From: a bacterium
GTDB taxonomy: Bacteria; SAR324; JACQKK01
Assembly (NCBI GenBank): GCA_965205845.1
Contig: CBDBIG010000003.1
Location: forward strand, 670,305 to 734,304
DNA length: 64,000 nucleotides
Direction of reading: 5' to 3'
The translations under genes were made by a program, and so were the position numbers. The notes beneath the pieces were generated by a model, which saw only the letters and a program-made list of their open reading frames with translations, did no database searches and was not told the DNA's origin. Below are positions 1 to 64,000 of the stretch, one piece after another. How positions within the stretch are numbered: the first letter of the stretch is position 1; every line of letters starts with the position of its first letter.

Positions 1-250
1 TGTGAGGAGGGTCTGCATCCTTCAAGTTGTAGGCTTTAGAGAACCCGGTTTTGGCGGGACGCACCCATATTTAACAACTTATCCTGAGCTTGATTGTGAG
101 GAGGGTCTGCATCCTTTCAAGTTGTAGGCTTTAGAGAACCCGGTTTTGGCGGGACGCACCCATATTTAACAACTTATCCTGAGCTTGATTGTGAGGAGGG
201 TCTGCATTCCTCAAGTTGTAGGCTTTAGAGAACCCGGTTTTGGCGGGAGG
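1..250. repeat. Tandem direct repeat, ~94-bp unit x ~2.6 copies (tgtgaggagggtctgcatcc...atcctgagcttgat), at the 3' flank of the lpoA-like gene.
   Basis: Read directly: near-identical units begin at 1, 95 and 189; copy 3 diverges near 247. Confidence 0.85.
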
Positions 251-253
251 CAC

Positions 254-2752
254 TCATAGAGGCAGGCGAAACACGCTGCCATGCTCCATCTTGAAAAAGA
301 CTCCGGGTTTTTCGACGGTGCCTTTGTGGGTAAAGCGGATGGTGGGGGTGATGGGAGTGCGAAACGTTTTCTGCCTGAGCAAGCGCGCCACGCCGCTGCG
401 CGTATTACCTCCTTTGCTTTGCAAAATATCCCTTAAAATGTACATCGTTTCGTAGCCAAGGGCGGTGTAGGGCGAGGGTGAAAGGTAGGGTGTGCGCCAC
501 CCGTATATGTGTTGATGCTGTGCCATAAAAGCTGCCGTGCTGGCGTGTAGGCCACGTGAGTCGAAAGTGTCGTGAAACACGCCTCCAATGAGTTTATTGG
601 CACTATTAAGCAGCACGCTGGGTTGATTCCAATAGCGATTCCCAATGAACAAAGCATTTTCAGCGTCTATGGTGGTGGGATAAGAGATAATGTGTTGAAA
701 GTTTCTGCCACCATTTGGGCCAATGGCTATCAGCAAACCCTCAAAATCGACCAGAGGGTCAGGCTTTTCTTTGAGGTCTTCCATTAAATTTTTCTCTTTT
801 GTGCTCAATGGGCGTCCCAGTGCGGCAATGTGTGCAAAGGCGTTGCGCAACGCTTGGCCTAGTTTGCGCGGAATTCTGTTACCCGCAGGGGCAAAAGCCA
901 CCGATGCATTCACTTTTCCACCTTCTGCGCGGATTTGTTCCCAAAATTCCTCCACAAAACCTTGCCCATAATGGGTGGCAGGGTGCAGCAAGGCAAAGCG
1001 TTTCACGCTGCGATAGTGCACGGCATAACGCACCAAATCCTCCACCTCTTGCTTGATAGACTGGTTATGGCGAAACACCCACCATGCACCCACAGGAATT
1101 TGCATGCCCACCGAAAAAGATAGCAAGGGCACGTGTAGACTCTCTGCACGCTCTGCTGCCTTCTCCGATTCCAGCTTTGCAATGGGTCCAATAATGGCCA
1201 CGACTTGATGCTTATTTACCAAGGTTTCGACCCCCTGGGCTGCTTGGGTGGCACTGCCATCGGTATAATGAATCACCAGTTCTGGCATAACCTGAGTGGG
1301 TGTTTGGCTGAGGGCTTTATTTTGTGTGCCTTCACCTTGGCGTAAATCCTCTGCCCCCCTGGCATCAAGGCGTTTGTCATTGGGTGTTTGGCTGAGGGCT
1401 TTATTTTGTGTGCCTTCACCTTGGCGTAAATCCTCTGCCCCCCTGGCATCAAGGCGTTTGTCATTGGGTGTTTGGCTGAGGGCTTTATTTTGTGTGCCTT
1501 CACCTTGGCGTAAATCCTCTGCCCCCCTGGCATCAAGGCGTTTGTCATTGGGTGTTTGGCTGAGGGCTTTATTTTGTGTGCCTTCACCTTGGCGTAAATC
1601 CTCTGCCCCCCTGGCATCAAGGCGTTTGGCGACCGACTGTGTCTGCCCCCCTGCCCTGGGAGTGTTTTCCGCAATGCTGGGGTTTTGGGCGATAGATTGA
1701 ATCACCATGCGGATCCCATCTAAGGTTTGATGCGCCAAACTGCGCAACAAACGGCTTTTGCTATGCAAGGGCAACAGCACTCCAATGCGCCATGGACGCG
1801 TCCTTTGGCGCTCGCCTTGCTCTTCTTTCAAGCGATGAAGTATGTGTTCATCCTCTTCATCGTTCACCAAACCTTGGGCTTCAATGTGCGCTATTTTTTG
1901 GTCAGCCTCCTCGGTTTCACCCGCATTCAACAACGCCCAAGGGAGAAGTAACGGTTGCTTCTCGTGTAGCCAACTTCCCTGTGAGGGCAAGCTTGCCAAG
2001 GTGTGATCAAGTTTCTTGGGGCTGGGCAGGGTTTCTAAAAGCCGTACAATGTATGCACGCTGGGCGCGTTGCTCTTCTGGATTGCTTGAAAGCGCGGCAC
2101 GCTGTACCAAAAACCCCAAGGCCTTTAAAATTTTTTGCTGCCTTAAAGCATCTTGCGCTTGTATCTTGAGCCACGCAAGCCGTGTCCTCTCCCCAAGGGC
2201 CGCTTGTTGGTCGGCGCTAATCAATGCCGATTGATCAAGGGGTTTTCCGCGCAAAAAGCGGGATTGGGCTAACGCAAACAGCGCATGTCCTACAAAAGGG
2301 TGCTCTAAAAAATGGGTTACAAACTCGCGTGCAAGCAGCTCTTGCTCCCACAAAGGGAGCTTGTTTGCCTGCAACAACAGCCAAACAAGGCAGTGCCCTG
2401 CCAATTGGCGCTGAAGGGATTGTGGTTTTAAAAGGCTTAGGGCGGGGTGCTGGGTGGGCACACTTTTTTGGCGACGCAAAATGGCGCGTTCGCGGCAGGC
2501 AGCAAAGTTTACCCAACGACCCAGCTTTGCAGGGGGTGGTGTCCCCAGTAATTCGGTCAAGGCATCGCTTTTTAATGCATTGCTGGTCAACCCAGGGCGC
2601 CCAGGGGGAAAAGCATCTGTGGCATCACTTAACAAGCTCTGTGCCCTTGCCCGTGACCCCGACAGCCCAAAACCCAACATAAAACCCAGCGCAAGGGCGA
2701 ATACAAGGACGGGCATGGGGTTTGGCAAGGTCTTTTTCCATTCAAGCCGCAT
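254..2752 (-). CDS. lpoA: Penicillin-binding-protein activator LpoA-like lipoprotein: N-terminal helical/TPR-like region plus C-terminal periplasmic-binding-protein (LivK-like) fold. Contains 4 in-frame 28-aa repeats.
   Basis: 832-aa ORF with a signal/lipobox-like N-terminus and a C-terminal type-1 PBP fold (VVAIIGP...). Overall architecture matches the LpoA family. Confidence 0.6.
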   Translation of the reverse strand: MRLEWKKTLPNPMPVLVFALALGFMLGFGLSGSRARAQSLLSDATDAFPPGRPGLTSNALKSDALTELLGTPPPAKLGRWVNFAACRERAILRRQKSVPTQHPALSLLKPQSLQRQLAGHCLVWLLLQANKLPLWEQELLAREFVTHFLEHPFVGHALFALAQSRFLRGKPLDQSALISADQQAALGERTRLAWLKIQAQDALRQQKILKALGFLVQRAALSSNPEEQRAQRAYIVRLLETLPSPKKLDHTLASLPSQGSWLHEKQPLLLPWALLNAGETEEADQKIAHIEAQGLVNDEEDEHILHRLKEEQGERQRTRPWRIGVLLPLHSKSRLLRSLAHQTLDGIRMVIQSIAQNPSIAENTPRAGGQTQSVAKRLDARGAEDLRQGEGTQNKALSQTPNDKRLDARGAEDLRQGEGTQNKALSQTPNDKRLDARGAEDLRQGEGTQNKALSQTPNDKRLDARGAEDLRQGEGTQNKALSQTPTQVMPELVIHYTDGSATQAAQGVETLVNKHQVVAIIGPIAKLESEKAAERAESLHVPLLSFSVGMQIPVGAWWVFRHNQSIKQEVEDLVRYAVHYRSVKRFALLHPATHYGQGFVEEFWEQIRAEGGKVNASVAFAPAGNRIPRKLGQALRNAFAHIAALGRPLSTKEKNLMEDLKEKPDPLVDFEGLLIAIGPNGGRNFQHIISYPTTIDAENALFIGNRYWNQPSVLLNSANKLIGGVFHDTFDSRGLHASTAAFMAQHQHIYGWRTPYLSPSPYTALGYETMYILRDILQSKGGNTRSGVARLLRQKTFRTPITPTIRFTHKGTVEKPGVFFKMEHGSVFRLPL
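1297..1632. repeat. Perfect 84-bp tandem repeat x4 inside the lpoA-like CDS, in frame (28-aa unit KRLDARGAEDLRQGEGTQNKALSQTPND).
   Basis: Units start at 1297, 1381, 1465 and 1549 and are identical. Both strands give repeat-derived ORFs. Confidence 0.9.
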
Positions 2753-2802
2753 GGTGTGTGCTTTCTTGTTTGAGTGGCTTTTGGTTTTAAATATGACACG
2801 CC

Positions 2803-3768
2803 CTAAAAGATCACAATATCAGCGTGCTTTTTTAAGCGTTTAAGCAGGGCGTCAAGGCGCTGCTGATGTTGCTGTTGATATACCTGGGTGTAAAAACGCT
2901 GGTATTGGGGTTGGGTTAACTGCTTGCAGTTTGTCCTTTGACCATGGCGCACGGCAAATACCTTAATTAAGTGCCAGCCAAACTGGGTTTTCACAGCATC
3001 ACTCACCTGCCCAACCTCCATGTCAAAAGCCACTTTTTCAAAGGCATCGACCAACTCACCACGGGCAACAAACCCAAGCCTACCACGGTTTGCCGCGGCA
3101 CTTGGATCTTGCGAAAACGCGCTCGCCAGTGCCTCAAAATTCTCCCCTGAGAGCACGCGCTTGCGTAATTGAACCAGGCGTTCTTTAGCTTCTTTGGCGG
3201 AGATGTTGCGCAGCAAAATATGTCCTATATCCAATTCCTTTCCACCACCGCTTTGTTTTGTACAGGCATGGTCAACATCCGCTTGTGAGACCAAAATGCG
3301 ATAATCGACCTGCTGGGTAATGACTTGGCGTCTTAGAAGGTCACGATAAATAATGGTCTTAAGGTCGGTCTCACTCATTTCATTTTCTATTTGGGGGTTG
3401 CTGCGGTAGATGCGGTCGACTTGTTCATCCAATTTGGATTCCTCCACGCGCAGTTGCAGTTGTTCTGCATGGCTCTCCAGTAACAAATTTTCCACCACTT
3501 GTTGAAGCACTTGTTGGGATAAATTTGTAGGCAAAGGGTCTTTTTGTTGTTTATCTGCCTGGGCACGTTGGTGTTGTACTTTACGCAAGCGCAGCAGTTG
3601 GATAAATTCGCGTTGGGTGATTACCTTGCTGTTTACCACCACTTTTATCCCATCCACCTTCACCCGCCGTGCGCCTTGGGCGCTTGGCAAAAAAAGGCCT
3701 GCGCCCAGTGCCCCCAGCACAATCCACTGTACAAAACGCCATTTCAATGGCACCATAAAACGCCGCAT
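2803..3768 (-). CDS. SurA/PpiD-like periplasmic chaperone with a single parvulin-type peptidyl-prolyl isomerase domain.
   Basis: Signal/TM segment, SurA-N-like helical region and parvulin motif (GFVARGELVDAFEKVAF...GWHLIKV). The ORF extends to 3867; the likely start is Met at ~3768. Confidence 0.7.
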   Translation of the reverse strand: MRRFMVPLKWRFVQWIVLGALGAGLFLPSAQGARRVKVDGIKVVVNSKVITQREFIQLLRLRKVQHQRAQADKQQKDPLPTNLSQQVLQQVVENLLLESHAEQLQLRVEESKLDEQVDRIYRSNPQIENEMSETDLKTIIYRDLLRRQVITQQVDYRILVSQADVDHACTKQSGGGKELDIGHILLRNISAKEAKERLVQLRKRVLSGENFEALASAFSQDPSAAANRGRLGFVARGELVDAFEKVAFDMEVGQVSDAVKTQFGWHLIKVFAVRHGQRTNCKQLTQPQYQRFYTQVYQQQHQQRLDALLKRLKKHADIVIF

Positions 3769-3962
3769 CGGTGGGCGATTCAGCCACCCTTTTTGATAGG
3801 GTGGGCGATGGGGTGGGCAAGGGCAACAACCCTTTAATGTATGCGCTGCTCGCAAAACTATCTTCATGGTAAAATGGGTAGTGCTGCCTTCCTATTATGA
3901 AGGGTGATAAAAATAGGGTGTGGGGATGGCTCCAAGAATGCATCTTCCTTGCAATGGTTTTT

Positions 3963-4817
3963 TTAAGGCAAATACTCCGTGTGTAAACGCTGCACACGGA
4001 GCGCATCCACCCGCTTTAGCTGGTCACGCACCCGCTTAATAAGTGCTTTGTTCTGTCTGGCTGCAGGCACAAAATTGAGCACCCGGGTGCGCCGAAACAA
4101 GCGTTGTTCAATCAAAAAATCCATTTGAAACGGGTAGTGTACATTCAAGGAATCGGAATTGGCCATCACAAAGGGGCCAAATTGAATGGCCAAGCGCCAC
4201 GGCTCTTTGCCATTGCCTTGTATTTGGGTTTCTAGGCGAATGGGGTACAAGGATGCTTCGTCGAGCCACAGCGATTTTTCCTCGTTTTGCCATAATTTAA
4301 GCACATGGGTCGACTTAAGGTGGGGGACAAGGCGGACCACGGTGGGAAACACCCCCCATTCGTTGAGCTCGGTCTGCCATGCCCGTGCAGAACCTTGCAT
4401 AAAGCCCAAAAAGGGCGGGCGTACTTCTTGCACCGAAAAAACACGCTGGCTAAGCGAGGCTGCTTGAATGCTATTTTTTTGTTGAAGATAGACATGCAAC
4501 ACCCTCTTATCCTGAACAGACAAGGTTTCAATAACCAACTGCCTGCCTGCCCGCCAGTAGATACGTTGGATAAAGTTTTTAGCACTGGTGGGCGTTGACT
4601 GAAAAAGCGCAGGCGTTGCATAGTTGGGGGTAAACACCTCGCTGTGGGTTTCCATGTAAGCGCTTCTAAGACCGCCTTTGCGAAGCGCAATCCACTCAAA
4701 CAATTCGTCTAACGAAGGAAGATACGCCAAAGCCAAGGGCGGGACCATCCCAAACCACAACAAGCAAAAAGCCAGCAAGGCCCGTTTACAAAGGCTTGGA
4801 TTGAATCTCGGTTTCAC
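3963..4817 (-). CDS. Hypothetical exported protein (signal peptide), possibly LolA-like or DUF.
   Basis: 284-aa ORF with a hydrophobic N-terminus, co-directional with the upstream gene. No motif recognised. Confidence 0.4.
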   Translation of the reverse strand: MKPRFNPSLCKRALLAFCLLWFGMVPPLALAYLPSLDELFEWIALRKGGLRSAYMETHSEVFTPNYATPALFQSTPTSAKNFIQRIYWRAGRQLVIETLSVQDKRVLHVYLQQKNSIQAASLSQRVFSVQEVRPPFLGFMQGSARAWQTELNEWGVFPTVVRLVPHLKSTHVLKLWQNEEKSLWLDEASLYPIRLETQIQGNGKEPWRLAIQFGPFVMANSDSLNVHYPFQMDFLIEQRLFRRTRVLNFVPAARQNKALIKRVRDQLKRVDALRVQRLHTEYLP

Positions 4818-5285
4818 CTTGTTGCTTCCTTATAGGCTAATACTTGCTAGCAATGGGCTGCCGCAAGACGAGCCCACAAACACGCAAAGTCTTCAAAACG
4901 AAGGCTTGCAGGGTCTTTCGCAGTCACATCGTTAATTTCTCGGTCAAAATGATCCGCAGCGTTTTCCAATAAGGTGCGAGCAGGCTGCCCTCATTTTAGG
5001 CTTCCACGTACCGGTTTTTTGGGTTTTGGGGTGTGCCCTTTTTTTTAAAAAAGCCTTTAAGTAAGCAGGCCACAGTCCCATGGCATTAAGCGAGACGCTT
5101 GCAGCACACGCCCGTTCACCCTATCAGCGTTTTTGGAAAAAAGGTAGATAGCAAAAAGCCCTGCAATCGATTAACAATGGCTAAGAAGTGGGCTTCAACA
5201 TGGCAGCATGGCCCGCCCAGCCTTGAGCCCACTCCTAGGCATCTCGTATTTTAGCAGCCACCAAAGCGTCACCATTTTAAACCCT

Positions 5286-6248
5286 ATGAACAAGCAGCAT
5301 CAAAGAATTTTGCGTATTGGGAGCCGCACCAGTGATTTAGCACTCCGCCAAACCCACGCCATTATGGCAGAACTTAAGGTACATTGGCCGCATTTACCCA
5401 TGCAAGTTTGCCCTTTAGATACCTTGGGTGATGCCGTGCAAAACCAATCAATCGCCGCGTTAGGGAAAAGCCATGGCGAAGGGGTGTTTAACAAAGCCCT
5501 TGAACAAGCCTTGCTAAATGACCAGATAGACCTTGCCACGGCATCGCTCAAGGACGTTGAGGGGCAACTGGCAAATGGGGTCAAAGTGGTGTGCGTGGGT
5601 AAACGCGAAGACCCAAGGGATGCGCTGGTTAGCGTACAAGGATACACCCTTGCAAACCTGCCCGCAAAAGCACGCTTGGGTTGCAGTAGCCCAAGGCGCA
5701 TTGGTCAACTTAAGGCATTGCGTCAGGACATTGAAGCCATGCCCTTGCGTGGGAATGTGCCTACCCGCATCGGGCAAGGTTTGCAGCACTACGATGGCAT
5801 TGTGCTGGCGGCTGCAGGGCTGATTAGATTAGGGTTGCAAGGGCGAGTTAGCCAGTTTTTCTCGCCAGATGCCATATTGCCAGCCCCCGGGCAAGGGGCC
5901 TTGGCAGTGGAGTTTATGAGTAAGCGCAGCGATGTTGCCACTTGGATTACCCCCCTTGAGCACCTACCCACCCAATGCTGTACCTATGCAGAACGCGCTT
6001 TGTTGCGCACGCTAAGTGGTGGCTGTTTTGCGCCTGTTGGTGCCTTGGCCAATGTGGAAAAAGATGGCAGCATGCGCTTAGAAGGGCGTGTGGTCTCCTT
6101 GGATGGTCGCAAAAAAATAGAAGGTGTGGCCCAAGGCCGTTTGCTTGATTGGAAAAGGACAGCCCGACGTTTGGGTGAGCAGCTGCTTGCGCAAGGTGCG
6201 AGACGCTTAATTGAAGACCTGCGCCAGCACCTTGCGCGCCAGGCATAA
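5286..6248 (+). CDS. hemC: Hydroxymethylbilane synthase (porphobilinogen deaminase).
   Basis: Conserved blocks: REDPRDALVS, SSPRR...LRGNVPTRI, GIVLAAAGLIRLGL, PAPGQGALAVE, LSGGCFAPVGALA. The ORF opens at 5208; the likely start is ATG at 5286. Confidence 0.92.
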   Translation: MNKQHQRILRIGSRTSDLALRQTHAIMAELKVHWPHLPMQVCPLDTLGDAVQNQSIAALGKSHGEGVFNKALEQALLNDQIDLATASLKDVEGQLANGVKVVCVGKREDPRDALVSVQGYTLANLPAKARLGCSSPRRIGQLKALRQDIEAMPLRGNVPTRIGQGLQHYDGIVLAAAGLIRLGLQGRVSQFFSPDAILPAPGQGALAVEFMSKRSDVATWITPLEHLPTQCCTYAERALLRTLSGGCFAPVGALANVEKDGSMRLEGRVVSLDGRKKIEGVAQGRLLDWKRTARRLGEQLLAQGARRLIEDLRQHLARQA

Positions 6249-6491
6249 AACCGGTGTCGACCTTAAAGGCCTTTGTTTCCTGGGGTTTTGCCATCAAACC
6301 GCTCGGGCAGGTTTCTGTTGTATGGCAGGTGGTAATAAAGGGGGCGGCTTGCTGAGGGAACGGCATGCTAAAGGGGTTAGAGGCTGGGGGCTTTGGGTGT
6401 GCAAGGTGTTGTGTTACTCGCCAAAACCTTGGGAACTACAAAGAAAAATGACCTAAGTAGAAATACCGGGCTCTACAAGAGTTATCTTAAC

Positions 6492-7014
6492 AGGATAGGT
6501 CTTATTTTCAACTCTCCTGCAAATGCTTTTTTGATGCGATTTTTTGCTATTTGAACATATTCGGTTTTTATTTCGACTCCTATAAACCTTCTATTATGTA
6601 TTAAGGAAGCTATTCCGCTTGAACCTGCTCCCATAATAAGGGTCTAACACAGCATTATTCTCATACCTACCAGATAATCTTTTTTGGCAATGCAATCCAT
6701 GCCCAAAATGCCATATGATTCTATTCCTTAATTTTAATCCTAAATCCTTAAAAACACCATACATTAGGATGTCCAAAGGTGTAATCTCCCCATTTTCAAC
6801 GTAATTTCCTACCTGCCAACAAATGCTACCTTTATAACTTAGCACCCTAACACATTCGGTTATTACATCTTTTTGCCATTTTACGTATTGATCAATATTT
6901 TTTTTCTTTTCGTATTCTTTGCCGACGTTGTAGGGAGGAGAAGTGACCACTAAATCTATAGATTTATCAGGTATATCAACAATTCTTTTTAAAATATCGG
7001 AGTTAAACAGTAGA
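6492..7014 (-). pseudogene. Frameshifted beta-class DNA methyltransferase (motif IV SPPY, probably an N4-cytosine/N6-adenine MTase) in an AT-rich islet. It has no canonical start codon and a +1 frameshift before motif I.
   Basis: Frame A gives ...LLFNSDILKRIVDIPDKSIDLVVTSPPYNVGKEYEKK...VLDPYYGS then stop. Shifting one base after 'tatggg' (near 6648-6650) gives GAGSSGIASLIHNRRFIGVEIKTEYVQIAKNRI (motif I plus following helix). An in-frame TAG lies upstream of the N-terminal region with no ATG/GTG/TTG before it. Confidence 0.75.
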
Positions 7015-7150
7015 TAATCCTCGATATTGAGTTGTTCAATTAATGCGGCTGCCTTATCTATGGTACTAACTCCTTGTAAGACAGATGCTTGTTGCGCTCG
7101 ATTCCTCTACAAATTTTTAGTAGGTTTTAGGGAGGGGTGGGGGGGAGGCA

Positions 7151-7345
7151 CCTTTCTCCTTATCTGGCAAAGGCAGACGCCCAACCGCTCAAGCCTACCT
7201 TTCTCCTTATCTGGCAAAGGCAGATGCCCAACTGCTCAAACCTACCTTTCTCCTTATCTGGCAGAGGCAGACGCCCAACCGCTCAAGCCTACCTTTCTCC
7301 TTTCTGGTGAAAGCAGACGCCCAACCGCTCAAACCTACCTTTTCT
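7151..7345. repeat. 48-bp tandem repeat x4 (cctttctccttatctggcaaaggcagacgcccaaccgctcaagcctac), 3' of ppsA.
   Basis: Read directly. Copies are slightly diverged (gatgcc/gacgcc, aaacc/aagcc). Confidence 0.85.
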
Positions 7346-9713
7346 CCGCTTGCAGCAGTTCTTCGCGTGCTTTGCTCAAAAGGTCCGGACGCACAACAAT
7401 GCCTGCGCTGTCTTTGGTTTTAGGCCAGTTGCAAAAAAAGCTTAAATTGGCTGGCGAGATGTGAGATAGCAGCAAAGGCTTGCCAATTGCTTTGGCAGAT
7501 TCAAGCGCTTGTTCCAGCAACCACAGCACCGCGGGGTGTTTTTCGTCTAAAAGGGGCTTGGCGAGCACGTTAGAGGCATCGATCCCCATAGCCAATTGGG
7601 CCACATCGGCCACATGTACAATCAAACCGTCGCAGGCCGTGCCAAACGCGTTCACGGCGAGCATTTGCGCAGGGGTGCGACACAGTAAATGGATTTCTAC
7701 TTGAGAGGCATCGAAGCCATTTTGTTTGAGCAATGCCTTGAGGGCATCCATCTCTTTCAGGGTGTGCACGGCGGGCAGCACCAGCTGAATGTTGTCCATG
7801 CCAATCTCGCCATAAGCCTTGGCCAACGCTTGTACTTCTAAGGCAAAGGCTTCTTCGTAGTCAAAGTCCTCGTAGCGCGCAAGGGAGCGCGCACCCATAA
7901 AGGGGTTGGCTTCGTCGCGTGCATTTTCACGCCCACCAATCAATTGACTTAAAGTATTGGCAGGGGCATCGGGCAACAAGACCCGCACGGGCTTGGGATA
8001 TACGGCCGCCGCAATGTGGGCAATCGATTGAGAAAGCTTGTCGACAAAGGCTTTTTTCTTATCATCCCAACCCTTGGTGGCCTCTGCAAACGCTTTTGCA
8101 TCTTGGCTGGGTGCTTGGATGCAAGCCATGGGATGCACTTTAACCACATCGCGAATTATCTCATCCATGCGCAACAAACCCACACCATCGTTGGGATAAC
8201 GCGCATCTGCAAAAACCGCATCGGGATTGCTGGCCTGCATCCATACCTTCACCTGTGGGCGTTCAAGTTCTGCCAAGCGAATGACGGCTTTTTTATAGGG
8301 TAAAATGCCCTCATACACAACACCACGACTCCCCTGGGCGCACGAAACGGTGACCTCCTGACCATTTTGAATGGCCTTGGTGGCCCCTGTGGCACCCACA
8401 AGGCAAGGCAAACCCAATTCGCGCGAAATAATGGCCGCATGACTGGTACGCCCGCCCGTTTCGGTTACGATGGCAGAAGCAATTTTCATGATAGGGACCC
8501 AATCGGGGTCGGTGCTTTCTGTGACAAGCACCATCCCTTTTTGAAACTCTTTAATGCTCTCTGGCGTTAAAATCACCGAAGCCAAACCGCTGCCAATATT
8601 TTCTCCCACCGCCATCCCGTCGATGAGTACGCTCGACGTTTTTTCAAGGGTCATTTGTTCAATCACCCCTTGTTCACGGCGCGACACCACGGTTTCAGGG
8701 CGTGCTTGCACGATAAACAAATCTCCACTCTCTCCATCTTTGGCCCATTCCATGTCCATGGGTTTGAAGCCGCCCGCCTCTTGCGAGTAATGATCTTCAA
8801 TCAAGGTAGCCCAGTTGGCAAGTTGCACCACCTCGTCTTCACCCAGGCAAAAGCGATCGCTTTCTTCCCCAGGCACGGGGGTGTTCTCAATGCCCCCTCC
8901 ATCGGTTTTGTACACCATGCGTTGCTGTTTGGCGCCCAGCAAAGCGTGGATAATCGATTTTTTGCCTTGCTTTAAGGTGGGCTTGTGCACATACCATTCA
9001 TCGGGGTTAATCGCCCCTTGCACCACATTTTCTCCCAGCCCATAACCGCCAGTAATGTAAATGGCATCATGAAAACCGCTTTCGGTATCGATCGAAAACA
9101 TCACCCCAGCAGAAGATTTATCGCTGCGCACCATTTTTTGGACGGCGATCGAAAGCGCGACCGAGAAGTGGTCAAAGTGGCGTTCTTGGCGATAGGCAAT
9201 GGCTCTGTCGGTAAACAAAGAGGCAAAGCAAGCACGGCAGCTTTCCAGCAAATGCTCATAGCCGCTCACATTCAAGTAGGTATCTTGCTGACCCGCAAAC
9301 GATGCATCGGGCAGGTCTTCAGCCGTGGCCGAAGAACGCACCGCAACGTCAACCAAATCGACCTTGTAGCGTTCGCACAAAACGTTATAGGCATCCACAA
9401 TGGCCTTCACAATTTCATCAGGCATCATGGTGCTCGTTATCAGGTCGCGCACCTGCTTGCCACGGCTCGACAAATTGGTAAGGTCATTCACATCCAAATC
9501 CGAAAGAATTTGCCCAATGCGTGACCTCACCCCCATGCTTTCGACAAAGTGGTTGTATGCATAGGCAGAGACTGCAAAACCATCGGGCACGCGGACCCCT
9601 TTACCGGTTAAATTGGCAAACATTTCGCCCAGAGAAGCGTTTTTGCCCCCCACCATGGGAACATCTTGAATTCCTAGGTCAGAGAACCAATAGATAAATT
9701 TTTCTTCAGCCAC
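7335..9713 (-). CDS. ppsA: Phosphoenolpyruvate synthase (pyruvate, water dikinase).
   Basis: 792 aa with N-terminal MAEEKF..VGGKNASLGEM, a central phosphohistidine region (GGRTSHAAIISRELGLPCLVG) and a C-terminal PEP-utilising domain. Confidence 0.95.
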   Translation of the reverse strand: MAEEKFIYWFSDLGIQDVPMVGGKNASLGEMFANLTGKGVRVPDGFAVSAYAYNHFVESMGVRSRIGQILSDLDVNDLTNLSSRGKQVRDLITSTMMPDEIVKAIVDAYNVLCERYKVDLVDVAVRSSATAEDLPDASFAGQQDTYLNVSGYEHLLESCRACFASLFTDRAIAYRQERHFDHFSVALSIAVQKMVRSDKSSAGVMFSIDTESGFHDAIYITGGYGLGENVVQGAINPDEWYVHKPTLKQGKKSIIHALLGAKQQRMVYKTDGGGIENTPVPGEESDRFCLGEDEVVQLANWATLIEDHYSQEAGGFKPMDMEWAKDGESGDLFIVQARPETVVSRREQGVIEQMTLEKTSSVLIDGMAVGENIGSGLASVILTPESIKEFQKGMVLVTESTDPDWVPIMKIASAIVTETGGRTSHAAIISRELGLPCLVGATGATKAIQNGQEVTVSCAQGSRGVVYEGILPYKKAVIRLAELERPQVKVWMQASNPDAVFADARYPNDGVGLLRMDEIIRDVVKVHPMACIQAPSQDAKAFAEATKGWDDKKKAFVDKLSQSIAHIAAAVYPKPVRVLLPDAPANTLSQLIGGRENARDEANPFMGARSLARYEDFDYEEAFALEVQALAKAYGEIGMDNIQLVLPAVHTLKEMDALKALLKQNGFDASQVEIHLLCRTPAQMLAVNAFGTACDGLIVHVADVAQLAMGIDASNVLAKPLLDEKHPAVLWLLEQALESAKAIGKPLLLSHISPANLSFFCNWPKTKDSAGIVVRPDLLSKAREELLQAEKR

Positions 9714-9829
9714 GCGTTTCTCTCCAGCCTTTCAAAAAAATAGAAAACAACTTACGCATCACAAATGATGCCTCAATAACAGACACTGGAAATGGTGTGT
9801 TTACGCTTGCATGCAAAATACAACACCGG

Positions 9830-10216
9830 TTACGAAATTTTACCCTCTTCTGCCATTTTGGCAATGGCAGCTTCCATGTCATCCACATCCTCGAGGTAGG
9901 GAATGTCATAGGTGTCGCAGATCTTTTTATGCACAGCCCACAACTGAGAGTGGACCGATTCGGGTTTGGTTGAAATCAAAACATCCTCAGCTTTTGTCTG
10001 TTGATACTGGTTTAAGCCACCGATGATTTTGCTAAAATGTTCTTTAAAGGGTGAATCGGCAATGCCTTCAAGGTTGGTCGCCGTTTTAATTGCCATATTA
10101 AAATAATTGGTGGCAGAATCTTGATCTTTGTTCTGCAAATCGGTAATGCCTTGCTTAATGCATTTGTTAAGGCGATTGAACATTCTCAAATTCCGCACAT
10201 TTTTTAAATCAGCCAT
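9830..10216 (-). CDS. Hypothetical protein in a low-GC island.
   Basis: 128-aa ORF in an AT-rich ~950-bp island between ppsA and guaA. No recognisable motif. Confidence 0.4.
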   Translation of the reverse strand: MADLKNVRNLRMFNRLNKCIKQGITDLQNKDQDSATNYFNMAIKTATNLEGIADSPFKEHFSKIIGGLNQYQQTKAEDVLISTKPESVHSQLWAVHKKICDTYDIPYLEDVDDMEAAIAKMAEEGKIS

Positions 10217-10676
10217 AAGCCCGCAATTACTTCCTTAATTTCTATTTTTGTGGATGGATTGTTAGGTTTCGATAAAACTATCGTGCCATTGGGGTAAAGT
10301 ATAACGATACTACCCATTGCACTCAACAGGCATTTTGCCATCTTTCACGGATGCCGATAAAGTACTCGAACGCACACGAAACAATAGTAGGCAAGCAACA
10401 TAGACTGCGTAAAGCCAAACGAGGCCACCCTAGCACAAGTGCATTCCCACGCACCATGCGCGATTATAGCAGGTTAACCCAATGAGGCACGTTTTATTTT
10501 TTTTGCATACGGTGTAATAAAAACCTTATGGGGTGTAACCCTTAGTGTGAGACACATGAACAAGTGTTCTTAATCGCTCAAAAAGCGGGTGTGCATGATG
10601 CCCATGACGCGATGGGGGTCGTTTGGCGGGTGTTTCGCAAAAAAAATGGCCCCTCCATGGTTTATGACACGAAGGA

Positions 10677-12569
10677 TTGATGAACATGCCTGCTTCCCCA
10701 ATACCTTTAGACCAGACCCGTGAGGCCATTGCTCAAAGCCCTTTTGGCGATGAAGACTGGATTGCTGTCCTCAATTTTGGAGGCCAGTACGCGCATCTCA
10801 TCGCCAAAAAATTGCGCCACTTAGGTTGGAATAGTTTGGCGCTTTCGCCCAATGCCCAACCTCATTTGCTAACAGGTGCCAAGGGTCTCGTTTTGTCGGG
10901 TGGTCCTGCCTCAGTCAACGCGCCAAACCTCCCCTTGTTTAACGCGGTCCTCTTGCAAAAAGTGCCTGCTGTGTTGGGGTTGTGTTACGGGCACCAACTG
11001 TTAGCACGAATCCATCAAGGTCATATCGAGCATCTGGCCATGGGGGAATACGGCGCCACCCCCCTTACCCTTACGCCACAAGGGAGCGTTCACCCAATTT
11101 TTAAAAACCTGCCAAGCACTTTAAGTACATGGATGAGCCATGATGACACGGTAACCCAAGCACCCGCACAATTCAACGTGCTGGCCCGGACCGCTTTTTG
11201 CCCAGTGGCAGCAATGGCGCATAAAACCCAGCAGGTGTACGGCATGCAGTTTCATCCTGAGGTGCAAGACAGCGAAGGGGGCACCCAAATTTTGAAAAAT
11301 TTTGCCATCCTTTGCGAGGCAAAACCCAGCCAGCGTTTACAAAACCCGCTTGACTCATTGCTCGCCGATTGCAAAGCCCAAACGGGGGGCAAAAATGTGC
11401 TCATGTTTTTAAGCGGTGGGGTCGACAGTACCGTGGCTTTTGCGTTGTTAACCCGTGCTTTGGGAAGCCAGCGCGTGCAAGGTCTGCTTTTGGACACGGG
11501 CTTTATGCGCCACCAAGAAGCACAGCAAGCCCATCGCATGCTCCATAATTTAGGTTGGAATGTGTGCCTCAAGGATGCGTCTGCCCTGTTTTATCAAGCG
11601 GTAGAGGGCTTGGTTGACCCTCAAGCCAAACGTCAAGCCGTGGGGGAGGCTTTTTTAAAAGTCCGTGAGCAAGCCATGGTAGACATGGCCTTAAACCCCG
11701 CTGAATGGCTCCTAGGTCAAGGCACGTTGTATTCTGATGTGATTGAATCGGGGGGTGAAGAAAATGCCCATGTGATTAAGCATCATCACAATCGCGTTCC
11801 CAAATTGCAAGAATGGCTTAAGGCAGGTCTAGTGGTCGAGCCCTTGCGTACACTTTACAAAGATGAAGTGCGCAAGCTAGGGCATTTGCTTGGCCTCCCA
11901 ACCGAGATGATTACGCGCCACCCTTTTCCTGGGCCAGGGCTAAGCATGAACGTATTGTGTGCCAATGCAGCCACGCCGCCCGCCGAATGGCCGGCAGCCC
12001 AGCGGGCGGTAAGCCAGTGGCTCAACAAAAAAAATCTAGTCGGTGGTGCTTTACCCGTACGTTCGGTGGGGGTGCAAGGCGATATGCGGAGCTACGCCCC
12101 CCCCGCTTTTTTATGGAGTCAAAGCCAAGACTGGGCCTATTTAGAAAGCCTTTCCGGTGAGATTACCAACCGCTTGCGCGAAGTAAATCGCGTGGTGTTA
12201 CAGCTACGCCCGCGCCAGGCCCCGTTGCAATTGCAAGCATTCAAGGCTTACTGTACGCCAAAGCGGGTGGCGTTGTTGCGTCAAGCAGACCATTTGGCCA
12301 CAAAAGCGCTTCAGCGCTGCGGCTGGTTCGAACGCATTTTTCAATTGCTGGTTATTTTGCTTCCTGTTGCGCCTAAATCCCATGCCACCCAAGGCGAATG
12401 CTTGGTGTTGCGCCCCATCATGTCAGAAGATGTGATGACGGGACGTTTTGCACCCATTCCGTGGCCAACACTCCATGCCTTAAGTGAACAACTCATGCAA
12501 CTGCCCAATGTGCAAGGGGTTTTTTACGACATCACCCATAAACCCCCCGCCACTTTTGGCTGGGAGTAA
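10677..12569 (+). CDS. guaA: GMP synthase (glutamine-hydrolysing), extended form.
   Basis: GATase-1 (GLCYGHQLL, FHPEV), PP-loop (FLSGGVDSTVAF), and C-terminal VIKHHHN...EPLRTLYKDEVRKLG...HPFPGPGL, LPVRSVGVQGD, FYDITHKPPATFGWE. At 630 aa it is ~100 aa longer than typical GuaA. Confidence 0.9.
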   Translation: MMNMPASPIPLDQTREAIAQSPFGDEDWIAVLNFGGQYAHLIAKKLRHLGWNSLALSPNAQPHLLTGAKGLVLSGGPASVNAPNLPLFNAVLLQKVPAVLGLCYGHQLLARIHQGHIEHLAMGEYGATPLTLTPQGSVHPIFKNLPSTLSTWMSHDDTVTQAPAQFNVLARTAFCPVAAMAHKTQQVYGMQFHPEVQDSEGGTQILKNFAILCEAKPSQRLQNPLDSLLADCKAQTGGKNVLMFLSGGVDSTVAFALLTRALGSQRVQGLLLDTGFMRHQEAQQAHRMLHNLGWNVCLKDASALFYQAVEGLVDPQAKRQAVGEAFLKVREQAMVDMALNPAEWLLGQGTLYSDVIESGGEENAHVIKHHHNRVPKLQEWLKAGLVVEPLRTLYKDEVRKLGHLLGLPTEMITRHPFPGPGLSMNVLCANAATPPAEWPAAQRAVSQWLNKKNLVGGALPVRSVGVQGDMRSYAPPAFLWSQSQDWAYLESLSGEITNRLREVNRVVLQLRPRQAPLQLQAFKAYCTPKRVALLRQADHLATKALQRCGWFERIFQLLVILLPVAPKSHATQGECLVLRPIMSEDVMTGRFAPIPWPTLHALSEQLMQLPNVQGVFYDITHKPPATFGWE

Positions 12570-12866
12570 CCGTCCTTATATTTTTGGTGGAAGATTGCGG
12601 AATATCGCGAAAGGCACTGTGCCCGCCAATGTGCAAGGGGTTTTTGGTGGGTGATAGTGGGCGTGCCAAGACCCATGCTTTGCGACTGGAAATAACGATG
12701 GGTTTTTATGGTTAATTGCGGTTTCCACGCGGGTTTGTGGTCACTTTATCAGCCTGCAAAAAGAGGGTCCTAATCCCCTTTGGTTACGCTCGCCATGAAC
12801 AAAAGCGCGGGCATGGATACCCTTTGCGGTAGCCGTGCCTTTGATGAGGGCAGCGAGACACGCCAC

Positions 12867-13496
12867 TTAGCCAATGAGTGCCCTCATGGGATCAACTAAC
12901 AACACCAAACCAGCCCCCGTAACGGCAATTCCAGCAACGCGTGGGAACAAGGCAATGGGGGATGCAAGGCGCAAGATGCGCGTGGTAACGGTTGCCGTTC
13001 CAAAAACAAGCAGCATTTGAACGCTGCCCAAGCCAAGCAAATAGCTTGCAATCGGCCCCGTTTGGGCGCCAATTACGGCCTCGCCATAAGCCATGCCGTG
13101 AAACACGCCTGCCAGGGCACCCAAACCGATGCAAACCAAAAGGGGGTAACCACGCCCCAAAGCGAGGACAATGCCAACGCCAACCAGTGACAAAGCCACC
13201 CAGACCTCACCCCATGGAAGGCCTACGCCAAGCACGCTAAAACCCGTGCCAAGGATGGTGCCACCAATAAAAAAAACGGGGAGCAAGATGCGCGAGGCGT
13301 AAACCGCCGCCAGCAAACCAACCGCCAACACAAAGGCAAAATGGTCTATCTCAATCACAGGATGGGCAAAACCCGAAAAAAGACCTTCAAGCAAGGTGCT
13401 GGGGGGGTTGCCTGCCAAGGGGTGGTGCCCAAAAGCAAGAGGGCTAAACAGAAGGTCCAGCCCTAAAAAAAGCCCCACCAACAACCGTAAAGCCAT
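12867..13496 (-). CDS. HupE/UreJ-family membrane protein (putative Ni/Co transporter).
   Basis: Signal peptide followed by FGHHPLAG, FAHPVIEIDH and FHGMAYGE motifs; polytopic membrane protein. The ORF opens at 13577; the likely start is MALRLL. Confidence 0.6.
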   Translation of the reverse strand: MALRLLVGLFLGLDLLFSPLAFGHHPLAGNPPSTLLEGLFSGFAHPVIEIDHFAFVLAVGLLAAVYASRILLPVFFIGGTILGTGFSVLGVGLPWGEVWVALSLVGVGIVLALGRGYPLLVCIGLGALAGVFHGMAYGEAVIGAQTGPIASYLLGLGSVQMLLVFGTATVTTRILRLASPIALFPRVAGIAVTGAGLVLLVDPMRALIG

Positions 13497-14060
13497 GCCC
13501 TTTTTGGAATGTCTTGGATGCACCTGGTGTGGTGTGGGGCCTTTACCCTTTAAAATTGGGTTTAACATGGGGAGCATAAGCCAGCCTTTTTTGATTGGGT
13601 TTGTGGGTTTAAAACATGGATACAGCTTATGGGCTGCTCAATTGAGGATGGGTAACAAAACCGGGCGGGCGGGTCTCTATAAGATCTTTGCTAAAGCATC
13701 AGGTGCAATCTCACGCGCCACAGCGTGTGTAACCAGCGTGTGTAACCATGTGCGTGGTCCGCCAGCCCGCCCCTTGGCGAAACGGACTTAAGTGGCCATC
13801 TAGATAGTGTGATCCATAGCCATGCTTTGTCAATTTTTGGTGAAGCATGGTGTTTAACATAGGGGGGCTTGCCTGTAAGGCAGGGTGAATGTTAGGGTGC
13901 GTGGTGGTTAACCGGGGGCACGTTGGCTGCAAGGTGCTGCAAAGGCAATCCATGGCCATGGGTGGGTGAGATTTTAAGGATGTGTTGGAAAAACAATCTG
14001 ATGGCTTTGATTGGGTTTGTGGGTTTTAGTGTTGACAGATGGGTTTGAGGAGCGCGTTTT

Positions 14061-14951
14061 ATGATGTTGAAAGTGATTTTTTTTGGTTTAGGTAAAATGG
14101 GGTTTCCAATGGCAGAAAACCTGCTTAAAGCAGGCCATGTGGTATACGGGCATGACATTGTAGCGCAAGCGTGCAAGGCTTTTGCAGCGTGCGGAGGAAA
14201 AGTGATTGACGATCTCGACGCTGTATTGGGCGAGGCTGAGGTGGTGGTGAGCATGCTACCCGCAGGTGAGCATGTTAAGGCACTTTACACCGGTGGCCTC
14301 TTTAAAAAGGTGAAGCAGGGGTGTTCCATCATCGACTGCTCCACCATTGAGGTGAGCGTTGCCCGTGAGGTTGCTGCCTTGGCTGCCAAGCAAGGGCTAT
14401 CGTTGCTCGATGCCCCCGTTTCGGGCGGTGTGGGTGGCGCTACGGCGGGGAGCCTAACCTTTATGGTGGGGGGGGATGAAGCGGCGTTTAAAGCGCTTGA
14501 ACCCCTGTTTAAAGCGATGGGGAAGAACATTATTTTGGCAGGCCCAAGCGGGGCGGGGCAAGCTGCCAAAATGTGCAATAACCTCATGTTGGGGATCCAA
14601 ATGCTTGCGGTGTGCGAAGGGTTTAATTTGGCCGATGCCGTGGGTTTGGATCGCGCGAAACTTTTTGCCGTTGCTTCGACCGCTTCAGGGCAGTGTTGGT
14701 CCCTCACCAATTACTGTCCCATACCTGGCCCTGTGCCCACGGCCCCGTCTAATCGCGACTATGCCGCGGGGTTTACGGCAGCCTTGATGCTCAAAGATAT
14801 GAAACTGGGGGATGTGGCTGCGGATGAAACCCAAACGGCGATCCCCCTTGCCCGGATGGCACTGGCACAATACGCAAAATTCTGCGAAAGTGGCGGCGCT
14901 GAAAAGGATTTTTCTGGAGTAATTACCATGCTGCGCAACGCACATTCGTAA
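14061..14951 (+). CDS. mmsB: 3-hydroxyisobutyrate dehydrogenase.
   Basis: N-terminal GxGxxG Rossmann (FFGLGKMGFPMAENL) and 6PGDH/HIBADH family blocks. Sits upstream of a HIBCH-like gene. Confidence 0.8.
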   Translation: MMLKVIFFGLGKMGFPMAENLLKAGHVVYGHDIVAQACKAFAACGGKVIDDLDAVLGEAEVVVSMLPAGEHVKALYTGGLFKKVKQGCSIIDCSTIEVSVAREVAALAAKQGLSLLDAPVSGGVGGATAGSLTFMVGGDEAAFKALEPLFKAMGKNIILAGPSGAGQAAKMCNNLMLGIQMLAVCEGFNLADAVGLDRAKLFAVASTASGQCWSLTNYCPIPGPVPTAPSNRDYAAGFTAALMLKDMKLGDVAADETQTAIPLARMALAQYAKFCESGGAEKDFSGVITMLRNAHS

Positions 14952-14968
14952 AACGGCTCGAACAAAGC

Positions 14969-16060
14969 ATGAAAACCACGCAAGCCGACCTATTAATTAC
15001 GCAACGCGGTTGTCTGGGGGTTATTGTGCTCAATAAGCCCGCCACCTTGAATGCCTTGAATATGAACATGGTGCAGGGCATTACCAAACAATTGCAGGCA
15101 TGGCTGCATGATAATAGCGTTGCGCGGGTGGTGCTTACTGGCGCGGGGGAGCGGGCCTTTTGTGCGGGCGGGGACATTCGTCATTTGTATGAAACGGGCG
15201 TGGGTAACCCCGCCGCAGGTCCCAGCCTTGAAGCGCAGCGTTTTTTTTCCCGTGAATACCAATTAAACTACCGCATTCATCGCTATCCTAAGCCGATTAT
15301 TGCCCTGATTAACGGCATTACCATGGGGGGCGGTGCGGGCCTTGCCATGCATGCGCACCTGCGTATTGCGGGGTCTTTGTCCAGGTTTGCCATGCCCGAA
15401 AACGCGTTGGGGTTTTTCCCGGATGTGGGAGCCACACGCTTTCTCAATCAATGTGGGGGGGGGATTGGCCTCTGGCTAGGATTGACGGGTAGTGCCGTAA
15501 AAGGGAGTGCGATGGTAAGTGCAGGCCTCGCGCAAATGGCTGTGCCCAATGAAGCCTTTGAAGATGTGGTGCAGGTGCTGCAGCGGCCTTTGCCTGAGCC
15601 TTTGGATGTGCTTGGATTGCAGCACTTGTTAACACCCTATGCCTTGCCTGAGACGACCCTCGAACACCAGGCGCAAGTGGATGCCGTCTTTGCCAGCCCA
15701 AGGGATTTGGCGGCCGTGTTTGCAGCGTTGAAACGCTTCGACAACGGCCCGTCTGCGTCATGGGCTGGGCAGATTCTAAAAGCGTTGGCCAAGGCTTCTC
15801 CGACCTCACTTGCCTTGTGCTTTCAACAACTAAACCAAGGCAAGGAGTTGGATGCAAAAGCAGCCCTTGTGCGTGAGTTTCGCATGGCGATGCATGCGCT
15901 ACGGCGGCCCGATTTTTATCAGGGGGTGAAGCGTGCCATCCTCGAGCGGAGCTACAAGCCCCAATGGCAGCCCGCCACCTTGGATGCGGTTACACCCGCT
16001 GTCGTCGCTGCGTTTTTTGAACCCCCTGCATGTGGTGATTTAACATTGCCTTCATCTTAA
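14969..16060 (+). CDS. 3-hydroxyisobutyryl-CoA hydrolase (crotonase superfamily).
   Basis: LNKPATLNALN...VLTGAGERAFCAGGDI crotonase fold with a long C-terminal domain typical of HIBCH. Confidence 0.75.
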   Translation: MKTTQADLLITQRGCLGVIVLNKPATLNALNMNMVQGITKQLQAWLHDNSVARVVLTGAGERAFCAGGDIRHLYETGVGNPAAGPSLEAQRFFSREYQLNYRIHRYPKPIIALINGITMGGGAGLAMHAHLRIAGSLSRFAMPENALGFFPDVGATRFLNQCGGGIGLWLGLTGSAVKGSAMVSAGLAQMAVPNEAFEDVVQVLQRPLPEPLDVLGLQHLLTPYALPETTLEHQAQVDAVFASPRDLAAVFAALKRFDNGPSASWAGQILKALAKASPTSLALCFQQLNQGKELDAKAALVREFRMAMHALRRPDFYQGVKRAILERSYKPQWQPATLDAVTPAVVAAFFEPPACGDLTLPSS

Positions 16061-16071
16061 ATCTCAACCCT

Positions 16072-16563
16072 TTGAGGACTGTTTTTAACATGGCGCAAAA
16101 AACGCAGAAAGTATGCTACGAGGCCCGTTATTTTCAGGATTTTTCTGTGGGGGATCTGTTTCAAACGGGTACCCATCGGGTGACCAAAGAGGAAATTATA
16201 GCCTTTGCACGCCAGTACGACCCCCAGCCTTACCATTTAGACGAAAGTGCAGCGGAAAAAAGCATGTTCAAAGGCCTGATTGCCAGCGGGTTTATGACCC
16301 TTGGGATTGGTTTTGCCCTTTCTTACCGAACCGGTGTGCTCGACCACATGATGGGGGGGCGGGGCCTTGATGAATTGCGCTGGTTGGTGCCTGTGCGCCC
16401 GGGGGATGTTTTAATGGCAAAAGCACGTGTCGTTTCCACGCGCCCTTCTTCGCGTGATGTGTCTCGGGGGACGGTGGTGTTTGATTACAGCATCATCAAT
16501 CAGCGCAATGAGGCCGTGTTGACGATGAAAGCACACCAAATGATTGCAACGCGTCCCCAATGA
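16072..16563 (+). CDS. MaoC-like (R)-specific enoyl-CoA hydratase / hot-dog dehydratase.
   Basis: 163 aa; MaoC dehydratase motif region (FKGLIASGFMTLGIGFAL). Confidence 0.7.
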   Translation: MRTVFNMAQKTQKVCYEARYFQDFSVGDLFQTGTHRVTKEEIIAFARQYDPQPYHLDESAAEKSMFKGLIASGFMTLGIGFALSYRTGVLDHMMGGRGLDELRWLVPVRPGDVLMAKARVVSTRPSSRDVSRGTVVFDYSIINQRNEAVLTMKAHQMIATRPQ

Positions 16564-16800
16564 TGCTGCCTTTCTGCAAGGGGTTGTTCAAGGCGATTGT
16601 CTTTGAGAATTTCGTTCACATCCAAAAAGGGGGGGTCGTGTGCTGCTGCCTTTCTGCAAGGGGTTGTTCAAGGCGATTGTCTTTGAGAATTTCGTTCGCA
16701 TCCAAAAAGGAGGGGTCGTGTGCTGCTGCCTTTCTGCAAGGGGTTGTTCAAGGCGATTGTCTTTGAGAATTTCGTTCGCATCCAAAAAGGAGGGACCTTT
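16561..16800. repeat. 80-bp tandem repeat x3, between the MaoC-like gene and the methyltransferase.
   Basis: The unit gctgcctttctgcaaggggttgttcaaggcgattgtctttgagaatttcgttc(a/g)catccaaaaag... recurs at 16563, 16643 and 16723. Confidence 0.85.
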
Positions 16801-16905
16801 GCCTGAATGCTTTGACGGACACCCTACAGGATTATGGGGTTTTTTGGAAACAATCAAGAAAGTAGGGCAAAAAGGAGGCGCAAACCTCCTTTATAATATT
16901 GAAGC

Positions 16906-17724
16906 GTGATACGAGAGACAAGATGCGCACCGCTGACAAATCGAATTATTTCGGCAGATTGCATTGACGCCACAGCCAAAATGCCAGCAGATCTGGTGGA
17001 TTTAACCGTTTTTTCCCCGCCCTACGATACCATTCGGGACTATCAAAAGGGTTGGCAGATCGATTTTCCCGTACTGGGAAAAAATGTGTATCGCGTTACC
17101 AAAACAGGGGGCCTTTGCGCGGTTGTTATCAACGATGGCACGCGGCGCTTTGCCAAGTCGCTTACCAGTTTTAGGTTGGTGGTCGATTGGTGTGATAAAG
17201 CGGGTTGGCGTCTGTTTGAAACGTGTATTTATCACCGTGATGGCAACCCAGGGGCGTGGTGGAAAAACCGCTTTAGGGTCGATCATGAGTATATCTTCTT
17301 GTTTTTAAAAGGCGAACGTCCCAAAACCTTTCACAAAGAACCCCTCATGATTCCTAGCAAGCATGCAGGCAGGCGCTACTCGGGGACAGATCGGCTGACC
17401 AACGGTCAATTCAAAAAAATTGTTCCAAAAACGGTCAACCCATTTAAATGCAGAGGGACGGTTTGGCGCTATGCCACGAGCAATACAGAAGGTAACAAAC
17501 TAAAACGTCAACATCCCGCCACCTACCCCGATCAACTGGCAGAAGATTTAATTTTGTGTTTTTCAAATGCGGGTGAAGTGGTCCTTGACCCCATGTGTGG
17601 GAGTGGGACCACGTGTGTGATGGCCTTAAAAAATGAGCGTCAATTTATTGGCCTTGAAATCAATGAAGCATACTGTAAGGTGGCCCAAATGCGCCTTCAA
17701 CAAGAATGTGCACAGCCGATCTAA
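16906..17724 (+). CDS. Solitary beta-class DNA methyltransferase (SPPY motif IV then DPMCGSGTT motif I; N4C/N6A type).
   Basis: VDLTVFSPPY...HPATYPDQLAEDLI...VVLDPMCGSGTTCVMALKNERQFIGLEINEAYCKVA. No adjacent nuclease gene; embedded among acyl-CoA catabolic genes. Confidence 0.85.
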   Translation: MIRETRCAPLTNRIISADCIDATAKMPADLVDLTVFSPPYDTIRDYQKGWQIDFPVLGKNVYRVTKTGGLCAVVINDGTRRFAKSLTSFRLVVDWCDKAGWRLFETCIYHRDGNPGAWWKNRFRVDHEYIFLFLKGERPKTFHKEPLMIPSKHAGRRYSGTDRLTNGQFKKIVPKTVNPFKCRGTVWRYATSNTEGNKLKRQHPATYPDQLAEDLILCFSNAGEVVLDPMCGSGTTCVMALKNERQFIGLEINEAYCKVAQMRLQQECAQPI

Positions 17725-18004
17725 AGCCGCGGCATCTTACTAAACTTGCTTTCAAAAAGGCGGGTGCATGGGGTGTGGGTGCGCAAAATGGATTGCGCGC
17801 ATCTCCCCCCCTCCCCATCTCACCTTCGCACCTTTTGATGCGCTGCGCTGCGAAGCCAAAAGCGTCGTTTGATACGCGGCGGGGCGGATCATGTTGATGA
17901 AGGCCTGATCTGAAAAGATCACAAAAGCCTTGCATTTATCGCTTCATTTGGGTAGTAAGGCGTAGGTCTCCTATTCCGGATGCACGGTTTTCTAATATCA
18001 ACAA

Positions 18005-19171
18005 TTGCTAAGGAATCCCATGATGAACACAACCCAAAACGTTGAAAATATGCTCAGTGAGGAAGAGCGCCTGTTTGTGCATACGGCCAGAAATTTTGCC
18101 GATGGGCATCTGCGCCCCCATGCAGACGCGTGGGATACGAGCGGAGAATATGACAAAAGCACCCTCGGCGCACTGGGTGATCTGGGTTTTTTGGGGGTGT
18201 TGGTGGGCGAAGAATGGGGTGGAATTGGTGCTGAGCAGGTACCCTATGCGCTTTCGCTCATGGAAATAGCAGCAGGCGATGCCTCGACTTCGGCGATAGT
18301 GGGCGTGCATAACACCGTGTGTAGCGTGTTTGAACGTTATGGAAATGCTGAGCAAAAACACCGCTTGCTAAAACCCCTTGCCAGTGGTGAGCATATTGGT
18401 GCGTTTGCCCTCACCGAACCCCAGGCGGGTTCAGATGCCTCTAATTTGCTCACCAAAGCGGAGAAAAATGGGAGCGGATGGCGCTTAAACGGCTCTAAGC
18501 AGTTTATTACCAATGCGGGTTTTGCTGAAACGGTGGTGGTCTTTGCCGTAACCGACCCTCAAGCGGGAAAAAAGGGAATTTCGGCTTTTGCAGTCCGAAC
18601 GGGGCAGGCGGGCTTTAAGGCCATGCCGGCGGAGAAAAAGCTGGGCATTCGTGCATCTGATACCCGTGCCTTGGTGTTTGAAGATGTTAAAATTGCAGAA
18701 CATAATTTAATTGGGCAATTGGGCGAGGGCTATAAAATTGCCCTGTCTACCTTAGAAGCAGGGCGCATAACCATTGCCGCCCAAGCGACGGGCATTGCCA
18801 GTGAGGCTTTGAATCGTGCATTGGCGTACGCACGTGTGCGCAAAGCCTTTGGCAAACCCATTTACGAACTCCAGGCTGTGCAGTTTCGCCTGGCAGACTG
18901 TATGGCCAAACTTGAAATGATTCGCCAAGTGACCCTACATGCTGCGCGCTTAAAAGATGCAGGCCAGCCATGTATCAGGGAGGCTTGTATCGCCAAATTG
19001 CAGGCGAGTGAACTGGCTGAAACGATTGTATCGGACTGCCTGCAAACCTACGGGGGGTATGGTTTTTTGAAAGAATACGGACTTGAACGCATGTATCGCG
19101 ATGTGCGGATATGTAAAATTTATGAGGGCACCTCGGACATTCAAAAATTGATCATTGCACGCAACATGTAA
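18005..19171 (+). CDS. Acyl-CoA dehydrogenase. From context, probably isobutyryl-/short-branched-chain acyl-CoA dehydrogenase.
   Basis: ACAD N/M/C domains (GAFALTEPQAGSDAS, YEGTSDIQKLIIAR). Confidence 0.85.
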   Translation: MLRNPMMNTTQNVENMLSEEERLFVHTARNFADGHLRPHADAWDTSGEYDKSTLGALGDLGFLGVLVGEEWGGIGAEQVPYALSLMEIAAGDASTSAIVGVHNTVCSVFERYGNAEQKHRLLKPLASGEHIGAFALTEPQAGSDASNLLTKAEKNGSGWRLNGSKQFITNAGFAETVVVFAVTDPQAGKKGISAFAVRTGQAGFKAMPAEKKLGIRASDTRALVFEDVKIAEHNLIGQLGEGYKIALSTLEAGRITIAAQATGIASEALNRALAYARVRKAFGKPIYELQAVQFRLADCMAKLEMIRQVTLHAARLKDAGQPCIREACIAKLQASELAETIVSDCLQTYGGYGFLKEYGLERMYRDVRICKIYEGTSDIQKLIIARNM

Positions 19172-19237
19172 GAAAAAAGGGTATTTGAGATTTTAAAAAA
19201 GTTGCCATAAGCCTTATCAACCCGCTTTAAGGGAGAA

Positions 19238-19660
19238 ATGCCTTTGAGTATCGAAAAATTCGCAGCCCAGTTAACCCGAGCCGTACCTTTTGCTGAGCAG
19301 TTTGGCATCCAAATCACCTCTGCCCGAGCGGGGGTGGTGACGGTAGAAATGGCCATCAGCGCACAGCATTTAAGGCCAGGGGGGAGCGTGAGCGGGCCGG
19401 TGATGATGACTATGGTCGATCTGCTTGCCTATGCGTGCATTTTAAACCAACACCCCGAGGCCGTAGAGGCCGTAACGGTGAGCCAAAATAATCAGTTTTT
19501 ATCGCGCCCAACCGTAGCGCCGCTTAAAGGAAAAGGCACGCTTGTAAAAGTTGGAAAAAAGCTTGCTTTTATCGAAATTGTGTTATACCAGTTGTCCATT
19601 GCGAATCCGGTGTGTATGGCTTCGAGTATCTACGCGATGCCCCCAGGTTTGCATGCGTGA
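19238..19660 (+). CDS. PaaI/YbgC-type hot-dog acyl-CoA thioesterase.
   Basis: 140 aa; PaaI-like pattern (GVVTVEM...GGSVSGPVMMTMVDL). Confidence 0.6.
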   Translation: MPLSIEKFAAQLTRAVPFAEQFGIQITSARAGVVTVEMAISAQHLRPGGSVSGPVMMTMVDLLAYACILNQHPEAVEAVTVSQNNQFLSRPTVAPLKGKGTLVKVGKKLAFIEIVLYQLSIANPVCMASSIYAMPPGLHA

Positions 19661-19741
19661 CTGCTTGCGGTGAATGGTACGTTATTAAAAGGGTTCATTT
19701 GAGTGCAATCTCGCGCAATCCTCTCGTTGAAGAAAGTAAAA

Positions 19742-20518
19742 ATGGCTCAAGCGATCGTTCTCGAATCAATTGCCCAAGGGGTGGCAACGCTTACCCTCAA
19801 TCGTCCGCAGGTACTAAACGCCCTTTCCACCCAACTTATTGCCGATTTATGCCAGGCCGTCGAACGGGCAGATGCCAATCCCGAGGTGCGGGTGTTGATT
19901 ATTGGTGGGCAAGGCAAGGCTTTTGCGGCGGGGGCTGACATTAGTGAAATGGCCGACAAATCTTTTGCCCAGGTTTTTCAAGAAGATTTGTTTTCGCATT
20001 TAAACCGAAGCTTTGCTGCTTGTCGCAAACCCGTGATTGCGGCGGTGAACGGCTATGCACTGGGAGGGGGGTGCGAACTGGCGATGCTCTGTGATTTGGT
20101 AATTGCAGCCGAGCACGCCAAGTTTGGCCAGCCCGAAATTAAGCTGGGGACCATTCCTGGGGTGGGAGGTAGCCAAAGGCTTGTTCATGCAGTGGGCAAG
20201 GCCAAGGCCATGGACATGATGCTCAGCGGGCGCATGATGGATGCCCGAGAGGCAGAGAGATGTGGCCTTGTGGCGAGGGTGGTTGCTGCAGAAAGGTTGC
20301 AGATAGAAGCGCAAACCCTAGCGCAAGAAATTGCCGGATATTCGTTGCCGTCTGTGAAAATGGCAAAAGAAGCCGTCAATCAAGCCTTTGAGACTTCCTT
20401 GTCTCAAGGGCTTTTGTTCGAAAAACGCTTGTTTCATTCCACGTTTGCGTTGGAAGACAGGCGCGAAGGGATGCGCGCTTTTGTGGAAAAGCGTCCGCCC
20501 GTGTTTAAAGATTGCTAA
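19742..20518 (+). CDS. Enoyl-CoA hydratase (crotonase).
   Basis: [10 protein letters not shown]...[17 protein letters not shown]...[13 protein letters not shown]. The ORF opens at 19703; the likely start is MAQAIV at 19742. Confidence 0.85.
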
Positions 20519-20553
20519 CGTCTGAAAGCCACAACACCCAAAGGAGCAGCAAA

Positions 20554-22500
20554 ATGGCTTACTCTTATCCAAGCCCCGAAACCTTCGACACCCTGCCCAA
20601 AATGCTGCGAATGCGTGCTAAGTCTACCCCGAAAGGCGTTGCGCTCCGCAAGAAAGACTTTGGGATTTGGGAGCCCACGACATGGATGGAATACCATACC
20701 CAAGTCGCGTATCTCGCGTTGTTTTTATCTTCTCGTGGGTTTGGTAAGGGGGATGTGTTTGCGATGATTGGCGAGAACAACCCGTGGTGGGTAAGTAGCG
20801 AGCTGGCAGCACAATCGGTGGGGTGCATGACCCTGGGCTTTTATCGCGATGGCTTGGACAAAGAGGTGGGCTATTTATTGGGGTATTCCGGGGCAAAAGG
20901 CGTATTTGCTGAAGACCAAGAGCAGGTGGACAAATTGCTGAATGTGGCCGAGCAAATTAACAAGTTAGAACTGATTATTTATGAGGACCCACGCGGTTTA
21001 AGAAACTATGATGACCCAAGGCTTGTAAGCCTAGAGGATGCATTGGCTGAGGGCAAGGTACTTTATGCAAAAGATGAGGGGCGCTATGATCAACTGGTTG
21101 ATGCCGTTGACGGGAGTGAGGTGGCCATTTTGTCTCCCACCTCGGGGACCACTTCCAATCCTAAATTGGCAATGCTCCCCGCCAAGGGTTTTATTCGCCA
21201 TCTTATGGCCTACCTTGAGGTCGAACCCAAAGATGCCAAAGATGAATATGTTTCCATTTTACCCCTGGCGTGGATTATGGGGCAGGTGTACGACGTGGGG
21301 TTCAATTTGGTTTCTGGGATGAAGGTCAATTTTCCTGAAAGCCCAGCCACCGTCATGCAAGACCTGTGTGAAATCGGTCCAACCTTTATGTTGGGTTCAC
21401 CGCGCTTGCTCGAGGAAATGGTTGCCAATATGCGTGCGCGCATCATGGACGCCTCGCGCTTGAATCAATGGGTTTTTAATACCTTTGTAAAGCGCGGTAT
21501 GAAAAAGGTTGCGCTTTCTAAGAGGGATAAATTGGCAGATGTTTGTTTGTTTTCAGCGTTGCGTGATCGCTACGGGTTATCGCGCGTGCGTTCCATGGCG
21601 ACGGGAGGTGCTGCCATGGGCCCCGATACTTTTAAACTGTTTTTGGCTATGGGGCTGCCGCTGCGCCAACTTTACGGTCAAACCGAGCTGATGGGGGGGT
21701 ATACCTCTCAAGTTGGTGATCGAGAAGAACTGGATTTTGTGAGCGTGGGCCCGCCATTTCGCGGGGTAGAGGTGAGGGTGGATGATCCTGATTCGAACGG
21801 GGTGGGGGAGATTGTTTCCAAGCATCAAAATATGTTTGTGGGCTACTACAAAAACGAGGCGGCCTACAAAGCAGATGTGCGCGATGGTTGGATGTACACC
21901 GGGGATGTGGGCTATTTCGATGACAAAAAACGCCTGGTTGTTTTGGATCGCCTCCAGGATATGGTTACCATGGAAGACGGTTCAAGGTTTTCTCCACAAT
22001 ACATTGAAAATAGATTGAAATTTTCACCCCATGTGGGCGAAGCCGTGGTGTTTGGTGAAAAAGAAAGCTACCTGAGTGCCCTGGTTTGTATTCGATTTTC
22101 TGTTGTGGCGAAGTGGGCTGAGAAAAACCAAATCCCTTTTACCTCCTACACCGGCCTTGCTGCCAGTGAGAAAGTGGGTCAGCTGCTCGAAAAAGAGGTG
22201 GAAAAGGTGAATGCCTATTTGCCCACGGCCCATCGCATTGCCAAGTTTATCTTGTTGTTTAAGGAATTGGATGTGGACGATGGCGAAATAACCCATACCC
22301 GCAAGATAAGAAGGGCGGTGGTGAACGAACGTTACAAGGAAATTATTCGAACCTTGTATAGCGATGATTCCGTTGCCAAAATCGATACTGAGGTAACCTA
22401 TGAAGATGGGCGCAAAGGGCGCATTCAAGCTGACTTGAAGGTTCGCTTTCTCGAAGGTGTCAGGACCGAGTCGGGGAAAAAACTCTCCAAAGCGAGTTAA
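20554..22500 (+). CDS. AMP-dependent acyl-CoA synthetase (long/medium-chain fatty-acid--CoA ligase type).
   Basis: AMP-binding motif LSPTSGTTSNPKLAML and GYYKNE...GDVGYFD. The ORF opens at 20512; the likely start is MAYSYP at 20554. Confidence 0.85.
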   Translation: MAYSYPSPETFDTLPKMLRMRAKSTPKGVALRKKDFGIWEPTTWMEYHTQVAYLALFLSSRGFGKGDVFAMIGENNPWWVSSELAAQSVGCMTLGFYRDGLDKEVGYLLGYSGAKGVFAEDQEQVDKLLNVAEQINKLELIIYEDPRGLRNYDDPRLVSLEDALAEGKVLYAKDEGRYDQLVDAVDGSEVAILSPTSGTTSNPKLAMLPAKGFIRHLMAYLEVEPKDAKDEYVSILPLAWIMGQVYDVGFNLVSGMKVNFPESPATVMQDLCEIGPTFMLGSPRLLEEMVANMRARIMDASRLNQWVFNTFVKRGMKKVALSKRDKLADVCLFSALRDRYGLSRVRSMATGGAAMGPDTFKLFLAMGLPLRQLYGQTELMGGYTSQVGDREELDFVSVGPPFRGVEVRVDDPDSNGVGEIVSKHQNMFVGYYKNEAAYKADVRDGWMYTGDVGYFDDKKRLVVLDRLQDMVTMEDGSRFSPQYIENRLKFSPHVGEAVVFGEKESYLSALVCIRFSVVAKWAEKNQIPFTSYTGLAASEKVGQLLEKEVEKVNAYLPTAHRIAKFILLFKELDVDDGEITHTRKIRRAVVNERYKEIIRTLYSDDSVAKIDTEVTYEDGRKGRIQADLKVRFLEGVRTESGKKLSKAS

Positions 22501-22567
22501 CATGCCTTATGCGCGTTTTATGGCGTGATTGTGGGGCGGGTTTTTTAAAAACGGTTTTTAAAAGCGG

Positions 22568-23395
22568 ATGCGGTGTCGTTCAAGTCTTGTTGACCATGAA
22601 AAAGGATTAAAAAAAAGCGTGAGTTCTAAAGAATCTGTAATTGTGCTGGAGAATATTAACCTGCGTTTTGGCGGGGTGAATGCCCTGACTGATGTTTCAT
22701 TTGAGGTACGTAAAGGCGAGGTTTTGGGCATTATTGGTCCTAATGGTGCCGGTAAATCCTCCATGCTTAACATCATCAACGGGTTTTACAAACCCACCAG
22801 TGGTGTCATTACGTATGCAGGAAAAAAACGCAAGGCCATGTCACCCACGTTTGCGGCCAAAAGTGGGATTGCGCGCACGTTTCAGAATATTGCGCTGTTT
22901 CATGGCATGAGTACGCTAGACAACCTCATGACGGGGCGCATTTTGAAAATGAAACAAAGCCTGTTTATGCAAGCCCTCTACATAGGGGCTGCCAAGCGTG
23001 AAGAAATGGAACACCGCAAGGCCGTCGAAAAGGTGATTGACTTTATGGAAATTGAGGCTATTCGCCGCACCCCTGTGGGAAGTTTGCCTTATGGTTTGCA
23101 AAAGCGTGTTGAATTAGGGCGTGCTTTGGCCATGGAACCGCAAATATTATTACTGGATGAGCCTATGGCAGGGATGAGTGTCGAAGAAAAGCAAGACATG
23201 AGTCGCTTTGTTTTGAATGTGAATGACGAGTTTGGCATCACCGTGGTGTTGATTGAGCATGACATGGGCGTTGTGATGGATATTTGCGACCGGGTGGTGG
23301 TCTTGGATTATGGCCGGAAAATTGGTGACGGGAAGCCAGAAGAGGTGAGGCGCAATCAAGAGGTAATCAATGCCTATTTGGGTGTAAGTGCGTAA
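22568..23395 (+). CDS. livG: ABC transporter ATP-binding protein, LivG-like.
   Basis: Walker A GPNGAGKSS, signature LSYGLQKRVEL, Walker B LLLDEP. The real start may be an internal GTG near 22619. Confidence 0.85.
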   Translation: MRCRSSLVDHEKGLKKSVSSKESVIVLENINLRFGGVNALTDVSFEVRKGEVLGIIGPNGAGKSSMLNIINGFYKPTSGVITYAGKKRKAMSPTFAAKSGIARTFQNIALFHGMSTLDNLMTGRILKMKQSLFMQALYIGAAKREEMEHRKAVEKVIDFMEIEAIRRTPVGSLPYGLQKRVELGRALAMEPQILLLDEPMAGMSVEEKQDMSRFVLNVNDEFGITVVLIEHDMGVVMDICDRVVVLDYGRKIGDGKPEEVRRNQEVINAYLGVSA

Positions 23396-23452
23396 CGTGC
23401 GTTTGCAAAGAAGTGGGTCCTATTTTATTCGTTGAGGGAATGGTAAAAACCG

Positions 23453-24451
23453 ATGAGCGTTGTGTTGTTGAACTTTTTGGAAACCGTTTTAAATGGCCTT
23501 GCAGTGGGTATTTTGTACTCATTGGTGGGGCTTGGGTTCGTGCTGATATTTAAGGCTTCTGGGGTGTTTAATTTTGCCCAAGGGGTTTTATCGCTGTTTG
23601 CAGGGCTCACGCTGGTGGGAATGCTTGCAGGGCAGGTACCTTTTGAGCATTTAATACATGAGATTTTTGGCGCAAGGGTGGGGAAATGGGGGGGTGCCCC
23701 CCCATTTATTGCCATTATTTTCACCATGGTGGTGATGGTAGGTTTGGCATGGCTGATTGAAAAATTGGTTTTGCGACATTTAATTAACCAAGCCCCCATC
23801 ATTTTATTTATGGCCACCATTGGGCTGGCTTTTGTGTTAGAGGGCGTTGGGGATTTGATGTGGGGTTCTAATGTGAAACCATTGGATATTGGCTTGCCTA
23901 CAGGAGGATTGTTGGCATTGGAAAACCTCACGCGCGGCTGGGCAGTGGCAGGCAGCGACTATGCTGGGATGTATATGGATGCCCTGGATATTAGTGCTGC
24001 ACTGGTGGCGTTTGCCTTGGTGCTCGTTTTGATGGTTTTTTCGCAATACACCCGTGTAGGACGTGCTTTGAGAGCAGTGGCCGATGACCATCAAGCGGCG
24101 CTTTCTGTGGGGATTTCGCTGCGTTATATTTGGGTGGTGGTGTGGTCTATTTCGGGTTTTGTAGCGCTCGTTGCAGGCATTATGTGGGGATCAAAATCGG
24201 GGGTGCAATTCTCCTTGTCGTTAATCGCCTTAAAAGCATTGCCAGTGCTGATACTGGGTGGTTTTACCTCTATTCCAGGGGCTATTATCGGGGGGTTAAT
24301 CATTGGGGTTGGTGAAAAAGTGGCTGAAATTTACGCAGGCCCGTTCATTGGCGGGGCGATCGAAACCTGGTTTGCATATATGTTAGCGTTGCTTTTTTTA
24401 CTTGTGCGCCCACAAGGGCTGTTTGGCGAGAAAATTATTGAAAGGGTGTGA
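23453..24451 (+). CDS. livH: Branched-chain/hydrophobic acid ABC permease, LivH-like.
   Basis: Polytopic membrane protein of the LivH/BPD_transp_2 family; overlaps the next permease gene. Confidence 0.8.
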   Translation: MSVVLLNFLETVLNGLAVGILYSLVGLGFVLIFKASGVFNFAQGVLSLFAGLTLVGMLAGQVPFEHLIHEIFGARVGKWGGAPPFIAIIFTMVVMVGLAWLIEKLVLRHLINQAPIILFMATIGLAFVLEGVGDLMWGSNVKPLDIGLPTGGLLALENLTRGWAVAGSDYAGMYMDALDISAALVAFALVLVLMVFSQYTRVGRALRAVADDHQAALSVGISLRYIWVVVWSISGFVALVAGIMWGSKSGVQFSLSLIALKALPVLILGGFTSIPGAIIGGLIIGVGEKVAEIYAGPFIGGAIETWFAYMLALLFLLVRPQGLFGEKIIERV

Positions 24452-25535
24452 TGTTGTCATGCTGTATCGTGATACTGGTGAATTTAAGCAGAGTTATATG
24501 AGCGATCAAGCTATCTTTCCCTTGCGGTTGGATCGCATGCTTATCGTGTTCGTTCTGCTGTTTGCCTATTTGGTGGTTCCTTTTGTGATTAACGATTACT
24601 GGGAGAAAAATATTTTTATTCCCTTTATGGTGTTCTCAATGGCAGCCATCGGCTTAAACGTTTTAACGGGTTATTGTGGGCAAGTGTCGCTGGGCACAGG
24701 CGGCTTTATGGCTGTGGGAGCGTATTCGGCTTATAAGTTGGTCACTCTTTTTCCCAACATGAACATTGTGCCCGCCATTTTATTGGCGGGTGCGATCACG
24801 GCCATGGTGGGTATGGTATTTGGTTTGCCTTCGTTACGGATCAAGGGGTTTTACTTGGCCGTGGCTACGCTTGCCTCGCAGTTTTTTATCATATGGCTCG
24901 TTAACAAAGTGCCGTGGTTTTATAATCATTCTGCTACGGGTCAAATCACCATGCCAGAGCGGTTATTGTTCGGGGTTCCTGTTACAGGGCCTGATGCGCC
25001 GCCTTGGGCAACTTACCTGTTTTGCTTGGTGTTTTTAACCGTTTTTGCATTTGCCGCCAAAAATATGGTGCGTTCGCGCGTGGGCCGCAGTTGGATGGCC
25101 GTGCGCGATATGGACATTGCAGCACAGATTATCGGTGTACCATTACTAAAGACCAAAATTTCTGCTTTTGCTGTGAATTCTTTTTATATAGGAATTGCAG
25201 GGGCACTGTATTTTACCGTTTGGTTTGGTGCTGTTGAGCCCACCGAAGCTTTTGGCATTGAGCAGAGCTTTTTTGTGCTGTTTATCATCATCATTGGCGG
25301 GTTGGGTTCCATGTTGGGGTCCTTTTTGGGTGCTGCTTTCATGGTGCTTTTGCCAATTTTTCTCAAAAATTTCATGATTGATGCCCTAAGTTTTACCCCT
25401 GTGACGGCGCGTCACGTTGAGGTGACCATTTTAGGTGCACTCATCATCTTTTTTCTGATTGTCGAACCCAATGGCTTGGCGCGGCTGTGGGCAATTGTCA
25501 AACAAAAATTGAGGAAGTGGCCTTTTCCTTATTAG
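24402..25535 (+). CDS. livM: ABC permease, LivM-like.
   Basis: Polytopic membrane protein of the LivM family. The start may be an internal Met (~24492). Confidence 0.8.
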   Translation: MCAHKGCLARKLLKGCDVVMLYRDTGEFKQSYMSDQAIFPLRLDRMLIVFVLLFAYLVVPFVINDYWEKNIFIPFMVFSMAAIGLNVLTGYCGQVSLGTGGFMAVGAYSAYKLVTLFPNMNIVPAILLAGAITAMVGMVFGLPSLRIKGFYLAVATLASQFFIIWLVNKVPWFYNHSATGQITMPERLLFGVPVTGPDAPPWATYLFCLVFLTVFAFAAKNMVRSRVGRSWMAVRDMDIAAQIIGVPLLKTKISAFAVNSFYIGIAGALYFTVWFGAVEPTEAFGIEQSFFVLFIIIIGGLGSMLGSFLGAAFMVLLPIFLKNFMIDALSFTPVTARHVEVTILGALIIFFLIVEPNGLARLWAIVKQKLRKWPFPY

Positions 25536-25570
25536 GTTTGATGAGGGTCTATAAAAAATAAAACGCAGCA

Positions 25571-25700
25571 AAGTGCTGCAATACCAAGTACATTGGTGCT
25601 GACCCGTGTCGTTGTCGACAAACTGATTGCAGAAGATTGTGCTGCTTATGCAGCAAGAAAACGAAACCAGGGCAAGCCGTTAGTCCTCAGAGTACAAATT
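25571..25700 (+). pseudogene. Degenerate relic of the 3' end of a third substrate-binding-protein gene copy.
   Basis: aagtacattggtgctgacccgtgtcgttgtcgacaaactgattgcagaagattgtgctgcttatgcagcaag... is clearly homologous to the last ~120 bp of the SBP genes (27080-27190 and 28590-28700), but is not in an intact ORF. Confidence 0.6.
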
Positions 25701-25845
25701 TGAGCATGTACATGGGGAGGGCATAAACAAATATTTTTAAAATATGTGTTGCTTGGTGTCTGACTATGTGTTTTTGTAGTGGTGGTCGTTGGTCTTGTGC
25801 TTTTAGAACAGCCTGCCATAACCATTTGAAATAACCGAAAAATTT

Positions 25846-25868
25846 GATATCTCTTCGCCGGAGATATC
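25846..25868. promoter_or_regulatory. Perfect palindrome GATATCTC-N7-GAGATATC, ~20 bp upstream of SBP gene 1: candidate operator or RNA hairpin.
   Basis: Read directly. Repeated (7/8 left arm) at 27349-27371 upstream of SBP gene 2, within a conserved ~190-bp leader. Confidence 0.5.
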
Positions 25869-25889
25869 ACACAAATAAAAGGGGAAAAA

Positions 25890-27197
25890 ATGCTTTTAAA
25901 AACTCTGCGACGTAGCCTTGTGCTTGCCCTCGTCATCTTGCCCATCACGGGCAGCTTGGCCTTGGCGCAGCTCACGTTTCCGTCTTTTTCGTATCGTACA
26001 GGTCCCTATGCACCCAATGGAATTCCAGTTGCGGATGGTTACAGCGACTACTTTACCTTGATAAACGCCCGTGACGGTGGAATTAATGGTCAAAAAGCGG
26101 ATGTTGTTGAGTGTGAAACGGGGTACAATACCCAGCGTGGGGTCGAGTGCTACGAAAAAGTGAAAGGGAAGAATCCCTTGATAATTCACCCTTTGTCAAC
26201 GGGTATAACATACCAACTCATTCCAAAAGCGACGGCGGATAATATTCCCATCCACTCTATGGGCTATGGGCGCACTTCTGCCGCCAACGGCAAGGTGTTC
26301 AAATATGTATTCAGCTACCCAGGCACCTACTGGGATGCAGCCTCGATCATCGTCAAGCACATTGGCAAAGAAGAAGGCGGAATGAGGAAACTCAAGGGTA
26401 AGAAAATTACGCTGATTTATCATAACTCTGCCTATGGCAAAGAACCCATACGCACCTTGCAAGTGTTGAGCAAAAAACATGGTTTCAAGCTGGATTTATT
26501 GCCCGTTGATCACCCTGGTCAAGAGCAAAGGTCTACATGGCTTAAAATACGCCGTTCGCGCCCTCGCTATTTGGTAATGTGGGGTTGGGGTGTCATGAAC
26601 CAGGTTGCCATCAAGGAAGCCGCTTCGATTCGCTTCCCCATGAAGCGTTTTATTGGCGTTTGGTGGTCTGGGTCTGAAAATGATGTGATCCCAGCGGGTA
26701 AGGGTGCCCATGGCTATAAAGCGATCACCTTCCACGATGTGGGTAAGAACTACCCCGTCTACGACGACCTCAAAAAGCATGTTTATGACAAGGGCAAAGC
26801 AGCAGGCGGTGGTGATAACACGGGTACTGTGCTCTATAATCGTGGGATGCTGGCAGCCGTGTGGGCGGTTGAAGCGGCGCGCAATGCCATGAAAATTCAC
26901 AAAACCAAAAAAATCACCCCAGCGATGATGCGTGATGGGATGGAAACATTGCACGTAGGTGAGAAGCGCCTAAAGGAATTGGGGATGGCTGGATTTACCG
27001 TAACCGTGAAAAACAGTTGCGCTAGTCATGGTGGGCCTGGCCTTGGGGCGATCCAGCAATGGAATGCAAACACCAAGCAATGGAAGCTCATTACCGGGTA
27101 TGTTGGTGCTGACCGTAGCGTTGTCGACAAGCTAATCGCAGAAGATTCTGCGGCGTATGCAAAAGAAAACAAAATCAAGGTACGCAGTTGTTCTTAA
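25890..27197 (+). CDS. ABC transporter periplasmic substrate-binding protein (LivK-like family, ~435-aa class often paired with aryl-/acyl-CoA ligases), copy 1.
   Basis: Signal peptide and type-1 PBP fold; part of the LivGHM...F operon. Confidence 0.85.
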   Translation: MLLKTLRRSLVLALVILPITGSLALAQLTFPSFSYRTGPYAPNGIPVADGYSDYFTLINARDGGINGQKADVVECETGYNTQRGVECYEKVKGKNPLIIHPLSTGITYQLIPKATADNIPIHSMGYGRTSAANGKVFKYVFSYPGTYWDAASIIVKHIGKEEGGMRKLKGKKITLIYHNSAYGKEPIRTLQVLSKKHGFKLDLLPVDHPGQEQRSTWLKIRRSRPRYLVMWGWGVMNQVAIKEAASIRFPMKRFIGVWWSGSENDVIPAGKGAHGYKAITFHDVGKNYPVYDDLKKHVYDKGKAAGGGDNTGTVLYNRGMLAAVWAVEAARNAMKIHKTKKITPAMMRDGMETLHVGEKRLKELGMAGFTVTVKNSCASHGGPGLGAIQQWNANTKQWKLITGYVGADRSVVDKLIAEDSAAYAKENKIKVRSCS

Positions 27198-27348
27198 GCG
27201 ATAGGAACAAAGGTATGCCTACAAGGGTCAATGCGAAAAGTTTCGGAATGTTGCTTGACGCTTGGCCTTTGTGTTTTTGTGGTGGGGTTTGCAGGTTTGT
27301 GCTTTTCGAACAGCCCTGCCATAACCATTTCAAATAATTGAGAAATGT

Positions 27349-27371
27349 GGTATCTCTTCGCCGGAGATATC
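27349..27371. promoter_or_regulatory. Second copy of the palindromic element (GGTATCTC-N7-GAGATATC) upstream of SBP gene 2.
   Basis: Read directly; same position relative to the start codon as at 25846. Confidence 0.45.
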
Positions 27372-27393
27372 ACACAGATAAAAGAAGACAGAA

Positions 27394-28701
27394 ATGCCCT
27401 TAAAGACTCTTCAGCGTGGCCTTGTGCTTGCCCTCGTCATCTTGCCCATCACGGGCAGCTTGGCCTTGGCGCAGCTCGTGTTTCCGTCTTTCGCGTATCG
27501 TACAGGCCCTTATGCGCCTAATGGAATTCCAGCTGCGGATGGTTTTCTCGACTACTTCGCCCTGATAAATGCCCGTGACGGTGGGATTAATGGCCAAAAA
27601 GCCGAAGTCATCAGCTGTGAAACGGGCTACAATTCCCAGCGTGGAGTCGAGTGCTACGAAAAAGTCAAAGCAAAGAATCCCTTGGTAATTCACCCTTTGT
27701 CAACGGGTCTTACTTACCAACTCATTCCAAAAGCGACGGCGGATAAGATTCCCATCCATTCTATGGGTTATGGGCGTACTTCTGCCGCCAACGGCAAGGT
27801 ATTCAAATATGTATTCAGCTTCCCGGGTACCTACTGGGATGCAGCCTCGATCATCGTCAAGTATATTGGCAGAGAAGAAGGCGGGATGAAGAAACTCAAG
27901 GGCAAGAAAATTTCGCTAATTTATCATAACTCTGCCTATGGCAAAGAGCCCATACGCACCTTACAAGTGCTGAGCAAAAAGCATGGCTTCAAGCTGGATT
28001 TATTGCCCGTTGATCACCCTGGTCAAGAGCAGAGGTCTACATGGCTTAAGATACGCCGTTCGAACCCTCGCTATTTGGTAATATGGGGATGGGGTGTTAT
28101 GAATCAGGTAGCCCTCAGGGAAGCCGCTTCGATTCGCTTCCCCATGAAGCGTTTTATTGGCGTTTGGTGGTCTGGATCTGAAAATGATGTGATCCCAGCG
28201 GGTAAAGGCGCCCATGGCTATAAAGCGATTACCTTCCACGGTGTGGGTAAGAACTACCCTGTCTACGACGATCTCGAAAAGTATGTTTATGACAAGGGCA
28301 AAGCAGCAGGCGATGGTGACAACATGGGTACTGTGCTCTATAATCGTGGAATGCTGTCGGCTATGTGGTCTGTTGAGGGGGCACGCAGCGCCATGAAAAT
28401 TCACAAAACTAAAAAAATCACCCCAGCGATGATGCGTGATGGGATGGAAGCATTGCATGTAGGTGAGAAGCGCCTAAAGGAATTGGGGATGGCTGGATTT
28501 ACCGTAACCGTGAAAAACAGTTGCGCTAGACATGGTGGGCCTGGTCTTGGGGCGATCCAGCAATGGAATGCAAACACCAAGCAATGGAAGCTCATTACCG
28601 AGTACATCGGTGCTGACCGTGTTGTTGTCGACAAACTGGTCGCAGAAGATTCTGCGGCTTATGCAAAAGAAAACAAAATCGAGGTACGCAGTTGTTCTTA
28701 A
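27394..28701 (+). CDS. ABC transporter substrate-binding protein, tandem paralog (copy 2, ~88% identical to copy 1).
   Basis: Near-colinear translation with copy 1 (MPLKTLQRGLVLALVILPITGSLALAQL...). Confidence 0.85.
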   Translation: MPLKTLQRGLVLALVILPITGSLALAQLVFPSFAYRTGPYAPNGIPAADGFLDYFALINARDGGINGQKAEVISCETGYNSQRGVECYEKVKAKNPLVIHPLSTGLTYQLIPKATADKIPIHSMGYGRTSAANGKVFKYVFSFPGTYWDAASIIVKYIGREEGGMKKLKGKKISLIYHNSAYGKEPIRTLQVLSKKHGFKLDLLPVDHPGQEQRSTWLKIRRSNPRYLVIWGWGVMNQVALREAASIRFPMKRFIGVWWSGSENDVIPAGKGAHGYKAITFHGVGKNYPVYDDLEKYVYDKGKAAGDGDNMGTVLYNRGMLSAMWSVEGARSAMKIHKTKKITPAMMRDGMEALHVGEKRLKELGMAGFTVTVKNSCARHGGPGLGAIQQWNANTKQWKLITEYIGADRVVVDKLVAEDSAAYAKENKIEVRSCS

Positions 28702-28964
28702 GCGATAGGGATAAAGGTACGCCTACAAGGGCCAATGCGAGAAGTTTCGGAATGTTGCTTGACGCTTGGCCTTTGTGTTTTTGTGGTGGGGTTTGCAGGG
28801 CTGTGTTTTCCGGAAAATTTGTTACAGTTTCGCTTTTGTTGCGCTGATACATGGCATTGAAACCATCCCCTCCTCTTTATAATTTTAAAAACCACCGTTT
28901 AACCTATATCACTACTGATTAACATCAACCAGGAGCAACAATTTTGGTTTCTCAAGCTTCAAAT

Positions 28965-29783
28965 ATGGCAACAGGGAAAAATAACCAACAGACGCTTGCA
29001 GTAAACAATATCGAGGTGGTGTACAACCATGTCATCCTTGTACTAAAGGGGGTAAGTTTATCTGTTGAAAAAGGAAGCATTACCGCATTGTTGGGAGGCA
29101 ATGGTGCGGGTAAAACCACCACCTTAAAAGCCATTTCAAATTTGCTGGGTACAGAGCGAGGCGAAGTTACCAAGGGAAGCATTTTATATGCTGGGGAGGA
29201 TGTACACCATCGGAGTCCCGAAGATTTGGTGAAACGTGGTCTGATTCAAATTATGGAAGGTAGGCATTGTTTTGAGCACCTTAGTGTGGAAGAAAACCTG
29301 TTAACGGGATGCTACACCCGCACCCAAAATCGCGGTGAAATTAAAAGCGATTTGGAACGCATTTATACATACTTCCCCTTGCTTAAAAGTCGGCGTAAAT
29401 CCCAGGCAGGTTATACCTCTGGTGGTGAACAGCAAATGACTGCCATTGCCCGTGCCTTAATGAGCAGACCCACGGTTGTTTTGCTCGATGAACCCTCCAT
29501 GGGCTTGGCGCCACAGCTGGTGGAACAAATTTTTGAGATTGTGGCAGAAATTAACCAACGCGAAGGCGTGACAGTGTTGGTTGCAGAACAAAACACCAAT
29601 GTGGCATTGCGCTATGCCAGTTATGGGTACATCCTCGAAAGTGGTCGCGTGGTGATGGATGGCAATGCCACGGATCTCAGCAATAATGAAGATGTTAAAG
29701 AATTTTATCTCGGTATTTCGGGTGAAGGCAGACGTTCTTACCGTGATGTGAAACAATACCGCCGCCGCAAGCGCTGGTTGTGA
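28965..29783 (+). CDS. livF: ABC transporter ATP-binding protein, LivF-like.
   Basis: Walker A GGNGAGKTT, signature TSGGEQQMTAIARAL, Walker B VLLDEP. The ORF opens at TTG 28944; the likely start is ATG 28965 (MATGKN). Confidence 0.85.
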   Translation: MATGKNNQQTLAVNNIEVVYNHVILVLKGVSLSVEKGSITALLGGNGAGKTTTLKAISNLLGTERGEVTKGSILYAGEDVHHRSPEDLVKRGLIQIMEGRHCFEHLSVEENLLTGCYTRTQNRGEIKSDLERIYTYFPLLKSRRKSQAGYTSGGEQQMTAIARALMSRPTVVLLDEPSMGLAPQLVEQIFEIVAEINQREGVTVLVAEQNTNVALRYASYGYILESGRVVMDGNATDLSNNEDVKEFYLGISGEGRRSYRDVKQYRRRKRWL

Positions 29784-29829
29784 GAGTTGACAAATTTTAA
29801 AACCTTATTTGTGAAAGGAGTCCCTATCT

Positions 29830-31071
29830 ATGGCTTTTTTTGATTCAAAAGAAACGCGCTCGATGGACCAAAGAACATCGGAGCAATTACAGCAGCTTAA
29901 AGAAATTATTACCCACGCAAAGAAAAACTCTCTCCAGCAAGCAAAACGTTTGCGTGGCTTCCATCCCAGCACATTGAAGGGCGTGGAGGATTTGCAGTCC
30001 TTCCCGGTGTTGTACAAGGCCGATCTTGCCAAAGTCCAAGCAGAAAATCCCCCTTTTGGCGATTTAAACGCCGCAGCTGCTGAAGAATTGGGGCGTATTT
30101 ATCGTTCTCCTAACGGAGTGGTGGACGTAGAGGGTCCAAATGCGGGTGACTGGTGGCGTACTGCCCGTGCTTTGTACGCGGCGGGATTGCGCAAAGGCGA
30201 TTTGGTGCACAACAGTTTTTCTTACCACATTACCCCTGCAGGGATGATGTTGGACAGTGGAGCACGGGCATTAGGGTGCACGGTATTTCCGGCGGGTCCG
30301 AGCCATACGAGCGTACAGGCCGAAATGTTGAGTTATTTGCGTGCAAGTGCCTTTGTTGGTGTGCCTGAAACTTTGAATATAGTGCTTACAAAAGCGGATG
30401 AGTTGGGGTATGATGTGAGCTCTCTTACCAGAGCCCTTGTGTCAGGTGGCCCTTTGTTTCCGTCTGTGCGCCGGATGTTGGACGCCCGTGTCATTCAGGT
30501 GCGCGAGGCCTATGCTACGGCTGATGTGGGGCTGATATCTTATGAGAGCGGCGTCGAGGATGGCATGATGGTCGATGAGGATGTGCTGGTTGAAATTGTG
30601 CGTCCGGGCACGGGTGATCTTGTGCCGGTAGGAGAGGTGGGTGAGGTTGTGGTAACCACGCTTACCTCGTGGCAAAAGCCGATGATCCGTTTTGCTACTG
30701 GGGACCTTTCTGCCGTGCTACCGGGGCAAAGTGCTTGTGGTCGCACCAATATCCGCCTTAAAGGCTGGCTTGGACGCGCCGACCAAACCACCAAAGTGCG
30801 CGGTATGTTTGTCTATCCAGCGCATGTAGATGTCGTGCTGAAGAGATTGAAATTGACTGGCCGTGCTCGCCTCGAAATCGATCGCAAAGGAGAACGTGAT
30901 ACGATGGTGCTCAAGGTGGAACATACCCAGCCTGATTCGAGTTTGGCACAAGCACTGGCTGATTCGCTGCAAGCGGTGACGGGCTTGCGTACCGTCGCCC
31001 AAGTTGTGACACAAGGCAGTTTAGCCAACGATGGCAAAATTATTGACGACTTACGCGATTATGAGAATTAA
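29830..31071 (+). CDS. Phenylacetate-CoA ligase (PaaK)/F390-synthetase-family adenylate-forming enzyme, copy 1.
   Basis: 413 aa; PaaK-family architecture (N-terminal ANL domain, YATADVG, C-terminal ACT-like lid region). Confidence 0.75.
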   Translation: MAFFDSKETRSMDQRTSEQLQQLKEIITHAKKNSLQQAKRLRGFHPSTLKGVEDLQSFPVLYKADLAKVQAENPPFGDLNAAAAEELGRIYRSPNGVVDVEGPNAGDWWRTARALYAAGLRKGDLVHNSFSYHITPAGMMLDSGARALGCTVFPAGPSHTSVQAEMLSYLRASAFVGVPETLNIVLTKADELGYDVSSLTRALVSGGPLFPSVRRMLDARVIQVREAYATADVGLISYESGVEDGMMVDEDVLVEIVRPGTGDLVPVGEVGEVVVTTLTSWQKPMIRFATGDLSAVLPGQSACGRTNIRLKGWLGRADQTTKVRGMFVYPAHVDVVLKRLKLTGRARLEIDRKGERDTMVLKVEHTQPDSSLAQALADSLQAVTGLRTVAQVVTQGSLANDGKIIDDLRDYEN

Positions 31072-31078
31072 GCCAGCA

Positions 31079-31277
31079 TGGAATTGAGCGGTCTTCGAGT
31101 CCTGATTACAGGTGCTGGTTCGGGGCTGGGCGAAGCCAGTGCTGGACACCTTGCTTTTTCAAGGCGCAAAACCTTGTTTGCTCGACATGGATGCCGTGCG
31201 TGTTCAAAAGGTGGCCAGTCGGTTAAACGCCCCCCACGCTGTGGCAGATGTCTGTGATGAGGGTGCCGTTCAACAAG
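31079..31277 (+). pseudogene. Truncated duplicate of the 5' end of the SDR gene (about the first 62 codons), fused at the duplication junction to the 3' end of livF sequence.
   Basis: atggaattgagcggtcttcgagtcctgattacaggtgct...ggtgccgttcaacaag is ~95% identical to 32592-32790, then switches to taccgcaagcgctggttgtgagag (= 29760-29783). Confidence 0.8.
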
Positions 31278-31343
31278 TACCGCAAGCGCTGGTTGTGAGA
31301 GTTGACAAATTTTAAAACCTTATTTGTGAAAGGAGTCCCTACT

Positions 31344-32585
31344 GTGGCCTTTTTTGATTCAAAAGAAACGCGCTCGATGGACCAAAGAACATCGGAGCAA
31401 TTACAGCAGCTTAAAGAAATTATTACCCACGCAAAGAAAAACTCTCTCCAGCAAGCAAAACGTTTGCGTGGCTTCCATCCCAGCACATTGAAGGGCGTGG
31501 AGGATTTGCAGTCCTTCCCAGTGTTGTACAAGGCCGATCTTGCCAAAGTCCAAGCAGAAAATCCCCCTTTTGGCGATTTAAACGCCGCAGCTGCTGGAGA
31601 ATTGGGGCGTATTTATCGTTCTCCTAACGGAGTGGTGGACGTAGAGGGTCCAAATGCGGGTGACTGGTGGCATTATGCCCGTGCTTTGTACGCAGCGGGA
31701 TTGCGCAAAGGTGATTTGGTGCACAACAGTTTTTCTTACCACCTGACTCCCGGAGGGATGATGTTGGACAGTGGAGCACGGGCATTAGGGTGCACGGTAT
31801 TTCCGGCGGGTCCGGGCAATACGAGCGTACAGGCCGAAATGTTGAGTTATTTGCGTGCAAGTGCCTTTGTTGGTGTGCCTGAAACTTTGAACGTCGTGCT
31901 CAAAAAAGCGGATGAGTTGGGGTATGATGTGAGCTCTCTTACCAGAGCCCTTGTGTCAGGTGGCCCTTTGTTTCCGTCTGTGCGCCGGATGTTGGACGCC
32001 CGTGTCATTCAGGTGCGCCAGGCCTATGCTACGGCTGATGTGGGGGTGATCTCTTATGAGAGCGGCGTCGAGGATGGCATGGTGGTCGATGAGGATGTAC
32101 TGGTTGAAATTGTGCGTCCGGGCACGGGTGATCCTATGCCGGTAGGAGAGGTGGGTGAGGTTGTGGTAACCACGCTTACCTCGTGGCAAAAGCCGATGAT
32201 CCGTTTTGCTACTGGGGACCTTTCTGCCGTGCTACCGGGGCAAAGTGCTTGTGGTCGCACCAATATCCGCCTTAAAGGCTGGCTTGGACGCGCCGACCAA
32301 ACCACCAAAGTGCGCGGTATGTTTGTCTATCCAGCGCATGTAGATGTCGTGCTGAAGAGATTGAAATTGACTGGCCGTGCTCGCCTCGAAATCGATCGCA
32401 AAGGAGAACGTGATACGATGGTGCTCAAGGTGGAACATACCCAGCCTGATTCGAGTTTGGCACAAGCACTGGCTGATTCGCTGCAAGCGGTGACGGGCTT
32501 GCGTACCGTCGCCCAAGTTGTGACACAAGGCAGTTTAGCCAACGATGGCAAAATTATTGACGACTTACGCGATTATGAGAATTAA
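31344..32585 (+). CDS. PaaK-like CoA ligase, copy 2 (recent duplicate; probable GTG start).
   Basis: ~97% identical to copy 1. The ATG of copy 1 is replaced by 'actgtggcc'. The ORF is open upstream to 31302 through the junction. Confidence 0.7.
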   Translation: MAFFDSKETRSMDQRTSEQLQQLKEIITHAKKNSLQQAKRLRGFHPSTLKGVEDLQSFPVLYKADLAKVQAENPPFGDLNAAAAGELGRIYRSPNGVVDVEGPNAGDWWHYARALYAAGLRKGDLVHNSFSYHLTPGGMMLDSGARALGCTVFPAGPGNTSVQAEMLSYLRASAFVGVPETLNVVLKKADELGYDVSSLTRALVSGGPLFPSVRRMLDARVIQVRQAYATADVGVISYESGVEDGMVVDEDVLVEIVRPGTGDPMPVGEVGEVVVTTLTSWQKPMIRFATGDLSAVLPGQSACGRTNIRLKGWLGRADQTTKVRGMFVYPAHVDVVLKRLKLTGRARLEIDRKGERDTMVLKVEHTQPDSSLAQALADSLQAVTGLRTVAQVVTQGSLANDGKIIDDLRDYEN

Positions 32586-32591
32586 GCCAGC

Positions 32592-33341
32592 ATGGAATTG
32601 AGCTGCCTCCGAGTCCTGATTACAGGTGCTGGTTCGGGGCTGGGCGAAGCCAGTGCTGGACACCTTGCTTCCCAAGGCGCAAAACCTTGTTTGCTCGACA
32701 TGGATGCCGTGCGTGTTCAAAAGGTGGCCAGTCGGTTAAACGCCCCCCACGCTGTGGCAGATGTCTGTGATGAGGGTGCCGTTCAACAAGCACTACAGAC
32801 ATTTGGTCGTGTTGATGCACTGGTTAATTGTGCGGGCATTGCCCCCGCGCGTAAGGTGTTGGGCTCGCGTGGAACCCACCCGCTGGAGGATTTTCAGAAA
32901 GCGATTGCCATCAACTTGGTGGGGAGCTTTAATGTGGCAAGGCTTGCCGCACAGATGATGGCGCAAAACACCCCCAATGCGCATGGAGAAAGGGGAGTTA
33001 TCATTCACACCGCCTCGATTGCTGCTTTTGATGGGCAAATTGGCCAAGCAGCCTATGCGGCCTCGAAAGGGGGTATTGTGAGTATGACTTTGCCCATGGC
33101 AAGGGAATTGGCCAAGCAAGGCATACGGGTATTAAGCATTGCCCCAGGTCTCTTTAAAACGGCCATGATCGAAGTTTTTTCCAAAGAAATCCAGCAAACC
33201 CTTGTACAAACAGCATTGTTTCCAGCACGCTTGGGTGCCCCGGGGGAGTACGCCATGTTGGTGCAAAGCATTCTTACCAACCCCATGCTTAATGGCACCA
33301 CCATTCGTCTTGATGGCGCGGTGCGCCTGCCTCCCCAATAG
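32592..33341 (+). CDS. Short-chain dehydrogenase/reductase, 3-hydroxyacyl-CoA dehydrogenase type-2-like.
   Basis: TGAGSGLG Rossmann motif, catalytic YAASK, 249 aa. Confidence 0.8.
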   Translation: MELSCLRVLITGAGSGLGEASAGHLASQGAKPCLLDMDAVRVQKVASRLNAPHAVADVCDEGAVQQALQTFGRVDALVNCAGIAPARKVLGSRGTHPLEDFQKAIAINLVGSFNVARLAAQMMAQNTPNAHGERGVIIHTASIAAFDGQIGQAAYAASKGGIVSMTLPMARELAKQGIRVLSIAPGLFKTAMIEVFSKEIQQTLVQTALFPARLGAPGEYAMLVQSILTNPMLNGTTIRLDGAVRLPPQ

Positions 33342-33355
33342 CCTATCATACCTTT

Positions 33356-34534
33356 ATGCGCGTTGTATATTATGTGGTTGCAGGATCCTGCGCTTGCTTT
33401 GTGGGGGTAGGGCTTTCGCGCTTTGCATATGCACCGTTAATCCCAGAAATTATTCGCCAGCAATGGTTTAACGAAAGCCAAGCAGCCTATTTAGGTGCTA
33501 GCAATTTGGGGGGGTATTTGATTGGAGCGTTTTTCTCTTTTCAACTGGCTTCAAAAATGGGTGGGCGAAATGCGTTGCGCGTGATGATGCTCATGGCGAG
33601 TGCGACATTTTTGGCTTCGGCATTTCCACTCTCCTTTGGTTGGTATTTTTTCTGGCGCCTTGTTTCTGGCATTGCAGGAGGTGTTTTGTTGGTGGTATCT
33701 GCAACGAATGTGGTGGCAGTGGTGCCTGCTGCAAGGCGTGGGGTGGCAAGTGGGGTGGTGTTGACTGGGGTAGGTATGGGGGTATTGGTTTCGGCTATAT
33801 TGGTGCCAGCGTTGGTTTCTTACGGGTTAAAAATAACGTGGCTTCTGTTTGGCGGTATTTCGGGCTTGCTAACGCTCCTTACCTGGTGGGGTTGGCCCCC
33901 AGAGCATGTTCTGGATGCACAAAAAAGCGGGGGAAACGCCCTAAACGCCAAACAAACCCTGCCGCCTTGTTTAACAGCATTGTATAAATTGTGTCTCGTC
34001 TATGCTCTGGCGGCAGCCGGTTTGGTGCCTCATATGGTGTTTTTGGTGGATTTTATTGATCGCGATTTAGGGCGTGGTTTGGTGGAGGGCGCGTTCTATT
34101 GGGGGTTGTTTGGTTTGGGGGCACTGATTGGCCCTGTTGGTGTGGGGCGTATTGCAGACTGGATTGGCTTTCAACGTGCGCTCCTCGTTGGTGTCGCGAC
34201 AATCTGTGTGAGCGTGGGTTTGATTGTACTCTCCTCTCATTTTTTTATTTTAGGGGCTTCATCATTCAGTGTGGGTGCCTTGGTGCCTGGGATTGTAACC
34301 TTGGCTGTGGGCAGAACACAAGAACTGGCGGGTTCCCACATGCCAACACAGCGCAAATGGTGGGGGCGGGTGACCACCGCTTTTGCCATTCTCCAAGCGG
34401 TTGCTGCATATGGCTATTCTTTTTGGCTATCTCAGGGGGGGAGCTATACTTCTATATTTATCAGTGGGCTCATCATTTTACTGTGCGCGCTGGCGGTAGA
34501 ATTTATTCCTGTGAAGAAAAATGCAACGACTTAA
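33356..34534 (+). CDS. MFS-type transporter (YbfB/YjiJ-like).
   Basis: ~12 predicted hydrophobic helices, 392 aa. Confidence 0.65.
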   Translation: MRVVYYVVAGSCACFVGVGLSRFAYAPLIPEIIRQQWFNESQAAYLGASNLGGYLIGAFFSFQLASKMGGRNALRVMMLMASATFLASAFPLSFGWYFFWRLVSGIAGGVLLVVSATNVVAVVPAARRGVASGVVLTGVGMGVLVSAILVPALVSYGLKITWLLFGGISGLLTLLTWWGWPPEHVLDAQKSGGNALNAKQTLPPCLTALYKLCLVYALAAAGLVPHMVFLVDFIDRDLGRGLVEGAFYWGLFGLGALIGPVGVGRIADWIGFQRALLVGVATICVSVGLIVLSSHFFILGASSFSVGALVPGIVTLAVGRTQELAGSHMPTQRKWWGRVTTAFAILQAVAAYGYSFWLSQGGSYTSIFISGLIILLCALAVEFIPVKKNATT

Positions 34535-34925
34535 AATTTCCTATGCATATCTCTGTGTCAGAGCGGTCGATAGCGGTGCGACAAAAATCAAGAAATGATG
34601 GCGTCCCTTAAAGGAAGGTGCACCATTTTGAAAGTATTTGAGTGTGCCCTAACGTACACAGATTTTGTGCTATCGGAGATGGTTGGGCAACCATGACGCC
34701 AGTGCACTGTGACTGTGCCACCACCCCTTGTGTATACATTGGTGGTCGATTCTACAAAGCGCATCCCGCACTTTTTGACACCTTTGACGAGGGGGTTGCT
34801 GTGTGGCATGGCAGCAGGTGGGTGCACGCCCTTTGGGGCTGTTGCTTTCTCGGAAGGCAAAAAATCCAAGGGGCAATCAAGGCAGATGTAAATACTGGGG
34901 CCAGGCTACTCCACCCATGGTGCAA

Positions 34926-35456
34926 CTAAAAAATACTGTTCCGCTCGGGTACACGGCCCAGCCATCTCTCCACCTTGCTTACTCCCAAAATCCAAAAAGG
35001 AGCGATGAGAATATTGTAAACTGCGCTCAAAGGGACCTCAACCAATGCCATTTGAAGCCAATTGTCGGGGCTGGCAATGGCCCAATACAACACGCCCATG
35101 CTCAGCCAACCATAAAGGATGCTTGAGATGAAAACCAAAGCACTTGGCATGATCATGCCGTCATAATCTGCCCGCGCACACAATGCACCCATCAACAAAC
35201 ACACGCCCAACAGGCTCATGCCATACACACCCAGCAAGCTGTGCGACAATACATCCAACACCAAACCCGCCAAGCATGCATAGACAAAGATAAACCGAGG
35301 ATTCCAGCGCGTAATGATGACAATAAGGGCAAGCAGCAAAAAATTCGGCTTAGCCATAGCCATAAAAACCCACGTGCCCGCCACAATTTGGATGATCAAC
35401 GCTATCACCATTTCACCAGCCAGCATTATGAACATCCGTCTATTCTCACCTTCCAA
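34926..35456 (-). CDS. mreD: Rod shape-determining protein MreD.
   Basis: 176-aa polytopic membrane protein immediately downstream of mreC. Confidence 0.7.
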   Translation of the reverse strand: MEGENRRMFIMLAGEMVIALIIQIVAGTWVFMAMAKPNFLLLALIVIITRWNPRFIFVYACLAGLVLDVLSHSLLGVYGMSLLGVCLLMGALCARADYDGMIMPSALVFISSILYGWLSMGVLYWAIASPDNWLQMALVEVPLSAVYNILIAPFWILGVSKVERWLGRVPERNSIF

Positions 35457-35477
35457 GGCGGCCCATGCCCTAAGTGC

Positions 35478-36443
35478 TTAGCGTTTTTGTAAGCCATCAT
35501 ACCTCTCTTGAGGCTGGCTAAAATAGGGCAGACTATTGGGCTCTGCACCACGCAACACCACAAACACTCCCTCTATTTGCTTAAAATTGACCGCAGGTGC
35601 AATCAAGGCGGTTTGAAACAATTCATGCTTGAGCCGCTTTACGGACATTACATACCCCACCAACAACCCTTTGGGAAACACCCCTGCAAGGCCGCTTGAT
35701 ACGACCCGATCGCCTTGCTGCATGGGAACCAAAATGGGAACACGCTTGAGGTTTAATGTGTTGCCATGGCCCTCGACAATGCCACGATAAGAAACCACGA
35801 GCTTGCGTTGTAAAGGGTTTAATTTTGGCGTGGCACCCGAGGCTTGGTTTTGATGGCGACTGCGTCCTTTTTTTCTTGCGGGCGTGTTGGCTCTCAGCAG
35901 TACGGGAAAGCGATGGCGACGGTCTAAAATAAGCTGCACAATCGCCTGGTTGCCCGACACGGTTTGAATGCGTCCCACCACCCCTTCGCGCAATACCACG
36001 GGAAAATTTCGACGAACGCCCTGGTTTAGCCCCTTATCAATCAGCAACGTTTGGTGGCCGTCTAAAGATTGCCCAATGATTTGGGCAAAAATTTTGGGGT
36101 TCAACGGGCTTTGCAAAAATACCAACTGCTCTTTAAGCAACTGGTATTGGATGCTGCTTTCCAAATGGTGGTGTACCTCCTCTTCGAGCACGCCAATGCG
36201 GGCACGCAGGCGCTTATTTTCTTCTTCCACCCCAACCAGCAAAATATAACGCCCCAACCAGTTTTCAACTCCACTGCCCACCGCATGGGTCGTATTGGTA
36301 ATGGGGCGTAGCACCCCCAATACCAGGCGGTCGATCCAGGCAAATTGCCCTAGATTTTGGGCTCGCAAATGGAGCAACACCGCCATTAAAATAAGCAGCG
36401 CCGCGGCGATGGCAAGGCGATAGCGAATAAAGAGGTTTTTCAT
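35478..36443 (-). CDS. mreC: Rod shape-determining protein MreC.
   Basis: N-terminal TM, coiled-coil (ENKRLRARIGVLEEE) and C-terminal beta domain. Operon position between mreB-like and mreD. Confidence 0.8.
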   Translation of the reverse strand: MKNLFIRYRLAIAAALLILMAVLLHLRAQNLGQFAWIDRLVLGVLRPITNTTHAVGSGVENWLGRYILLVGVEEENKRLRARIGVLEEEVHHHLESSIQYQLLKEQLVFLQSPLNPKIFAQIIGQSLDGHQTLLIDKGLNQGVRRNFPVVLREGVVGRIQTVSGNQAIVQLILDRRHRFPVLLRANTPARKKGRSRHQNQASGATPKLNPLQRKLVVSYRGIVEGHGNTLNLKRVPILVPMQQGDRVVSSGLAGVFPKGLLVGYVMSVKRLKHELFQTALIAPAVNFKQIEGVFVVLRGAEPNSLPYFSQPQERYDGLQKR

Positions 36444-36482
36444 CGTTCCACACCCTAAAAATGGGACTACCGCCTGCCTTGG

Positions 36483-37493
36483 CTAGGGGTTTTTGCGGAT
36501 CGCAAGTGCGATTCCACCTTGCAACATTCGCCATTCTGGCTGCTTTTGAACCTGAAAAGGCAACCGAAAGTGCTCGTTTAAAAACAAAGACAAGCCTGCC
36601 AGCCTACCCCCCCCACCCACCACACAGATACCCAATTCTTCCACATCTTGCAACAATGCCACAGGCAGTTTTCCTAAGGTATGGCGAATTGCAAGCACTA
36701 GGGGTTCACAGGCATCAATGAGCACATCACGCACCTCATTGTCTTCAAGGTAAACCGTCTTTTCAATGCCATCGTTTACCCTCACACCCCCTACCTCGAG
36801 GCTACGTGGTGTTTTAAGTGGGTGCACCGACCCAATACGCCACTTAATTTTTTCGGCTTCAATAGGGCTAATGCTCAACAAATGCACCTCGGCCAGCTCA
36901 CGCATCAAGGCTTGATCGAGTTGCTGACTGCCCCACGCAATGGGATGCCATAAGGCAACCTCATTTAGCATATATGCAAAAATGCGCGTGGTATTTGCGC
37001 CTATATCGAGGCACAATTGGCACACGCTAGCATCGCAATCTTTGCCCAACCCATGATAGATGGCGCGCCCCGCATCGATCCAGCGCAAGTTCCCAAAACC
37101 CAGTTTGTTGAATAAGGGCCGTTGCTGGTTACTGACGTGAGTACTTTCATCCTGGTAACGCAAGGCATACAAGGTGGACCAGCTGCGTAATGGCAAGTAG
37201 GTTTTGCGAACCCTCCGAACGCTTTCTTTTAAGGTGGCCTGCATAATGGCGCGTTGGGTTTTGTCGCCTTGCAAGTGCCCTTGCAGGGGCAAAAAATGTT
37301 TCATACTTTTTGCCTGCAACAGCGTGTTCATGGCTTTCTCACCCGTTATTACGCGCATCCCACCTCGAGAGACAGCTCCCCAGCAAGCCGTGCTGGCATA
37401 AGCGGCACTGGGAGTGGCAGCACGGATGTTACATTGTCCCATTTTGACACACACAGCCCAATGCTTAAAACGGTTTTTAACCAGTGACCACAT
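36483..37493 (-). CDS. mreB: MreB-like actin homolog, highly divergent, apparently lacking the canonical phosphate-1 (DLGTANT) motif.
   Basis: The C-terminal half aligns with MreB (LDIGANTTRIFAY ~ VDIGGGTTEVAV; IKWRIGSVHPL ~ IKHEIGSAYP; VVGGGGRLAGL ~ VLTGGGALLRNL). At the N-terminus, MWSLVKNRFKHWAVCVKMGQ has no DxGTANT and an in-frame TAG lies 12 nt upstream. Canonical mreBCD position. Confidence 0.6.
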   Translation of the reverse strand: MWSLVKNRFKHWAVCVKMGQCNIRAATPSAAYASTACWGAVSRGGMRVITGEKAMNTLLQAKSMKHFLPLQGHLQGDKTQRAIMQATLKESVRRVRKTYLPLRSWSTLYALRYQDESTHVSNQQRPLFNKLGFGNLRWIDAGRAIYHGLGKDCDASVCQLCLDIGANTTRIFAYMLNEVALWHPIAWGSQQLDQALMRELAEVHLLSISPIEAEKIKWRIGSVHPLKTPRSLEVGGVRVNDGIEKTVYLEDNEVRDVLIDACEPLVLAIRHTLGKLPVALLQDVEELGICVVGGGGRLAGLSLFLNEHFRLPFQVQKQPEWRMLQGGIALAIRKNP

Positions 37494-37661
37494 GTTTATG
37501 CCTTGCTACGATCGACCAACGGGCTCCATAAAGCAGGAGGTTTTTTTTAAAAAAAAAGCCACCCCAACTTCCGTAATATATAGCAGATTCAAGCAAAAAG
37601 GCATAGAAGAGGCACGGCGCACTTAAAGAGCCAACATTCCCCCGTCAGCATTTTTAAAGGC

Positions 37662-37692
37662 TTGACACAAGCGTATAAACAATGGTTCTAAT
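37662..37692 (+). promoter_or_regulatory. Putative sigma70 promoter for tRNA-Phe (-35 TTGACA, -10 TCTAAT, GC-rich discriminator).
   Basis: TTGACA at 37662-37667, TTCTAAT at ~37686-37692, ~30 nt before the tRNA 5' end. Confidence 0.4.
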
Positions 37693-37723
37693 GGAGGGGG
37701 TTGCGCGATGATATCGGCATGAC

Positions 37724-37796
<73 letters not shown>

Positions 37797-37991
37797 CCTT
37801 TTTTTGGTGCGCTTCGCACCCGTTAGGCTTACATGGTCATTTGCTTGCAGCGCGCACTGGTAACACCTTGGTTGGGTTTTCAAAAGGCTTGTTAAGCATC
37901 GCCCAATGGCGGTCCAAACCCATTGACCTGCTAAAGTAGACCCTCGTTGTCAAGCAAGGGTTTTTTTGCACCTTGGCGGCGATAGGTATTT

Positions 37992-38909
37992 ATGGCTGCT
38001 TTATTTATTAGAGGCTTTAAAAAAAAAACCGTGGTAACCATTGGGATTATTGGTGGCAGTGGGCTTTATGAAATAGAAAGCCTTGAAAATATTGAAGAAA
38101 TACAGATTGAAACACCTTTTGGGAGCACCTCATCCCCCTTGGTAAAAGGCACCTTGCACGGCAAGCCTGTGATTTTTTTGGGACGCCATGGCAAAGGCCA
38201 TCGCCTGTTACCCGCTGAGGTGCCCTACAAAGCCAACATATGGGCTTTCAAAAAATTGGGGGTCAGCCATGTACTCTCGGTTTCTGCAGTGGGTAGTTTG
38301 CGCCAAGAGATTGCCCCTGGGCATTTTGTGTTTCCCGATCAATTTATTGACAAAACCCTGCACCGTCCCTCGACTTTTTTTGGAAAAGGGGTGGTCGCCC
38401 ACGTGCAGTTTGGCCGCCCCGTATGCAAAGATTTGCTCAGTGCGCTAAGCAGCGCGGCCAGAACTTTGGGGATTCAAGCCCATAATGGCGGGGTGTATGT
38501 GTGCATGGAAGGCCCTGCTTTTTCAAGCCGTGCCGAATCGCTGATGCACCAAGGCTGGGGCGGTAGCGTGATTGGGATGACCAATGTGCAAGAAGCGCGC
38601 TTGGCAAGAGAAGCCCAAATGTGCTTTGCCACCATTGCGTTGGTTACCGACTACGACTCCTGGCACGAGGCAGAAAGCGAGGAGGTGAGCGTGGAGGCCA
38701 TTATGGCCCTTATGGCGCAAAATATTCAGTCATCCAAAATACTGCTCGCACGAGTCATTCAAGACCTTCCCGCAGACCAGCATTGCAGATACGCCAATGC
38801 CTTGCAGCATGCCATTATTACCCCACCTGCCGATATTCCAACCCAGATCAAGAAAGATCTAGCACCTATTTTAGCCGAATACCTGCAATCTAACCCATCC
38901 TCAAATTAA
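37992..38909 (+). CDS. mtnP: S-methyl-5'-thioadenosine phosphorylase (PNP/MTAP family).
   Basis: IGIIGGSGLY...ETPFG...GRHG...H..P..V.Y.ANIWA...GV..V..VSAVGSL; MTAP-type PNP fold, 305 aa. Confidence 0.8.
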   Translation: MAALFIRGFKKKTVVTIGIIGGSGLYEIESLENIEEIQIETPFGSTSSPLVKGTLHGKPVIFLGRHGKGHRLLPAEVPYKANIWAFKKLGVSHVLSVSAVGSLRQEIAPGHFVFPDQFIDKTLHRPSTFFGKGVVAHVQFGRPVCKDLLSALSSAARTLGIQAHNGGVYVCMEGPAFSSRAESLMHQGWGGSVIGMTNVQEARLAREAQMCFATIALVTDYDSWHEAESEEVSVEAIMALMAQNIQSSKILLARVIQDLPADQHCRYANALQHAIITPPADIPTQIKKDLAPILAEYLQSNPSSN

Positions 38910-38983
38910 GCACTTTATTTGGCCTTCGTTTTCAATCAGGTCTGCGTGACCCGTGCTTTTTTTAAAAATCCCTGATAGACCCT

Positions 38984-39943
38984 ATGTCCAAAACGCCCAA
39001 AATACCCGCCACGCCGCCCCCTGAAGAAACCACGGATGAAACTCAATCTGCCAGTGGTTCTGCTGCGGAAGACATGAGCGATTCTGTGTATGTGCCACCG
39101 CCATACGGCCCTCAAGAAGCCCTTGTCGTGATTGGCAAAAAACTGCGCCAGGTACGCGAAGCACGGAGCATGAGCCTTGAAGACTTGGCAGCAATGACCC
39201 GCATTAGCCGTCGTTCTTTACAACGCATTGAAGAAGGGTTGCTCGACAAACTGCCCAACCTCACCTTTGTGCGCGGCTTTATCCGCAATTGCTTAGAGGT
39301 GTATGGCATGGAAGAATCCAGCCTAGCCGAGGAATTGCGTATCTTGGGTGGCGCGAGAAATGGCTACCAGCCACAGAAATTGCATAAAAATGACTATGCG
39401 TGGACCACCACCCTTTTAAAAAAAGAAACATCCCAAATACCACTGCTTAAAATAGTTTCTTATGTGGGGATTGCGGTGGGCCTGTTGTGGGCCGTTTACT
39501 TGTTGTATCCCTTTCATACCCAACTTAAAGAACCCACACCCACAACGGTTGAAGCGGAAAAGGTTGAGCAAAATGCTGGTTTTTCCGCGGGAGGAAGCCT
39601 TGGTTCGACAGTGCCAACCCAACCCACATCTGCCAACCAAGGCTCTAACTCTCAAACACAGACCCCACCTTTGGTGGTGGAAAGTTTGTTGTTGGAGGTC
39701 CACAGTACGGAACGCACGTGGTTACGTCTGTCCATCGATAAGGCACCGCCCGTGGATGTCTTGATTCAAAAAAATCATCGGGCTGTGTGGCGCGCCGAGA
39801 GCGGGTTTCGCCTAATTATTGGCAATACTGCCAACGTGCGTCTGGCTTTAAATGGGGAGAGTATCCCTTTAAAAACCCAGGATGGTCAGCTAAATGCCAA
39901 CCTTATCTTAGACCGTACCATGTTAAGGCAGCTCGAAAACTAA
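38984..39943 (+). CDS. rodZ: Cytoskeleton protein RodZ (HTH-XRE, TM, C-terminal DUF4115).
   Basis: HTH (LRQVREARSMSLEDLAAMTRISRRSLQRIEEG), PNLTFVRGFIRN motif, single TM (IVSYVGIAVGLLWAVYLL) and C-terminal beta domain. Confidence 0.8.
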   Translation: MSKTPKIPATPPPEETTDETQSASGSAAEDMSDSVYVPPPYGPQEALVVIGKKLRQVREARSMSLEDLAAMTRISRRSLQRIEEGLLDKLPNLTFVRGFIRNCLEVYGMEESSLAEELRILGGARNGYQPQKLHKNDYAWTTTLLKKETSQIPLLKIVSYVGIAVGLLWAVYLLYPFHTQLKEPTPTTVEAEKVEQNAGFSAGGSLGSTVPTQPTSANQGSNSQTQTPPLVVESLLLEVHSTERTWLRLSIDKAPPVDVLIQKNHRAVWRAESGFRLIIGNTANVRLALNGESIPLKTQDGQLNANLILDRTMLRQLEN

Positions 39944-39944
39944 C

Positions 39945-40480
39945 TGCCCTTGTGCTCAAAACTGCGGGTCATCAGAGCGTACCATGTTAAGGCACCGCCA
40001 ACTTGTGCTCAAAGCCGCGGGTCATCAGAGCGTACCATGTTAAGGCACCGCCAACTTGTGCTCAAAACTGCGGGTCATCAGAGCGTACCATGTTAAGGCA
40101 CCGCCAACTTGTGCTCAAAACTGCGGGTCATCAGAGCGTACCATGTTAAGGCACCGCCAACTTGTGCTCAAAACTGCGGGTCATCAGAGCGTACCATGTT
40201 AAGGCACCGCCAACTTGTGCTCAAAACTGCGGGTCATCAGAGTGTACCATGTTAAGGCACCGCCAACTTGTGCTCAAAACTGCGGGTCATCAGAGCGTAC
40301 CATGTTAAGGCACCGCCAACTTGTGCTCAAAGCCGCGGGTCATCAGAGTGTACCATGTTAAGGCACCGCCAACTTGTGCTCAAAACTGCGGGTCATCAGA
40401 GTGTACCATGTTAAGGCACCGCCAACTTGTGCTCAAAACTGCGGGTCATCAGAGCGTACCATGTTAAGGCACCGCAAAAA
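39945..40480. repeat. 53-bp tandem repeat x ~10, immediately after the rodZ stop codon; the unit is derived from the rodZ 3' end.
   Basis: 'accatgttaagg' recurs at 39980, 40033, 40086 ... 40457 (period 53). The first unit overlaps the last rodZ codons (cgtaccatgttaaggcagctcgaaaactaa). Variants are aaaactgc/aaagccgc and agagcgt/agagtgt. Confidence 0.9.
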
Positions 40481-40915
40481 CGCATCCTTGTGGTATTTAA
40501 GCACGCGAAACGGGGTCACCAATTTGCCGTTGATGTCGCTTATAAGCACTTCACATTTTGCTGGTTTTTGTCGGGCAAAAAACATCTGGGCTGCCCCCAT
40601 AAAGGACTCAGCAATAACATGTGTGTCGCACGCCATCTAATGATGGCGCCCAACCTTTTTGCAAAGCCTATGCGCTTAACATGGCTTTATCTCCGCCTTG
40701 CCTGCCCAACGCCCGCTCATGGGGAGGCTTTTTTGGTTGGTAAAGGGGATGGATGAAGAGGCAGCATCAAGTTTTGCGTGTATGCTTCGGGGTCGCCCTG
40801 CAGGCACATGGAGATCCCTGCGCCGCCAAATGAGGACACCGATGATGCTCCTTTGAAGAGGTGAGTGCTTTTGGGCGCACAAAAGCAGCTGTAAGAGGGC
40901 TTAGAGCGGGTGCGA

Positions 40916-41743
40916 TTAGCGTGAAGCGCAAGCCTTTTTAGGGGGTTTTTGCACGGTGGATTTTTCTTTGCTAAATTTTACATTGGCCACCCAGCTGGTA
41001 AAACTGCCGAGGGTGTTATCTGCATCGGCTGCAATGGCAAGCATGACACGGGATGGTAGGGGTTGGTGGTAGGCCTTTTTGTAGTCGCGGGCAAGGTTTT
41101 GTTGATGCATGCGCCATTTGCCTACATGGTGTTTGCCGCGGTCTAAAGCAATCAAGCGCACGCGCTCTGCATAAGGGCTAACCATCACTTTATGCAAGGG
41201 GATCTGCCGACTCCAAACGTAGGTTAGCACGGCGTGAGGGATCGCTTCGCCAGGAAAATGGCGCCCTTCCGACTTTAAGCGCTGAAAAGCAAGCCTGTCG
41301 AGCCACGTGGCGTTTTTTTGGCTTTGCGGAAAAAGGATCATCATGCGAATGGGTGTGTCGTCCCCCTCTTTTGTGCGCAAATCGCTTTTCGGTAACATGT
41401 TACTCACCTTCCATTCCCAGCGCAACCAAGGGGTACGCTGTGGATTGAATGCGTGAAGCCACACAAGGCCGCTTCCGCCGCTTTTTGAGGTGATCTGCAA
41501 GCTGTTTTTGCCATCCACACACACCTCGGCAAACTGGTTTGGGTGCTTTGTTGGGGTAAAAACAACATGTTGCCAACGGTTTGTAAGGGCAGGTTGGGGG
41601 AAATGGACACGAAATTTTTCCAAGACCCTTGGTGCATCACGCAAGGGTCGGGCAGCCCACACCACAAAATGTGGCGCGCAACCAAGCAAAGTTGCAATTA
41701 CCACCCACCCAACCCGTAAAAAGGTTTTTTGAATCGTCAGCAT
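40916..41743 (-). CDS. DUF3047-like secreted protein of unknown function.
   Basis: 275 aa with N-terminal signal/TM. The family assignment is by eye (signal peptide plus conserved W/DD..P.R blocks), low certainty. Confidence 0.5.
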   Translation of the reverse strand: MLTIQKTFLRVGWVVIATLLGCAPHFVVWAARPLRDAPRVLEKFRVHFPQPALTNRWQHVVFTPTKHPNQFAEVCVDGKNSLQITSKSGGSGLVWLHAFNPQRTPWLRWEWKVSNMLPKSDLRTKEGDDTPIRMMILFPQSQKNATWLDRLAFQRLKSEGRHFPGEAIPHAVLTYVWSRQIPLHKVMVSPYAERVRLIALDRGKHHVGKWRMHQQNLARDYKKAYHQPLPSRVMLAIAADADNTLGSFTSWVANVKFSKEKSTVQKPPKKACASR

Positions 41744-41763
41744 GGGTCTACAATTTTTTTGGG

Positions 41764-42663
41764 TTAGGTAAGGCCGCGTTTGGCGATGGTATCTGCCAGT
41801 TCAAGGAGTATTTTTGCGCGTTCCCACACGGGAACATCGACCATTTTTCCGTTGACCGTAATCGCGCCCACCCCTTTGGCAAGGGCTTCTTCGTAGGCCT
41901 GTACAATCTGTTGGGCCTGTTCAACCTCTTGGGTAGTGGGCCCAAAGCAGGCGTTGCACACTTTAACCTGGTTGGGGTGAATGCAAGAAGCACCTTGAAA
42001 TCCAAAATTTCTTGAACGCTGCATGATCCGTGTCAAGGCTTTTGTATCGTTAAAACGGGCAATCGAACCAATAAAACCCATGGGACGCACATCTGCTGCG
42101 CGTGCTGCAATCACGGCCAGTTGTTTGGGCATTTGCAGTATTTCTGCCTGGGGTTCGATGCGTAAATCGGTGGCAAAGTCCTCCGAACCCAAACCTATGG
42201 CAGCCACCCTTGGGTGGGCCGCCGCAATCGCGTTGATGCGGGTAAAGCCCTTGGCTGTTTCAACTTGCAAAAAAAAGCGGATTTTACCTGTGGGTATACC
42301 GCGTTCTCGTTCTAATTCGTCTACCACCTTGGCGACCTCTTGCACGTGTTCGGGGCTGTCGACCATGGGCAAGGTAAGGGCTGTAATGTGTGGGTTTATG
42401 GTGGCTTCAAGGTCGGCAACGGCCAAACGCCAAGGGCGGTTAATGCGCACAAAGACATCGTGCCCTGCCGCGGCGTAATCCTTGGCGATATCGCCCGCCA
42501 CTGCCCGTGCAGCACTTTTTTGGTTTGGGGCAATGCTGTCTTCAAGATCAAGCATTAACGCATCGGCACCAACCATGGGGGCTTTTTGCACAAAGCGGTC
42601 AACCAAAACGGGTACAAACAAAATGGAGCGCCAAAAGGGTTGGCTAGAAACGTTGTTTGGCAT
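41764..42663 (-). CDS. HpcH/HpaI aldolase / citrate lyase beta-subunit (CitE)-like acyl-CoA lyase.
   Basis: SILFVP...GADALMLDLEDSIAP..K..A pattern typical of CitE/malyl-CoA lyase. The ORF opens at 42705; the likely start is MPNNVS. Confidence 0.7.
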   Translation of the reverse strand: MPNNVSSQPFWRSILFVPVLVDRFVQKAPMVGADALMLDLEDSIAPNQKSAARAVAGDIAKDYAAAGHDVFVRINRPWRLAVADLEATINPHITALTLPMVDSPEHVQEVAKVVDELERERGIPTGKIRFFLQVETAKGFTRINAIAAAHPRVAAIGLGSEDFATDLRIEPQAEILQMPKQLAVIAARAADVRPMGFIGSIARFNDTKALTRIMQRSRNFGFQGASCIHPNQVKVCNACFGPTTQEVEQAQQIVQAYEEALAKGVGAITVNGKMVDVPVWERAKILLELADTIAKRGLT

Positions 42664-42824
42664 GGCTTTTTTGAATCGGGCTTTTTGATGCCAGCACCTT
42701 TGCAAAAGGTTTAAAGCGGAAAGGGTTTATCCTTTCAAAAATGGCGATATTGGGGAATGATCTGGCTTTTGTCTATGACAATACGCGCTCTTTTTTTTGA
42801 GCCCTCTTTGCCCAAGGTGCTTCC

Positions 42825-44012
42825 TCAAGGTAAGCCAAGCACGCGCTTGGCGACAATGTTACGCTGTACCTCGCTGGTACCCCCGCGCAGGGTGGCTGCA
42901 CGAATGTTACAAGCATGGCGTGCGGTTTCTCCACGTCTACTCGTTTGCCAATCGACGTCCCACACACACCCCTCCATGCCTTCAATTTCTTGTTGCAATT
43001 CAATAATGCGTTGGTTTAGTTCTGCACCAAACTGTTTAAAAATCATCGTTTCAGGGCCTGGAGCCTCGCCTTTATTGACTTTGCTTAACGCGCGTAACCT
43101 TGTGTAGTAAAGGCAGGACGCGTCCATTTCTAACTGGGTGATACGATGCAAAATGCGCTTGTCGTCCCACATTACGCCATGACCATAGGGTGTTTTACGT
43201 GCACTGCTTTTGAGTTCTGCCAAGGCATTGGTCATAACCAGTGGGTTGGCAGTGGGGTGGGTAAAGCGTTCATGCCCAAGCAAGGCTTTGGCCACCTCCC
43301 AGCCTTTGTGTAACTCACCCACCAAATTTTTGCGGGGAACCTTTACATTTTCGTAAAAGGTCTCATTAAAGTGATGAAAACCATCAAGGGTTCGAATGGG
43401 GCGCACCTCAATCCCTGGGCTATTGCGCTCCACCAGCAAAAAACTAATCCCTTCTTGCTTTCTTTTGGCTTGGGAATCGCTGCGGGCAAGCAAAAAAATC
43501 CAGTGGGCTTCGTGGGCTTTAGACGTCCATATTTTTTGCCCATTGAGCAAAAAATGGTCCTCATATATTTCTGCACGTAACTGCAAGCTCGCCAAATCCG
43601 AACCCGCATCAGGTTCTGAATAGCCTTGAGACCACAGCTCTTCGTGGTACATAATGGGCTTCAAGAAGCGTTTTTTTTGTGCCTCGGTGCCGTAGCGAAT
43701 CAAAACAGGCCCCAGCATGATCATGCCCGTTGTCCGAAAATCCGGCACACCTCCACGGTCGCACTCATCATAAAAAACCACCAACTGCTGAAAACTAAAC
43801 CCAGCACCACCGTATTTTTTAGGCCATGCGGGGGCGAGCCAGTGCTTTTTCTCAAGTGCACGCATGAGCAAGCGTGTGTCCTCATGGGAAATTCCAGGCC
43901 CTTGTACAATACCTTGGCGTCGCTTTTTTAGGTGTGCGGGGACATCGTTGGCGATCCAAACTTGTACTTCTTCACGAAATGCAGCCATTTCGGGGGTATC
44001 TTGTAGATTCAT
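42825..44012 (-). CDS. Acyl-CoA dehydrogenase.
   Basis: 395 aa, ACAD N/M/C domains (SEPDAGSDLASLQ, TSEVQRNIVAKRVLGLP). Confidence 0.85.
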   Translation of the reverse strand: MNLQDTPEMAAFREEVQVWIANDVPAHLKKRRQGIVQGPGISHEDTRLLMRALEKKHWLAPAWPKKYGGAGFSFQQLVVFYDECDRGGVPDFRTTGMIMLGPVLIRYGTEAQKKRFLKPIMYHEELWSQGYSEPDAGSDLASLQLRAEIYEDHFLLNGQKIWTSKAHEAHWIFLLARSDSQAKRKQEGISFLLVERNSPGIEVRPIRTLDGFHHFNETFYENVKVPRKNLVGELHKGWEVAKALLGHERFTHPTANPLVMTNALAELKSSARKTPYGHGVMWDDKRILHRITQLEMDASCLYYTRLRALSKVNKGEAPGPETMIFKQFGAELNQRIIELQQEIEGMEGCVWDVDWQTSRRGETARHACNIRAATLRGGTSEVQRNIVAKRVLGLP

Positions 44013-44391
44013 AGATCAACGGTCGGCTATTTTTAGCGATTTATGGTGAATACGGCGTATTTTAGCCCACGGTTGGAAAACAAAAGGCAAATAATATCCG
44101 CAGAGTCATGGCTAGAAATGTTCAAAAAGCCCTTTTAGTAAAAAATTGCGCCTCTTACATCTTGTATTTTGGAAACCCTGCTTTGGAGCGCAGGACCTCG
44201 CGGCCTTGGGGTTTGCGCATAAAGGGTTTATTCCATTCGAACTTATGAGTATACTACACCGCAAGGAAGTCGCGCAATAAAGCGTACGCGAGGTATTGTA
44301 TAAAGCCTCGTTTAAAAGCACGCGAGTAAAGTGGCAAAGGAGGCGCACAGCCCATGAACGCTGAGCAGTTCTCTTGGCTGTGCCCTTTGTT

Positions 44392-44889
44392 TTAAAGGTG
44401 CGCCTTGTTTTGCGGTGCTTGTTTAAAACTTTGCTCCCAGCGCCCCAGTACTTTTTTTAAGCGTTCCGGAGCAAAGCCGAGCTGTGTCAGGGCGCAACCC
44501 CCAGGAAAGGATTCGGTGTAATGGGCAATTTGCCCCTGAGATAGCACAAAGCGGCTCATTCCCTCCACCACCACCCTTTTGCCCTGGCAACCTGCCAACA
44601 AAGAGGTGTAGCTAAAGGTCCAGCGCGCATAGCCAAACTTGCCATTTGTTGCGGGTTCGCGCATGCTCCAGCGAAAGTCCTTTGCATCTTGATGAAACCT
44701 CTCGAGCATGTTTGCAATGGCAGCGGGGCTGGTGAAATCACCGTAAAAAGTGTCGTGATACACTCCGTCTGGGGTAAACAATGCCCCCAAAGCGGTGCCA
44801 TCGGCTTGCTCAACGGCAGCTGTAAAGCGCTTGAGCAGGGCTTCAAATGCAGCGTGTTCCATGGGTTTTTCCAACTCCTTATCAGTCAC
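44392..44889 (-). CDS. SnoaL/NTF2-like small protein (ketosteroid-isomerase-like fold).
   Basis: 165 aa; pattern FTPDGVYHD...W.F typical of the SnoaL-like/DUF4440 fold; low certainty. Confidence 0.45.
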   Translation of the reverse strand: MTDKELEKPMEHAAFEALLKRFTAAVEQADGTALGALFTPDGVYHDTFYGDFTSPAAIANMLERFHQDAKDFRWSMREPATNGKFGYARWTFSYTSLLAGCQGKRVVVEGMSRFVLSQGQIAHYTESFPGGCALTQLGFAPERLKKVLGRWEQSFKQAPQNKAHL

Positions 44890-45154
44890 CTTGTGTGGTA
44901 CTTTATATTGTGTGGTACTTCCACCTGTATTTTTTTACAGTGGGTTGCCCTGATGGCATGCTAGGGCGATCTCTCACCCCAAACCCCAGCCTATCTCGAA
45001 GGGCGGGACGGTATCTTTGCCTCCATGTCTTTGCCTCCACGAAAAACAAGCCCCCCACCAAGGGCAGTCATAAAAGCAACGCAGCGGCCAAGGCAAGAAG
45101 CAATTTGATACGGCAGACGGCAGTCAAACACCCCCACGTTGACACTGTTTTTAC

Positions 45155-46186
45155 CTAGGCCAGGGGTTTGGGCTCTAAAAGCAGTTCCCCAATTTGGACG
45201 GCATTCAAGGCCGCTCCTTTCAGCAGTTGATCGGACACCACCCATAAATCCAAGGTATTGGGTTGGCTGATATCTTGGCGAATGCGCCCCACAAATACAG
45301 GGTCTTTACCTGAGGCAAACAGCGGGGTTGCCCATTGATTATTGGCGCGGTCTTCGTACACTTCCACACCTTGTGCTTCTTTCAGCACCGCATAGGCCTG
45401 CTCGGGGATTACCTGGGCGTTAAATTCGATGTTTAGTGCCTCTGCGTGTGCACGCAGCACGGGTACGCGCACGCAGGTGGCGTGGACCTTAAAGGCGTTG
45501 TCGCCTATCATTTTGCGTGTTTCGCGAACCATTTTGAGCTCTTCCTCACAAAAGCCGTTGTCGTCCAAGGGGCTATTGTGAGGAAACAGGTTAAAGCCGT
45601 AGTCGTAAGGGAACTCTTTGGGGGCGAACTTTGTGCCCTCCAAACGTGCCTTGGTGGCCTGTTGCAATTCCTCCATTGCAGCAGCACCTGCACCGCTGGC
45701 CGCTTGATAGGTGGTAGCCACCACGCGCTTTACCCCAAAGGCACGGTGCAAAGGGGCTAATGGGGTCAGCATCGCAATGGTTGAGCAATTAGGAACCGCC
45801 AAAATACCTTGATGCTGTTTCACGCATTCGGGATTGACCTCGGGAATTACCAATGGCGTCGTAGCATCCATGCGAAAAGCACTCGAATTGTCAATCACCA
45901 CCGCCCCCGCCTTGACGGCATGGGGAGCAAAGGCTAGGCTGCGTGCGCCTCCCGCGCTAAAAAAAGCAATTTCCACACCCTTAAACGCGTCCTCTTGCAA
46001 GGTTTCAACCCCATGAGGTCTGCCTTGAAAAACGAGTTCCTTTCCCTGGCTTCGCGCAGAAGCCAGTAAGGTCATCTTTCGCACGGGAAAGTCGCGCCTC
46101 TCCAAAACCCGTAACAGTTCCTGCCCAACTGCCCCCGTCGCCCCAACAACGGCAACGTGATTTCCACGTGTACTTACCATGCGCAC
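45155..46186 (-). CDS. asd: Aspartate-semialdehyde dehydrogenase.
   Basis: VAVVGATGAVGQELL N-terminus, active-site region NCSTIAM, 343 aa. Confidence 0.9.
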   Translation of the reverse strand: MRMVSTRGNHVAVVGATGAVGQELLRVLERRDFPVRKMTLLASARSQGKELVFQGRPHGVETLQEDAFKGVEIAFFSAGGARSLAFAPHAVKAGAVVIDNSSAFRMDATTPLVIPEVNPECVKQHQGILAVPNCSTIAMLTPLAPLHRAFGVKRVVATTYQAASGAGAAAMEELQQATKARLEGTKFAPKEFPYDYGFNLFPHNSPLDDNGFCEEELKMVRETRKMIGDNAFKVHATCVRVPVLRAHAEALNIEFNAQVIPEQAYAVLKEAQGVEVYEDRANNQWATPLFASGKDPVFVGRIRQDISQPNTLDLWVVSDQLLKGAALNAVQIGELLLEPKPLA

Positions 46187-46210
46187 TTCTTCAGCCGTTC
46201 CCGATAAAAC

Positions 46211-46864
46211 TTAGTGTTCAAAAACATCAACCCGCCAGGCGTCGTCGTCGCAATGGTAACCATTCATCAGCAACTCGACCAAAGTAGGCAGGTGTTCTTG
46301 GCATTTTCGGTTGATCTCCTCGACACTTATCCCGCTGGGCAGTTGCCCGCGCGCCTTAACCATCTCGCTCAATTTGTCGTAAATAGTCAACAAATCCAGG
46401 ACATCGTTGGCTGCATATTGCAACTGCTCGGGGCTTAGATCTTTGCTCGTCCAATCCGAGCTTCCCGCCCCTTTGGGCAGTTCACGCCCCATGATTTCGA
46501 GGGTAAGCGCGGCAAGGCTGTGCTTGCCGGTATAGGTACGGATCAGCTTGCTCATCACCTTGGTGCAACGCACATTGTTCACTTCAATCTCGAAGCAGGT
46601 GCGTAAAAACGCAACATCGGCCAGCGCGTAATGAAACACTTTACGAATTTTTCCATTTTCGAACAGTGTTTTTAAATTGGGTGGGCAAGACCTTTTGTGG
46701 GCAGTGTGAACCATGTTCACCAAACCTTCTCTATCGCACACCTGAACCAAACACACAGCATCCCGATACAAATGTAGGCCCTGCAATTCTGTATCTACAG
46801 CAACACACCCTCCCCTTTCGTATTGCTCCAAGTCTTCGGGGGAAATATCACATTGAATCTTCAC
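46211..46864 (-). CDS. 3'-5' exonuclease domain protein (RNase D/DEDDy family).
   Basis: VAVDTE...(Exo I) and H/YALADV (Exo III-like) blocks; 217 aa. Confidence 0.65.
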   Translation of the reverse strand: MKIQCDISPEDLEQYERGGCVAVDTELQGLHLYRDAVCLVQVCDREGLVNMVHTAHKRSCPPNLKTLFENGKIRKVFHYALADVAFLRTCFEIEVNNVRCTKVMSKLIRTYTGKHSLAALTLEIMGRELPKGAGSSDWTSKDLSPEQLQYAANDVLDLLTIYDKLSEMVKARGQLPSGISVEEINRKCQEHLPTLVELLMNGYHCDDDAWRVDVFEH

Positions 46865-47277
46865 TTAAAATTATCTATCGCTCCGCATAAATTTGACGTA
46901 GATTCACGAATGAGGACCATTATGCTAGCGTTGACCAAGTGATGTATTGTTGTGCCCGTAACAACAGCATATGGAATCGCTCCCCATATTCAACGCACAA
47001 CAAAAAATAAAATACCAACGTGGGCATTGCAATCTGTAAACCAAAAAACGGTGACCGTGCCCCATTCTAACTGATCGGGGCATCTTACGTCTAACTTAAA
47101 CCCGTTACCACCCAACATTATTTATTTTTAATTCATTTATGGTTTGGTTTAGGCGCGCGCTGCGGTGGTTTTCGTAAAACCGCTTGAGCCACCACGGCAT
47201 CGTCGCGACTGGCTTGGATCTCCCTTTTGGTGTATTCTTTTACTATGGAACGCGTAAAGTACGCCAGCGAGCCGTGT

Positions 47278-47781
47278 TTATGTGCCCTCTTGTATGTCAT
47301 TAAATTCCGCATAAATCACCTTGGTAATTTCGACCTCAATGGTGCCCTTAGGAATTTGTATGTTGACAACATCGCCTTCTTCTTTGCCAATGAGTGCCTT
47401 GCCAATGGGTGTTTGAAAGGAAATGCGCCCGAGTTTAAGGTTGGCTTCTTCGGGGCCCACAATTTGATAGGTAATCTCTTCTTCTGTATCCGTGTTAATC
47501 ATGGTTACAGTGGCTCCAAAAGCAACATGACTGCTGGCGGTTTTGTCAATTTCAACCACTTGCAAATGGGGAAGTTTCGCGTTAATTTCTTGGATGCGGC
47601 CCTCAATAAAGCCCTGTCGCTCTTTGGCGGCGTGGTATTCTGCATTTTCGCGCAGGTCGCCATGCTCGCGTGCTTCAGAAATTTGGCGCTGAATAGCGGG
47701 GCGTTCGATCGACAAAAGGGTGGTGAGTTCCTTTTTAAGGCGCTCTGCGCCTTGTTTTGTAATGGGAATACGGTCAACCAT
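47278..47781 (-). CDS. greA: Transcription elongation factor GreA.
   Basis: MVDRIPITKQGAERLKKEL...EAREHGDLRENAEYHAAKERQGFIEGRI...; ~60% identical by eye to E. coli GreA. The ORF opens further upstream (47985) but the GreA start is at 47781. Confidence 0.9.
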   Translation of the reverse strand: MVDRIPITKQGAERLKKELTTLLSIERPAIQRQISEAREHGDLRENAEYHAAKERQGFIEGRIQEINAKLPHLQVVEIDKTASSHVAFGATVTMINTDTEEEITYQIVGPEEANLKLGRISFQTPIGKALIGKEEGDVVNIQIPKGTIEVEITKVIYAEFNDIQEGT

Positions 47782-48509
47782 GGGCAGCTTACAAATCCAT
47801 AAAAACGAACGGTTTTTAAAATGACAGGTGCGGCATCGCCTCTCAAGCAAGCCACGCTCTAGCATGGCGGTAAAACGACGGGACCACCCGCTCGTGTAAA
47901 CAGAAAATCTTCCACCAAAGCATGCCGATTGGACGACTAAAAAAAGCCATCTGATTAATGATACTCTAGAGTATGTACCACACACTCACCAAGCAATCAA
48001 AAAGTACTACTTAAGGGAGGCGTGTCATGGAACCACCAGGGATTGTTCTGCCCGGAGCACTGCAAGGGGCTTATGCGCATCTTATCACCCACCCCAGTTA
48101 TTATTTTTTTTATGGTCTCTATGCCGATTATGTACGTAACAATGCCTGGTTTTCGCTCCGTGAGCGTGCCCAACGCATTGGGCGGATGCTCCATACAGTT
48201 CGCCCCTTAATGGCCTTAGAACCCGCTTTTCGCAAGAGCTTGCCCATGCGCTTGTTCAGCCGTAGAGAGCGTCTTAAGCTGGGGCATCCGCGCGATGTAA
48301 GCGTGGCGTGGCGTGGCTTGCAGCAATTGGTTGCCACCTTAGGCACACCTGAGTTCGCGCAGCCGATACGTGAACGAACAAACAACCCGCACCCAGCAAG
48401 GCAAGGGTTAATCGCCCCCAGGGTTCATGTCTTGCATTGCGCCTTGCCGTTACACACACACCAGCCCTTACGCAAGGCACACGCTTTGAGCCCTTTTTGC
48501 TACAGGCTG

Positions 48510-51500
48510 TTAGCTTAGGTTTTGCGATTTGTGTGTTTTGCTATGGCCAAGCACCCGTTGGCAGGCGAGCACAAAAGTGCCATTTTGCAATGCGTGGTGG
48601 CTTTGTGCATCCATGTAAAAATGGTCGCTAATTTCGCGGCCCACATTGGCCAAGGTAGCCTGGGGAACCTCCACTTGAAATGCATCAAACAACTGACTTA
48701 ATTGATAAAAAACAAAAGGCGCATCATGGAGCTGGATATGTATATAAGGCAGCCTTGTGGGTTTACGTTGATATCCTTCGGGGGTTTCTTGGACAGCGTA
48801 GCTTTTATCGTCTGCGGTATAAAAATGAATCCGAGGTTTTGCCCCAGTTGGCGCTGCACGATGAGAAGGAAACGCGTCGACACCTGGTGTACTCGAACCC
48901 TGATCGACGTCAGGGCTGGGAGACAATGTGGGTGGGGTAAGCAGCGGGGGCGGCACATTGCGAATGCTCCATTCCATGTCACGGTTCCACGATTGGGGCA
49001 AAGAATCGATCGCTGCGGTTTGAAAGGCATAACAATACCCTGTCGCACCCCCTTTAAACCGAACAGGATTAAACTTGCCATTTACAATGTTAATCGCATG
49101 CACGCTGCGGCGGCTGAGTGCATAGGCCACCCGCGTATGCGATTGTTTTAAATTGCGCGTAAAAATTAAAATTTCCGTAAGACCCGTGGCGCTATTGGGC
49201 ATCGAATCAACCAGGACATCATGGCTACGAAACCCCTCAAAACGCATGCTTTGCTTGGCCAATATGGCAGGTGGACAGCGCATAAGGTGGCGATTTGGAA
49301 ATGCATGAAAAAACCAATCTAACAATGCCCCTTCTTTTTGGCTTAACAACAACAAGGTGGGCTGGGGGAGCAAGGCTTGCATGCGCTCTGCAAAGCGTTT
49401 TTCCAAGTACTGGACTTTTTGGTCGTTTGAATCGCCCATGGTTACCTGCAATTGCAAAGCTTCTAGGTTGGCCACATGCCCTTGCAATTGCTGCCATACA
49501 TCGGGGGCGTGTTGGCGCAAAGGGGCATAAAGGGCAGGTCCCATCCCCTGTTCGATGCATTTTTGCACCATCAGCTGAAAGCGGGTTTCGTATTGTTGTT
49601 CATTTTTTTGCACATCCAAACGCTGGTTAATCAGCTCCAAGGCCTCGTTCTCATTGGGAAAACCACGCATCTCTTCGAGCATCATGCAGGTGCGGGCAAA
49701 ACGGTCGCGCAAGGCTTGCTGCTGCGGATAGTGTAAAGGGCCACACGCCCCCAAAGCGGCCAAGTTCATCATAAACAAAAGCAGCAGCGTTTCTAAGCGT
49801 TGTTCAACCAAGGCAAAGCAATGGGCAAGGGCTTCGTCGGTATAGCCCTTGTTGCCAAGCAATACCAAACTGCGGTGATGCAACACCAACAACGTGGCTT
49901 TTTCGCGCATTCCTTGCTGGGTAAACCCCATTTGTGCCATGCCGTGTTGCAAGCATTCGACCCCTGCTTGATGCTGCTTGGCCAGGTCTTCCATCGCTGC
50001 AATGCCACGCGTTCCTTCCAAGTTAGGATGGCTTTCAGGGGCCCCAAAATAGCAGCACACATGCAACAAGGCAGCGCATTTTAAGGCCAAAATATCCTCA
50101 TCACGCAACATCTCATGCCACTGGGGGTATTCTTCTGCCAGGGAATTGAGTTCAATTTGGATTTGGGCTAGGGCTAAAAAAGCGGTCTGATGCAAGGCTG
50201 TATGGCTTTGGTAAGGACCTTGTGGGTATTTGCGCGCAGAATCGATGACGGGCAAAAAGCAACCCAGCAAGCTGCTGGTATGCCAATCAAAAGGATTGGA
50301 GATGGCGCAGGTTTGCTCCAAAATATTCATGGCATGGGGTGCCAGCAAAATCTGCTGCCACCACGTATTTTCCTCGGCTGTAAGCGCAGGCAAAAGGGTT
50401 TTAGCGAGAGGCAGATGGGGAAGAATTTGGCACAAAGCATCTTGCAATGCTGGCGAGAAACACAAACCCGCTTGCGCTGCATGGGCTAGGGTTTCAAGCA
50501 AGGCCATGCGCGTTATGGTAGGTGGCACCAGCACCTTGGGTGTGGCTTTTATCCCTTGGAGTAAAGAGGCTTGCATGGCAGGGGTGGCAACGCCGTGTGT
50601 GGTGGTGGCCTCAATGGCCAAAATATGGCGTTGGGCGGGGTAAATATGGAGGGTTACATGGCTTAGCTGGGTGAGGGTGGTGGGTTCTAACGCGCGTTGA
50701 ATCAGGGTTTTGGCGGTATTGTGTGCCTGTTGCAATAGTTGATGCAACAAGCACCACCCTGCTCCAGGGTTGGTGGTGTGCGGGTGCTGTGTAAAGGGAG
50801 GCGGCATGGCCACGCGATTGCGCTTTGCTGCTGCCAAATCAAACAACTGCTGGGAACGTTTGCTACTTTCGTGCTGGGTAAAGTCCGTATGATGGGCACT
50901 ATTGGCGGCACGCATCACCCAGGCCAATTCAAGGGTACGCCCTAAATGTGCGCATTCCCATACCGAGAGCAACCCTTTTTTGTGGGCTGTTTGCAGCAAG
51001 CTGGCGGGGTGAAAATTGCCCTGGGAGGATCCCCAGGTGGCACCTGCCAACCACAGGGCGTTTTGAATGGCCCGCAAGCCCCCTTGCCCATTTTTTAAGC
51101 GCAAACCCCCTCCGCCACTGGGCTGCAGAGCAAGAGCGCTGAATTCTTGCATTTTTTTTTCAATGTACGCATTGCTGGGGAAAATATCCCAGACTTGTTG
51201 GCGTAATGCGCTCAAAATACCCACATCCCCCCCAAGGTTACGCCCTTCTAAAATGGAGGTTAAAGTGTGCAAGGTTTTAGGTTTGGTAAAGCGCGAAAGA
51301 TCCTCGCCCAGTTCAAAGTACTGGTGGGCAGGGTTAAGGCCTACCGCGCGCAAAATTTCTTGCATCCGCACCACCACCTCACGCAGCAGCAGCGTTTTTG
51401 CAGAGGAATACGCGCGATCGCTCCCCGTGGCACCATGCTCCGCCATGCCATCTTCTTCGAGAACGATACAAGAACCGAGATCAAGGTCGGAATCAAAGCA

Positions 51501-52292
51501 CAGTTCGCCGCGTCCATAGCCTCCACGGGCAAACATGCATAGCTGTGCATGAGCCCAGTGTGGTGTGGGTTCCCAATCATTGAGAGCTGCCACGGTATTT
51601 TCAAGGGCGTGTCGTCGTGCTGCCTCTTGTTTGGCTGCGTTGTTTTTGCGGGCACTTTGCGGTGTTTTTAGGGGCATCGCTTGGCGATTGATGTTGCTGC
51701 GTAAGCGGGCTATGGATACCTCGCGTGAACGGTTGAGGCTCGAGTGACTGCGTATTTTTTTTTGGCGCACGGTCGCCAACCCTTGCTGAGCTTGGGCAAG
51801 CATCACAAAACGCATGGCCTCAAGTTCATTTAGGGCCTGGGTATGTACAAATTGAAGCAGCCCGTCCAATGCCAAGGCCATATCATGAATGGGCGCCATG
51901 GCAATGGGGTGGCTTCGCAGAAAATTTTGGCGTAACGAGGCTTGAATTTTCTTCCAAGCAGCACCGCCTTCACGGGTTAGCAAAGTGGTTCGCGCCTCGA
52001 GCCATTGACACCAGTCGCTTTCGCTGTGGCAGGCCTTTGGCAAGGCTGCTAACTGCTCATCCAAGGTTTGCAGCAATTTTTGGGTGAACGAGACAACGGG
52101 AGTGCTGGCTGTCGCTTGATAACGTAAACCTTGCAGCAGTTCTGTGAGTGCTTGTTGGGGTTCCATAGAGAGCCATGGGAGTTGGGATGGAGGGGCATTT
52201 TTAAGAAGCAACACTCTAGCATAAAGTGTACTGTGTTTAAGCATGCTTGGCATTTGCGCCCGTTGTACCCGTGCCCAAACAGGTGCTGACAT
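48510..52292 (-). CDS. glnD: GlnD-like [protein-PII] uridylyltransferase family protein (nucleotidyltransferase, HD and C-terminal ACT-like domains), unusually long at 1260 aa.
   Basis: NTase motif FARGGYGRGELCFDSDLDLG, HD-like region (LKCAALLHVCCY), C-terminal ACT-like (HIQLHDAPFVFYQLSQLF). A ~250-aa N-terminal extension has no recognised motif. Confidence 0.6.
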   Translation of the reverse strand: MSAPVWARVQRAQMPSMLKHSTLYARVLLLKNAPPSQLPWLSMEPQQALTELLQGLRYQATASTPVVSFTQKLLQTLDEQLAALPKACHSESDWCQWLEARTTLLTREGGAAWKKIQASLRQNFLRSHPIAMAPIHDMALALDGLLQFVHTQALNELEAMRFVMLAQAQQGLATVRQKKIRSHSSLNRSREVSIARLRSNINRQAMPLKTPQSARKNNAAKQEAARRHALENTVAALNDWEPTPHWAHAQLCMFARGGYGRGELCFDSDLDLGSCIVLEEDGMAEHGATGSDRAYSSAKTLLLREVVVRMQEILRAVGLNPAHQYFELGEDLSRFTKPKTLHTLTSILEGRNLGGDVGILSALRQQVWDIFPSNAYIEKKMQEFSALALQPSGGGGLRLKNGQGGLRAIQNALWLAGATWGSSQGNFHPASLLQTAHKKGLLSVWECAHLGRTLELAWVMRAANSAHHTDFTQHESSKRSQQLFDLAAAKRNRVAMPPPFTQHPHTTNPGAGWCLLHQLLQQAHNTAKTLIQRALEPTTLTQLSHVTLHIYPAQRHILAIEATTTHGVATPAMQASLLQGIKATPKVLVPPTITRMALLETLAHAAQAGLCFSPALQDALCQILPHLPLAKTLLPALTAEENTWWQQILLAPHAMNILEQTCAISNPFDWHTSSLLGCFLPVIDSARKYPQGPYQSHTALHQTAFLALAQIQIELNSLAEEYPQWHEMLRDEDILALKCAALLHVCCYFGAPESHPNLEGTRGIAAMEDLAKQHQAGVECLQHGMAQMGFTQQGMREKATLLVLHHRSLVLLGNKGYTDEALAHCFALVEQRLETLLLLFMMNLAALGACGPLHYPQQQALRDRFARTCMMLEEMRGFPNENEALELINQRLDVQKNEQQYETRFQLMVQKCIEQGMGPALYAPLRQHAPDVWQQLQGHVANLEALQLQVTMGDSNDQKVQYLEKRFAERMQALLPQPTLLLLSQKEGALLDWFFHAFPNRHLMRCPPAILAKQSMRFEGFRSHDVLVDSMPNSATGLTEILIFTRNLKQSHTRVAYALSRRSVHAINIVNGKFNPVRFKGGATGYCYAFQTAAIDSLPQSWNRDMEWSIRNVPPPLLTPPTLSPSPDVDQGSSTPGVDAFPSHRAAPTGAKPRIHFYTADDKSYAVQETPEGYQRKPTRLPYIHIQLHDAPFVFYQLSQLFDAFQVEVPQATLANVGREISDHFYMDAQSHHALQNGTFVLACQRVLGHSKTHKSQNLS

Positions 52293-52756
52293 GCTCTAAG
52301 CATCAACCATAGGGTAATCTACGCTTCTTTATGCTAAAATCATGCTACGGCGGCGTTTTAGCAAGGCCGGAATATCCCAAAAAATGCAGTTTTTGTTGGC
52401 TACGTAAAACCACATTTGTGTTACCCTAGATCCTATTAAGGTGTGCTGTGTACGCGGGATTTGATATCGACCCACTTTCTGCCCGTACTAATGTGGACGC
52501 ACCTTGTTTTGCAACCCTCCCAATTGCAACCCTCCCAATTGCATGGCGTGCCAAGGGAATTGGGGATACGACCCTGGCCAAGGCAGCAGGTTGTTGAGGG
52601 TGCTAGGGATTGTGCTTGGGTTGGCGGGGGATGCCTAAATTTTGAACCATTTTTGTGGACTGCCATCCTTTCCGCACCATGGCACGACATAAAAAACAAC
52701 GGGGTTTTGCTATTTTTACACCATTGTCGCTTGTCACTACCCCCCATGCCCTTAGC

Positions 52757-52917
52757 CCTTAGATTGACCTTTTTAGAATAAATGCCTTTACAAAGTACTT
52801 GGCTATGCATAAATACCAAAGCCTTTGTGAGCCTTTTAAAAAAAGCATGAGCAAGCCCTTTGACCCCCGTTAAAAAAACCATCACTCCCCCTCAAATTGT
52901 TAAAAACTCAGAGAAAA
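52757..52917. repeat. Left copy of a ~160-bp direct repeat (rnr leader / 5' coding sequence) bracketing the MTase cassette.
   Basis: ctaccccccatgcccttagcccttagattgacctttttagaataaatgcctttacaaagtacttggctatgcataaataccaaagcctttgtgagcc... is ~93% identical to 54719-54900. Confidence 0.9.
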
Positions 52918-53840
52918 AATGGATTAACAAAATCCATACTGGTGATGCGCAAAAAATATTAAGGGACATGCCATCAGATTTTATTGATCTAAGTTTTTGG
53001 TCCCCGCCATATTTTGTAGGTAAGGAGTATGAGAAGTACCTATCTTTTGATGATTGGAAGAGACTGCTTGAAGGGGTTGTTTGTGGGCATGCCCGTGTTA
53101 TGAGGGACGGTGCTTTTATGGTGATAAACATCAACGATATTTTATGCTTTCCTGATCCGAGCATGCCTAGGTATATGTCTAACAATATTGGTAATAAGAG
53201 GGTACCCGTCACCAGGCAAGATGCATTAGATGCCAAACGTAAAAACCCTGATGCAAACCGTTATGAACTAGCAAAAATTCTTGGGTGTAGCGAACAAACT
53301 GTACAGCGCAGACTTGAGCATAACAATATACGTGGTGGGAAGCAGGCTACCGCCACAAAAGTTTTGTCAGTAGCTGGAATGCTACAAGCGTGGAGTGAAG
53401 CAGCGGGGCTCTATCTGTATGACCGCCGCATTTGGCATAAAGACCCATGCTGGGCAAATAGCCGATGGCATAGCAATTCATATAGATCGATTGATGAGTT
53501 TGAATATCTTTTCATATTCTGGAAACCAGGCATTGTTGACATTGACCGGTCTCGCCTTAAAAAAAACGAATGGGCTGAATGGGGGTCACGGGGGGTTTGG
53601 AATATAAAATCAATTCGCCACAATAACCGCCATGAGAGTGAATTTCCTGAAATGCTGGCGGAACGAGTTATACGCCTTTTGTCTAATCCTGAAGGTGTTG
53701 TGCTAGACCCGTTTGTTGGTTCCGGCACCACAACTGCCGTTGCCCGCCGCCTCAAACGCAGATATGTTGGCATAGACAGGCTTGATAAATATGCCGTAAT
53801 TGCCAGGGATAGAACGAATGCAATCGATAAAACGGATTGA
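52860..53840 (+). CDS. Beta-class DNA methyltransferase (SPPY...DPFVGSGTT) with an inserted HTH-like segment, in a lower-GC cassette.
   Basis: IDLSFWSPPYFVGKEYEK (motif IV region resembling the 6.5-kb pseudogene) ... EFPEMLAERVIRLL...VVLDPFVGSGTTTAVARRLKRRYVGID. The ORF opens at TTG inside the duplicated rnr leader; the first codons (TPVKKTITPPQIVKNSE) mirror the RNase R N-terminus. Confidence 0.85.
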   Translation: MTPVKKTITPPQIVKNSEKKWINKIHTGDAQKILRDMPSDFIDLSFWSPPYFVGKEYEKYLSFDDWKRLLEGVVCGHARVMRDGAFMVININDILCFPDPSMPRYMSNNIGNKRVPVTRQDALDAKRKNPDANRYELAKILGCSEQTVQRRLEHNNIRGGKQATATKVLSVAGMLQAWSEAAGLYLYDRRIWHKDPCWANSRWHSNSYRSIDEFEYLFIFWKPGIVDIDRSRLKKNEWAEWGSRGVWNIKSIRHNNRHESEFPEMLAERVIRLLSNPEGVVLDPFVGSGTTTAVARRLKRRYVGIDRLDKYAVIARDRTNAIDKTD

Positions 53841-54459
53841 GGATGCCGAGAGATCTTGCATCAGATTAGTGTCTCGCGCCCTACGAGATTATAGGGATAA
53901 GGCGGTTGAAATCTTCAGAGAAGAATCCGATAAACCTGGTAATATAGCAGAAGATGTAACAAGGGAAGCTATGGATGCTCTTGGTACGTCACGGGTTCCG
54001 ATACGGCTGTATGGTAAAGTTGATGATAAACGTGCCGCGATAGTCTTTTTGTCGGATAGAGAAGTTGAAGTCGCCATGATGGTTGACCCCAAAGCTGAGA
54101 AGGATGGAAATACCGCGACCATTCAAATGTCTCAGACATCAATGCAAATTAGGCAATATAGGCAGGGGGAGGAAATTTGTGTTAATGGTACGCTACCGCC
54201 GTTTATTGAAAGAGAAGGCAAAAAACTTCAAACCATAACCATAATTGTAAAATATATTTACACCGAAATAACGACGCAGAAGTTTATCTTGGAAAAGATT
54301 AAAGTCGCCTGCATACCTAACGGTCTACTTCAGGAAAGTTACAACCCCAATGCACAAGATGGTTTTTGGAGGGTAGGCCGTAATGCACCTTCATTGGGGG
54401 AGGATTTTCGGGTGCGCCTCTCATTTAGTGATCTTCAAAAAAAGCAGAATGGCGAGTAG
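53818..54459 (+). CDS. Unknown protein translationally coupled to the MTase; candidate cognate restriction endonuclease or other partner (unclassified).
   Basis: ATG at 53818 overlaps the MTase stop (53840) by 23 bp; 214 aa, lower GC, no recognised family. A possible PD-(D/E)xK-like stretch (VDDK...SDREVEVAMMVDPK) is speculative. Confidence 0.45.
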   Translation: MQSIKRIEDAERSCIRLVSRALRDYRDKAVEIFREESDKPGNIAEDVTREAMDALGTSRVPIRLYGKVDDKRAAIVFLSDREVEVAMMVDPKAEKDGNTATIQMSQTSMQIRQYRQGEEICVNGTLPPFIEREGKKLQTITIIVKYIYTEITTQKFILEKIKVACIPNGLLQESYNPNAQDGFWRVGRNAPSLGEDFRVRLSFSDLQKKQNGE

Positions 54460-54718
54460 TTGAGGTTTAAACAACTTCCAAATGGCAAATTTGAGGGGGA
54501 TATCAGACCATAAGCAAGAACAACTCACCTCAAAACCAATGATAGAGGCAAAACCTCACAGGTATTAACCGTTAAAAGCAAAACGTCGGGCAGGCGTGCG
54601 CATGCAAGCCTGCGCCCGAAAATTTGGCAACATGAATCTTGGATTAGGTCGCGGTGAGAAAAATTAGCGGCGCTTAATAACACAGAAAAAAATGTGACTT
54701 TGGTATATAATTCCCTCT

Positions 54719-54900
54719 TAACTACCCCCCATGCCCTTAGCCCTTAGATTGACCTTTTTAGAATAAATGCCTTTACAAAGTACTTGGCTATGCATAAATA
54801 CCAAAGCCTTTGTGAGCCTTTTAAAAACAGCATGAGCAGCCCTTTGACCCCCGTTAAAAAAACCGTCCCCCCCCTCGAAATTGTCAAAAATTCAGAGAAT
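54719..54900. repeat. Right copy of the ~160-bp direct repeat (authentic rnr leader and start).
   Basis: See the left copy. The right copy has intact atgagcagccctttgacccccgttaaaaaaacc (MSSPLTPVKK); the left copy has a 1-bp insertion (agcaagccc) that breaks that frame. Confidence 0.9.
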
Positions 54901-56973
54901 AACACATCTGCCCAAGAACAAACATGGGAGGGCCCTTTGTTTGTGCACCCTGGCGGCTTTGGTTTTTTGGAATGCGAGGAACGCCAGGAATCCTTGTTTA
55001 TTCCCGCACGTTTTATGAAGGGAGCCCTCGATGGCGACTGGGTGTTGGCGGGGCTCCTTCCGCCCGAAGCTAGGCGCGAGCGTGAGGCTGGGCAAGTGCT
55101 TGAAGTGCTGCGCCGCCGTTGCACCCGATTGGCTGCCCGCTTAGAGTGGGATCAAGGCGAATTATGGGCCCTGCCTTTTAATGCCAAACTCCCCGATGTA
55201 TGGGTAGAACCCGCCAGCATGCCCAAGGCCAAAGATGGCGATGTGGTCGAGGTGGAAATTCACTATTATCCGCAAGATTCGAAAGAGTCCCCCGAAGGGC
55301 GAGTAGCCAAAGCATTACCAAACAAGGACAACCCTTATGCATGGGCGCAGCGGGTTACCCTCGATCTTAATCCACCACTAGAATTTCCTAAAACGTGCTT
55401 GAAAGAGGCCTCCCAAGCCAGCGAGGGCATCACCTATAAAGGGCGTGAAGATTTATGCCATTTGCCTTTTGTTACCATTGATGGCGAGGATGCACGCGAT
55501 TTTGACGATGCCATTGCTTGGATAGCCAACAAAGAAGGCAGCCACGCAGGCGGCGTGTTGTATGTGGCCATTGCTGATGTGGCAGAATTGGTGGCACCCC
55601 GAAGTGCTATGGATGAGGAGGCCTGTACACGCGGATTTAGTTATTATTATCCGACCCACATGGTGCCCATGTTACCCGAGCGTCTGTGCACCGATTTATG
55701 CAGCCTACGCCCCCAGGTAGCACGCCACACCCTTACTTGCGAAATGCATTTGGATGCCCTGGGCAACACCCTGCAAAGCCGCGTGTTTGAAAGCGTGATT
55801 GAAAGCCGTGCAAGGCTAACCTATGCCCAAGTGATGCAATTATTTGAGACACAGCGCGCCAGCGGCCCCATTACCCAAGAAATCGCCAAGATGCTGTTCC
55901 GCTTGCGCCCTATGGCAAAAATCATGGAGCACATGCGTCAAAACCGTGGTGGGCTTCGCTTTACTTTTCCTGAAAGGCGCTTTGAAATCAACGACCAAGG
56001 GATGCCCGTCAACATTCACTTGGCATGGCCCAGCGAGAGCACCAAACTCATTGAACAGTGCATGCTTCAGGCGAACGAGGCGGTGGCAGAATACGCAGCC
56101 CAGCAAAAACTCCCGTTTTTACGTCGTGTACACGAAGCCCCTGCGGCCGATGCCTTGGCCACCTTGCAAGAAAATTTGGGCGCTTTTGGGATTCCTATCT
56201 CCCCCAAAGGGCTCGCCACCCCCGGGGTTTTGGGGCAGGTGCTTAAAGCCATTGCAAAGCACGATGCCCAAGAACGCCTCGAAATCATGGTGCTGCGCGC
56301 GTTGAAGCAAGCGCGCTATGCCGCGACATCTTTAGGGCATTTTGCCTTGGGCGCCCAGCATTACGCACATTTTACCTCGCCCATTCGACGCTACCCCGAC
56401 CTGTTGCTTCACCGCGTGCTTAAAGCCCATTTGCGCAAAGCCCCCAAAATCCCCCAGCTCCCTTCCCATGCGGGTTCGTTACTTTCCCAAGCGGAACGCG
56501 TGGCCGATGAAGCGAGTGGGCGCGTGAACAAGCTGTTTCAGGTGTTGTATATGGAAGGCTACCTTGGTAAAAGTTTTATGGCGACTGTGGCCAATATTTC
56601 CGACCAAGGGGCATGGCTGCGCTTACAAGACCCACCCGTTGAAGGCTTGCTCCCCTTGGTGCTTTTTCCCAAACAAACGCGCTACCAACAAGATGGCAAG
56701 TGTATTCTTGTGCCCAAGCAGCCAGCCATCGAAATTGGAACCTTGCTCGAATGCCAGCTGGTGCATGCCGAGCGCCAAAGCTATAGCCTTGAATTTTTGT
56801 ACGTTAAGCAGGTACCGTCCGCCGATCCCCCCAAAAAGCGAGCACTAAAACCGCCCAGCCCCGTGCTAAAAAAAAGAGCAAAAAGAGCCATCCCCAAAAG
56901 AATGCAGGCCTATAAGGGGAAGGGCACCCCCCATCCATCCCTAGCCTTATTTCGTTCTGGGGATACGCCATAA
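54832..56973 (+). CDS. rnr: Ribonuclease R (RNB-family 3'-5' exoribonuclease).
   Basis: N-terminal OB region (HPGGFGFLE), RNB catalytic domain (HFALGAQHYAHFTSPIRRYPDLLLHR), C-terminal S1 and basic tail. The ORF opens at 54784; the likely start is MSSPL at 54832. Confidence 0.9.
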   Translation: MSSPLTPVKKTVPPLEIVKNSENNTSAQEQTWEGPLFVHPGGFGFLECEERQESLFIPARFMKGALDGDWVLAGLLPPEARREREAGQVLEVLRRRCTRLAARLEWDQGELWALPFNAKLPDVWVEPASMPKAKDGDVVEVEIHYYPQDSKESPEGRVAKALPNKDNPYAWAQRVTLDLNPPLEFPKTCLKEASQASEGITYKGREDLCHLPFVTIDGEDARDFDDAIAWIANKEGSHAGGVLYVAIADVAELVAPRSAMDEEACTRGFSYYYPTHMVPMLPERLCTDLCSLRPQVARHTLTCEMHLDALGNTLQSRVFESVIESRARLTYAQVMQLFETQRASGPITQEIAKMLFRLRPMAKIMEHMRQNRGGLRFTFPERRFEINDQGMPVNIHLAWPSESTKLIEQCMLQANEAVAEYAAQQKLPFLRRVHEAPAADALATLQENLGAFGIPISPKGLATPGVLGQVLKAIAKHDAQERLEIMVLRALKQARYAATSLGHFALGAQHYAHFTSPIRRYPDLLLHRVLKAHLRKAPKIPQLPSHAGSLLSQAERVADEASGRVNKLFQVLYMEGYLGKSFMATVANISDQGAWLRLQDPPVEGLLPLVLFPKQTRYQQDGKCILVPKQPAIEIGTLLECQLVHAERQSYSLEFLYVKQVPSADPPKKRALKPPSPVLKKRAKRAIPKRMQAYKGKGTPHPSLALFRSGDTP

Positions 56974-57082
56974 GCGGTTCTTTTCAGCCTTGCCCGCAAA
57001 GGCTGGCCCAGCCACCACAACCATGGCAGTAGATCCTATTTAGAACGCAAACAAGAAGGCAATCTGCCACCAACCACTAGGG

Positions 57083-59007
57083 TTGTGCCCATTCACATGC
57101 TTTGCCACCACTAAGGACAATGGCGCAAAAAAGCGGGTGTGCCCATTCACATGGTTTTACACTGGTCAAAATTTAATGGTTGTGCCCATTCACATGCTTT
57201 GCCACGGGTCAAAATTTAATGGTTTTTTGTGGTTTTTCAACGGTTTACGGGCAGTGTGTTTACGCTAAAAAGGTGGTGGCACGTGTCCCGCCCAAAAAAC
57301 GGTGGTATGCGGGTTTGCGCGTTTTTCGTTCACATGGCGTAAGACTTTTTCGAGGGCCCTGTAGAGGGAATTCTAAAGGGTTGGAAAATGTTCGAAAGGG
57401 ATTTACAATGCCGCGTCCCGTGGCGATCACCGCAAAGTCTTCTGCGGGGCTCATGTCGGCAGGGCAGGTGGTTTTTACGCTTAAGGGCTTTTTTTGCTGC
57501 CAGCCCGCCAACGCGCATCGGGCCTTCGCCAATGGCTAACCATTGGATAGAAATATTGGCTTTTTGTGCAATAAGCACACATTTTTCGATGCCGGGTTTA
57601 ATAGCGCCGCTCACATACTGCCCTATTAAGTTCCCATCAATACCTACTTTTGGGACAGCGCACGCTTGGCTACAGGCGTTTGCAACAGGCCGCTACTCTG
57701 CATCGCTGGCACATACCCAGCCTCCCCACCTTAAAGCGCCGTGTTTTGGCCGAGCTCCCCCACCTGAGTGCGCACCCTTGCCCGCCGCGGCGCAACACCT
57801 CTTAATGCCACATTTCCCTCGCAAAAGCGTTTGCTTAAAAGACCTTTTCGCCTTGGCCCTCGTTTGTGGCGATGGCCACCGCTTTGATGTTTTTACCCAA
57901 TGGCCAAAGGTCAAAAAGCCCTGCAGTCCATGCTCAAAGGCCATTGCAAGATATTTACGAGGGGCAAATTCCTCAGTTGGCGCCTCGGGCGGAGCGAGAA
58001 CAGCGACCTGGTGCGCGTTGCCTTTTCAAGCATTTTGCGCGACTTTGGCGTGCCTTTAGGCATGCTGCGCGATAACAGCCCGCGCTCGGGCGGAGCAAAG
58101 CCACACGCCCCCCAGCGCTTTCGCTTTAAAATCAAAGCAAGAAGACCCCCTATGGTTTGCTCACGGCTTTGGGCTGCACCATCCACTGGGCACAGCCTTA
58201 TCACGGCCAGGCAAAATCGATTGAGCGCGCCTTTTTAGACCTGTGCGAAAGCATCGCCAAACATCCCGCCTGCCCAGGCGCATACACGGGCAACAGCCCC
58301 ACGCAACAATTCCCTCATCAAGCCCGGGAATTACACGCAAAAAGCGATTCCCATTGCCACCTTTCGCGCTCTGGTCGAGCAGCAAATAGGTTACCACAAT
58401 GCCCATCCAAGGGCGCACCGGGGGGCTTATGTAACGGGCGTTCTTTTGATGCGGTGTTTGCACAAAGTTACGCAGCCAGCCCCATCACCCAGGCCACCGC
58501 CCAGCCAGCAGCGTAGTTTTTTACGCGCCAGCCGAGCAAATCAAGGCCCACAAATACGATGCCAGGGTGCGCATCTTGAGTGCAAACCTTGGTCAAGACG
58601 TGCTCAACCGCTACGATGCAAAAAACACCCCCTTCTACCTCGACTTAGCCCTACCACGGGCACGAAAAGCGACTACGGCAAGGTTTTTTTGTTGAGCGAA
58701 GACTTTGAAAGTCTCGCAACGGTTAAAGGGCAAGGCAAGTTTCTACTGAGCATCACTAACAAAGGGGGCAAGCGATTGATGGTAAAATCGATAGGTAAAA
58801 AAGGTGCCATCTGAAATTAAACGGCGAAACCGACGGTGGCAAACCATGGGAAAGAAGATGCAAAACCATGTGAACGTTTACACTAAGCATTCATTGCCAT
58901 AAAGGGATTGAATTTTATACGCAACAAAACATGCCAATATAAATAGGCTCCAGAATGACCAGTGGCAAAGCATGTGAAAGGTGACAAGGGGTAAACCATG
59001 GGAATGG
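57083..59007. mobile_element. Decayed DDE transposon remnant (~1.9 kb) with inverted termini and three subterminal 15-bp repeats at each end. The interior carries frameshifted rve-type integrase fragments.
   Basis: Left end: gtgcccattcacatg at 57085, ~57136 and ~57183. Right end inverted: gtggcaaagcatgtgaa (58963-58979) is the exact reverse complement of ttcacatgctttgccac (57093-57109), with further catgtgaa / catgggaa copies at ~58857 and ~58996. Interior frames carry DNSPRSGG (cf. DNGxEF) and AQPYHGQAKSIERAF (cf. PY.PQ.KG.IER) in different frames. Confidence 0.6.
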
Positions 59008-59119
59008 TTATAGCGATTGTGGTCGTGGAGACGCTTTTGCGTGAACTCTCAATCTGAGGAGCAGACAAAAGGCAGCATGAATACCGTACAAAGGATGCTA
59101 TCTGGCGTCGTTCCCTTTT

Positions 59120-60928
59120 TTATGCTGGTTTTTCATTTAATCTAGGGCGCGTTCTGGGCCGAATAGGCGATTTTCTCCCGCCAAGGCGGAGCATAGCCAA
59201 ACACAAAAACCAAAGGCCGAGCAGTGCCCAGTGCATGTACAAAGCGATGCGCGTGTACACCGAGGCCCCATGCAAAGGGATGGTTAAGGTGCTTGCCCAA
59301 TATGCGGGGGCAAAATGGGGGGTGAGCGGCAGGTTGCGCTCGCCCAGTGCGTTAAACCCTTGGCTTTGCCCATTTTGGGAGAGCAACGCCATGGGCATGC
59401 GGTGCTCCACAGCGCGCACCCGTGCATACCAGGCAAACTGCCTGCTAACGGGGCTTTTGCCAAACCAAGCCAGGTTGGCTTGTACCAGCCCTAGGTTGGC
59501 ACCGTTTTGGGCCATTCCCAGGGTTATCCGCTGGTCTAAAAGGTCAAAGCAAATCAAAGGTGCTGCCCTTATGGTATTCGAAAGCGCAAAGACGCTGTGC
59601 CGCGTGCCTTGAGTAAACAAACCAATATTGGGTATTTGACGCTTCAACCAGTGCTCCCAGGCGGGCAACCAGCGGCCTAAGGGAATGGTTTCGCCAAAGG
59701 GAATAAGTGCTATTTTGTGGTAGAGGCCTTTTATTTGTCCTTGGGTTCCAAGGTGTACCGAAACCCCGTAAATATCTTTTGCCTTTGCTCGCCACGTCGG
59801 AAAAATGATCTGGGTATTGTGTTGGAGCGCAAATCGTCGCACGCGCAGCAGTGAAACAGGATCGTGCAGGGGGGCTAAATACACCGACTCAGGCCACAGC
59901 AGCACGCGTGGAATAGGGTGCTTGGCAGCAGGCAACTGGCTTAAAACCCCCTGGGATTGCGCCAACAAACGGCCCAGGCTTTGCCGACGGGTGGAATAAA
60001 CCAAGGCTGGGTTTGAGGCCAGATGCCCAAGGGAAAAATTGGGTTGAACGGCAGCCAAATGCAATGTCGAGGTCGCTTGGCGGGGTTTTTTGTGAGGGCC
60101 CTTTAGCTGTTGGGTGCGTCGCACCCCATACCCCAAGGTAAGGGCAAAGGTGCCCACCGCCACCACCACCAGCCAAGGAAGCCCTTTGTAAGGGTGGGTA
60201 TTGGGCCACAACCAGCAACAGAGCAGCTCAAACAAAAGCAGGTGCCACAGCAAAAGCAACCACGTTAAACCCGAGCTGCCAATGAGGTCCGCACTTTGCA
60301 GCAGCAAGGGAAAAGCACTGAGGGTTTGTCCAAAGGTATAGCCCAACAAACGGGGTAAAAACCATTGTCCAAGCAAGCAGGTGAGTGGCAGAGCAAAGGC
60401 ACGGAGCATGCGCTGTTTGCGAAAAATCCAAAAGCCTCCCCCAAGCAAAATCCCCCATTCAACACCCTGCAGCAAGCCATAACCAAGATTGATCCCCCAG
60501 GCGGCACTGCGGGGTAAACGCCCGTATACGTGGGCGGTATTTACCACCCATTCACCACCGAGCATGGCTGCAATGCACCCTGCAACACTGGCCAACGCCA
60601 AGGCCGTGCCAAGGCCGTTCAAACGGTTGGCAAACAACCCGCGTGCACGGCTGCGCTTCCCTTGCGTGCGGTGGTTTGCAGATTGTTGATACCATGTCCA
60701 TTCAATGGACACAAACAAGGGTACACTAAAACAGAGCACGGCCAATGCATAAGGCTGGGGGGCAATTGCCAAGTGCCCTAACCAACCCGCCAAAGCGGCA
60801 AGTAGCCACGCGAGCCCCCGTTTAACACCCCGCTGCCGCACCATGGTATGGGCAAGCGATTGGGTTATTTTGAAGGTTTTTGTGTGTGCTCTCCTTGGGT
60901 CCATACTCAAAAACGCGCTTTGCATCAA
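59120..60928 (-). CDS. lnt: Apolipoprotein N-acyltransferase.
   Basis: N-terminal multi-TM region plus C-terminal CN-hydrolase domain (AAVQPN...WPE), 602 aa. Confidence 0.8.
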   Translation of the reverse strand: MMQSAFLSMDPRRAHTKTFKITQSLAHTMVRQRGVKRGLAWLLAALAGWLGHLAIAPQPYALAVLCFSVPLFVSIEWTWYQQSANHRTQGKRSRARGLFANRLNGLGTALALASVAGCIAAMLGGEWVVNTAHVYGRLPRSAAWGINLGYGLLQGVEWGILLGGGFWIFRKQRMLRAFALPLTCLLGQWFLPRLLGYTFGQTLSAFPLLLQSADLIGSSGLTWLLLLWHLLLFELLCCWLWPNTHPYKGLPWLVVVAVGTFALTLGYGVRRTQQLKGPHKKPRQATSTLHLAAVQPNFSLGHLASNPALVYSTRRQSLGRLLAQSQGVLSQLPAAKHPIPRVLLWPESVYLAPLHDPVSLLRVRRFALQHNTQIIFPTWRAKAKDIYGVSVHLGTQGQIKGLYHKIALIPFGETIPLGRWLPAWEHWLKRQIPNIGLFTQGTRHSVFALSNTIRAAPLICFDLLDQRITLGMAQNGANLGLVQANLAWFGKSPVSRQFAWYARVRAVEHRMPMALLSQNGQSQGFNALGERNLPLTPHFAPAYWASTLTIPLHGASVYTRIALYMHWALLGLWFLCLAMLRLGGRKSPIRPRTRPRLNEKPA

Positions 60929-60942
60929 ATAGCGATGGTTGG

Positions 60943-61965
60943 CTAGAAGAGAGAGGAGGCCACCTGTACAACTTGCTTGCCAAGGTTTTTGCCTTGCATC
61001 ATTTCAATAAAGGCTGTGGGGGCGTTTTCAAGCCCCTCACTCACCGTTTCGCGATACTTTAACCTGCCCTCTTTCACCCAGGTCGAGAGCTTGGTATGGC
61101 CTTCTTTGTAGCGGTTAAAAAAATCAAATACCACAAATCCTTCAATGCGGGCGCGCTTGGCAATTAAGGGCCAGTAAAGGCGCGGCCCCATGTCAGCTTT
61201 CTCAAGGTTGTATTGAGAAATTTGCCCACACACAACCACACGGGCGCGCTCGTTAAGCATGGGAATGAGCGCATCGGTGATGGGACCACCCACATTGTCA
61301 AAGTAGCAGTCAACGCCGTTGGGGGCTTGCACGGCCAAGTCTTGCGCAATGTTGGCACTGGATTTGTAATCGACGGCACCATCAAAACCGAGGTCTTGGG
61401 TAATCCAAGCGGTTTTTGCCGCACCCCCTGCAATGCCAATGGCGCGGCAGCCGCGAATTTTGGCAATTTGTCCCACCAATGATCCGACGGCACCGGCCGC
61501 ACCCGAGACCACCACGGTATCGCCCGGATTGGCCTTGCCGATTTCAAGGAGACCAAAATAGGCCGTAAGCCCTGGCATGCCCAACACCCCCAGCGCCGTC
61601 GAGATAGGACCGAGTTTGGGGTCGACCTTGTGTAAATCATCCCCTTTCGACAGCCCATGAGACTGCCAGCCAATGCGTCCTTCGACCACCTCGCCCACCT
61701 GGTAGTCAGGGTGTTTCGTTTCGAGCACCTCCCCCACAATGCCACCCACCATCGTCTCGCCAATTTGCACAGGAGGAGCGTAACTTTTCACATCGCGCAA
61801 ACGCCCGCGCATGTATGGGTCGACGGAAAGGTATAAGGTGCGCACCAAGACTTCGCCCTGGTTGGGGTGGGGAATGTCGCCTGTTTCAAGGCGAAAGGTG
61901 TCTTGGTCGGGCCAACCGTCGGGACGCTTGGCCAAAACCCAAAAGCGATGTTGTTCTTTGTTCAT
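60943..61965 (-). CDS. NADP-dependent medium-chain dehydrogenase/reductase (CurA / prostaglandin-reductase-like).
   Basis: LYLSVDPYMRGR N-terminus, GAAGAVGSLVGQIAK Rossmann region, 340 aa. Confidence 0.8.
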   Translation of the reverse strand: MNKEQHRFWVLAKRPDGWPDQDTFRLETGDIPHPNQGEVLVRTLYLSVDPYMRGRLRDVKSYAPPVQIGETMVGGIVGEVLETKHPDYQVGEVVEGRIGWQSHGLSKGDDLHKVDPKLGPISTALGVLGMPGLTAYFGLLEIGKANPGDTVVVSGAAGAVGSLVGQIAKIRGCRAIGIAGGAAKTAWITQDLGFDGAVDYKSSANIAQDLAVQAPNGVDCYFDNVGGPITDALIPMLNERARVVVCGQISQYNLEKADMGPRLYWPLIAKRARIEGFVVFDFFNRYKEGHTKLSTWVKEGRLKYRETVSEGLENAPTAFIEMMQGKNLGKQVVQVASSLF

Positions 61966-62088
61966 GGTTTTTTAAAAAGAAGTCCTCTTTCGATGGGGTG
62001 ATGGATGAAGGTTTTTGCTAAGGGCATGGTTGCCATGGCCGTGTGCTTTTCATCTGTAAAGGGTGTCAACGTGATAAAGGGGGGGGGG

Positions 62089-63849
62089 TTAGTTGTGTGC
62101 ATGCTGTGGAATATAAGGGGAGACGAGTTCTGGGATAATAACACGCAAAGCGAGCACCTCCTCTGCGCCTTCAAAAATACTGAGCACACGTGAATCGACA
62201 AACAAGCGTGAGGCAGCGCATTCTTGGGCATAGCCTAACCCGCCGTGTAATTGTTGGGTGTTGCGACAGATAATTTCCGCATTGCGGCAGCAAAGCAGTT
62301 TAACCATGGAAGCTTCCATGCGTCCCCCTCCCTCGTTTAGCAACCGCGCAGCACTATAGGCAGCTTGGCGGTTGGCATGGAGTGCTGCGCGCATGCCAAG
62401 CAAGGCATGGCGGGTGAGGCCAAGCGCGTTTAGGGCCGTGCCAAATACCTTACGCTGAACGCTATGCGCATTTGCCATATTGACCGCTGCTTGCATAATG
62501 CCAAGGGCGCGCCCTGCGGTTTGGAGGCGCCCGTGTACAAAGCCTTCCATTTGCAAGGCAAAGCCTTGGCCTTGGCCGTTGGCACCGCCAATCAAGTTGT
62601 TTTCAGGAACGAAAAAATGGTCAAACTCGAGCTCGTAAGAATGCATTCCACGGTAGCCAATGGTGGCGATGGCCCGCCCACGCATGCTCCCACCTTGAGG
62701 GTTTTGGTAGCAAAAATTCTCGGTGTAAAAGGCGGGTTTTTCGGCCACAAACAGCGAAAGTCCACGATGCTTTAACGCAGCACCTTCTTGTGTGCGTGCG
62801 AGCACACCCACCAATTCAGCACGCCCTGCAAAGGTGGTCCACAGCTTGGTACCGGTTATCTCCCAGCCTTGGTCGACGGCTTTTGCCATCAGGCGAATGC
62901 TCCCCACATCTGAACCCGCATCGGGTTCTGTTACAGCGATGGCTGCCATGGTTTTTCCCGAAGCCAATCCGGGTAAAAAGCGCGCCATTTGGCTTTGATC
63001 GCCGCCTTTTATAATGGCTTTGGCCAAAATTTCGGGGCGGGTAATGAGCGACCCAAAAATAAGGGATGCACGCGAAAGTTCTTCTGTTACCAGCAGCATA
63101 CCCAGGCTATCGGGCTTTTTTTGAATGCCACCATACGCAGCGGGAATCGACAGCCCAAAGCAGCCTAACGCGGCAGCTTCTTTGATTAAGGCATCGGGAA
63201 TTAAGGCGTCTTCGCAGTGGGTTTTTTCGGCTATGGGGGCAATTTTTTGTTCTGCAAATTGGCGAAACGTGCCCCGCACGAGTTCTTGTTCAAGGTCTAG
63301 TCCACCATTGCTCAAATCATCTTCAAGGGCTGCTTGGCTAAGATCCCACGCGCTCCCCAAAAATTGGGGCGAGTGGAGGTAGCACAACATTTTGCTCACG
63401 TGGTTATCGGAATAATAAGCCTCGCAAGCAGCAGAAGCCCCATGGAGCTGCGCTTGCACCACTTGTAGGTCGGCCATAAGGCGCGCAAGCACAGTTCTTG
63501 CGTAAAAGGCTCCCAAGGCAATCGCGGCCTCACTCGCTTTGGGTTGCATCAGCGTAATCCGGGTGGCTTGTAGTTCCGCGTACAACCATGCCAGCGTGTA
63601 AGCGGGTGCTTGAAACGGGTTCAGTTTGCTCTGGGAGAAATTCCCATGATGGTCGTTTGCACGCAAGGCAACAATATGAAGCAATCCCTCGACGGCAGAA
63701 TCACCCACCCTTAGACATTCGAGGATCCCCTCGCGTATTTCGGCAAGTGTTGGGGCGGGGTGGGGAACATCGAGCAGGTTCCAAACGCTGGTATTCAGTG
63801 TGTGCTGTGCCATGGTGTGCATCACACTACAGTTTGCTGTAAAGGTCAA
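62089..63849 (-). CDS. Acyl-CoA dehydrogenase with an N-terminal extension (586 aa).
   Basis: ACAD core (AIAVTEPDAGSDVGS, FEGAEEVLALRVI) preceded by a ~150-aa extra domain. Confidence 0.8.
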   Translation of the reverse strand: MTFTANCSVMHTMAQHTLNTSVWNLLDVPHPAPTLAEIREGILECLRVGDSAVEGLLHIVALRANDHHGNFSQSKLNPFQAPAYTLAWLYAELQATRITLMQPKASEAAIALGAFYARTVLARLMADLQVVQAQLHGASAACEAYYSDNHVSKMLCYLHSPQFLGSAWDLSQAALEDDLSNGGLDLEQELVRGTFRQFAEQKIAPIAEKTHCEDALIPDALIKEAAALGCFGLSIPAAYGGIQKKPDSLGMLLVTEELSRASLIFGSLITRPEILAKAIIKGGDQSQMARFLPGLASGKTMAAIAVTEPDAGSDVGSIRLMAKAVDQGWEITGTKLWTTFAGRAELVGVLARTQEGAALKHRGLSLFVAEKPAFYTENFCYQNPQGGSMRGRAIATIGYRGMHSYELEFDHFFVPENNLIGGANGQGQGFALQMEGFVHGRLQTAGRALGIMQAAVNMANAHSVQRKVFGTALNALGLTRHALLGMRAALHANRQAAYSAARLLNEGGGRMEASMVKLLCCRNAEIICRNTQQLHGGLGYAQECAASRLFVDSRVLSIFEGAEEVLALRVIIPELVSPYIPQHAHN

Positions 63850-64000
63850 CTCTCATCGTGCCATGGCAATCCCATTTTTGGGGGAATTGTCCCTTGGCTG
63901 TTTATAATCCTCGACGGGCTTGGGCTAAATGGGAATTTTTCCCCCCGAGGCGCACCGCTCTCACCTGATTGTTGTGGCTTGGTTTAGCCCCCAGCTCAGA

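What the first reader, a model, noticed from the sequence alone, without database searches (positions are those of the whole stretch)
53818..54459. Uncharacterised 214-aa protein coupled to the MTase: candidate novel nuclease or effector
The ORF has no recognisable Walker, HNH, GIY-YIG or clear PD-(D/E)xK motif by eye, and only a speculative D...E.E..K stretch (VDDKRAAIVFLSDREVEVAMMVDPK). Tight coupling to a DNA MTase (23-bp overlap) usually means the partner's activity must be neutralised by the methylation.
Basis: inference. Interest (0 to 1): 0.6.

Follow-up and report, generated by a model that had tools for sequence, protein, structure and literature searches.

The report
SfiI-family restriction enzyme, not novel
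The "uncharacterised" 213-residue protein is an ordinary DNA-cutting restriction enzyme of the well-known SfiI/BglI family, paired with its protective methylase in a small imported two-gene cassette, and this copy has a one-base frameshift that removes its conserved tail.

Summary
The ORF at 53818-54459 is real: ATG start, 213 aa, 23-bp overlap with the upstream methyltransferase gene. It is not a novel nuclease. It matches Pfam PF11487 (Type II restriction enzyme SfiI) at E=1.3e-44. A profile of its family hits the SfiI crystal-structure sequence at E=9e-37. Its AlphaFold model superposes on SfiI (TM 0.88) and BglI (TM 0.71).

More than 500 homologues of 214-235 aa exist, some already named "SfiI family" or "BglI family" restriction endonuclease. 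In all four other gene contexts examined the gene follows and overlaps the same beta-class SPPY methyltransferase.

Two extras:
- An A7 run at 54437-54443 (A8 in the closest homologue) shifts the frame. The conserved C-terminal AEWRVVEV becomes QNGE, so this copy may be attenuated or dead, or the base may be an assembly error.
- The low-GC cassette is flanked by a 191/192-nt direct duplication of the rnr 5' end. This fuses rnr-derived codons to the methylase, which is the signature of "insertion with long target duplication".

Verdict: new member of a known kind; low interest.

The parts
52727..52918 (+). Direct repeat copy 1. It is a duplicate of the rnr 5' region: leader, candidate start codons ATG 52805 and ATG 52847, and about 20 N-terminal codons. 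A 1-nt extra A near 52852 puts both ATGs out of frame with the MTase. The resulting 22-codon uORF stops at TAA 52871-52873.
   Evidence: the repeat finder D1/D2; alignment A1; gapped alignment with 180 of 193 columns identical; translations. The 40-nt core occurs only twice in the window, against 0 expected.
52860..53840 (+). Beta-class amino-DNA methyltransferase (M gene), 326 aa counted from TTG 52860. Motif IV is SPPY near the N-terminus and motif I (FVGSGTT) is near the C-terminus, so it is probably an N4-cytosine MTase. The first ~20 codons derive from the rnr duplicate. Family homology begins at W21 (52920).
   Evidence: Pfam PF01555 E=1.6e-37; PADLOC MTase_II PDLC03260 E=6.6e-123 over residues 20-320; comparison with the L001 MTase N-terminus; the database gene call is 290 aa, starting at M37.
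53818..54459 (+). SfiI/BglI-family PD-DxK Type II restriction endonuclease (R gene) as encoded, 213 aa. Active site: E45, D69, D90, K92. Predicted base contacts: R188, R198, R200.
   Evidence: Pfam PF11487 E=1.3e-44; PDB SfiI 2ezv E=2e-17 for the single sequence and 9e-37 for the family profile; AF2 pLDDT 89; Foldseek SfiI TM 0.88 and BglI TM 0.71; alignment A2.
54437..54443 (+). A7 homopolymer, the site of an apparent -1 frameshift. The closest homologue has A8 here.
54444..54470 (+). Out-of-frame remnant of the ancestral R 3' end. In the +1 frame it reads AEWRVVEV followed by TAA, which is the W-R tail conserved in the family and in SfiI (W232-R233).
   Evidence: Repaired translation. Nucleotide homology to L001 runs through the frameshift to 54471. 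The tail is conserved in homologues and aligned to SfiI 228-239. In the P0002 model the tail is a strand with pLDDT 98.
54471..54711 (+). Unique 3' flank of the inserted unit. It contains a GC-rich hairpin at about 54586-54619 (-23 kcal/mol), which may be an operon terminator, but the fold is not statistically distinctive.
   Evidence: No homology to L001 beyond 54471; fold z = -1.7; the terminator scan found nothing on the + strand.
54712..54902 (+). Direct repeat copy 2, the functional 5' end of rnr. ATG 54790 and ATG 54832 are in frame with RNase R.
54790..56973 (+). rnr (RNase R), the target gene whose 5' end was duplicated. It remains intact downstream of the cassette.
   Evidence: Pfam RNB E=1.6e-94, OB_RNB, CSD2; database gene call of 727 aa.

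Best explanation
The ORF is the restriction-endonuclease (R) gene of a compact two-gene Type II restriction-modification cassette. The upstream gene encodes a beta-class SPPY methyltransferase, most likely N4-cytosine-specific. The R gene is translationally coupled to it through a 23-bp overlap.

The R protein is a PD-DxK nuclease of the SfiI/BglI family. By homology (inferred), two subunits straddle an interrupted GC-rich palindrome, probably with a GCC-N5-GGC-like core. E45, D69 and D90 would bind Mg2+, and K92 would complete the active site. Each strand would be cut to leave 3-nt 3' overhangs on DNA that the partner MTase has not methylated.

The cassette (GC 43.6% against 50.6% for the window) was acquired horizontally. 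It sits in the 5' end of rnr, flanked by a 191/192-nt target duplication that fuses rnr-derived N-terminal codons to the MTase.

In this particular sequence a one-base-shorter A run (A7 rather than A8) replaces the conserved C-terminal strand AEWRVVEV with QNGE. The allele as written is therefore probably attenuated or inactive, meaning the R-M system has begun to decay. The alternative is that the missing base is an assembly error and the enzyme is intact.
For: Family membership (shown):
- Pfam PF11487 at 153 bits, E=1.3e-44.
- PADLOC REase_II.
- phmmer to SfiI 2ezv at E=2e-17.
- Family profile to SfiI at E=9e-37 over SfiI residues 11-239.
- AF2 model with pLDDT 89 and pTM 0.87.
- Foldseek top hits SfiI (TMq 0.88, E=2.8e-16) and BglI (TMq 0.71, E=1.5e-9).

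Active site (shown by alignment): SfiI E55/D79/D100/K102 (PMC548270; PMC3458533) align with E45/D69/D90/K92. These are invariant or at least 90% conserved in 61 homologues.

Base contacts: SfiI R218 and R220 align with invariant R198 and R200. SfiI K208 aligns with R188.

R-M pairing:
- The MTase is PF01555 and PADLOC MTase_II at E=6.6e-123.
- The same M-then-R arrangement, with an 11-20 bp overlap, occurs in L001, L003, L005/L006 and L007/L008, each with unrelated flanking genes.
- M.BglI makes m4C (PMC4882945). Beta-group MTases carry DPPY or SPPY at motif IV (PMC2890505).

Horizontal acquisition: there is a GC dip across the cassette and a flanking 191/192-nt repeat that is 93% identical. 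The pattern fits 'insertion with long target duplication' (PMC2853133).

Frameshift:
- The window has A7 where L001 has A8.
- The repaired reading gives AEWRVVEV followed by a stop.
- DNA homology continues to the repaired stop.
- W-R is at least 90% conserved in the family and present in SfiI.
- The tail is a confident strand in the P0002 model and has low confidence in the window model.
- 47 other homopolymers of at least 7 nt lie inside uninterrupted long ORFs in the window, so indel errors are not common in this assembly.
Against: - No biochemical data exist for any member of this short (~215-235 aa) clade. Specificity, cleavage geometry and oligomeric state are all inferred.
- SfiI R109, predicted to contact the outer G, corresponds to T99 here, and S210 corresponds to A190. 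The recognition site need not be SfiI's.
- Neither GGCCN5GGCC (5 observed, 3.0 expected) nor GCCN5GGC (44 observed, 38.5 expected) is avoided in the window. This gives no help on specificity.
- Whether the frameshift is real cannot be decided from one assembly.
- Whether loss of 8 C-terminal residues abolishes activity has not been tested.
- The MTase start codon is uncertain. It could be TTG 52860, or the gene could be a frameshift-interrupted fusion to the rnr ATG, so expression of M is not assured either.
- No related genome with an empty site was available to prove the insertion model.
Confidence: 0.93

Rival explanations
1. The R gene is intact and fully active in the organism. The A7 run, and the extra A near 52852 upstream of the MTase, are assembly or sequencing errors. 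The locus would then be a functional defence and addiction module expressed from the duplicated rnr 5' region.
For: The shift lies in a homopolymer, the commonest site of sequencing indels. Everything else in the ORF is intact, with all catalytic and DNA-contact residues conserved. A frameshift 4 codons before the stop would not be noticed by assemblers or gene callers.
Against: 47 other homopolymer runs of at least 7 nt, 16 of them at least 8 nt, lie inside uninterrupted long ORFs in the same window, so the error rate per run is low. The second indel (AA versus A at ~52852) is not in a long homopolymer. A neighbouring Mu-type transposase is also genuinely broken, so decay of mobile genes does occur in this genome.
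Confidence: 0.3
2. The protein is a novel, non-restriction effector or a new nuclease family that merely sits next to an MTase.
For: NCBIfam has no model that hits it. No member of the short clade has been characterised experimentally, as far as the searches here show.
Against: There are strong sequence, profile and fold matches to SfiI and BglI. The PD-DxK active site is conserved. Database names are 'SfiI family' or 'BglI family' restriction endonuclease. Linkage to the MTase is invariant in the 4 other gene contexts examined.
Confidence: 0.02
3. The flanking 191-nt repeats are not a target duplication made at insertion. They could instead be a later tandem duplication or gene-conversion product, or the ends of an unrecognised mobile element that happens to carry the rnr-like leader.
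For: No empty site is available. The four other loci with the same cassette lack flanking repeats. Divergence is concentrated in the last ~70 nt of the repeat, with 65 of 73 columns identical against 115 of 120 in the 5' part.
Against: The repeat contains every candidate start codon and the N-terminal codons that are in frame with RNase R's first OB/cold-shock domain, so it is rnr sequence. Only two copies exist in 64 kb. The unit between the repeats is exactly M+R plus 240 bp, and no transposase or integrase lies between them. The structure meets the three structural criteria of PMC2853133.
Confidence: 0.2

Closest known systems
R.SfiI (Streptomyces fimbriatus; PDB 2EZV/2F03; Pfam PF11487), Type IIF, GGCCNNNN^NGGCC
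   Same: It has the same fold (TM 0.88), with 26-28% identity over essentially the whole protein. The catalytic residues E/D/D/K are the same. The two arginines that read guanines (R218, R220) are the same. The C-terminal W-R motif is shared by the family. The enzyme is paired with a methyltransferase.
   Different: It is about 50 residues shorter (213-217 aa against 269 aa): SfiI's last ~30 residues and several loop insertions are absent. The polar residues of the SfiI tetramer interface, Q30 and Y68 (PMC2082129), are D24 and S58 here. SfiI R109, predicted to contact the outer G, is T99. K208 is R188 and S210 is A190. A tetrameric, two-site mechanism and GGCC specificity therefore cannot be assumed.
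R.BglI (PDB 1DMU; Pfam PF14562), dimeric Type IIP, GCCNNNN^NGGC; M.BglI makes m4C
   Same: It belongs to the same beta-class (EcoRV-like) PD-DxK lineage, with fold TM 0.71 and a weak Pfam hit at E=3e-4. The K/R and R-x-R DNA-reading elements are shared. Several homologues are annotated 'BglI family'. The partner MTase is a beta-class amino-MTase with an SPPY motif, which fits m4C as made by M.BglI.
   Different: Identity is only 15% in the structural alignment. BglI is 299 aa with a much larger dimer interface (PMC2082129). The Pfam BglI score (20.4 bits) is below its gathering threshold of 25.
R.MwoI (GCNNNNN^NNGC), a remote BglI/SfiI relative
   Same: It has the same D-Xn-D-X-K motif variant and the same predicted DNA-binding mode (PMC3458533).
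   Different: MwoI carries a ~80-aa central insertion and a different spacer length.
R-M gene insertion with long target duplication (Nobusato/Furuta/Kobayashi; PMC2853133)
   Same: An R+M unit of less than 20 kb has no transposase or integrase and is flanked by direct repeats longer than 30 bp made of host sequence. That paper also reports an M-gene fusion created at the junction.
   Different: The duplication here (191 nt) covers the start of an essential-type housekeeping gene (rnr) and supplies the MTase's N-terminus. No empty-site genome is available to confirm the event.

Membership tests
SfiI family Type II restriction endonuclease (Pfam PF11487) | Sequence match above the curated family threshold | tested here: met
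   153.2 bits against a gathering score of 25, E=1.3e-44. The family profile matches the SfiI chain at E=9e-37.
SfiI family Type II restriction endonuclease (Pfam PF11487) | SfiI/BglI-type PD-DxK fold | tested here: met
   AF2 pLDDT 89. Foldseek to 2ezv gives TMq 0.88 at E=2.8e-16, and to 1dmu gives TMq 0.71.
SfiI family Type II restriction endonuclease (Pfam PF11487) | Catalytic residues equivalent to SfiI E55, D79, D100, K102 | tested here: met
   E45, D69, D90 and K92 align with them and are invariant or at least 90% conserved in 61 homologues.
SfiI family Type II restriction endonuclease (Pfam PF11487) | Base-reading residues equivalent to SfiI K208, R218, R220 | tested here: met
   R188 (a Lys-to-Arg change), R198 and R200.
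SfiI family Type II restriction endonuclease (Pfam PF11487) | Conserved C-terminal W-R strand (SfiI W232-R233) | tested here: not met
   As encoded, the ORF ends QNGE. The motif (AEWRVVEV) lies out of frame at 54444-54467 because of the A7 run. The gene is therefore a family member, but the allele is truncated or altered.
SfiI-like specificity and mechanism (Type IIF tetramer, GGCCN5GGCC) | Residue contacting the outer G (SfiI R109) and the polar tetramer-interface residues (Q30, Y68) | tested here: not met
   The equivalents are T99, D24 and S58. R109 rests on a homology model whose contacts a later paper says were confirmed by the crystal structure.
SfiI-like specificity and mechanism (Type IIF tetramer, GGCCN5GGCC) | Concerted cleavage of two GGCCNNNN^NGGCC sites | not testable with these tools
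   This needs biochemistry. Site counts in the window are uninformative.
Type II restriction-modification system | Adjacent cognate DNA methyltransferase, conserved as a pair | tested here: met
   A PF01555 MTase overlaps R by 23 bp. The same pair is found in L001, L003, L005/6 and L007/8. PADLOC scores them as MTase_II and REase_II.
Type II restriction-modification system | Methylation protects against cleavage; R is toxic without M | not testable with these tools
   An experiment is required.
R-M insertion with long target duplication (PMC2853133 criteria) | Both R and M lie in the insert, the insert is under 20 kb, the flanking direct repeat exceeds 30 bp, and no mobility gene lies inside | tested here: met
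   The repeat copies are 1985 bp apart start to start, and 1793 bp of unique DNA (52919-54711) lies between them. The repeats are 191/192 nt, with 180 of 193 columns identical. Only M and R ORFs lie inside.
R-M insertion with long target duplication (PMC2853133 criteria) | A single copy of the repeat at an empty site in a related genome | not testable with these tools
   No close relative was found. The best RNase R homologue is 43% identical, the genome scan found only a 28%-identity hit, and the metagenome exact scan returned 0.

The most novel reading that the evidence does not exclude
The short (~215-235 aa) clade to which this protein belongs appears to have no characterised member. It may be a minimal, dimeric Type IIP version of the SfiI/BglI scaffold with a recognition sequence different from both. 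Supporting this, the equivalent of SfiI's outer-G contact residue R109 is a threonine, K208 and S210 are changed, and the polar residues of the SfiI tetramer interface are absent. The window copy would then be a snapshot of such a cassette that inserted into the rnr 5' end, borrowed rnr's expression signals and N-terminal codons for its MTase, and is now losing its nuclease through a slip in a poly-A tract.
Probability: 0.25. Interest if true: 0.35.

Novelty: new member of a known kind. Interest (0 to 1): 0.15.

Why it matters
The practical value is limited. The finding removes a "novel effector" candidate from the list and annotates the pair as a Type II R-M system. Members of this short SfiI-like clade could yield a restriction enzyme with a new interrupted-palindrome specificity, which is useful as a reagent but not conceptually new. 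The locus is also a clean textbook-style example of two known aspects of the R-M life cycle. [quoted passage not shown] The other is apparent early decay of the R gene at a homopolymer.

Tried and rejected
1. NCBIfam scan of the R protein gave no hit. It is uninformative, and Pfam and PADLOC settle the family.
2. Look-up of the exact window protein in the contig index found nothing on record, so the source record could not be named.
3. Empty-site search:
   - The search for related loci with RNase R in GTDB genomes gave only a 28%-identity hit.
   - An exact 40-nt repeat pattern in metagenome contigs gave 0 hits.
   - A protein search with RNase R gave a nearest relative at 43% identity.
   - The host lineage has no sequenced close relative in these collections, so the insertion model could not be confirmed by comparison.
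4. Specificity from site avoidance: GGCCN5GGCC occurs 5 times against 3.0 expected, and GCCN5GGC 44 times against 38.5 expected. There is no depletion. 64 kb and a probably recent acquisition make this test powerless.
5. The sigma-70 promoter and terminator scan of 52300-55000 found nothing convincing in the repeat or after R. The hairpin at ~54586-54619 is not distinctive, with z = -1.7. No promoter or terminator claim is made.
6. A search for flanking repeats around the homologous cassettes in L001, L003, L005 and L007 found none. The duplication is specific to this locus.
7. tblastn of R against PLSDB plasmids gave no match.
8. A regulator or non-nuclease reading of the ORF was rejected on the family, fold and active-site evidence.
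9. The alternative start TTG 53800 (219 aa) was rejected. Homologues begin at the position of ATG 53818, and an SD-like AGGGA precedes that ATG.

Full report
**Observation.**
- The ORF exists as described.
- The upstream ORF 52860-53840 ends at TGA 53838-53840. This gives the stated 23-bp overlap.
- An AGGGA element lies 8 nt before the ATG.

**What the protein is.**
- Pfam places it in PF11487, "Type II restriction enzyme SfiI", at 153 bits (cut-off 25), E=1.3e-44. There is a sub-threshold second hit to the BglI family.
- PADLOC calls it REase_II.
- Against PDB sequences, the single protein finds only SfiI (2ezv) at E=2e-17. A profile of 61 homologues finds SfiI at E=9e-37 over SfiI residues 11-239.
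- An AlphaFold2 model built on the 61-sequence alignment is confident (pLDDT 89, pTM 0.87).
- The best Foldseek matches in the PDB are SfiI (TMq 0.88, E=2.8e-16) and BglI (TMq 0.71, E=1.5e-9). All later matches have E above 0.001, and the next-ranked ones are other EcoRV-class restriction enzymes.
- The database search returned 527 homologues. Those listed are mostly 214-235 aa. Some are already named "SfiI family" or "BglI family type II restriction endonuclease".

**Active site and DNA contacts.**
- The SfiI active site is E55, D79, D100, K102 (PMC548270; PMC3458533). In the alignments these correspond to E45, D69, D90 and K92 of the window protein. All four are invariant or at least 90% conserved in the family.
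- SfiI R218 and R220, and BglI R277 and R279, read guanines of the shared GCC/GGC core. They correspond to invariant R198 and R200. SfiI K208 corresponds to R188.
- SfiI R109, predicted to read the extra outer G, is T99 here. S210 is A190. The polar residues of the SfiI tetramer interface, Q30 and Y68 (PMC2082129), are D24 and S58.
- I therefore infer a BglI/SfiI-like mechanism: a dimeric unit on an interrupted GC-rich palindrome, Mg2+-dependent cleavage, and 3-nt 3' overhangs. I do not assign SfiI's exact site or its tetrameric two-site behaviour.
- Counts of GGCCN5GGCC (5 against 3.0 expected) and GCCN5GGC (44 against 38.5 expected) in the window show no avoidance and do not help.

**The partner and the module.**
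- The upstream gene is a PF01555 N6/N4 DNA methylase at E=1.6e-37 and PADLOC MTase_II at E=6.6e-123.
- It has SPPY (motif IV) near the N-terminus and FVGSGTT (motif I) near the C-terminus. This is the beta-group order, in which motif IV is DPPY or SPPY (PMC2890505). From established motif knowledge, SPPY suggests N4-cytosine methylation. M.BglI makes exactly this modification (G4mCCN5GGC; PMC4882945).
- In four other gene contexts (loci L001, L003, L005/L006, L007/L008) the same MTase family immediately precedes the SfiI-family gene and overlaps it by 11-20 bp. The surrounding genes are unrelated in each case.
- The pair therefore behaves as a self-contained, horizontally moving Type II R-M cassette. 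The claim of novelty is not.

**A frameshift at the 3' end.**
- Homologues end ...L-x-K-K-A-x-W-R-V-x-x. The W-R is at least 90% conserved and aligns with SfiI W232-R233.
- The window protein instead ends LQKKQNGE.
- The DNA shows why. The run at 54437-54443 is A7, whereas the closest homologue (P0002, 73-75% identical) has A8 at the same place.
- Adding one A gives LQKKAEWRVVEV followed by TAA at 54468-54470.
- Nucleotide homology with that homologue continues through the shift and stops at 54471.
- In the model of P0002 the tail is a beta-strand at pLDDT 98. In the window model the last residues fall to pLDDT about 55.
- In the same window, 47 other homopolymers of at least 7 nt lie inside uninterrupted long ORFs. 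On that basis I judge a genuine mutation (about 0.6-0.7) more likely than an assembly error, but this cannot be settled without reads.
- If the mutation is real, the nuclease is probably attenuated or inactive. This would be the usual first step in R-M decay.

**How the cassette got there.**
- The cassette is flanked by a direct repeat at 52727-52918 and 54712-54902. The copies are 192 and 191 nt, with 180 of 193 aligned columns identical, and the first ~120 nt are nearly perfect.
- The 40-nt core of the repeat occurs only at these two places in 64 kb.
- Copy 2 is the true 5' end of rnr (RNase R: RNB, OB_RNB and CSD2 domains). It includes the candidate start codons ATG 54790 and ATG 54832, and the codons up to about residue 24-38.
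- Copy 1 supplies the first ~20 codons of the MTase ORF (TPVKKTITPPQIVKNSEKK).
- Homology to other MTases of the family begins only at W21, exactly at the end of the repeat.
- The DNA between the repeats (52919-54711) has 43.6% GC against 50.6% for the window. It contains only M, R and 240 bp of unique flank.
- This is the structure described as "insertion with long target duplication" of R-M genes, for which M-gene fusions at the junction are also reported (PMC2853133).
- An empty site could not be examined. The host lineage has no close relative in the collections, and its nearest RNase R is 43% identical.
- In copy 1 an extra A near 52852 puts both rnr ATGs out of frame with the MTase. This creates a 22-codon uORF that ends at TAA 52871-52873.
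- The MTase must therefore start at TTG 52860, or it is itself compromised. The public gene call starts only at M37 and gives 290 aa.

**Verdict.**
- The finding is a correctly spotted but ordinary gene: the R subunit of a Type II R-M system of the SfiI/BglI family. It is a new member of a known kind.
- The most interesting residue of the analysis is local natural history: the target-duplication insertion into rnr, the borrowed N-terminus, and the homopolymer frameshift.
- It also remains open that the uncharacterised short clade has its own specificity and a simpler dimeric mechanism.

Noticed in passing
window 52727-52918 and 54712-54902: A 191/192-nt direct repeat (93% identical) brackets the M+R cassette. 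It is a duplicate of the rnr 5' end, and it donates the first ~20 codons of the MTase ORF. This looks like an R-M 'insertion with long target duplication' that created a gene fusion.
   Followed up: yes
window 52805-52873: In repeat copy 1 an extra A (about 52852, GAGCAAGCC versus GAGC-AGCC in copy 2) frameshifts the rnr-derived ATGs relative to the MTase. This leaves a 22-codon uORF whose stop (TAA 52871-52873) overlaps the only in-frame start, TTG 52860. The true MTase start, and whether M is expressed at all, is unclear.
   Followed up: partly
window ~53211-53340 (MTase residues ~118-160): The MTase carries a helix-turn-helix-like segment (ELAKILGCSEQTVQRRLEHN) between the catalytic and AdoMet-binding halves, where the target-recognition domain sits in beta-class enzymes. 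It gives weak sub-threshold hits to several HTH Pfam families. Some homologues also carry HTH-family Pfam hits. It may serve as the TRD or as an autoregulatory element.
   Followed up: no
window 57081-58987: Directly downstream of rnr lies a ~1.9-kb decayed transposon remnant. Fragments of a Mu-type DDE transposase (PF02914) are split over two frames (57900-58238 and 58157-58516). They are bracketed by three direct ~43-nt repeats on the left (57081-57220) and inverted copies on the right (58835-58987), which resemble multiple transposase-binding end repeats.
   Followed up: partly
window 1-258, 1297-1628, 7150-7347, 16564-16794, 39949-40475: There are several long-period, near-perfect tandem repeat arrays: periods of 95, 84, 47, 80 and 53 nt. 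The 84-nt array has 4.0 copies at 100% identity, and the 53-nt array has 9.9 copies. At least the 84-nt array lies inside a long ORF (254-2752, minus strand). Their nature is unknown.
   Followed up: no
window 48510-52292 (- strand): A 1260-aa ORF lies divergently upstream of the cassette. Its only family hit is a weak, sub-threshold GlnD PII-uridylyltransferase match (E=0.002), so this is a large and poorly characterised protein.
   Followed up: no
window 54832-56973 and the whole window: The host lineage appears phylogenetically isolated. The best database homologue of its RNase R is only 43% identical, and neither a protein-seeded scan of GTDB representative genomes nor an exact-match DNA scan of JGI metagenome contigs found a close relative.
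   Followed up: partly

What the first reader, a model, noticed from the sequence alone, without database searches (positions are those of the whole stretch)
57083..59007. Decayed transposon remnant with triple subterminal repeats at both ends, between rnr and lnt
The ends are exact inverted 17-mers (ttcacatgctttgccac / gtggcaaagcatgtgaa). Each end carries three copies of a ~15-bp motif (gtgcccattcacatg), the architecture of multi-site transposase binding (Tn7/Mu/Tn552-like). The interior has DDE-integrase-like fragments (DNSPRSGG; AQPYHGQAKSIERAF) in different frames, so the transposase is dead. It could still be mobilisable in trans, MITE-like.
Basis: partly seen in the sequence, partly recalled or inferred. 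Interest (0 to 1): 0.5.

Follow-up and report, generated by a model that had tools for sequence, protein, structure and literature searches.

The report
Amplified natural mini-Mu phage remnant
This 1.9-kb insert between rnr and lnt is a gutted Mu-type transposable phage that keeps only its transposase-binding ends, and the same gutted version sits at six or more other places in the genome, so it spread as a parasite of full-length relatives.

Summary
The element runs 57084-58986 (1,903 bp) with 5'-TG...CA-3' tips. It has three exact 16-mers at the left end, three degenerate inverted copies at the right end, and a 4/5-matching 5-bp flanking duplication (AGGGT/AGGGG).

It is Mu-type, not Tn7- or Tn552-like. 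The interior holds three gene remnants:
- a minus-strand CI-type repressor fragment;
- Mu transposase residues ~200-526 (Pfam DDE_2, E 2.6e-15), broken by about nine frame switches;
- the C-terminal stub of a DNA adenine methylase, in the position where Mu carries mom.

Both internal deletion junctions, and several of the frameshifts, recur in near-identical pseudo-ORFs at six or more other loci on large contigs (877,621, 771,172, 707,169 and 540,308 bp) that appear to belong to the same genome. Two of those ORFs read through the right tip and then diverge into different flanks. So the deleted, transposase-dead element multiplied by transposition in trans: a natural mini-Mu.

Possible helpers exist. 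Six or more longer copies encode a 645-aa Mu-type transposase, 37% identical end to end to phage transposases. All of them carry the same +1 frameshift.

DNA of the other copies could not be fetched, so copy-level evidence is protein-based. I rate this a new variant of a known kind, of moderate interest.

The parts
57079..57083 (.). Left copy of the putative 5-bp target-site duplication (AGGGT).
   Evidence: Matches AGGGG at 58987-58991 in 4 of 5 positions. The chance of >=4/5 is 0.016. Mu-type transposition makes 5-bp duplications (established knowledge).
57084..57108 (+). L1, the terminal transposase-binding-type site TGTGCCCATTCACATGCTTTGCCAC. The left tip is 5'-TG.
   Evidence: It matches phage Mu L1 (TGTATTGATTCACTTGAAGTACGAA) at 14/25 positions, including TGT....ATTCAC.TG.
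57138..57162 (+). L2 site, TGTGCCCATTCACATGGTTTTACAC, 54 bp from L1.
   Evidence: L2 plus its spacer forms a 43-bp tandem duplication with L3 (57135-57177 and 57178-57220, 88%).
57181..57205 (+). L3 site, identical to L1, 43 bp from L2.
57294..57320 (.). Conserved left-end box AAAAAACGGTGGTATGCGGGTTTGCGC. Its function is unknown.
   Evidence: Matches 26 of 27 positions at the equivalent place inside the left end of a full Mu-like prophage on metagenome contig L007.
57330..57614 (-). Remnant of the CI-type (Mu c-like) repressor gene. It lacks about the first 32 codons and most of the C-terminal part.
   Evidence: Pfam Phage_CI_repr E 8.6e-4, below the curated cut-off; PHROG transcriptional repressor E 5.7e-4. 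43% identity over 35 aa to residues 33-67 of the L007 prophage repressor. It has the same position and strand as c in Mu.
57615..57661 (.). Deletion junction 1. It removed the repressor N-terminus, the operator/enhancer region, ner and the first ~200 codons of the transposase.
   Evidence: The junction is spanned by pseudo-ORF 57388-58059, which recurs almost unchanged as P0002, P0021, P0022, P0023 and P0024.
57662..58659 (+). Mu-type (MuA-like) DDE transposase pseudogene covering residues ~200-526 of a 645-aa protein. It has about nine frame switches, stop codons and a small deletion after the DN motif. It includes D (VCGDGHRFDV), D (LRDNSPR) and E (GQAKSIERAF).
   Evidence: Pfam DDE_2 E 2.6e-15; HTH_Tnp_Mu_2 E 0.022; PHROG 310 transposase E 1.6e-34. 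tblastn mapping against the composite transposase is.
57959..57968 (+). GAG GGG C AAA, the site of a +1 frameshift shared with all full-length-type copies in the genome.
   Evidence: The relative L007 is in frame at this point.
58660..58685 (.). Deletion junction 2: transposase residue ~526-540 joined to the 3' end of the methylase gene.
   Evidence: The same junction is read by P0156, P0157 and P0158 from other loci.
58686..58814 (+). C-terminal remnant of a DNA adenine methyltransferase gene, in the position where Mu carries mom. This copy has a further deletion of about 90 nt.
   Evidence: The longer version from sister copies matches PHROG 56 and 1996 DNA methyltransferase (E 9e-8 and 2.6e-6) and phage DNA adenine methylases (E 2e-6). 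Pfam found nothing.
58836..58860 (-). R3 site, degenerate: CATCTTCTTTCCCATGGTTTGCCAC.
   Evidence: 17/25 to L1.
58858..58882 (-). R2 site, TGTAAACGTTCACATGGTTTTGCAT, abutting R3.
   Evidence: 19/25 to L2.
58962..58986 (-). R1, the terminal site TGTCACCTTTCACATGCTTTGCCAC. The right tip is ...CA-3' at 58986.
   Evidence: 22/25 to L1. Sister copies P0159 and P0160 stay identical up to the codon at this position and then diverge.
58987..58991 (.). Right copy of the putative target-site duplication (AGGGG).
58988..59012 (-). R0, a seventh site-like sequence (TATAACCATTCCCATGGTTTACCCC) lying outside the element and overlapping the right duplication. Unexplained.
   Evidence: 2 mismatches in 17 to the R3 core. 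The only such matches in 64 kb are at this locus. 18/25 to L1.

Best explanation
The element at 57084-58986 is a non-autonomous, internally deleted derivative of a Mu-like transposable phage, in effect a natural mini-Mu.

Two deletions reduced a phage of layout attL-c-ner-A-B...methylase-attR to attL-'c-'A'-'methylase-attR. It keeps both multi-site ends but no working gene.

Inferred mechanism: a Mu-type transposase supplied in trans by a longer family member binds the three sites at each end and pairs the ends. It nicks at the terminal CA and joins the 3' ends to target DNA cut with a 5-bp stagger, which leaves a 5-bp duplication.

What is shown: the anatomy, the family assignment, and the presence of the same deleted and frameshifted element at several loci with different flanks.

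What is inferred: binding to the sites, the source of the transposase, and whether spread was by replicative transposition or by helper packaging and reintegration.

The copy in this window is the most decayed one seen. It carries extra frameshifts, a small deletion in the catalytic core and a ~90-nt deletion in the methylase stub. It is therefore probably a fossil, although its termini still look usable.
For: Family assignment:
- The stitched interior hits Pfam DDE_2 'Bacteriophage Mu transposase' (E 2.6e-15, positions 4-221 of 221) and PHROG transposase (E 1.6e-34).
- The repressor remnant lies on the opposite strand next to the left end, as in Mu.
- The adenine-methylase stub lies next to the right end, as in FluMu and Pnme1 (PMC3299994).
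- The tips are TG...CA, with three sites per end at unequal spacing (54 and 43 bp on the left; 104 and 22 bp on the right). Mu has the same design (PMC3145075).
- A 5-bp duplication matches at 4/5 positions (p=0.016).
- The left-end architecture, including a box matching at 26 of 27 positions, is shared with a full Mu-like prophage (c, ner, A, B, gam, gemA, terminase, portal) on L007.

Amplification after inactivation:
- Pseudo-ORF 57388-58059 spans junction 1 and four frame switches. It recurs with at most one substitution as P0002, P0021, P0023 (identical to the window) and P0024; P0022 is the same up to residue ~174 and then follows the parental sequence. Together these lie on six contig places. 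Three distinct versions sit on the 877,621-bp contig alone.
- Junction 2 recurs in P0156, P0157 and P0158. P0159-P0162 cover the same right end.
- P0159 and P0160 are identical up to ...QNDQWQSMWPAT, which is 12 nt after GCATG and the same position as 58986. They then diverge, and both differ from the window's flank.

Possible helpers:
- The N-halves P0014, P0015, P0025 and P0026 and the C-halves P0003 and P0001 join into a 645-aa protein. It aligns over 99% of its length at 37% identity (E 4e-131) to transposases of Mu-like phages.
Against: - No DNA of the sister copies could be retrieved. Copy number, flanks and duplications elsewhere therefore rest on pseudo-ORF translations and on contig-length fields. 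That the four large contigs belong to one genome is an assumption.
- The target duplication is imperfect (4/5).
- Every full-length-type transposase gene found carries the same +1 frameshift, and no uninterrupted ~645-aa transposase from those contigs was among the hits, so no demonstrably functional helper is known.
- The operator/enhancer region is deleted. In Mu this lowers transposition about 100-fold unless it is supplied in trans (PMC3145075).
- An extra site-like sequence (R0) just outside the right tip is not explained by this model.
Confidence: 0.82

Rival explanations
1. A single Mu-like prophage decayed in place by deletions and never moved again. The other copies are independent decay products of separate full-length prophages.
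For: Defective Mu-like prophages are common. The window copy is heavily decayed.
Against: Independent decay would not reproduce the same two deletion junctions and the same four frame switches, with near-identical sequence, at six or more loci.
Confidence: 0.05
2. The copies spread by segmental duplication, gene conversion or recombination between repeats, not by transposition.
For: Mosaic variants such as P0022 and P0026 show recombination among family members. No sister-copy DNA was available to check duplications.
Against: P0159, P0160 and the window diverge from one another exactly at the terminal ACN/ACA, so the unit of duplication ends at the transposon tip. This copy sits cleanly in an intergenic spacer and is flanked by AGGGT/AGGGG.
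Confidence: 0.06
3. A remnant of a Tn7-like, Tn552-like or Tn5053-like bacterial transposon (TnsB/TniA-type transposase) rather than of a phage.
For: These families also have TG...CA tips, several subterminal transposase sites, 5-bp duplications and a related DDE fold (general knowledge).
Against: - The best and only significant Pfam hit is DDE_2 (Mu). Pfam rve was not reported at E<=1.
- Family members carry the Mu-specific HTH_Tnp_Mu_1 and HTH_Tnp_Mu_2 domains.
- The full-length alignment is to phage transposases.
- The repressor and methylase remnants follow the Mu gene order.
- The closest full relative is a prophage with MuB, Gam, GemA and portal genes.
Confidence: 0.02
4. The longer family members are not phages but a phage-derived transposon family that lost its virion genes. 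The mini elements would then parasitise a transposon rather than a phage.
For: Six or more long plus six or more mini copies appear to sit in one genome. That is many for 35-40-kb prophages. No structural phage gene from the source genome was seen.
Against: The methylase at the right end, the repressor, and the L007 relative all point to a phage parent.
Confidence: 0.2

Closest known systems
Bacteriophage Mu and Mu-like transposable prophages (for example FluMu and Pnme1; phages POA1180, vB_ThpS-P1, Aussie, martha 12B12)
   Same: - Mu-type DDE transposase. The family's 645-aa protein is 34-39% identical over 93-99% of its length to the listed phage transposases.
- TG...CA tips.
- Three transposase sites per end at unequal spacing.
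- A repressor on the opposite strand beside attL.
- A DNA-modification gene beside attR. In FluMu and Pnme1 this is an adenine methylase (PMC3299994).
- A 5-bp duplication.
   Different: - Only 1.9 kb instead of about 37 kb.
- No ner, no B, no virion genes, and no intact gene at all.
- The deleted form itself is multicopy.
- The end-site sequence is only 14/25 identical to Mu L1.
Laboratory mini-Mu(LR) constructs
   Same: Both consist of L and R ends without phage functions. Such constructs transpose when MuA (and MuB) are supplied in trans, and the enhancer can be absent or act in trans (PMC3145075).
   Different: This element arose naturally. It carries gene debris instead of markers and has amplified in a wild genome. 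Its mobility has not been shown experimentally.
Prokaryotic MITEs and other non-autonomous IS derivatives (Correia, ERIC, MITEAba12)
   Same: No transposase of its own, retained ends, many copies at different loci, and presumed dependence on a transposase supplied in trans.
   Different: - Its parent is a transposable phage, not an insertion sequence.
- It is 1.9 kb rather than under ~0.6 kb.
- It has multi-site asymmetric ends rather than simple terminal inverted repeats.
- A 2024 review of prokaryotic MITEs mentions no Mu- or prophage-derived family.
Tn7 / Tn552 / Tn5053 family transposons
   Same: A related DDE fold, TG...CA tips, several subterminal sites and 5-bp duplications.
   Different: The Pfam assignment is DDE_2 with the Mu HTH domains, not rve. 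The accessory gene remnants are phage-type.

Membership tests
Mu-like transposable phage (element derived from one) | Mu-type DDE transposase core (Pfam DDE_2, PF02914) | tested here: met
   E 2.6e-15, 57.2 bits against a cut-off of 23, profile positions 4-221 of 221, on the frame-stitched remnant. It is a pseudogene.
Mu-like transposable phage (element derived from one) | MuA N-terminal DNA-binding domains (HTH_Tnp_Mu_1, HTH_Tnp_Mu_2) | tested here: inconclusive
   In the window only a tail of domain I-gamma remains (E 0.022, below the cut-off). The first ~200 codons are deleted. Sister long copies P0014 and P0015 carry PF09039 and PF02316.
Mu-like transposable phage (element derived from one) | Termini 5'-TG...CA-3' | tested here: met
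   57084-57085 is TG and 58985-58986 is CA. Phage Mu itself has the same tips.
Mu-like transposable phage (element derived from one) | Several transposase-binding sites at each end, with different spacing at the two ends | tested here: met
   Three sites on the left and three on the right by sequence. They are enriched well over shuffles. Actual binding was not tested.
Mu-like transposable phage (element derived from one) | 5-bp target-site duplication | tested here: inconclusive
   AGGGT against AGGGG, 4 of 5 positions, p=0.016. No other copy's DNA was available.
Mu-like transposable phage (element derived from one) | Gene order attL, c (reverse strand), ner, A, B ... modification gene, attR | tested here: met
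   Remnants of c (-), A (+) and an adenine methylase (+) lie in that order and orientation. ner and B fall inside the deletions.
Mu-like transposable phage (element derived from one) | Virion and lysis genes; ability to form particles | tested here: not met
   None are present in the 1.9 kb. This copy is therefore a derivative, not a phage. Whether the long sister copies have such genes could not be tested.
Non-autonomous element (MITE-like / mini-transposon) | No functional transposase gene of its own | tested here: met
   About nine frame switches, stop codons, and loss of residues 1-200 and ~527-645.
Non-autonomous element (MITE-like / mini-transposon) | The same deleted structure present in several copies at different loci | tested here: met
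   Junction 1 appears in five sequence variants on six contig places. Junction 2 appears in P0156, P0157 and P0158, and P0159-P0162 cover the right end. Flanks differ after the tip. This is protein-level evidence only.
Non-autonomous element (MITE-like / mini-transposon) | An autonomous partner with matching ends in the same genome | tested here: inconclusive
   Six or more loci encode both halves of a 645-aa transposase. All are interrupted by one shared +1 frameshift, and their ends could not be read.
Non-autonomous element (MITE-like / mini-transposon) | Small size (typically under ~600 bp) with simple terminal inverted repeats | tested here: not met
   It is 1,903 bp with multi-site ends. 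'Mini-Mu' is the better label than MITE.
Tn7-like / Tn552-like transposon | rve-type TnsB/TniA transposase with TnsA/TnsC/TniB-type partners | tested here: not met
   No rve hit at E<=1. The only significant hit is DDE_2. The accessory remnants are a phage repressor and a methylase.

The most novel reading that the evidence does not exclude
The mini elements are natural satellites of a transposable phage. They would be copied by the helper's transposase during lytic replication and, because they keep the left end, packaged by headful together with adjacent host DNA. The shared GAG-GGG-C-AAA interruption in every full-length transposase gene would then be a leaky or programmed +1 recoding site that throttles transposase supply, not a lethal mutation.
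Probability: 0.12. Interest if true: 0.75.

Novelty: new variant of a known kind. Interest (0 to 1): 0.5.

Why it matters
Mini-Mu elements are known as laboratory constructs. Defective Mu-like prophages are known as single fossils.

Here a doubly deleted, transposase-dead Mu derivative appears to have multiplied on its own to six or more copies. It sits in a deep-branching, poorly sampled bacterium whose nearest RNase R relative is only 43% identical. That would show that transposable phages, like insertion sequences, spawn non-autonomous parasite families.

My literature searches found no such case. That only shows absence from the searched library.

There are two practical consequences. Short pseudo-ORFs in such genomes are element debris, not genes. 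The defined ends together with a reconstructable 645-aa transposase could serve as a genetic tool for this lineage.

Tried and rejected
Searches that returned nothing useful:
- Exact end-motif scans of genome contigs, metagenome contigs and viral contigs gave nothing, or six single chance hits in viral contigs.
- Scans for the conserved left-end box gave nothing.
- Protein-guided locus searches with the composite transposase in genome contigs and viral contigs found no relatives.
- The look-up of encoding contigs found no record for P0002, P0003, P0014, P0035 or the window's own pseudo-ORF.
- An exact look-up of ten window ORFs, including rnr and lnt, failed, probably because the start codons differ from the deposited gene calls.
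- Rfam at E<=0.1 over 56800-59300 found nothing.
- blastn against phages found only a 119-nt transposase-core match.

Readings considered and rejected:
- Pfam did not recognise the methylase stub. PHROGs and tblastn did.
- A Tn7/Tn552 reading was rejected on domain content.
- A right terminus at 59012, with R0 as the terminal site, was rejected. That position has no TSD match and a TA tip, and sister copies diverge at the 58986-equivalent position.
- A recoding site conserved across the wider family was not supported, because L007 is in frame there.
- Composition gives no foreign signal. The element interior has GC 0.55-0.57, like the host.
Full report
**Observation**

The region was read directly and scanned for repeats.
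- TGTGCCCATTCACATG occurs exactly at 57084, 57138 and 57181. In the whole 64-kb window, matches at <=3 mismatches number 6 against 1.12 expected, and no shuffle reached 6.
- The 17-mer TTCACATGCTTTGCCAC is exact at 57092, at 57189 and, inverted, at 58962.

Written as 25-mers reading inward, the sites are:

| Site | Sequence | Match |
|---|---|---|
| L1 = L3 | TGTGCCCATTCACATGCTTTGCCAC | reference |
| L2 | TGTGCCCATTCACATGGTTTTACAC | 22/25 to L1 |
| R1 | TGTCACCTTTCACATGCTTTGCCAC | 22/25 to L1 |
| R2 | TGTAAACGTTCACATGGTTTTGCAT | 19/25 to L2 |
| R3 | CATCTTCTTTCCCATGGTTTGCCAC | 17/25 to L1 |

The left end therefore has three exact copies. Site spacing is 54 and 43 bp on the left, and 104 and 22 bp on the right. 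L2 and L3 belong to a 43-bp tandem duplication.

**Boundaries**

The tips are 5'-TG at 57084 and CA-3' at 58986, giving 1,903 bp. The five bases outside each tip are AGGGT and AGGGG. The chance of a 4/5 match or better is 0.016.

A seventh site-like sequence, R0 (58988-59012, reverse strand), lies just outside the right tip. It has 2 mismatches in 17 to the R3 core. Three things argue against R0 being the true terminus:
- it would end in TA;
- it would have no flanking duplication;
- pseudo-ORFs from two sister copies (P0159 and P0160) are identical up to the codon that corresponds to 58984-58986 and then diverge from each other and from the window.

R0 remains unexplained.

**What the interior is**

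Six-frame translation and a tblastn map show pieces of one protein spread over three frames between 57662 and 58659. Stitched together, they hit:
- Pfam DDE_2 'Bacteriophage Mu transposase' (E 2.6e-15, full profile);
- weakly, the Mu I-gamma DNA-binding subdomain;
- PHROG 310 transposase (E 1.6e-34).

The first aspartate is in VCGDGHRFDV.

On the minus strand, 57614-57330 encodes the tail of a CI-type helix-turn-helix. The library scores are modest (E ~6-9e-4). It is 43% identical over 35 residues to residues 33-67 of the repressor of a related prophage.

The last 130 nt before the right-end sites (58686-58814) are the C-terminal stub of a DNA adenine methyltransferase. Pfam missed it. The longer version preserved in sister copies matches PHROG 56 and 1996 (E 9e-8 and 2.6e-6) and phage adenine methylases, some of which sit at the extreme right end of ~37-38-kb phage genomes.

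The order is attL, repressor (reverse strand), transposase, modification gene, attR. This is the order in phage Mu and in FluMu and Pnme1, where an adenine methylase replaces mom (PMC3299994). Mu L1 and this L1 share TGT....ATTCAC.TG (14/25).

Tn7- and Tn552-type assignments are excluded, because no rve hit appeared and the accessory remnants are phage-type.

**Relatives**

A protein search with the stitched remnant found two kinds of hit.

Distant full-length Mu-type transposases:
- One of them, P0008, lies on metagenome contig L007.
- That contig carries a full Mu-like prophage: repressor, Ner-like HTH, A, B, Gam, GemA, terminase and portal.
- Its left end has a similar terminal site (TGTGCTCAAGCAAATGCTTTGCGAC), a T-rich tract, and a box matching window 57294-57320 at 26 of 27 positions.

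Short proteins from NCBI/ENA contigs of 877,621, 771,172, 707,169 and 540,308 bp:
- The window's RNase R is 100% identical to P0035 on the 877,621-bp contig, so the window comes from that contig.
- The next RNase R is only 43% identical. Named hits are SAR324 and 'Deltaproteobacteria' MAGs at 36-38%, so the host is a poorly sampled lineage.

**Evidence that the deleted element multiplied**

The meaningless ORF 57388-58059 runs antisense through the repressor remnant, across deletion junction 1, and through four of the transposase frame switches.
- It is identical to P0023.
- It differs by one residue from P0002, P0021 and P0024 over more than 220 residues.
- P0022 is the same up to residue ~174 and then follows the parental sequence.
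- These five variants lie on six contig places. Three distinct variants are on the 877,621-bp contig alone.

Identical out-of-frame translations require collinear DNA. Junction 1 and those frameshifts are therefore shared by descent.

Junction 2 (transposase ~526 joined to the methylase tail) is read by P0156, P0157 and P0158. P0159-P0162 cover the same right end.

Sister copies keep about 90 nt of methylase sequence, and an intact LLDNGRAFAS segment, that the window copy has lost. The window copy is thus the most decayed.

Shared lesions, private lesions, and divergence exactly at the tip together are what transposition of an already dead element predicts. They are hard to obtain by independent decay or by segmental duplication.

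**Possible helpers**

Four N-terminal halves (P0014, P0015, P0025, P0026; 319-323 aa, with Mu HTH domains) and the C-terminal halves (P0003, P0001) occur on six or more contig places.

Joined at ...QDVYEG|KIVAW..., they give a 645-aa protein. It aligns over 99% of its length at 37% identity (E 4e-131) with the transposase of Ochrobactrum phage POA1180, and similarly with other Mu-like phages.

Every N-half ends after the same +1 frameshift, at GAG GGG C AAA. The window has the same GGGG-C at 57961-57965. L007 is in frame there (QDVYSRKILAWRIG), so this is not a family-wide recoding site. It may be a founder mutation or a leaky site, and I could not test which. No uninterrupted ~645-aa transposase from those contigs was among the hits.

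**Mechanism**

By analogy with Mu (PMC3145075), transposase supplied in trans would bind the L and R sites, pair the ends, nick at the CA tips and transfer strands into a 5-bp staggered target.
- The operator/enhancer region lies inside deletion 1, so the element corresponds to a mini-Mu(LR).
- In Mu the enhancer stimulates transposition about 100-fold but can act in trans.
- Simple insertions such as this one could arise by non-replicative integration after helper packaging. That step is inference only.

**Limits**

All sister-copy evidence is at protein level. The source genome could not be reached by any DNA tool. Copy numbers are lower bounds inferred from cluster tables. That the four large contigs are one genome is an assumption.

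**Comparison and novelty**

The element works like a laboratory mini-Mu and behaves like a MITE, but at 1.9 kb with multi-site ends it is not a MITE in the strict sense. Its sequence, tips and gene order place it as a derivative of a Mu-like phage. It fails the 'phage' criterion of carrying virion genes.

Searches of the paper library for natural mini-Mu or Mu-derived non-autonomous families found none, and a 2024 review of prokaryotic MITEs lists none. That only shows absence from that library.

I rate it a new variant of a known kind, with interest 0.5.

Noticed in passing
window 58988-59012 (- strand): A seventh transposase-site-like 25-mer (R0) lies 1 nt outside the right tip and overlaps the right target duplication. 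It may be a solo end of an older insertion, or a sign of insertion next to an existing end. It is not explained.
   Followed up: partly
window 57959-57968; sister proteins P0014, P0015, P0025, P0026: All full-length-type transposase genes of the source genome, and the window remnant, share one +1 frameshift at GAG GGG C AAA. Otherwise their two halves are open. The relative L007 is in frame there. This could be a dead founder or a leaky or programmed recoding site.
   Followed up: partly
window 52860-54459: An N6/N4 DNA methylase (PF01555, E 1.6e-37) lies next to an SfiI-like type II restriction enzyme (PF11487, E 1.4e-44). At least the restriction-enzyme half (54000-54799) has GC 0.41-0.42, against about 0.54 in neighbouring genes. 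It is probably an acquired restriction-modification island just upstream of rnr.
   Followed up: partly
window 48510-52292 (- strand): A 1,260-aa ORF with no Pfam family at E<=1e-4.
   Followed up: no
protein P0155 (771,172-bp contig), next to another mini copy: A minus-strand pseudo-ORF contains six or more tandem 10-aa (30-nt) units, FCGKGCGAVA. Back-translated to the + strand, these would contain CCTTTGCCACAAAA, which resembles the CTTTGCCAC half of the end sites. It may be an array of half-sites beside that copy.
   Followed up: no
L007 6990-7050: Six tandem GGGTTTTTGT units lie just inside the left end of the full Mu-like prophage. The window element has one degenerate version at 57218-57238.
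   Followed up: no
protein P0157 (540,308-bp contig): In one sister copy the methylase stub runs into a DnaB-N-terminal-like sequence (PF00772, E 0.0015). That copy is truncated or rearranged at its right side.
   Followed up: no
window 57135-57220: Sites L2 and L3 with their spacers form a 43-bp tandem duplication (88% identical). The third left-end site may therefore be a recent duplication rather than an ancestral site.
   Followed up: partly
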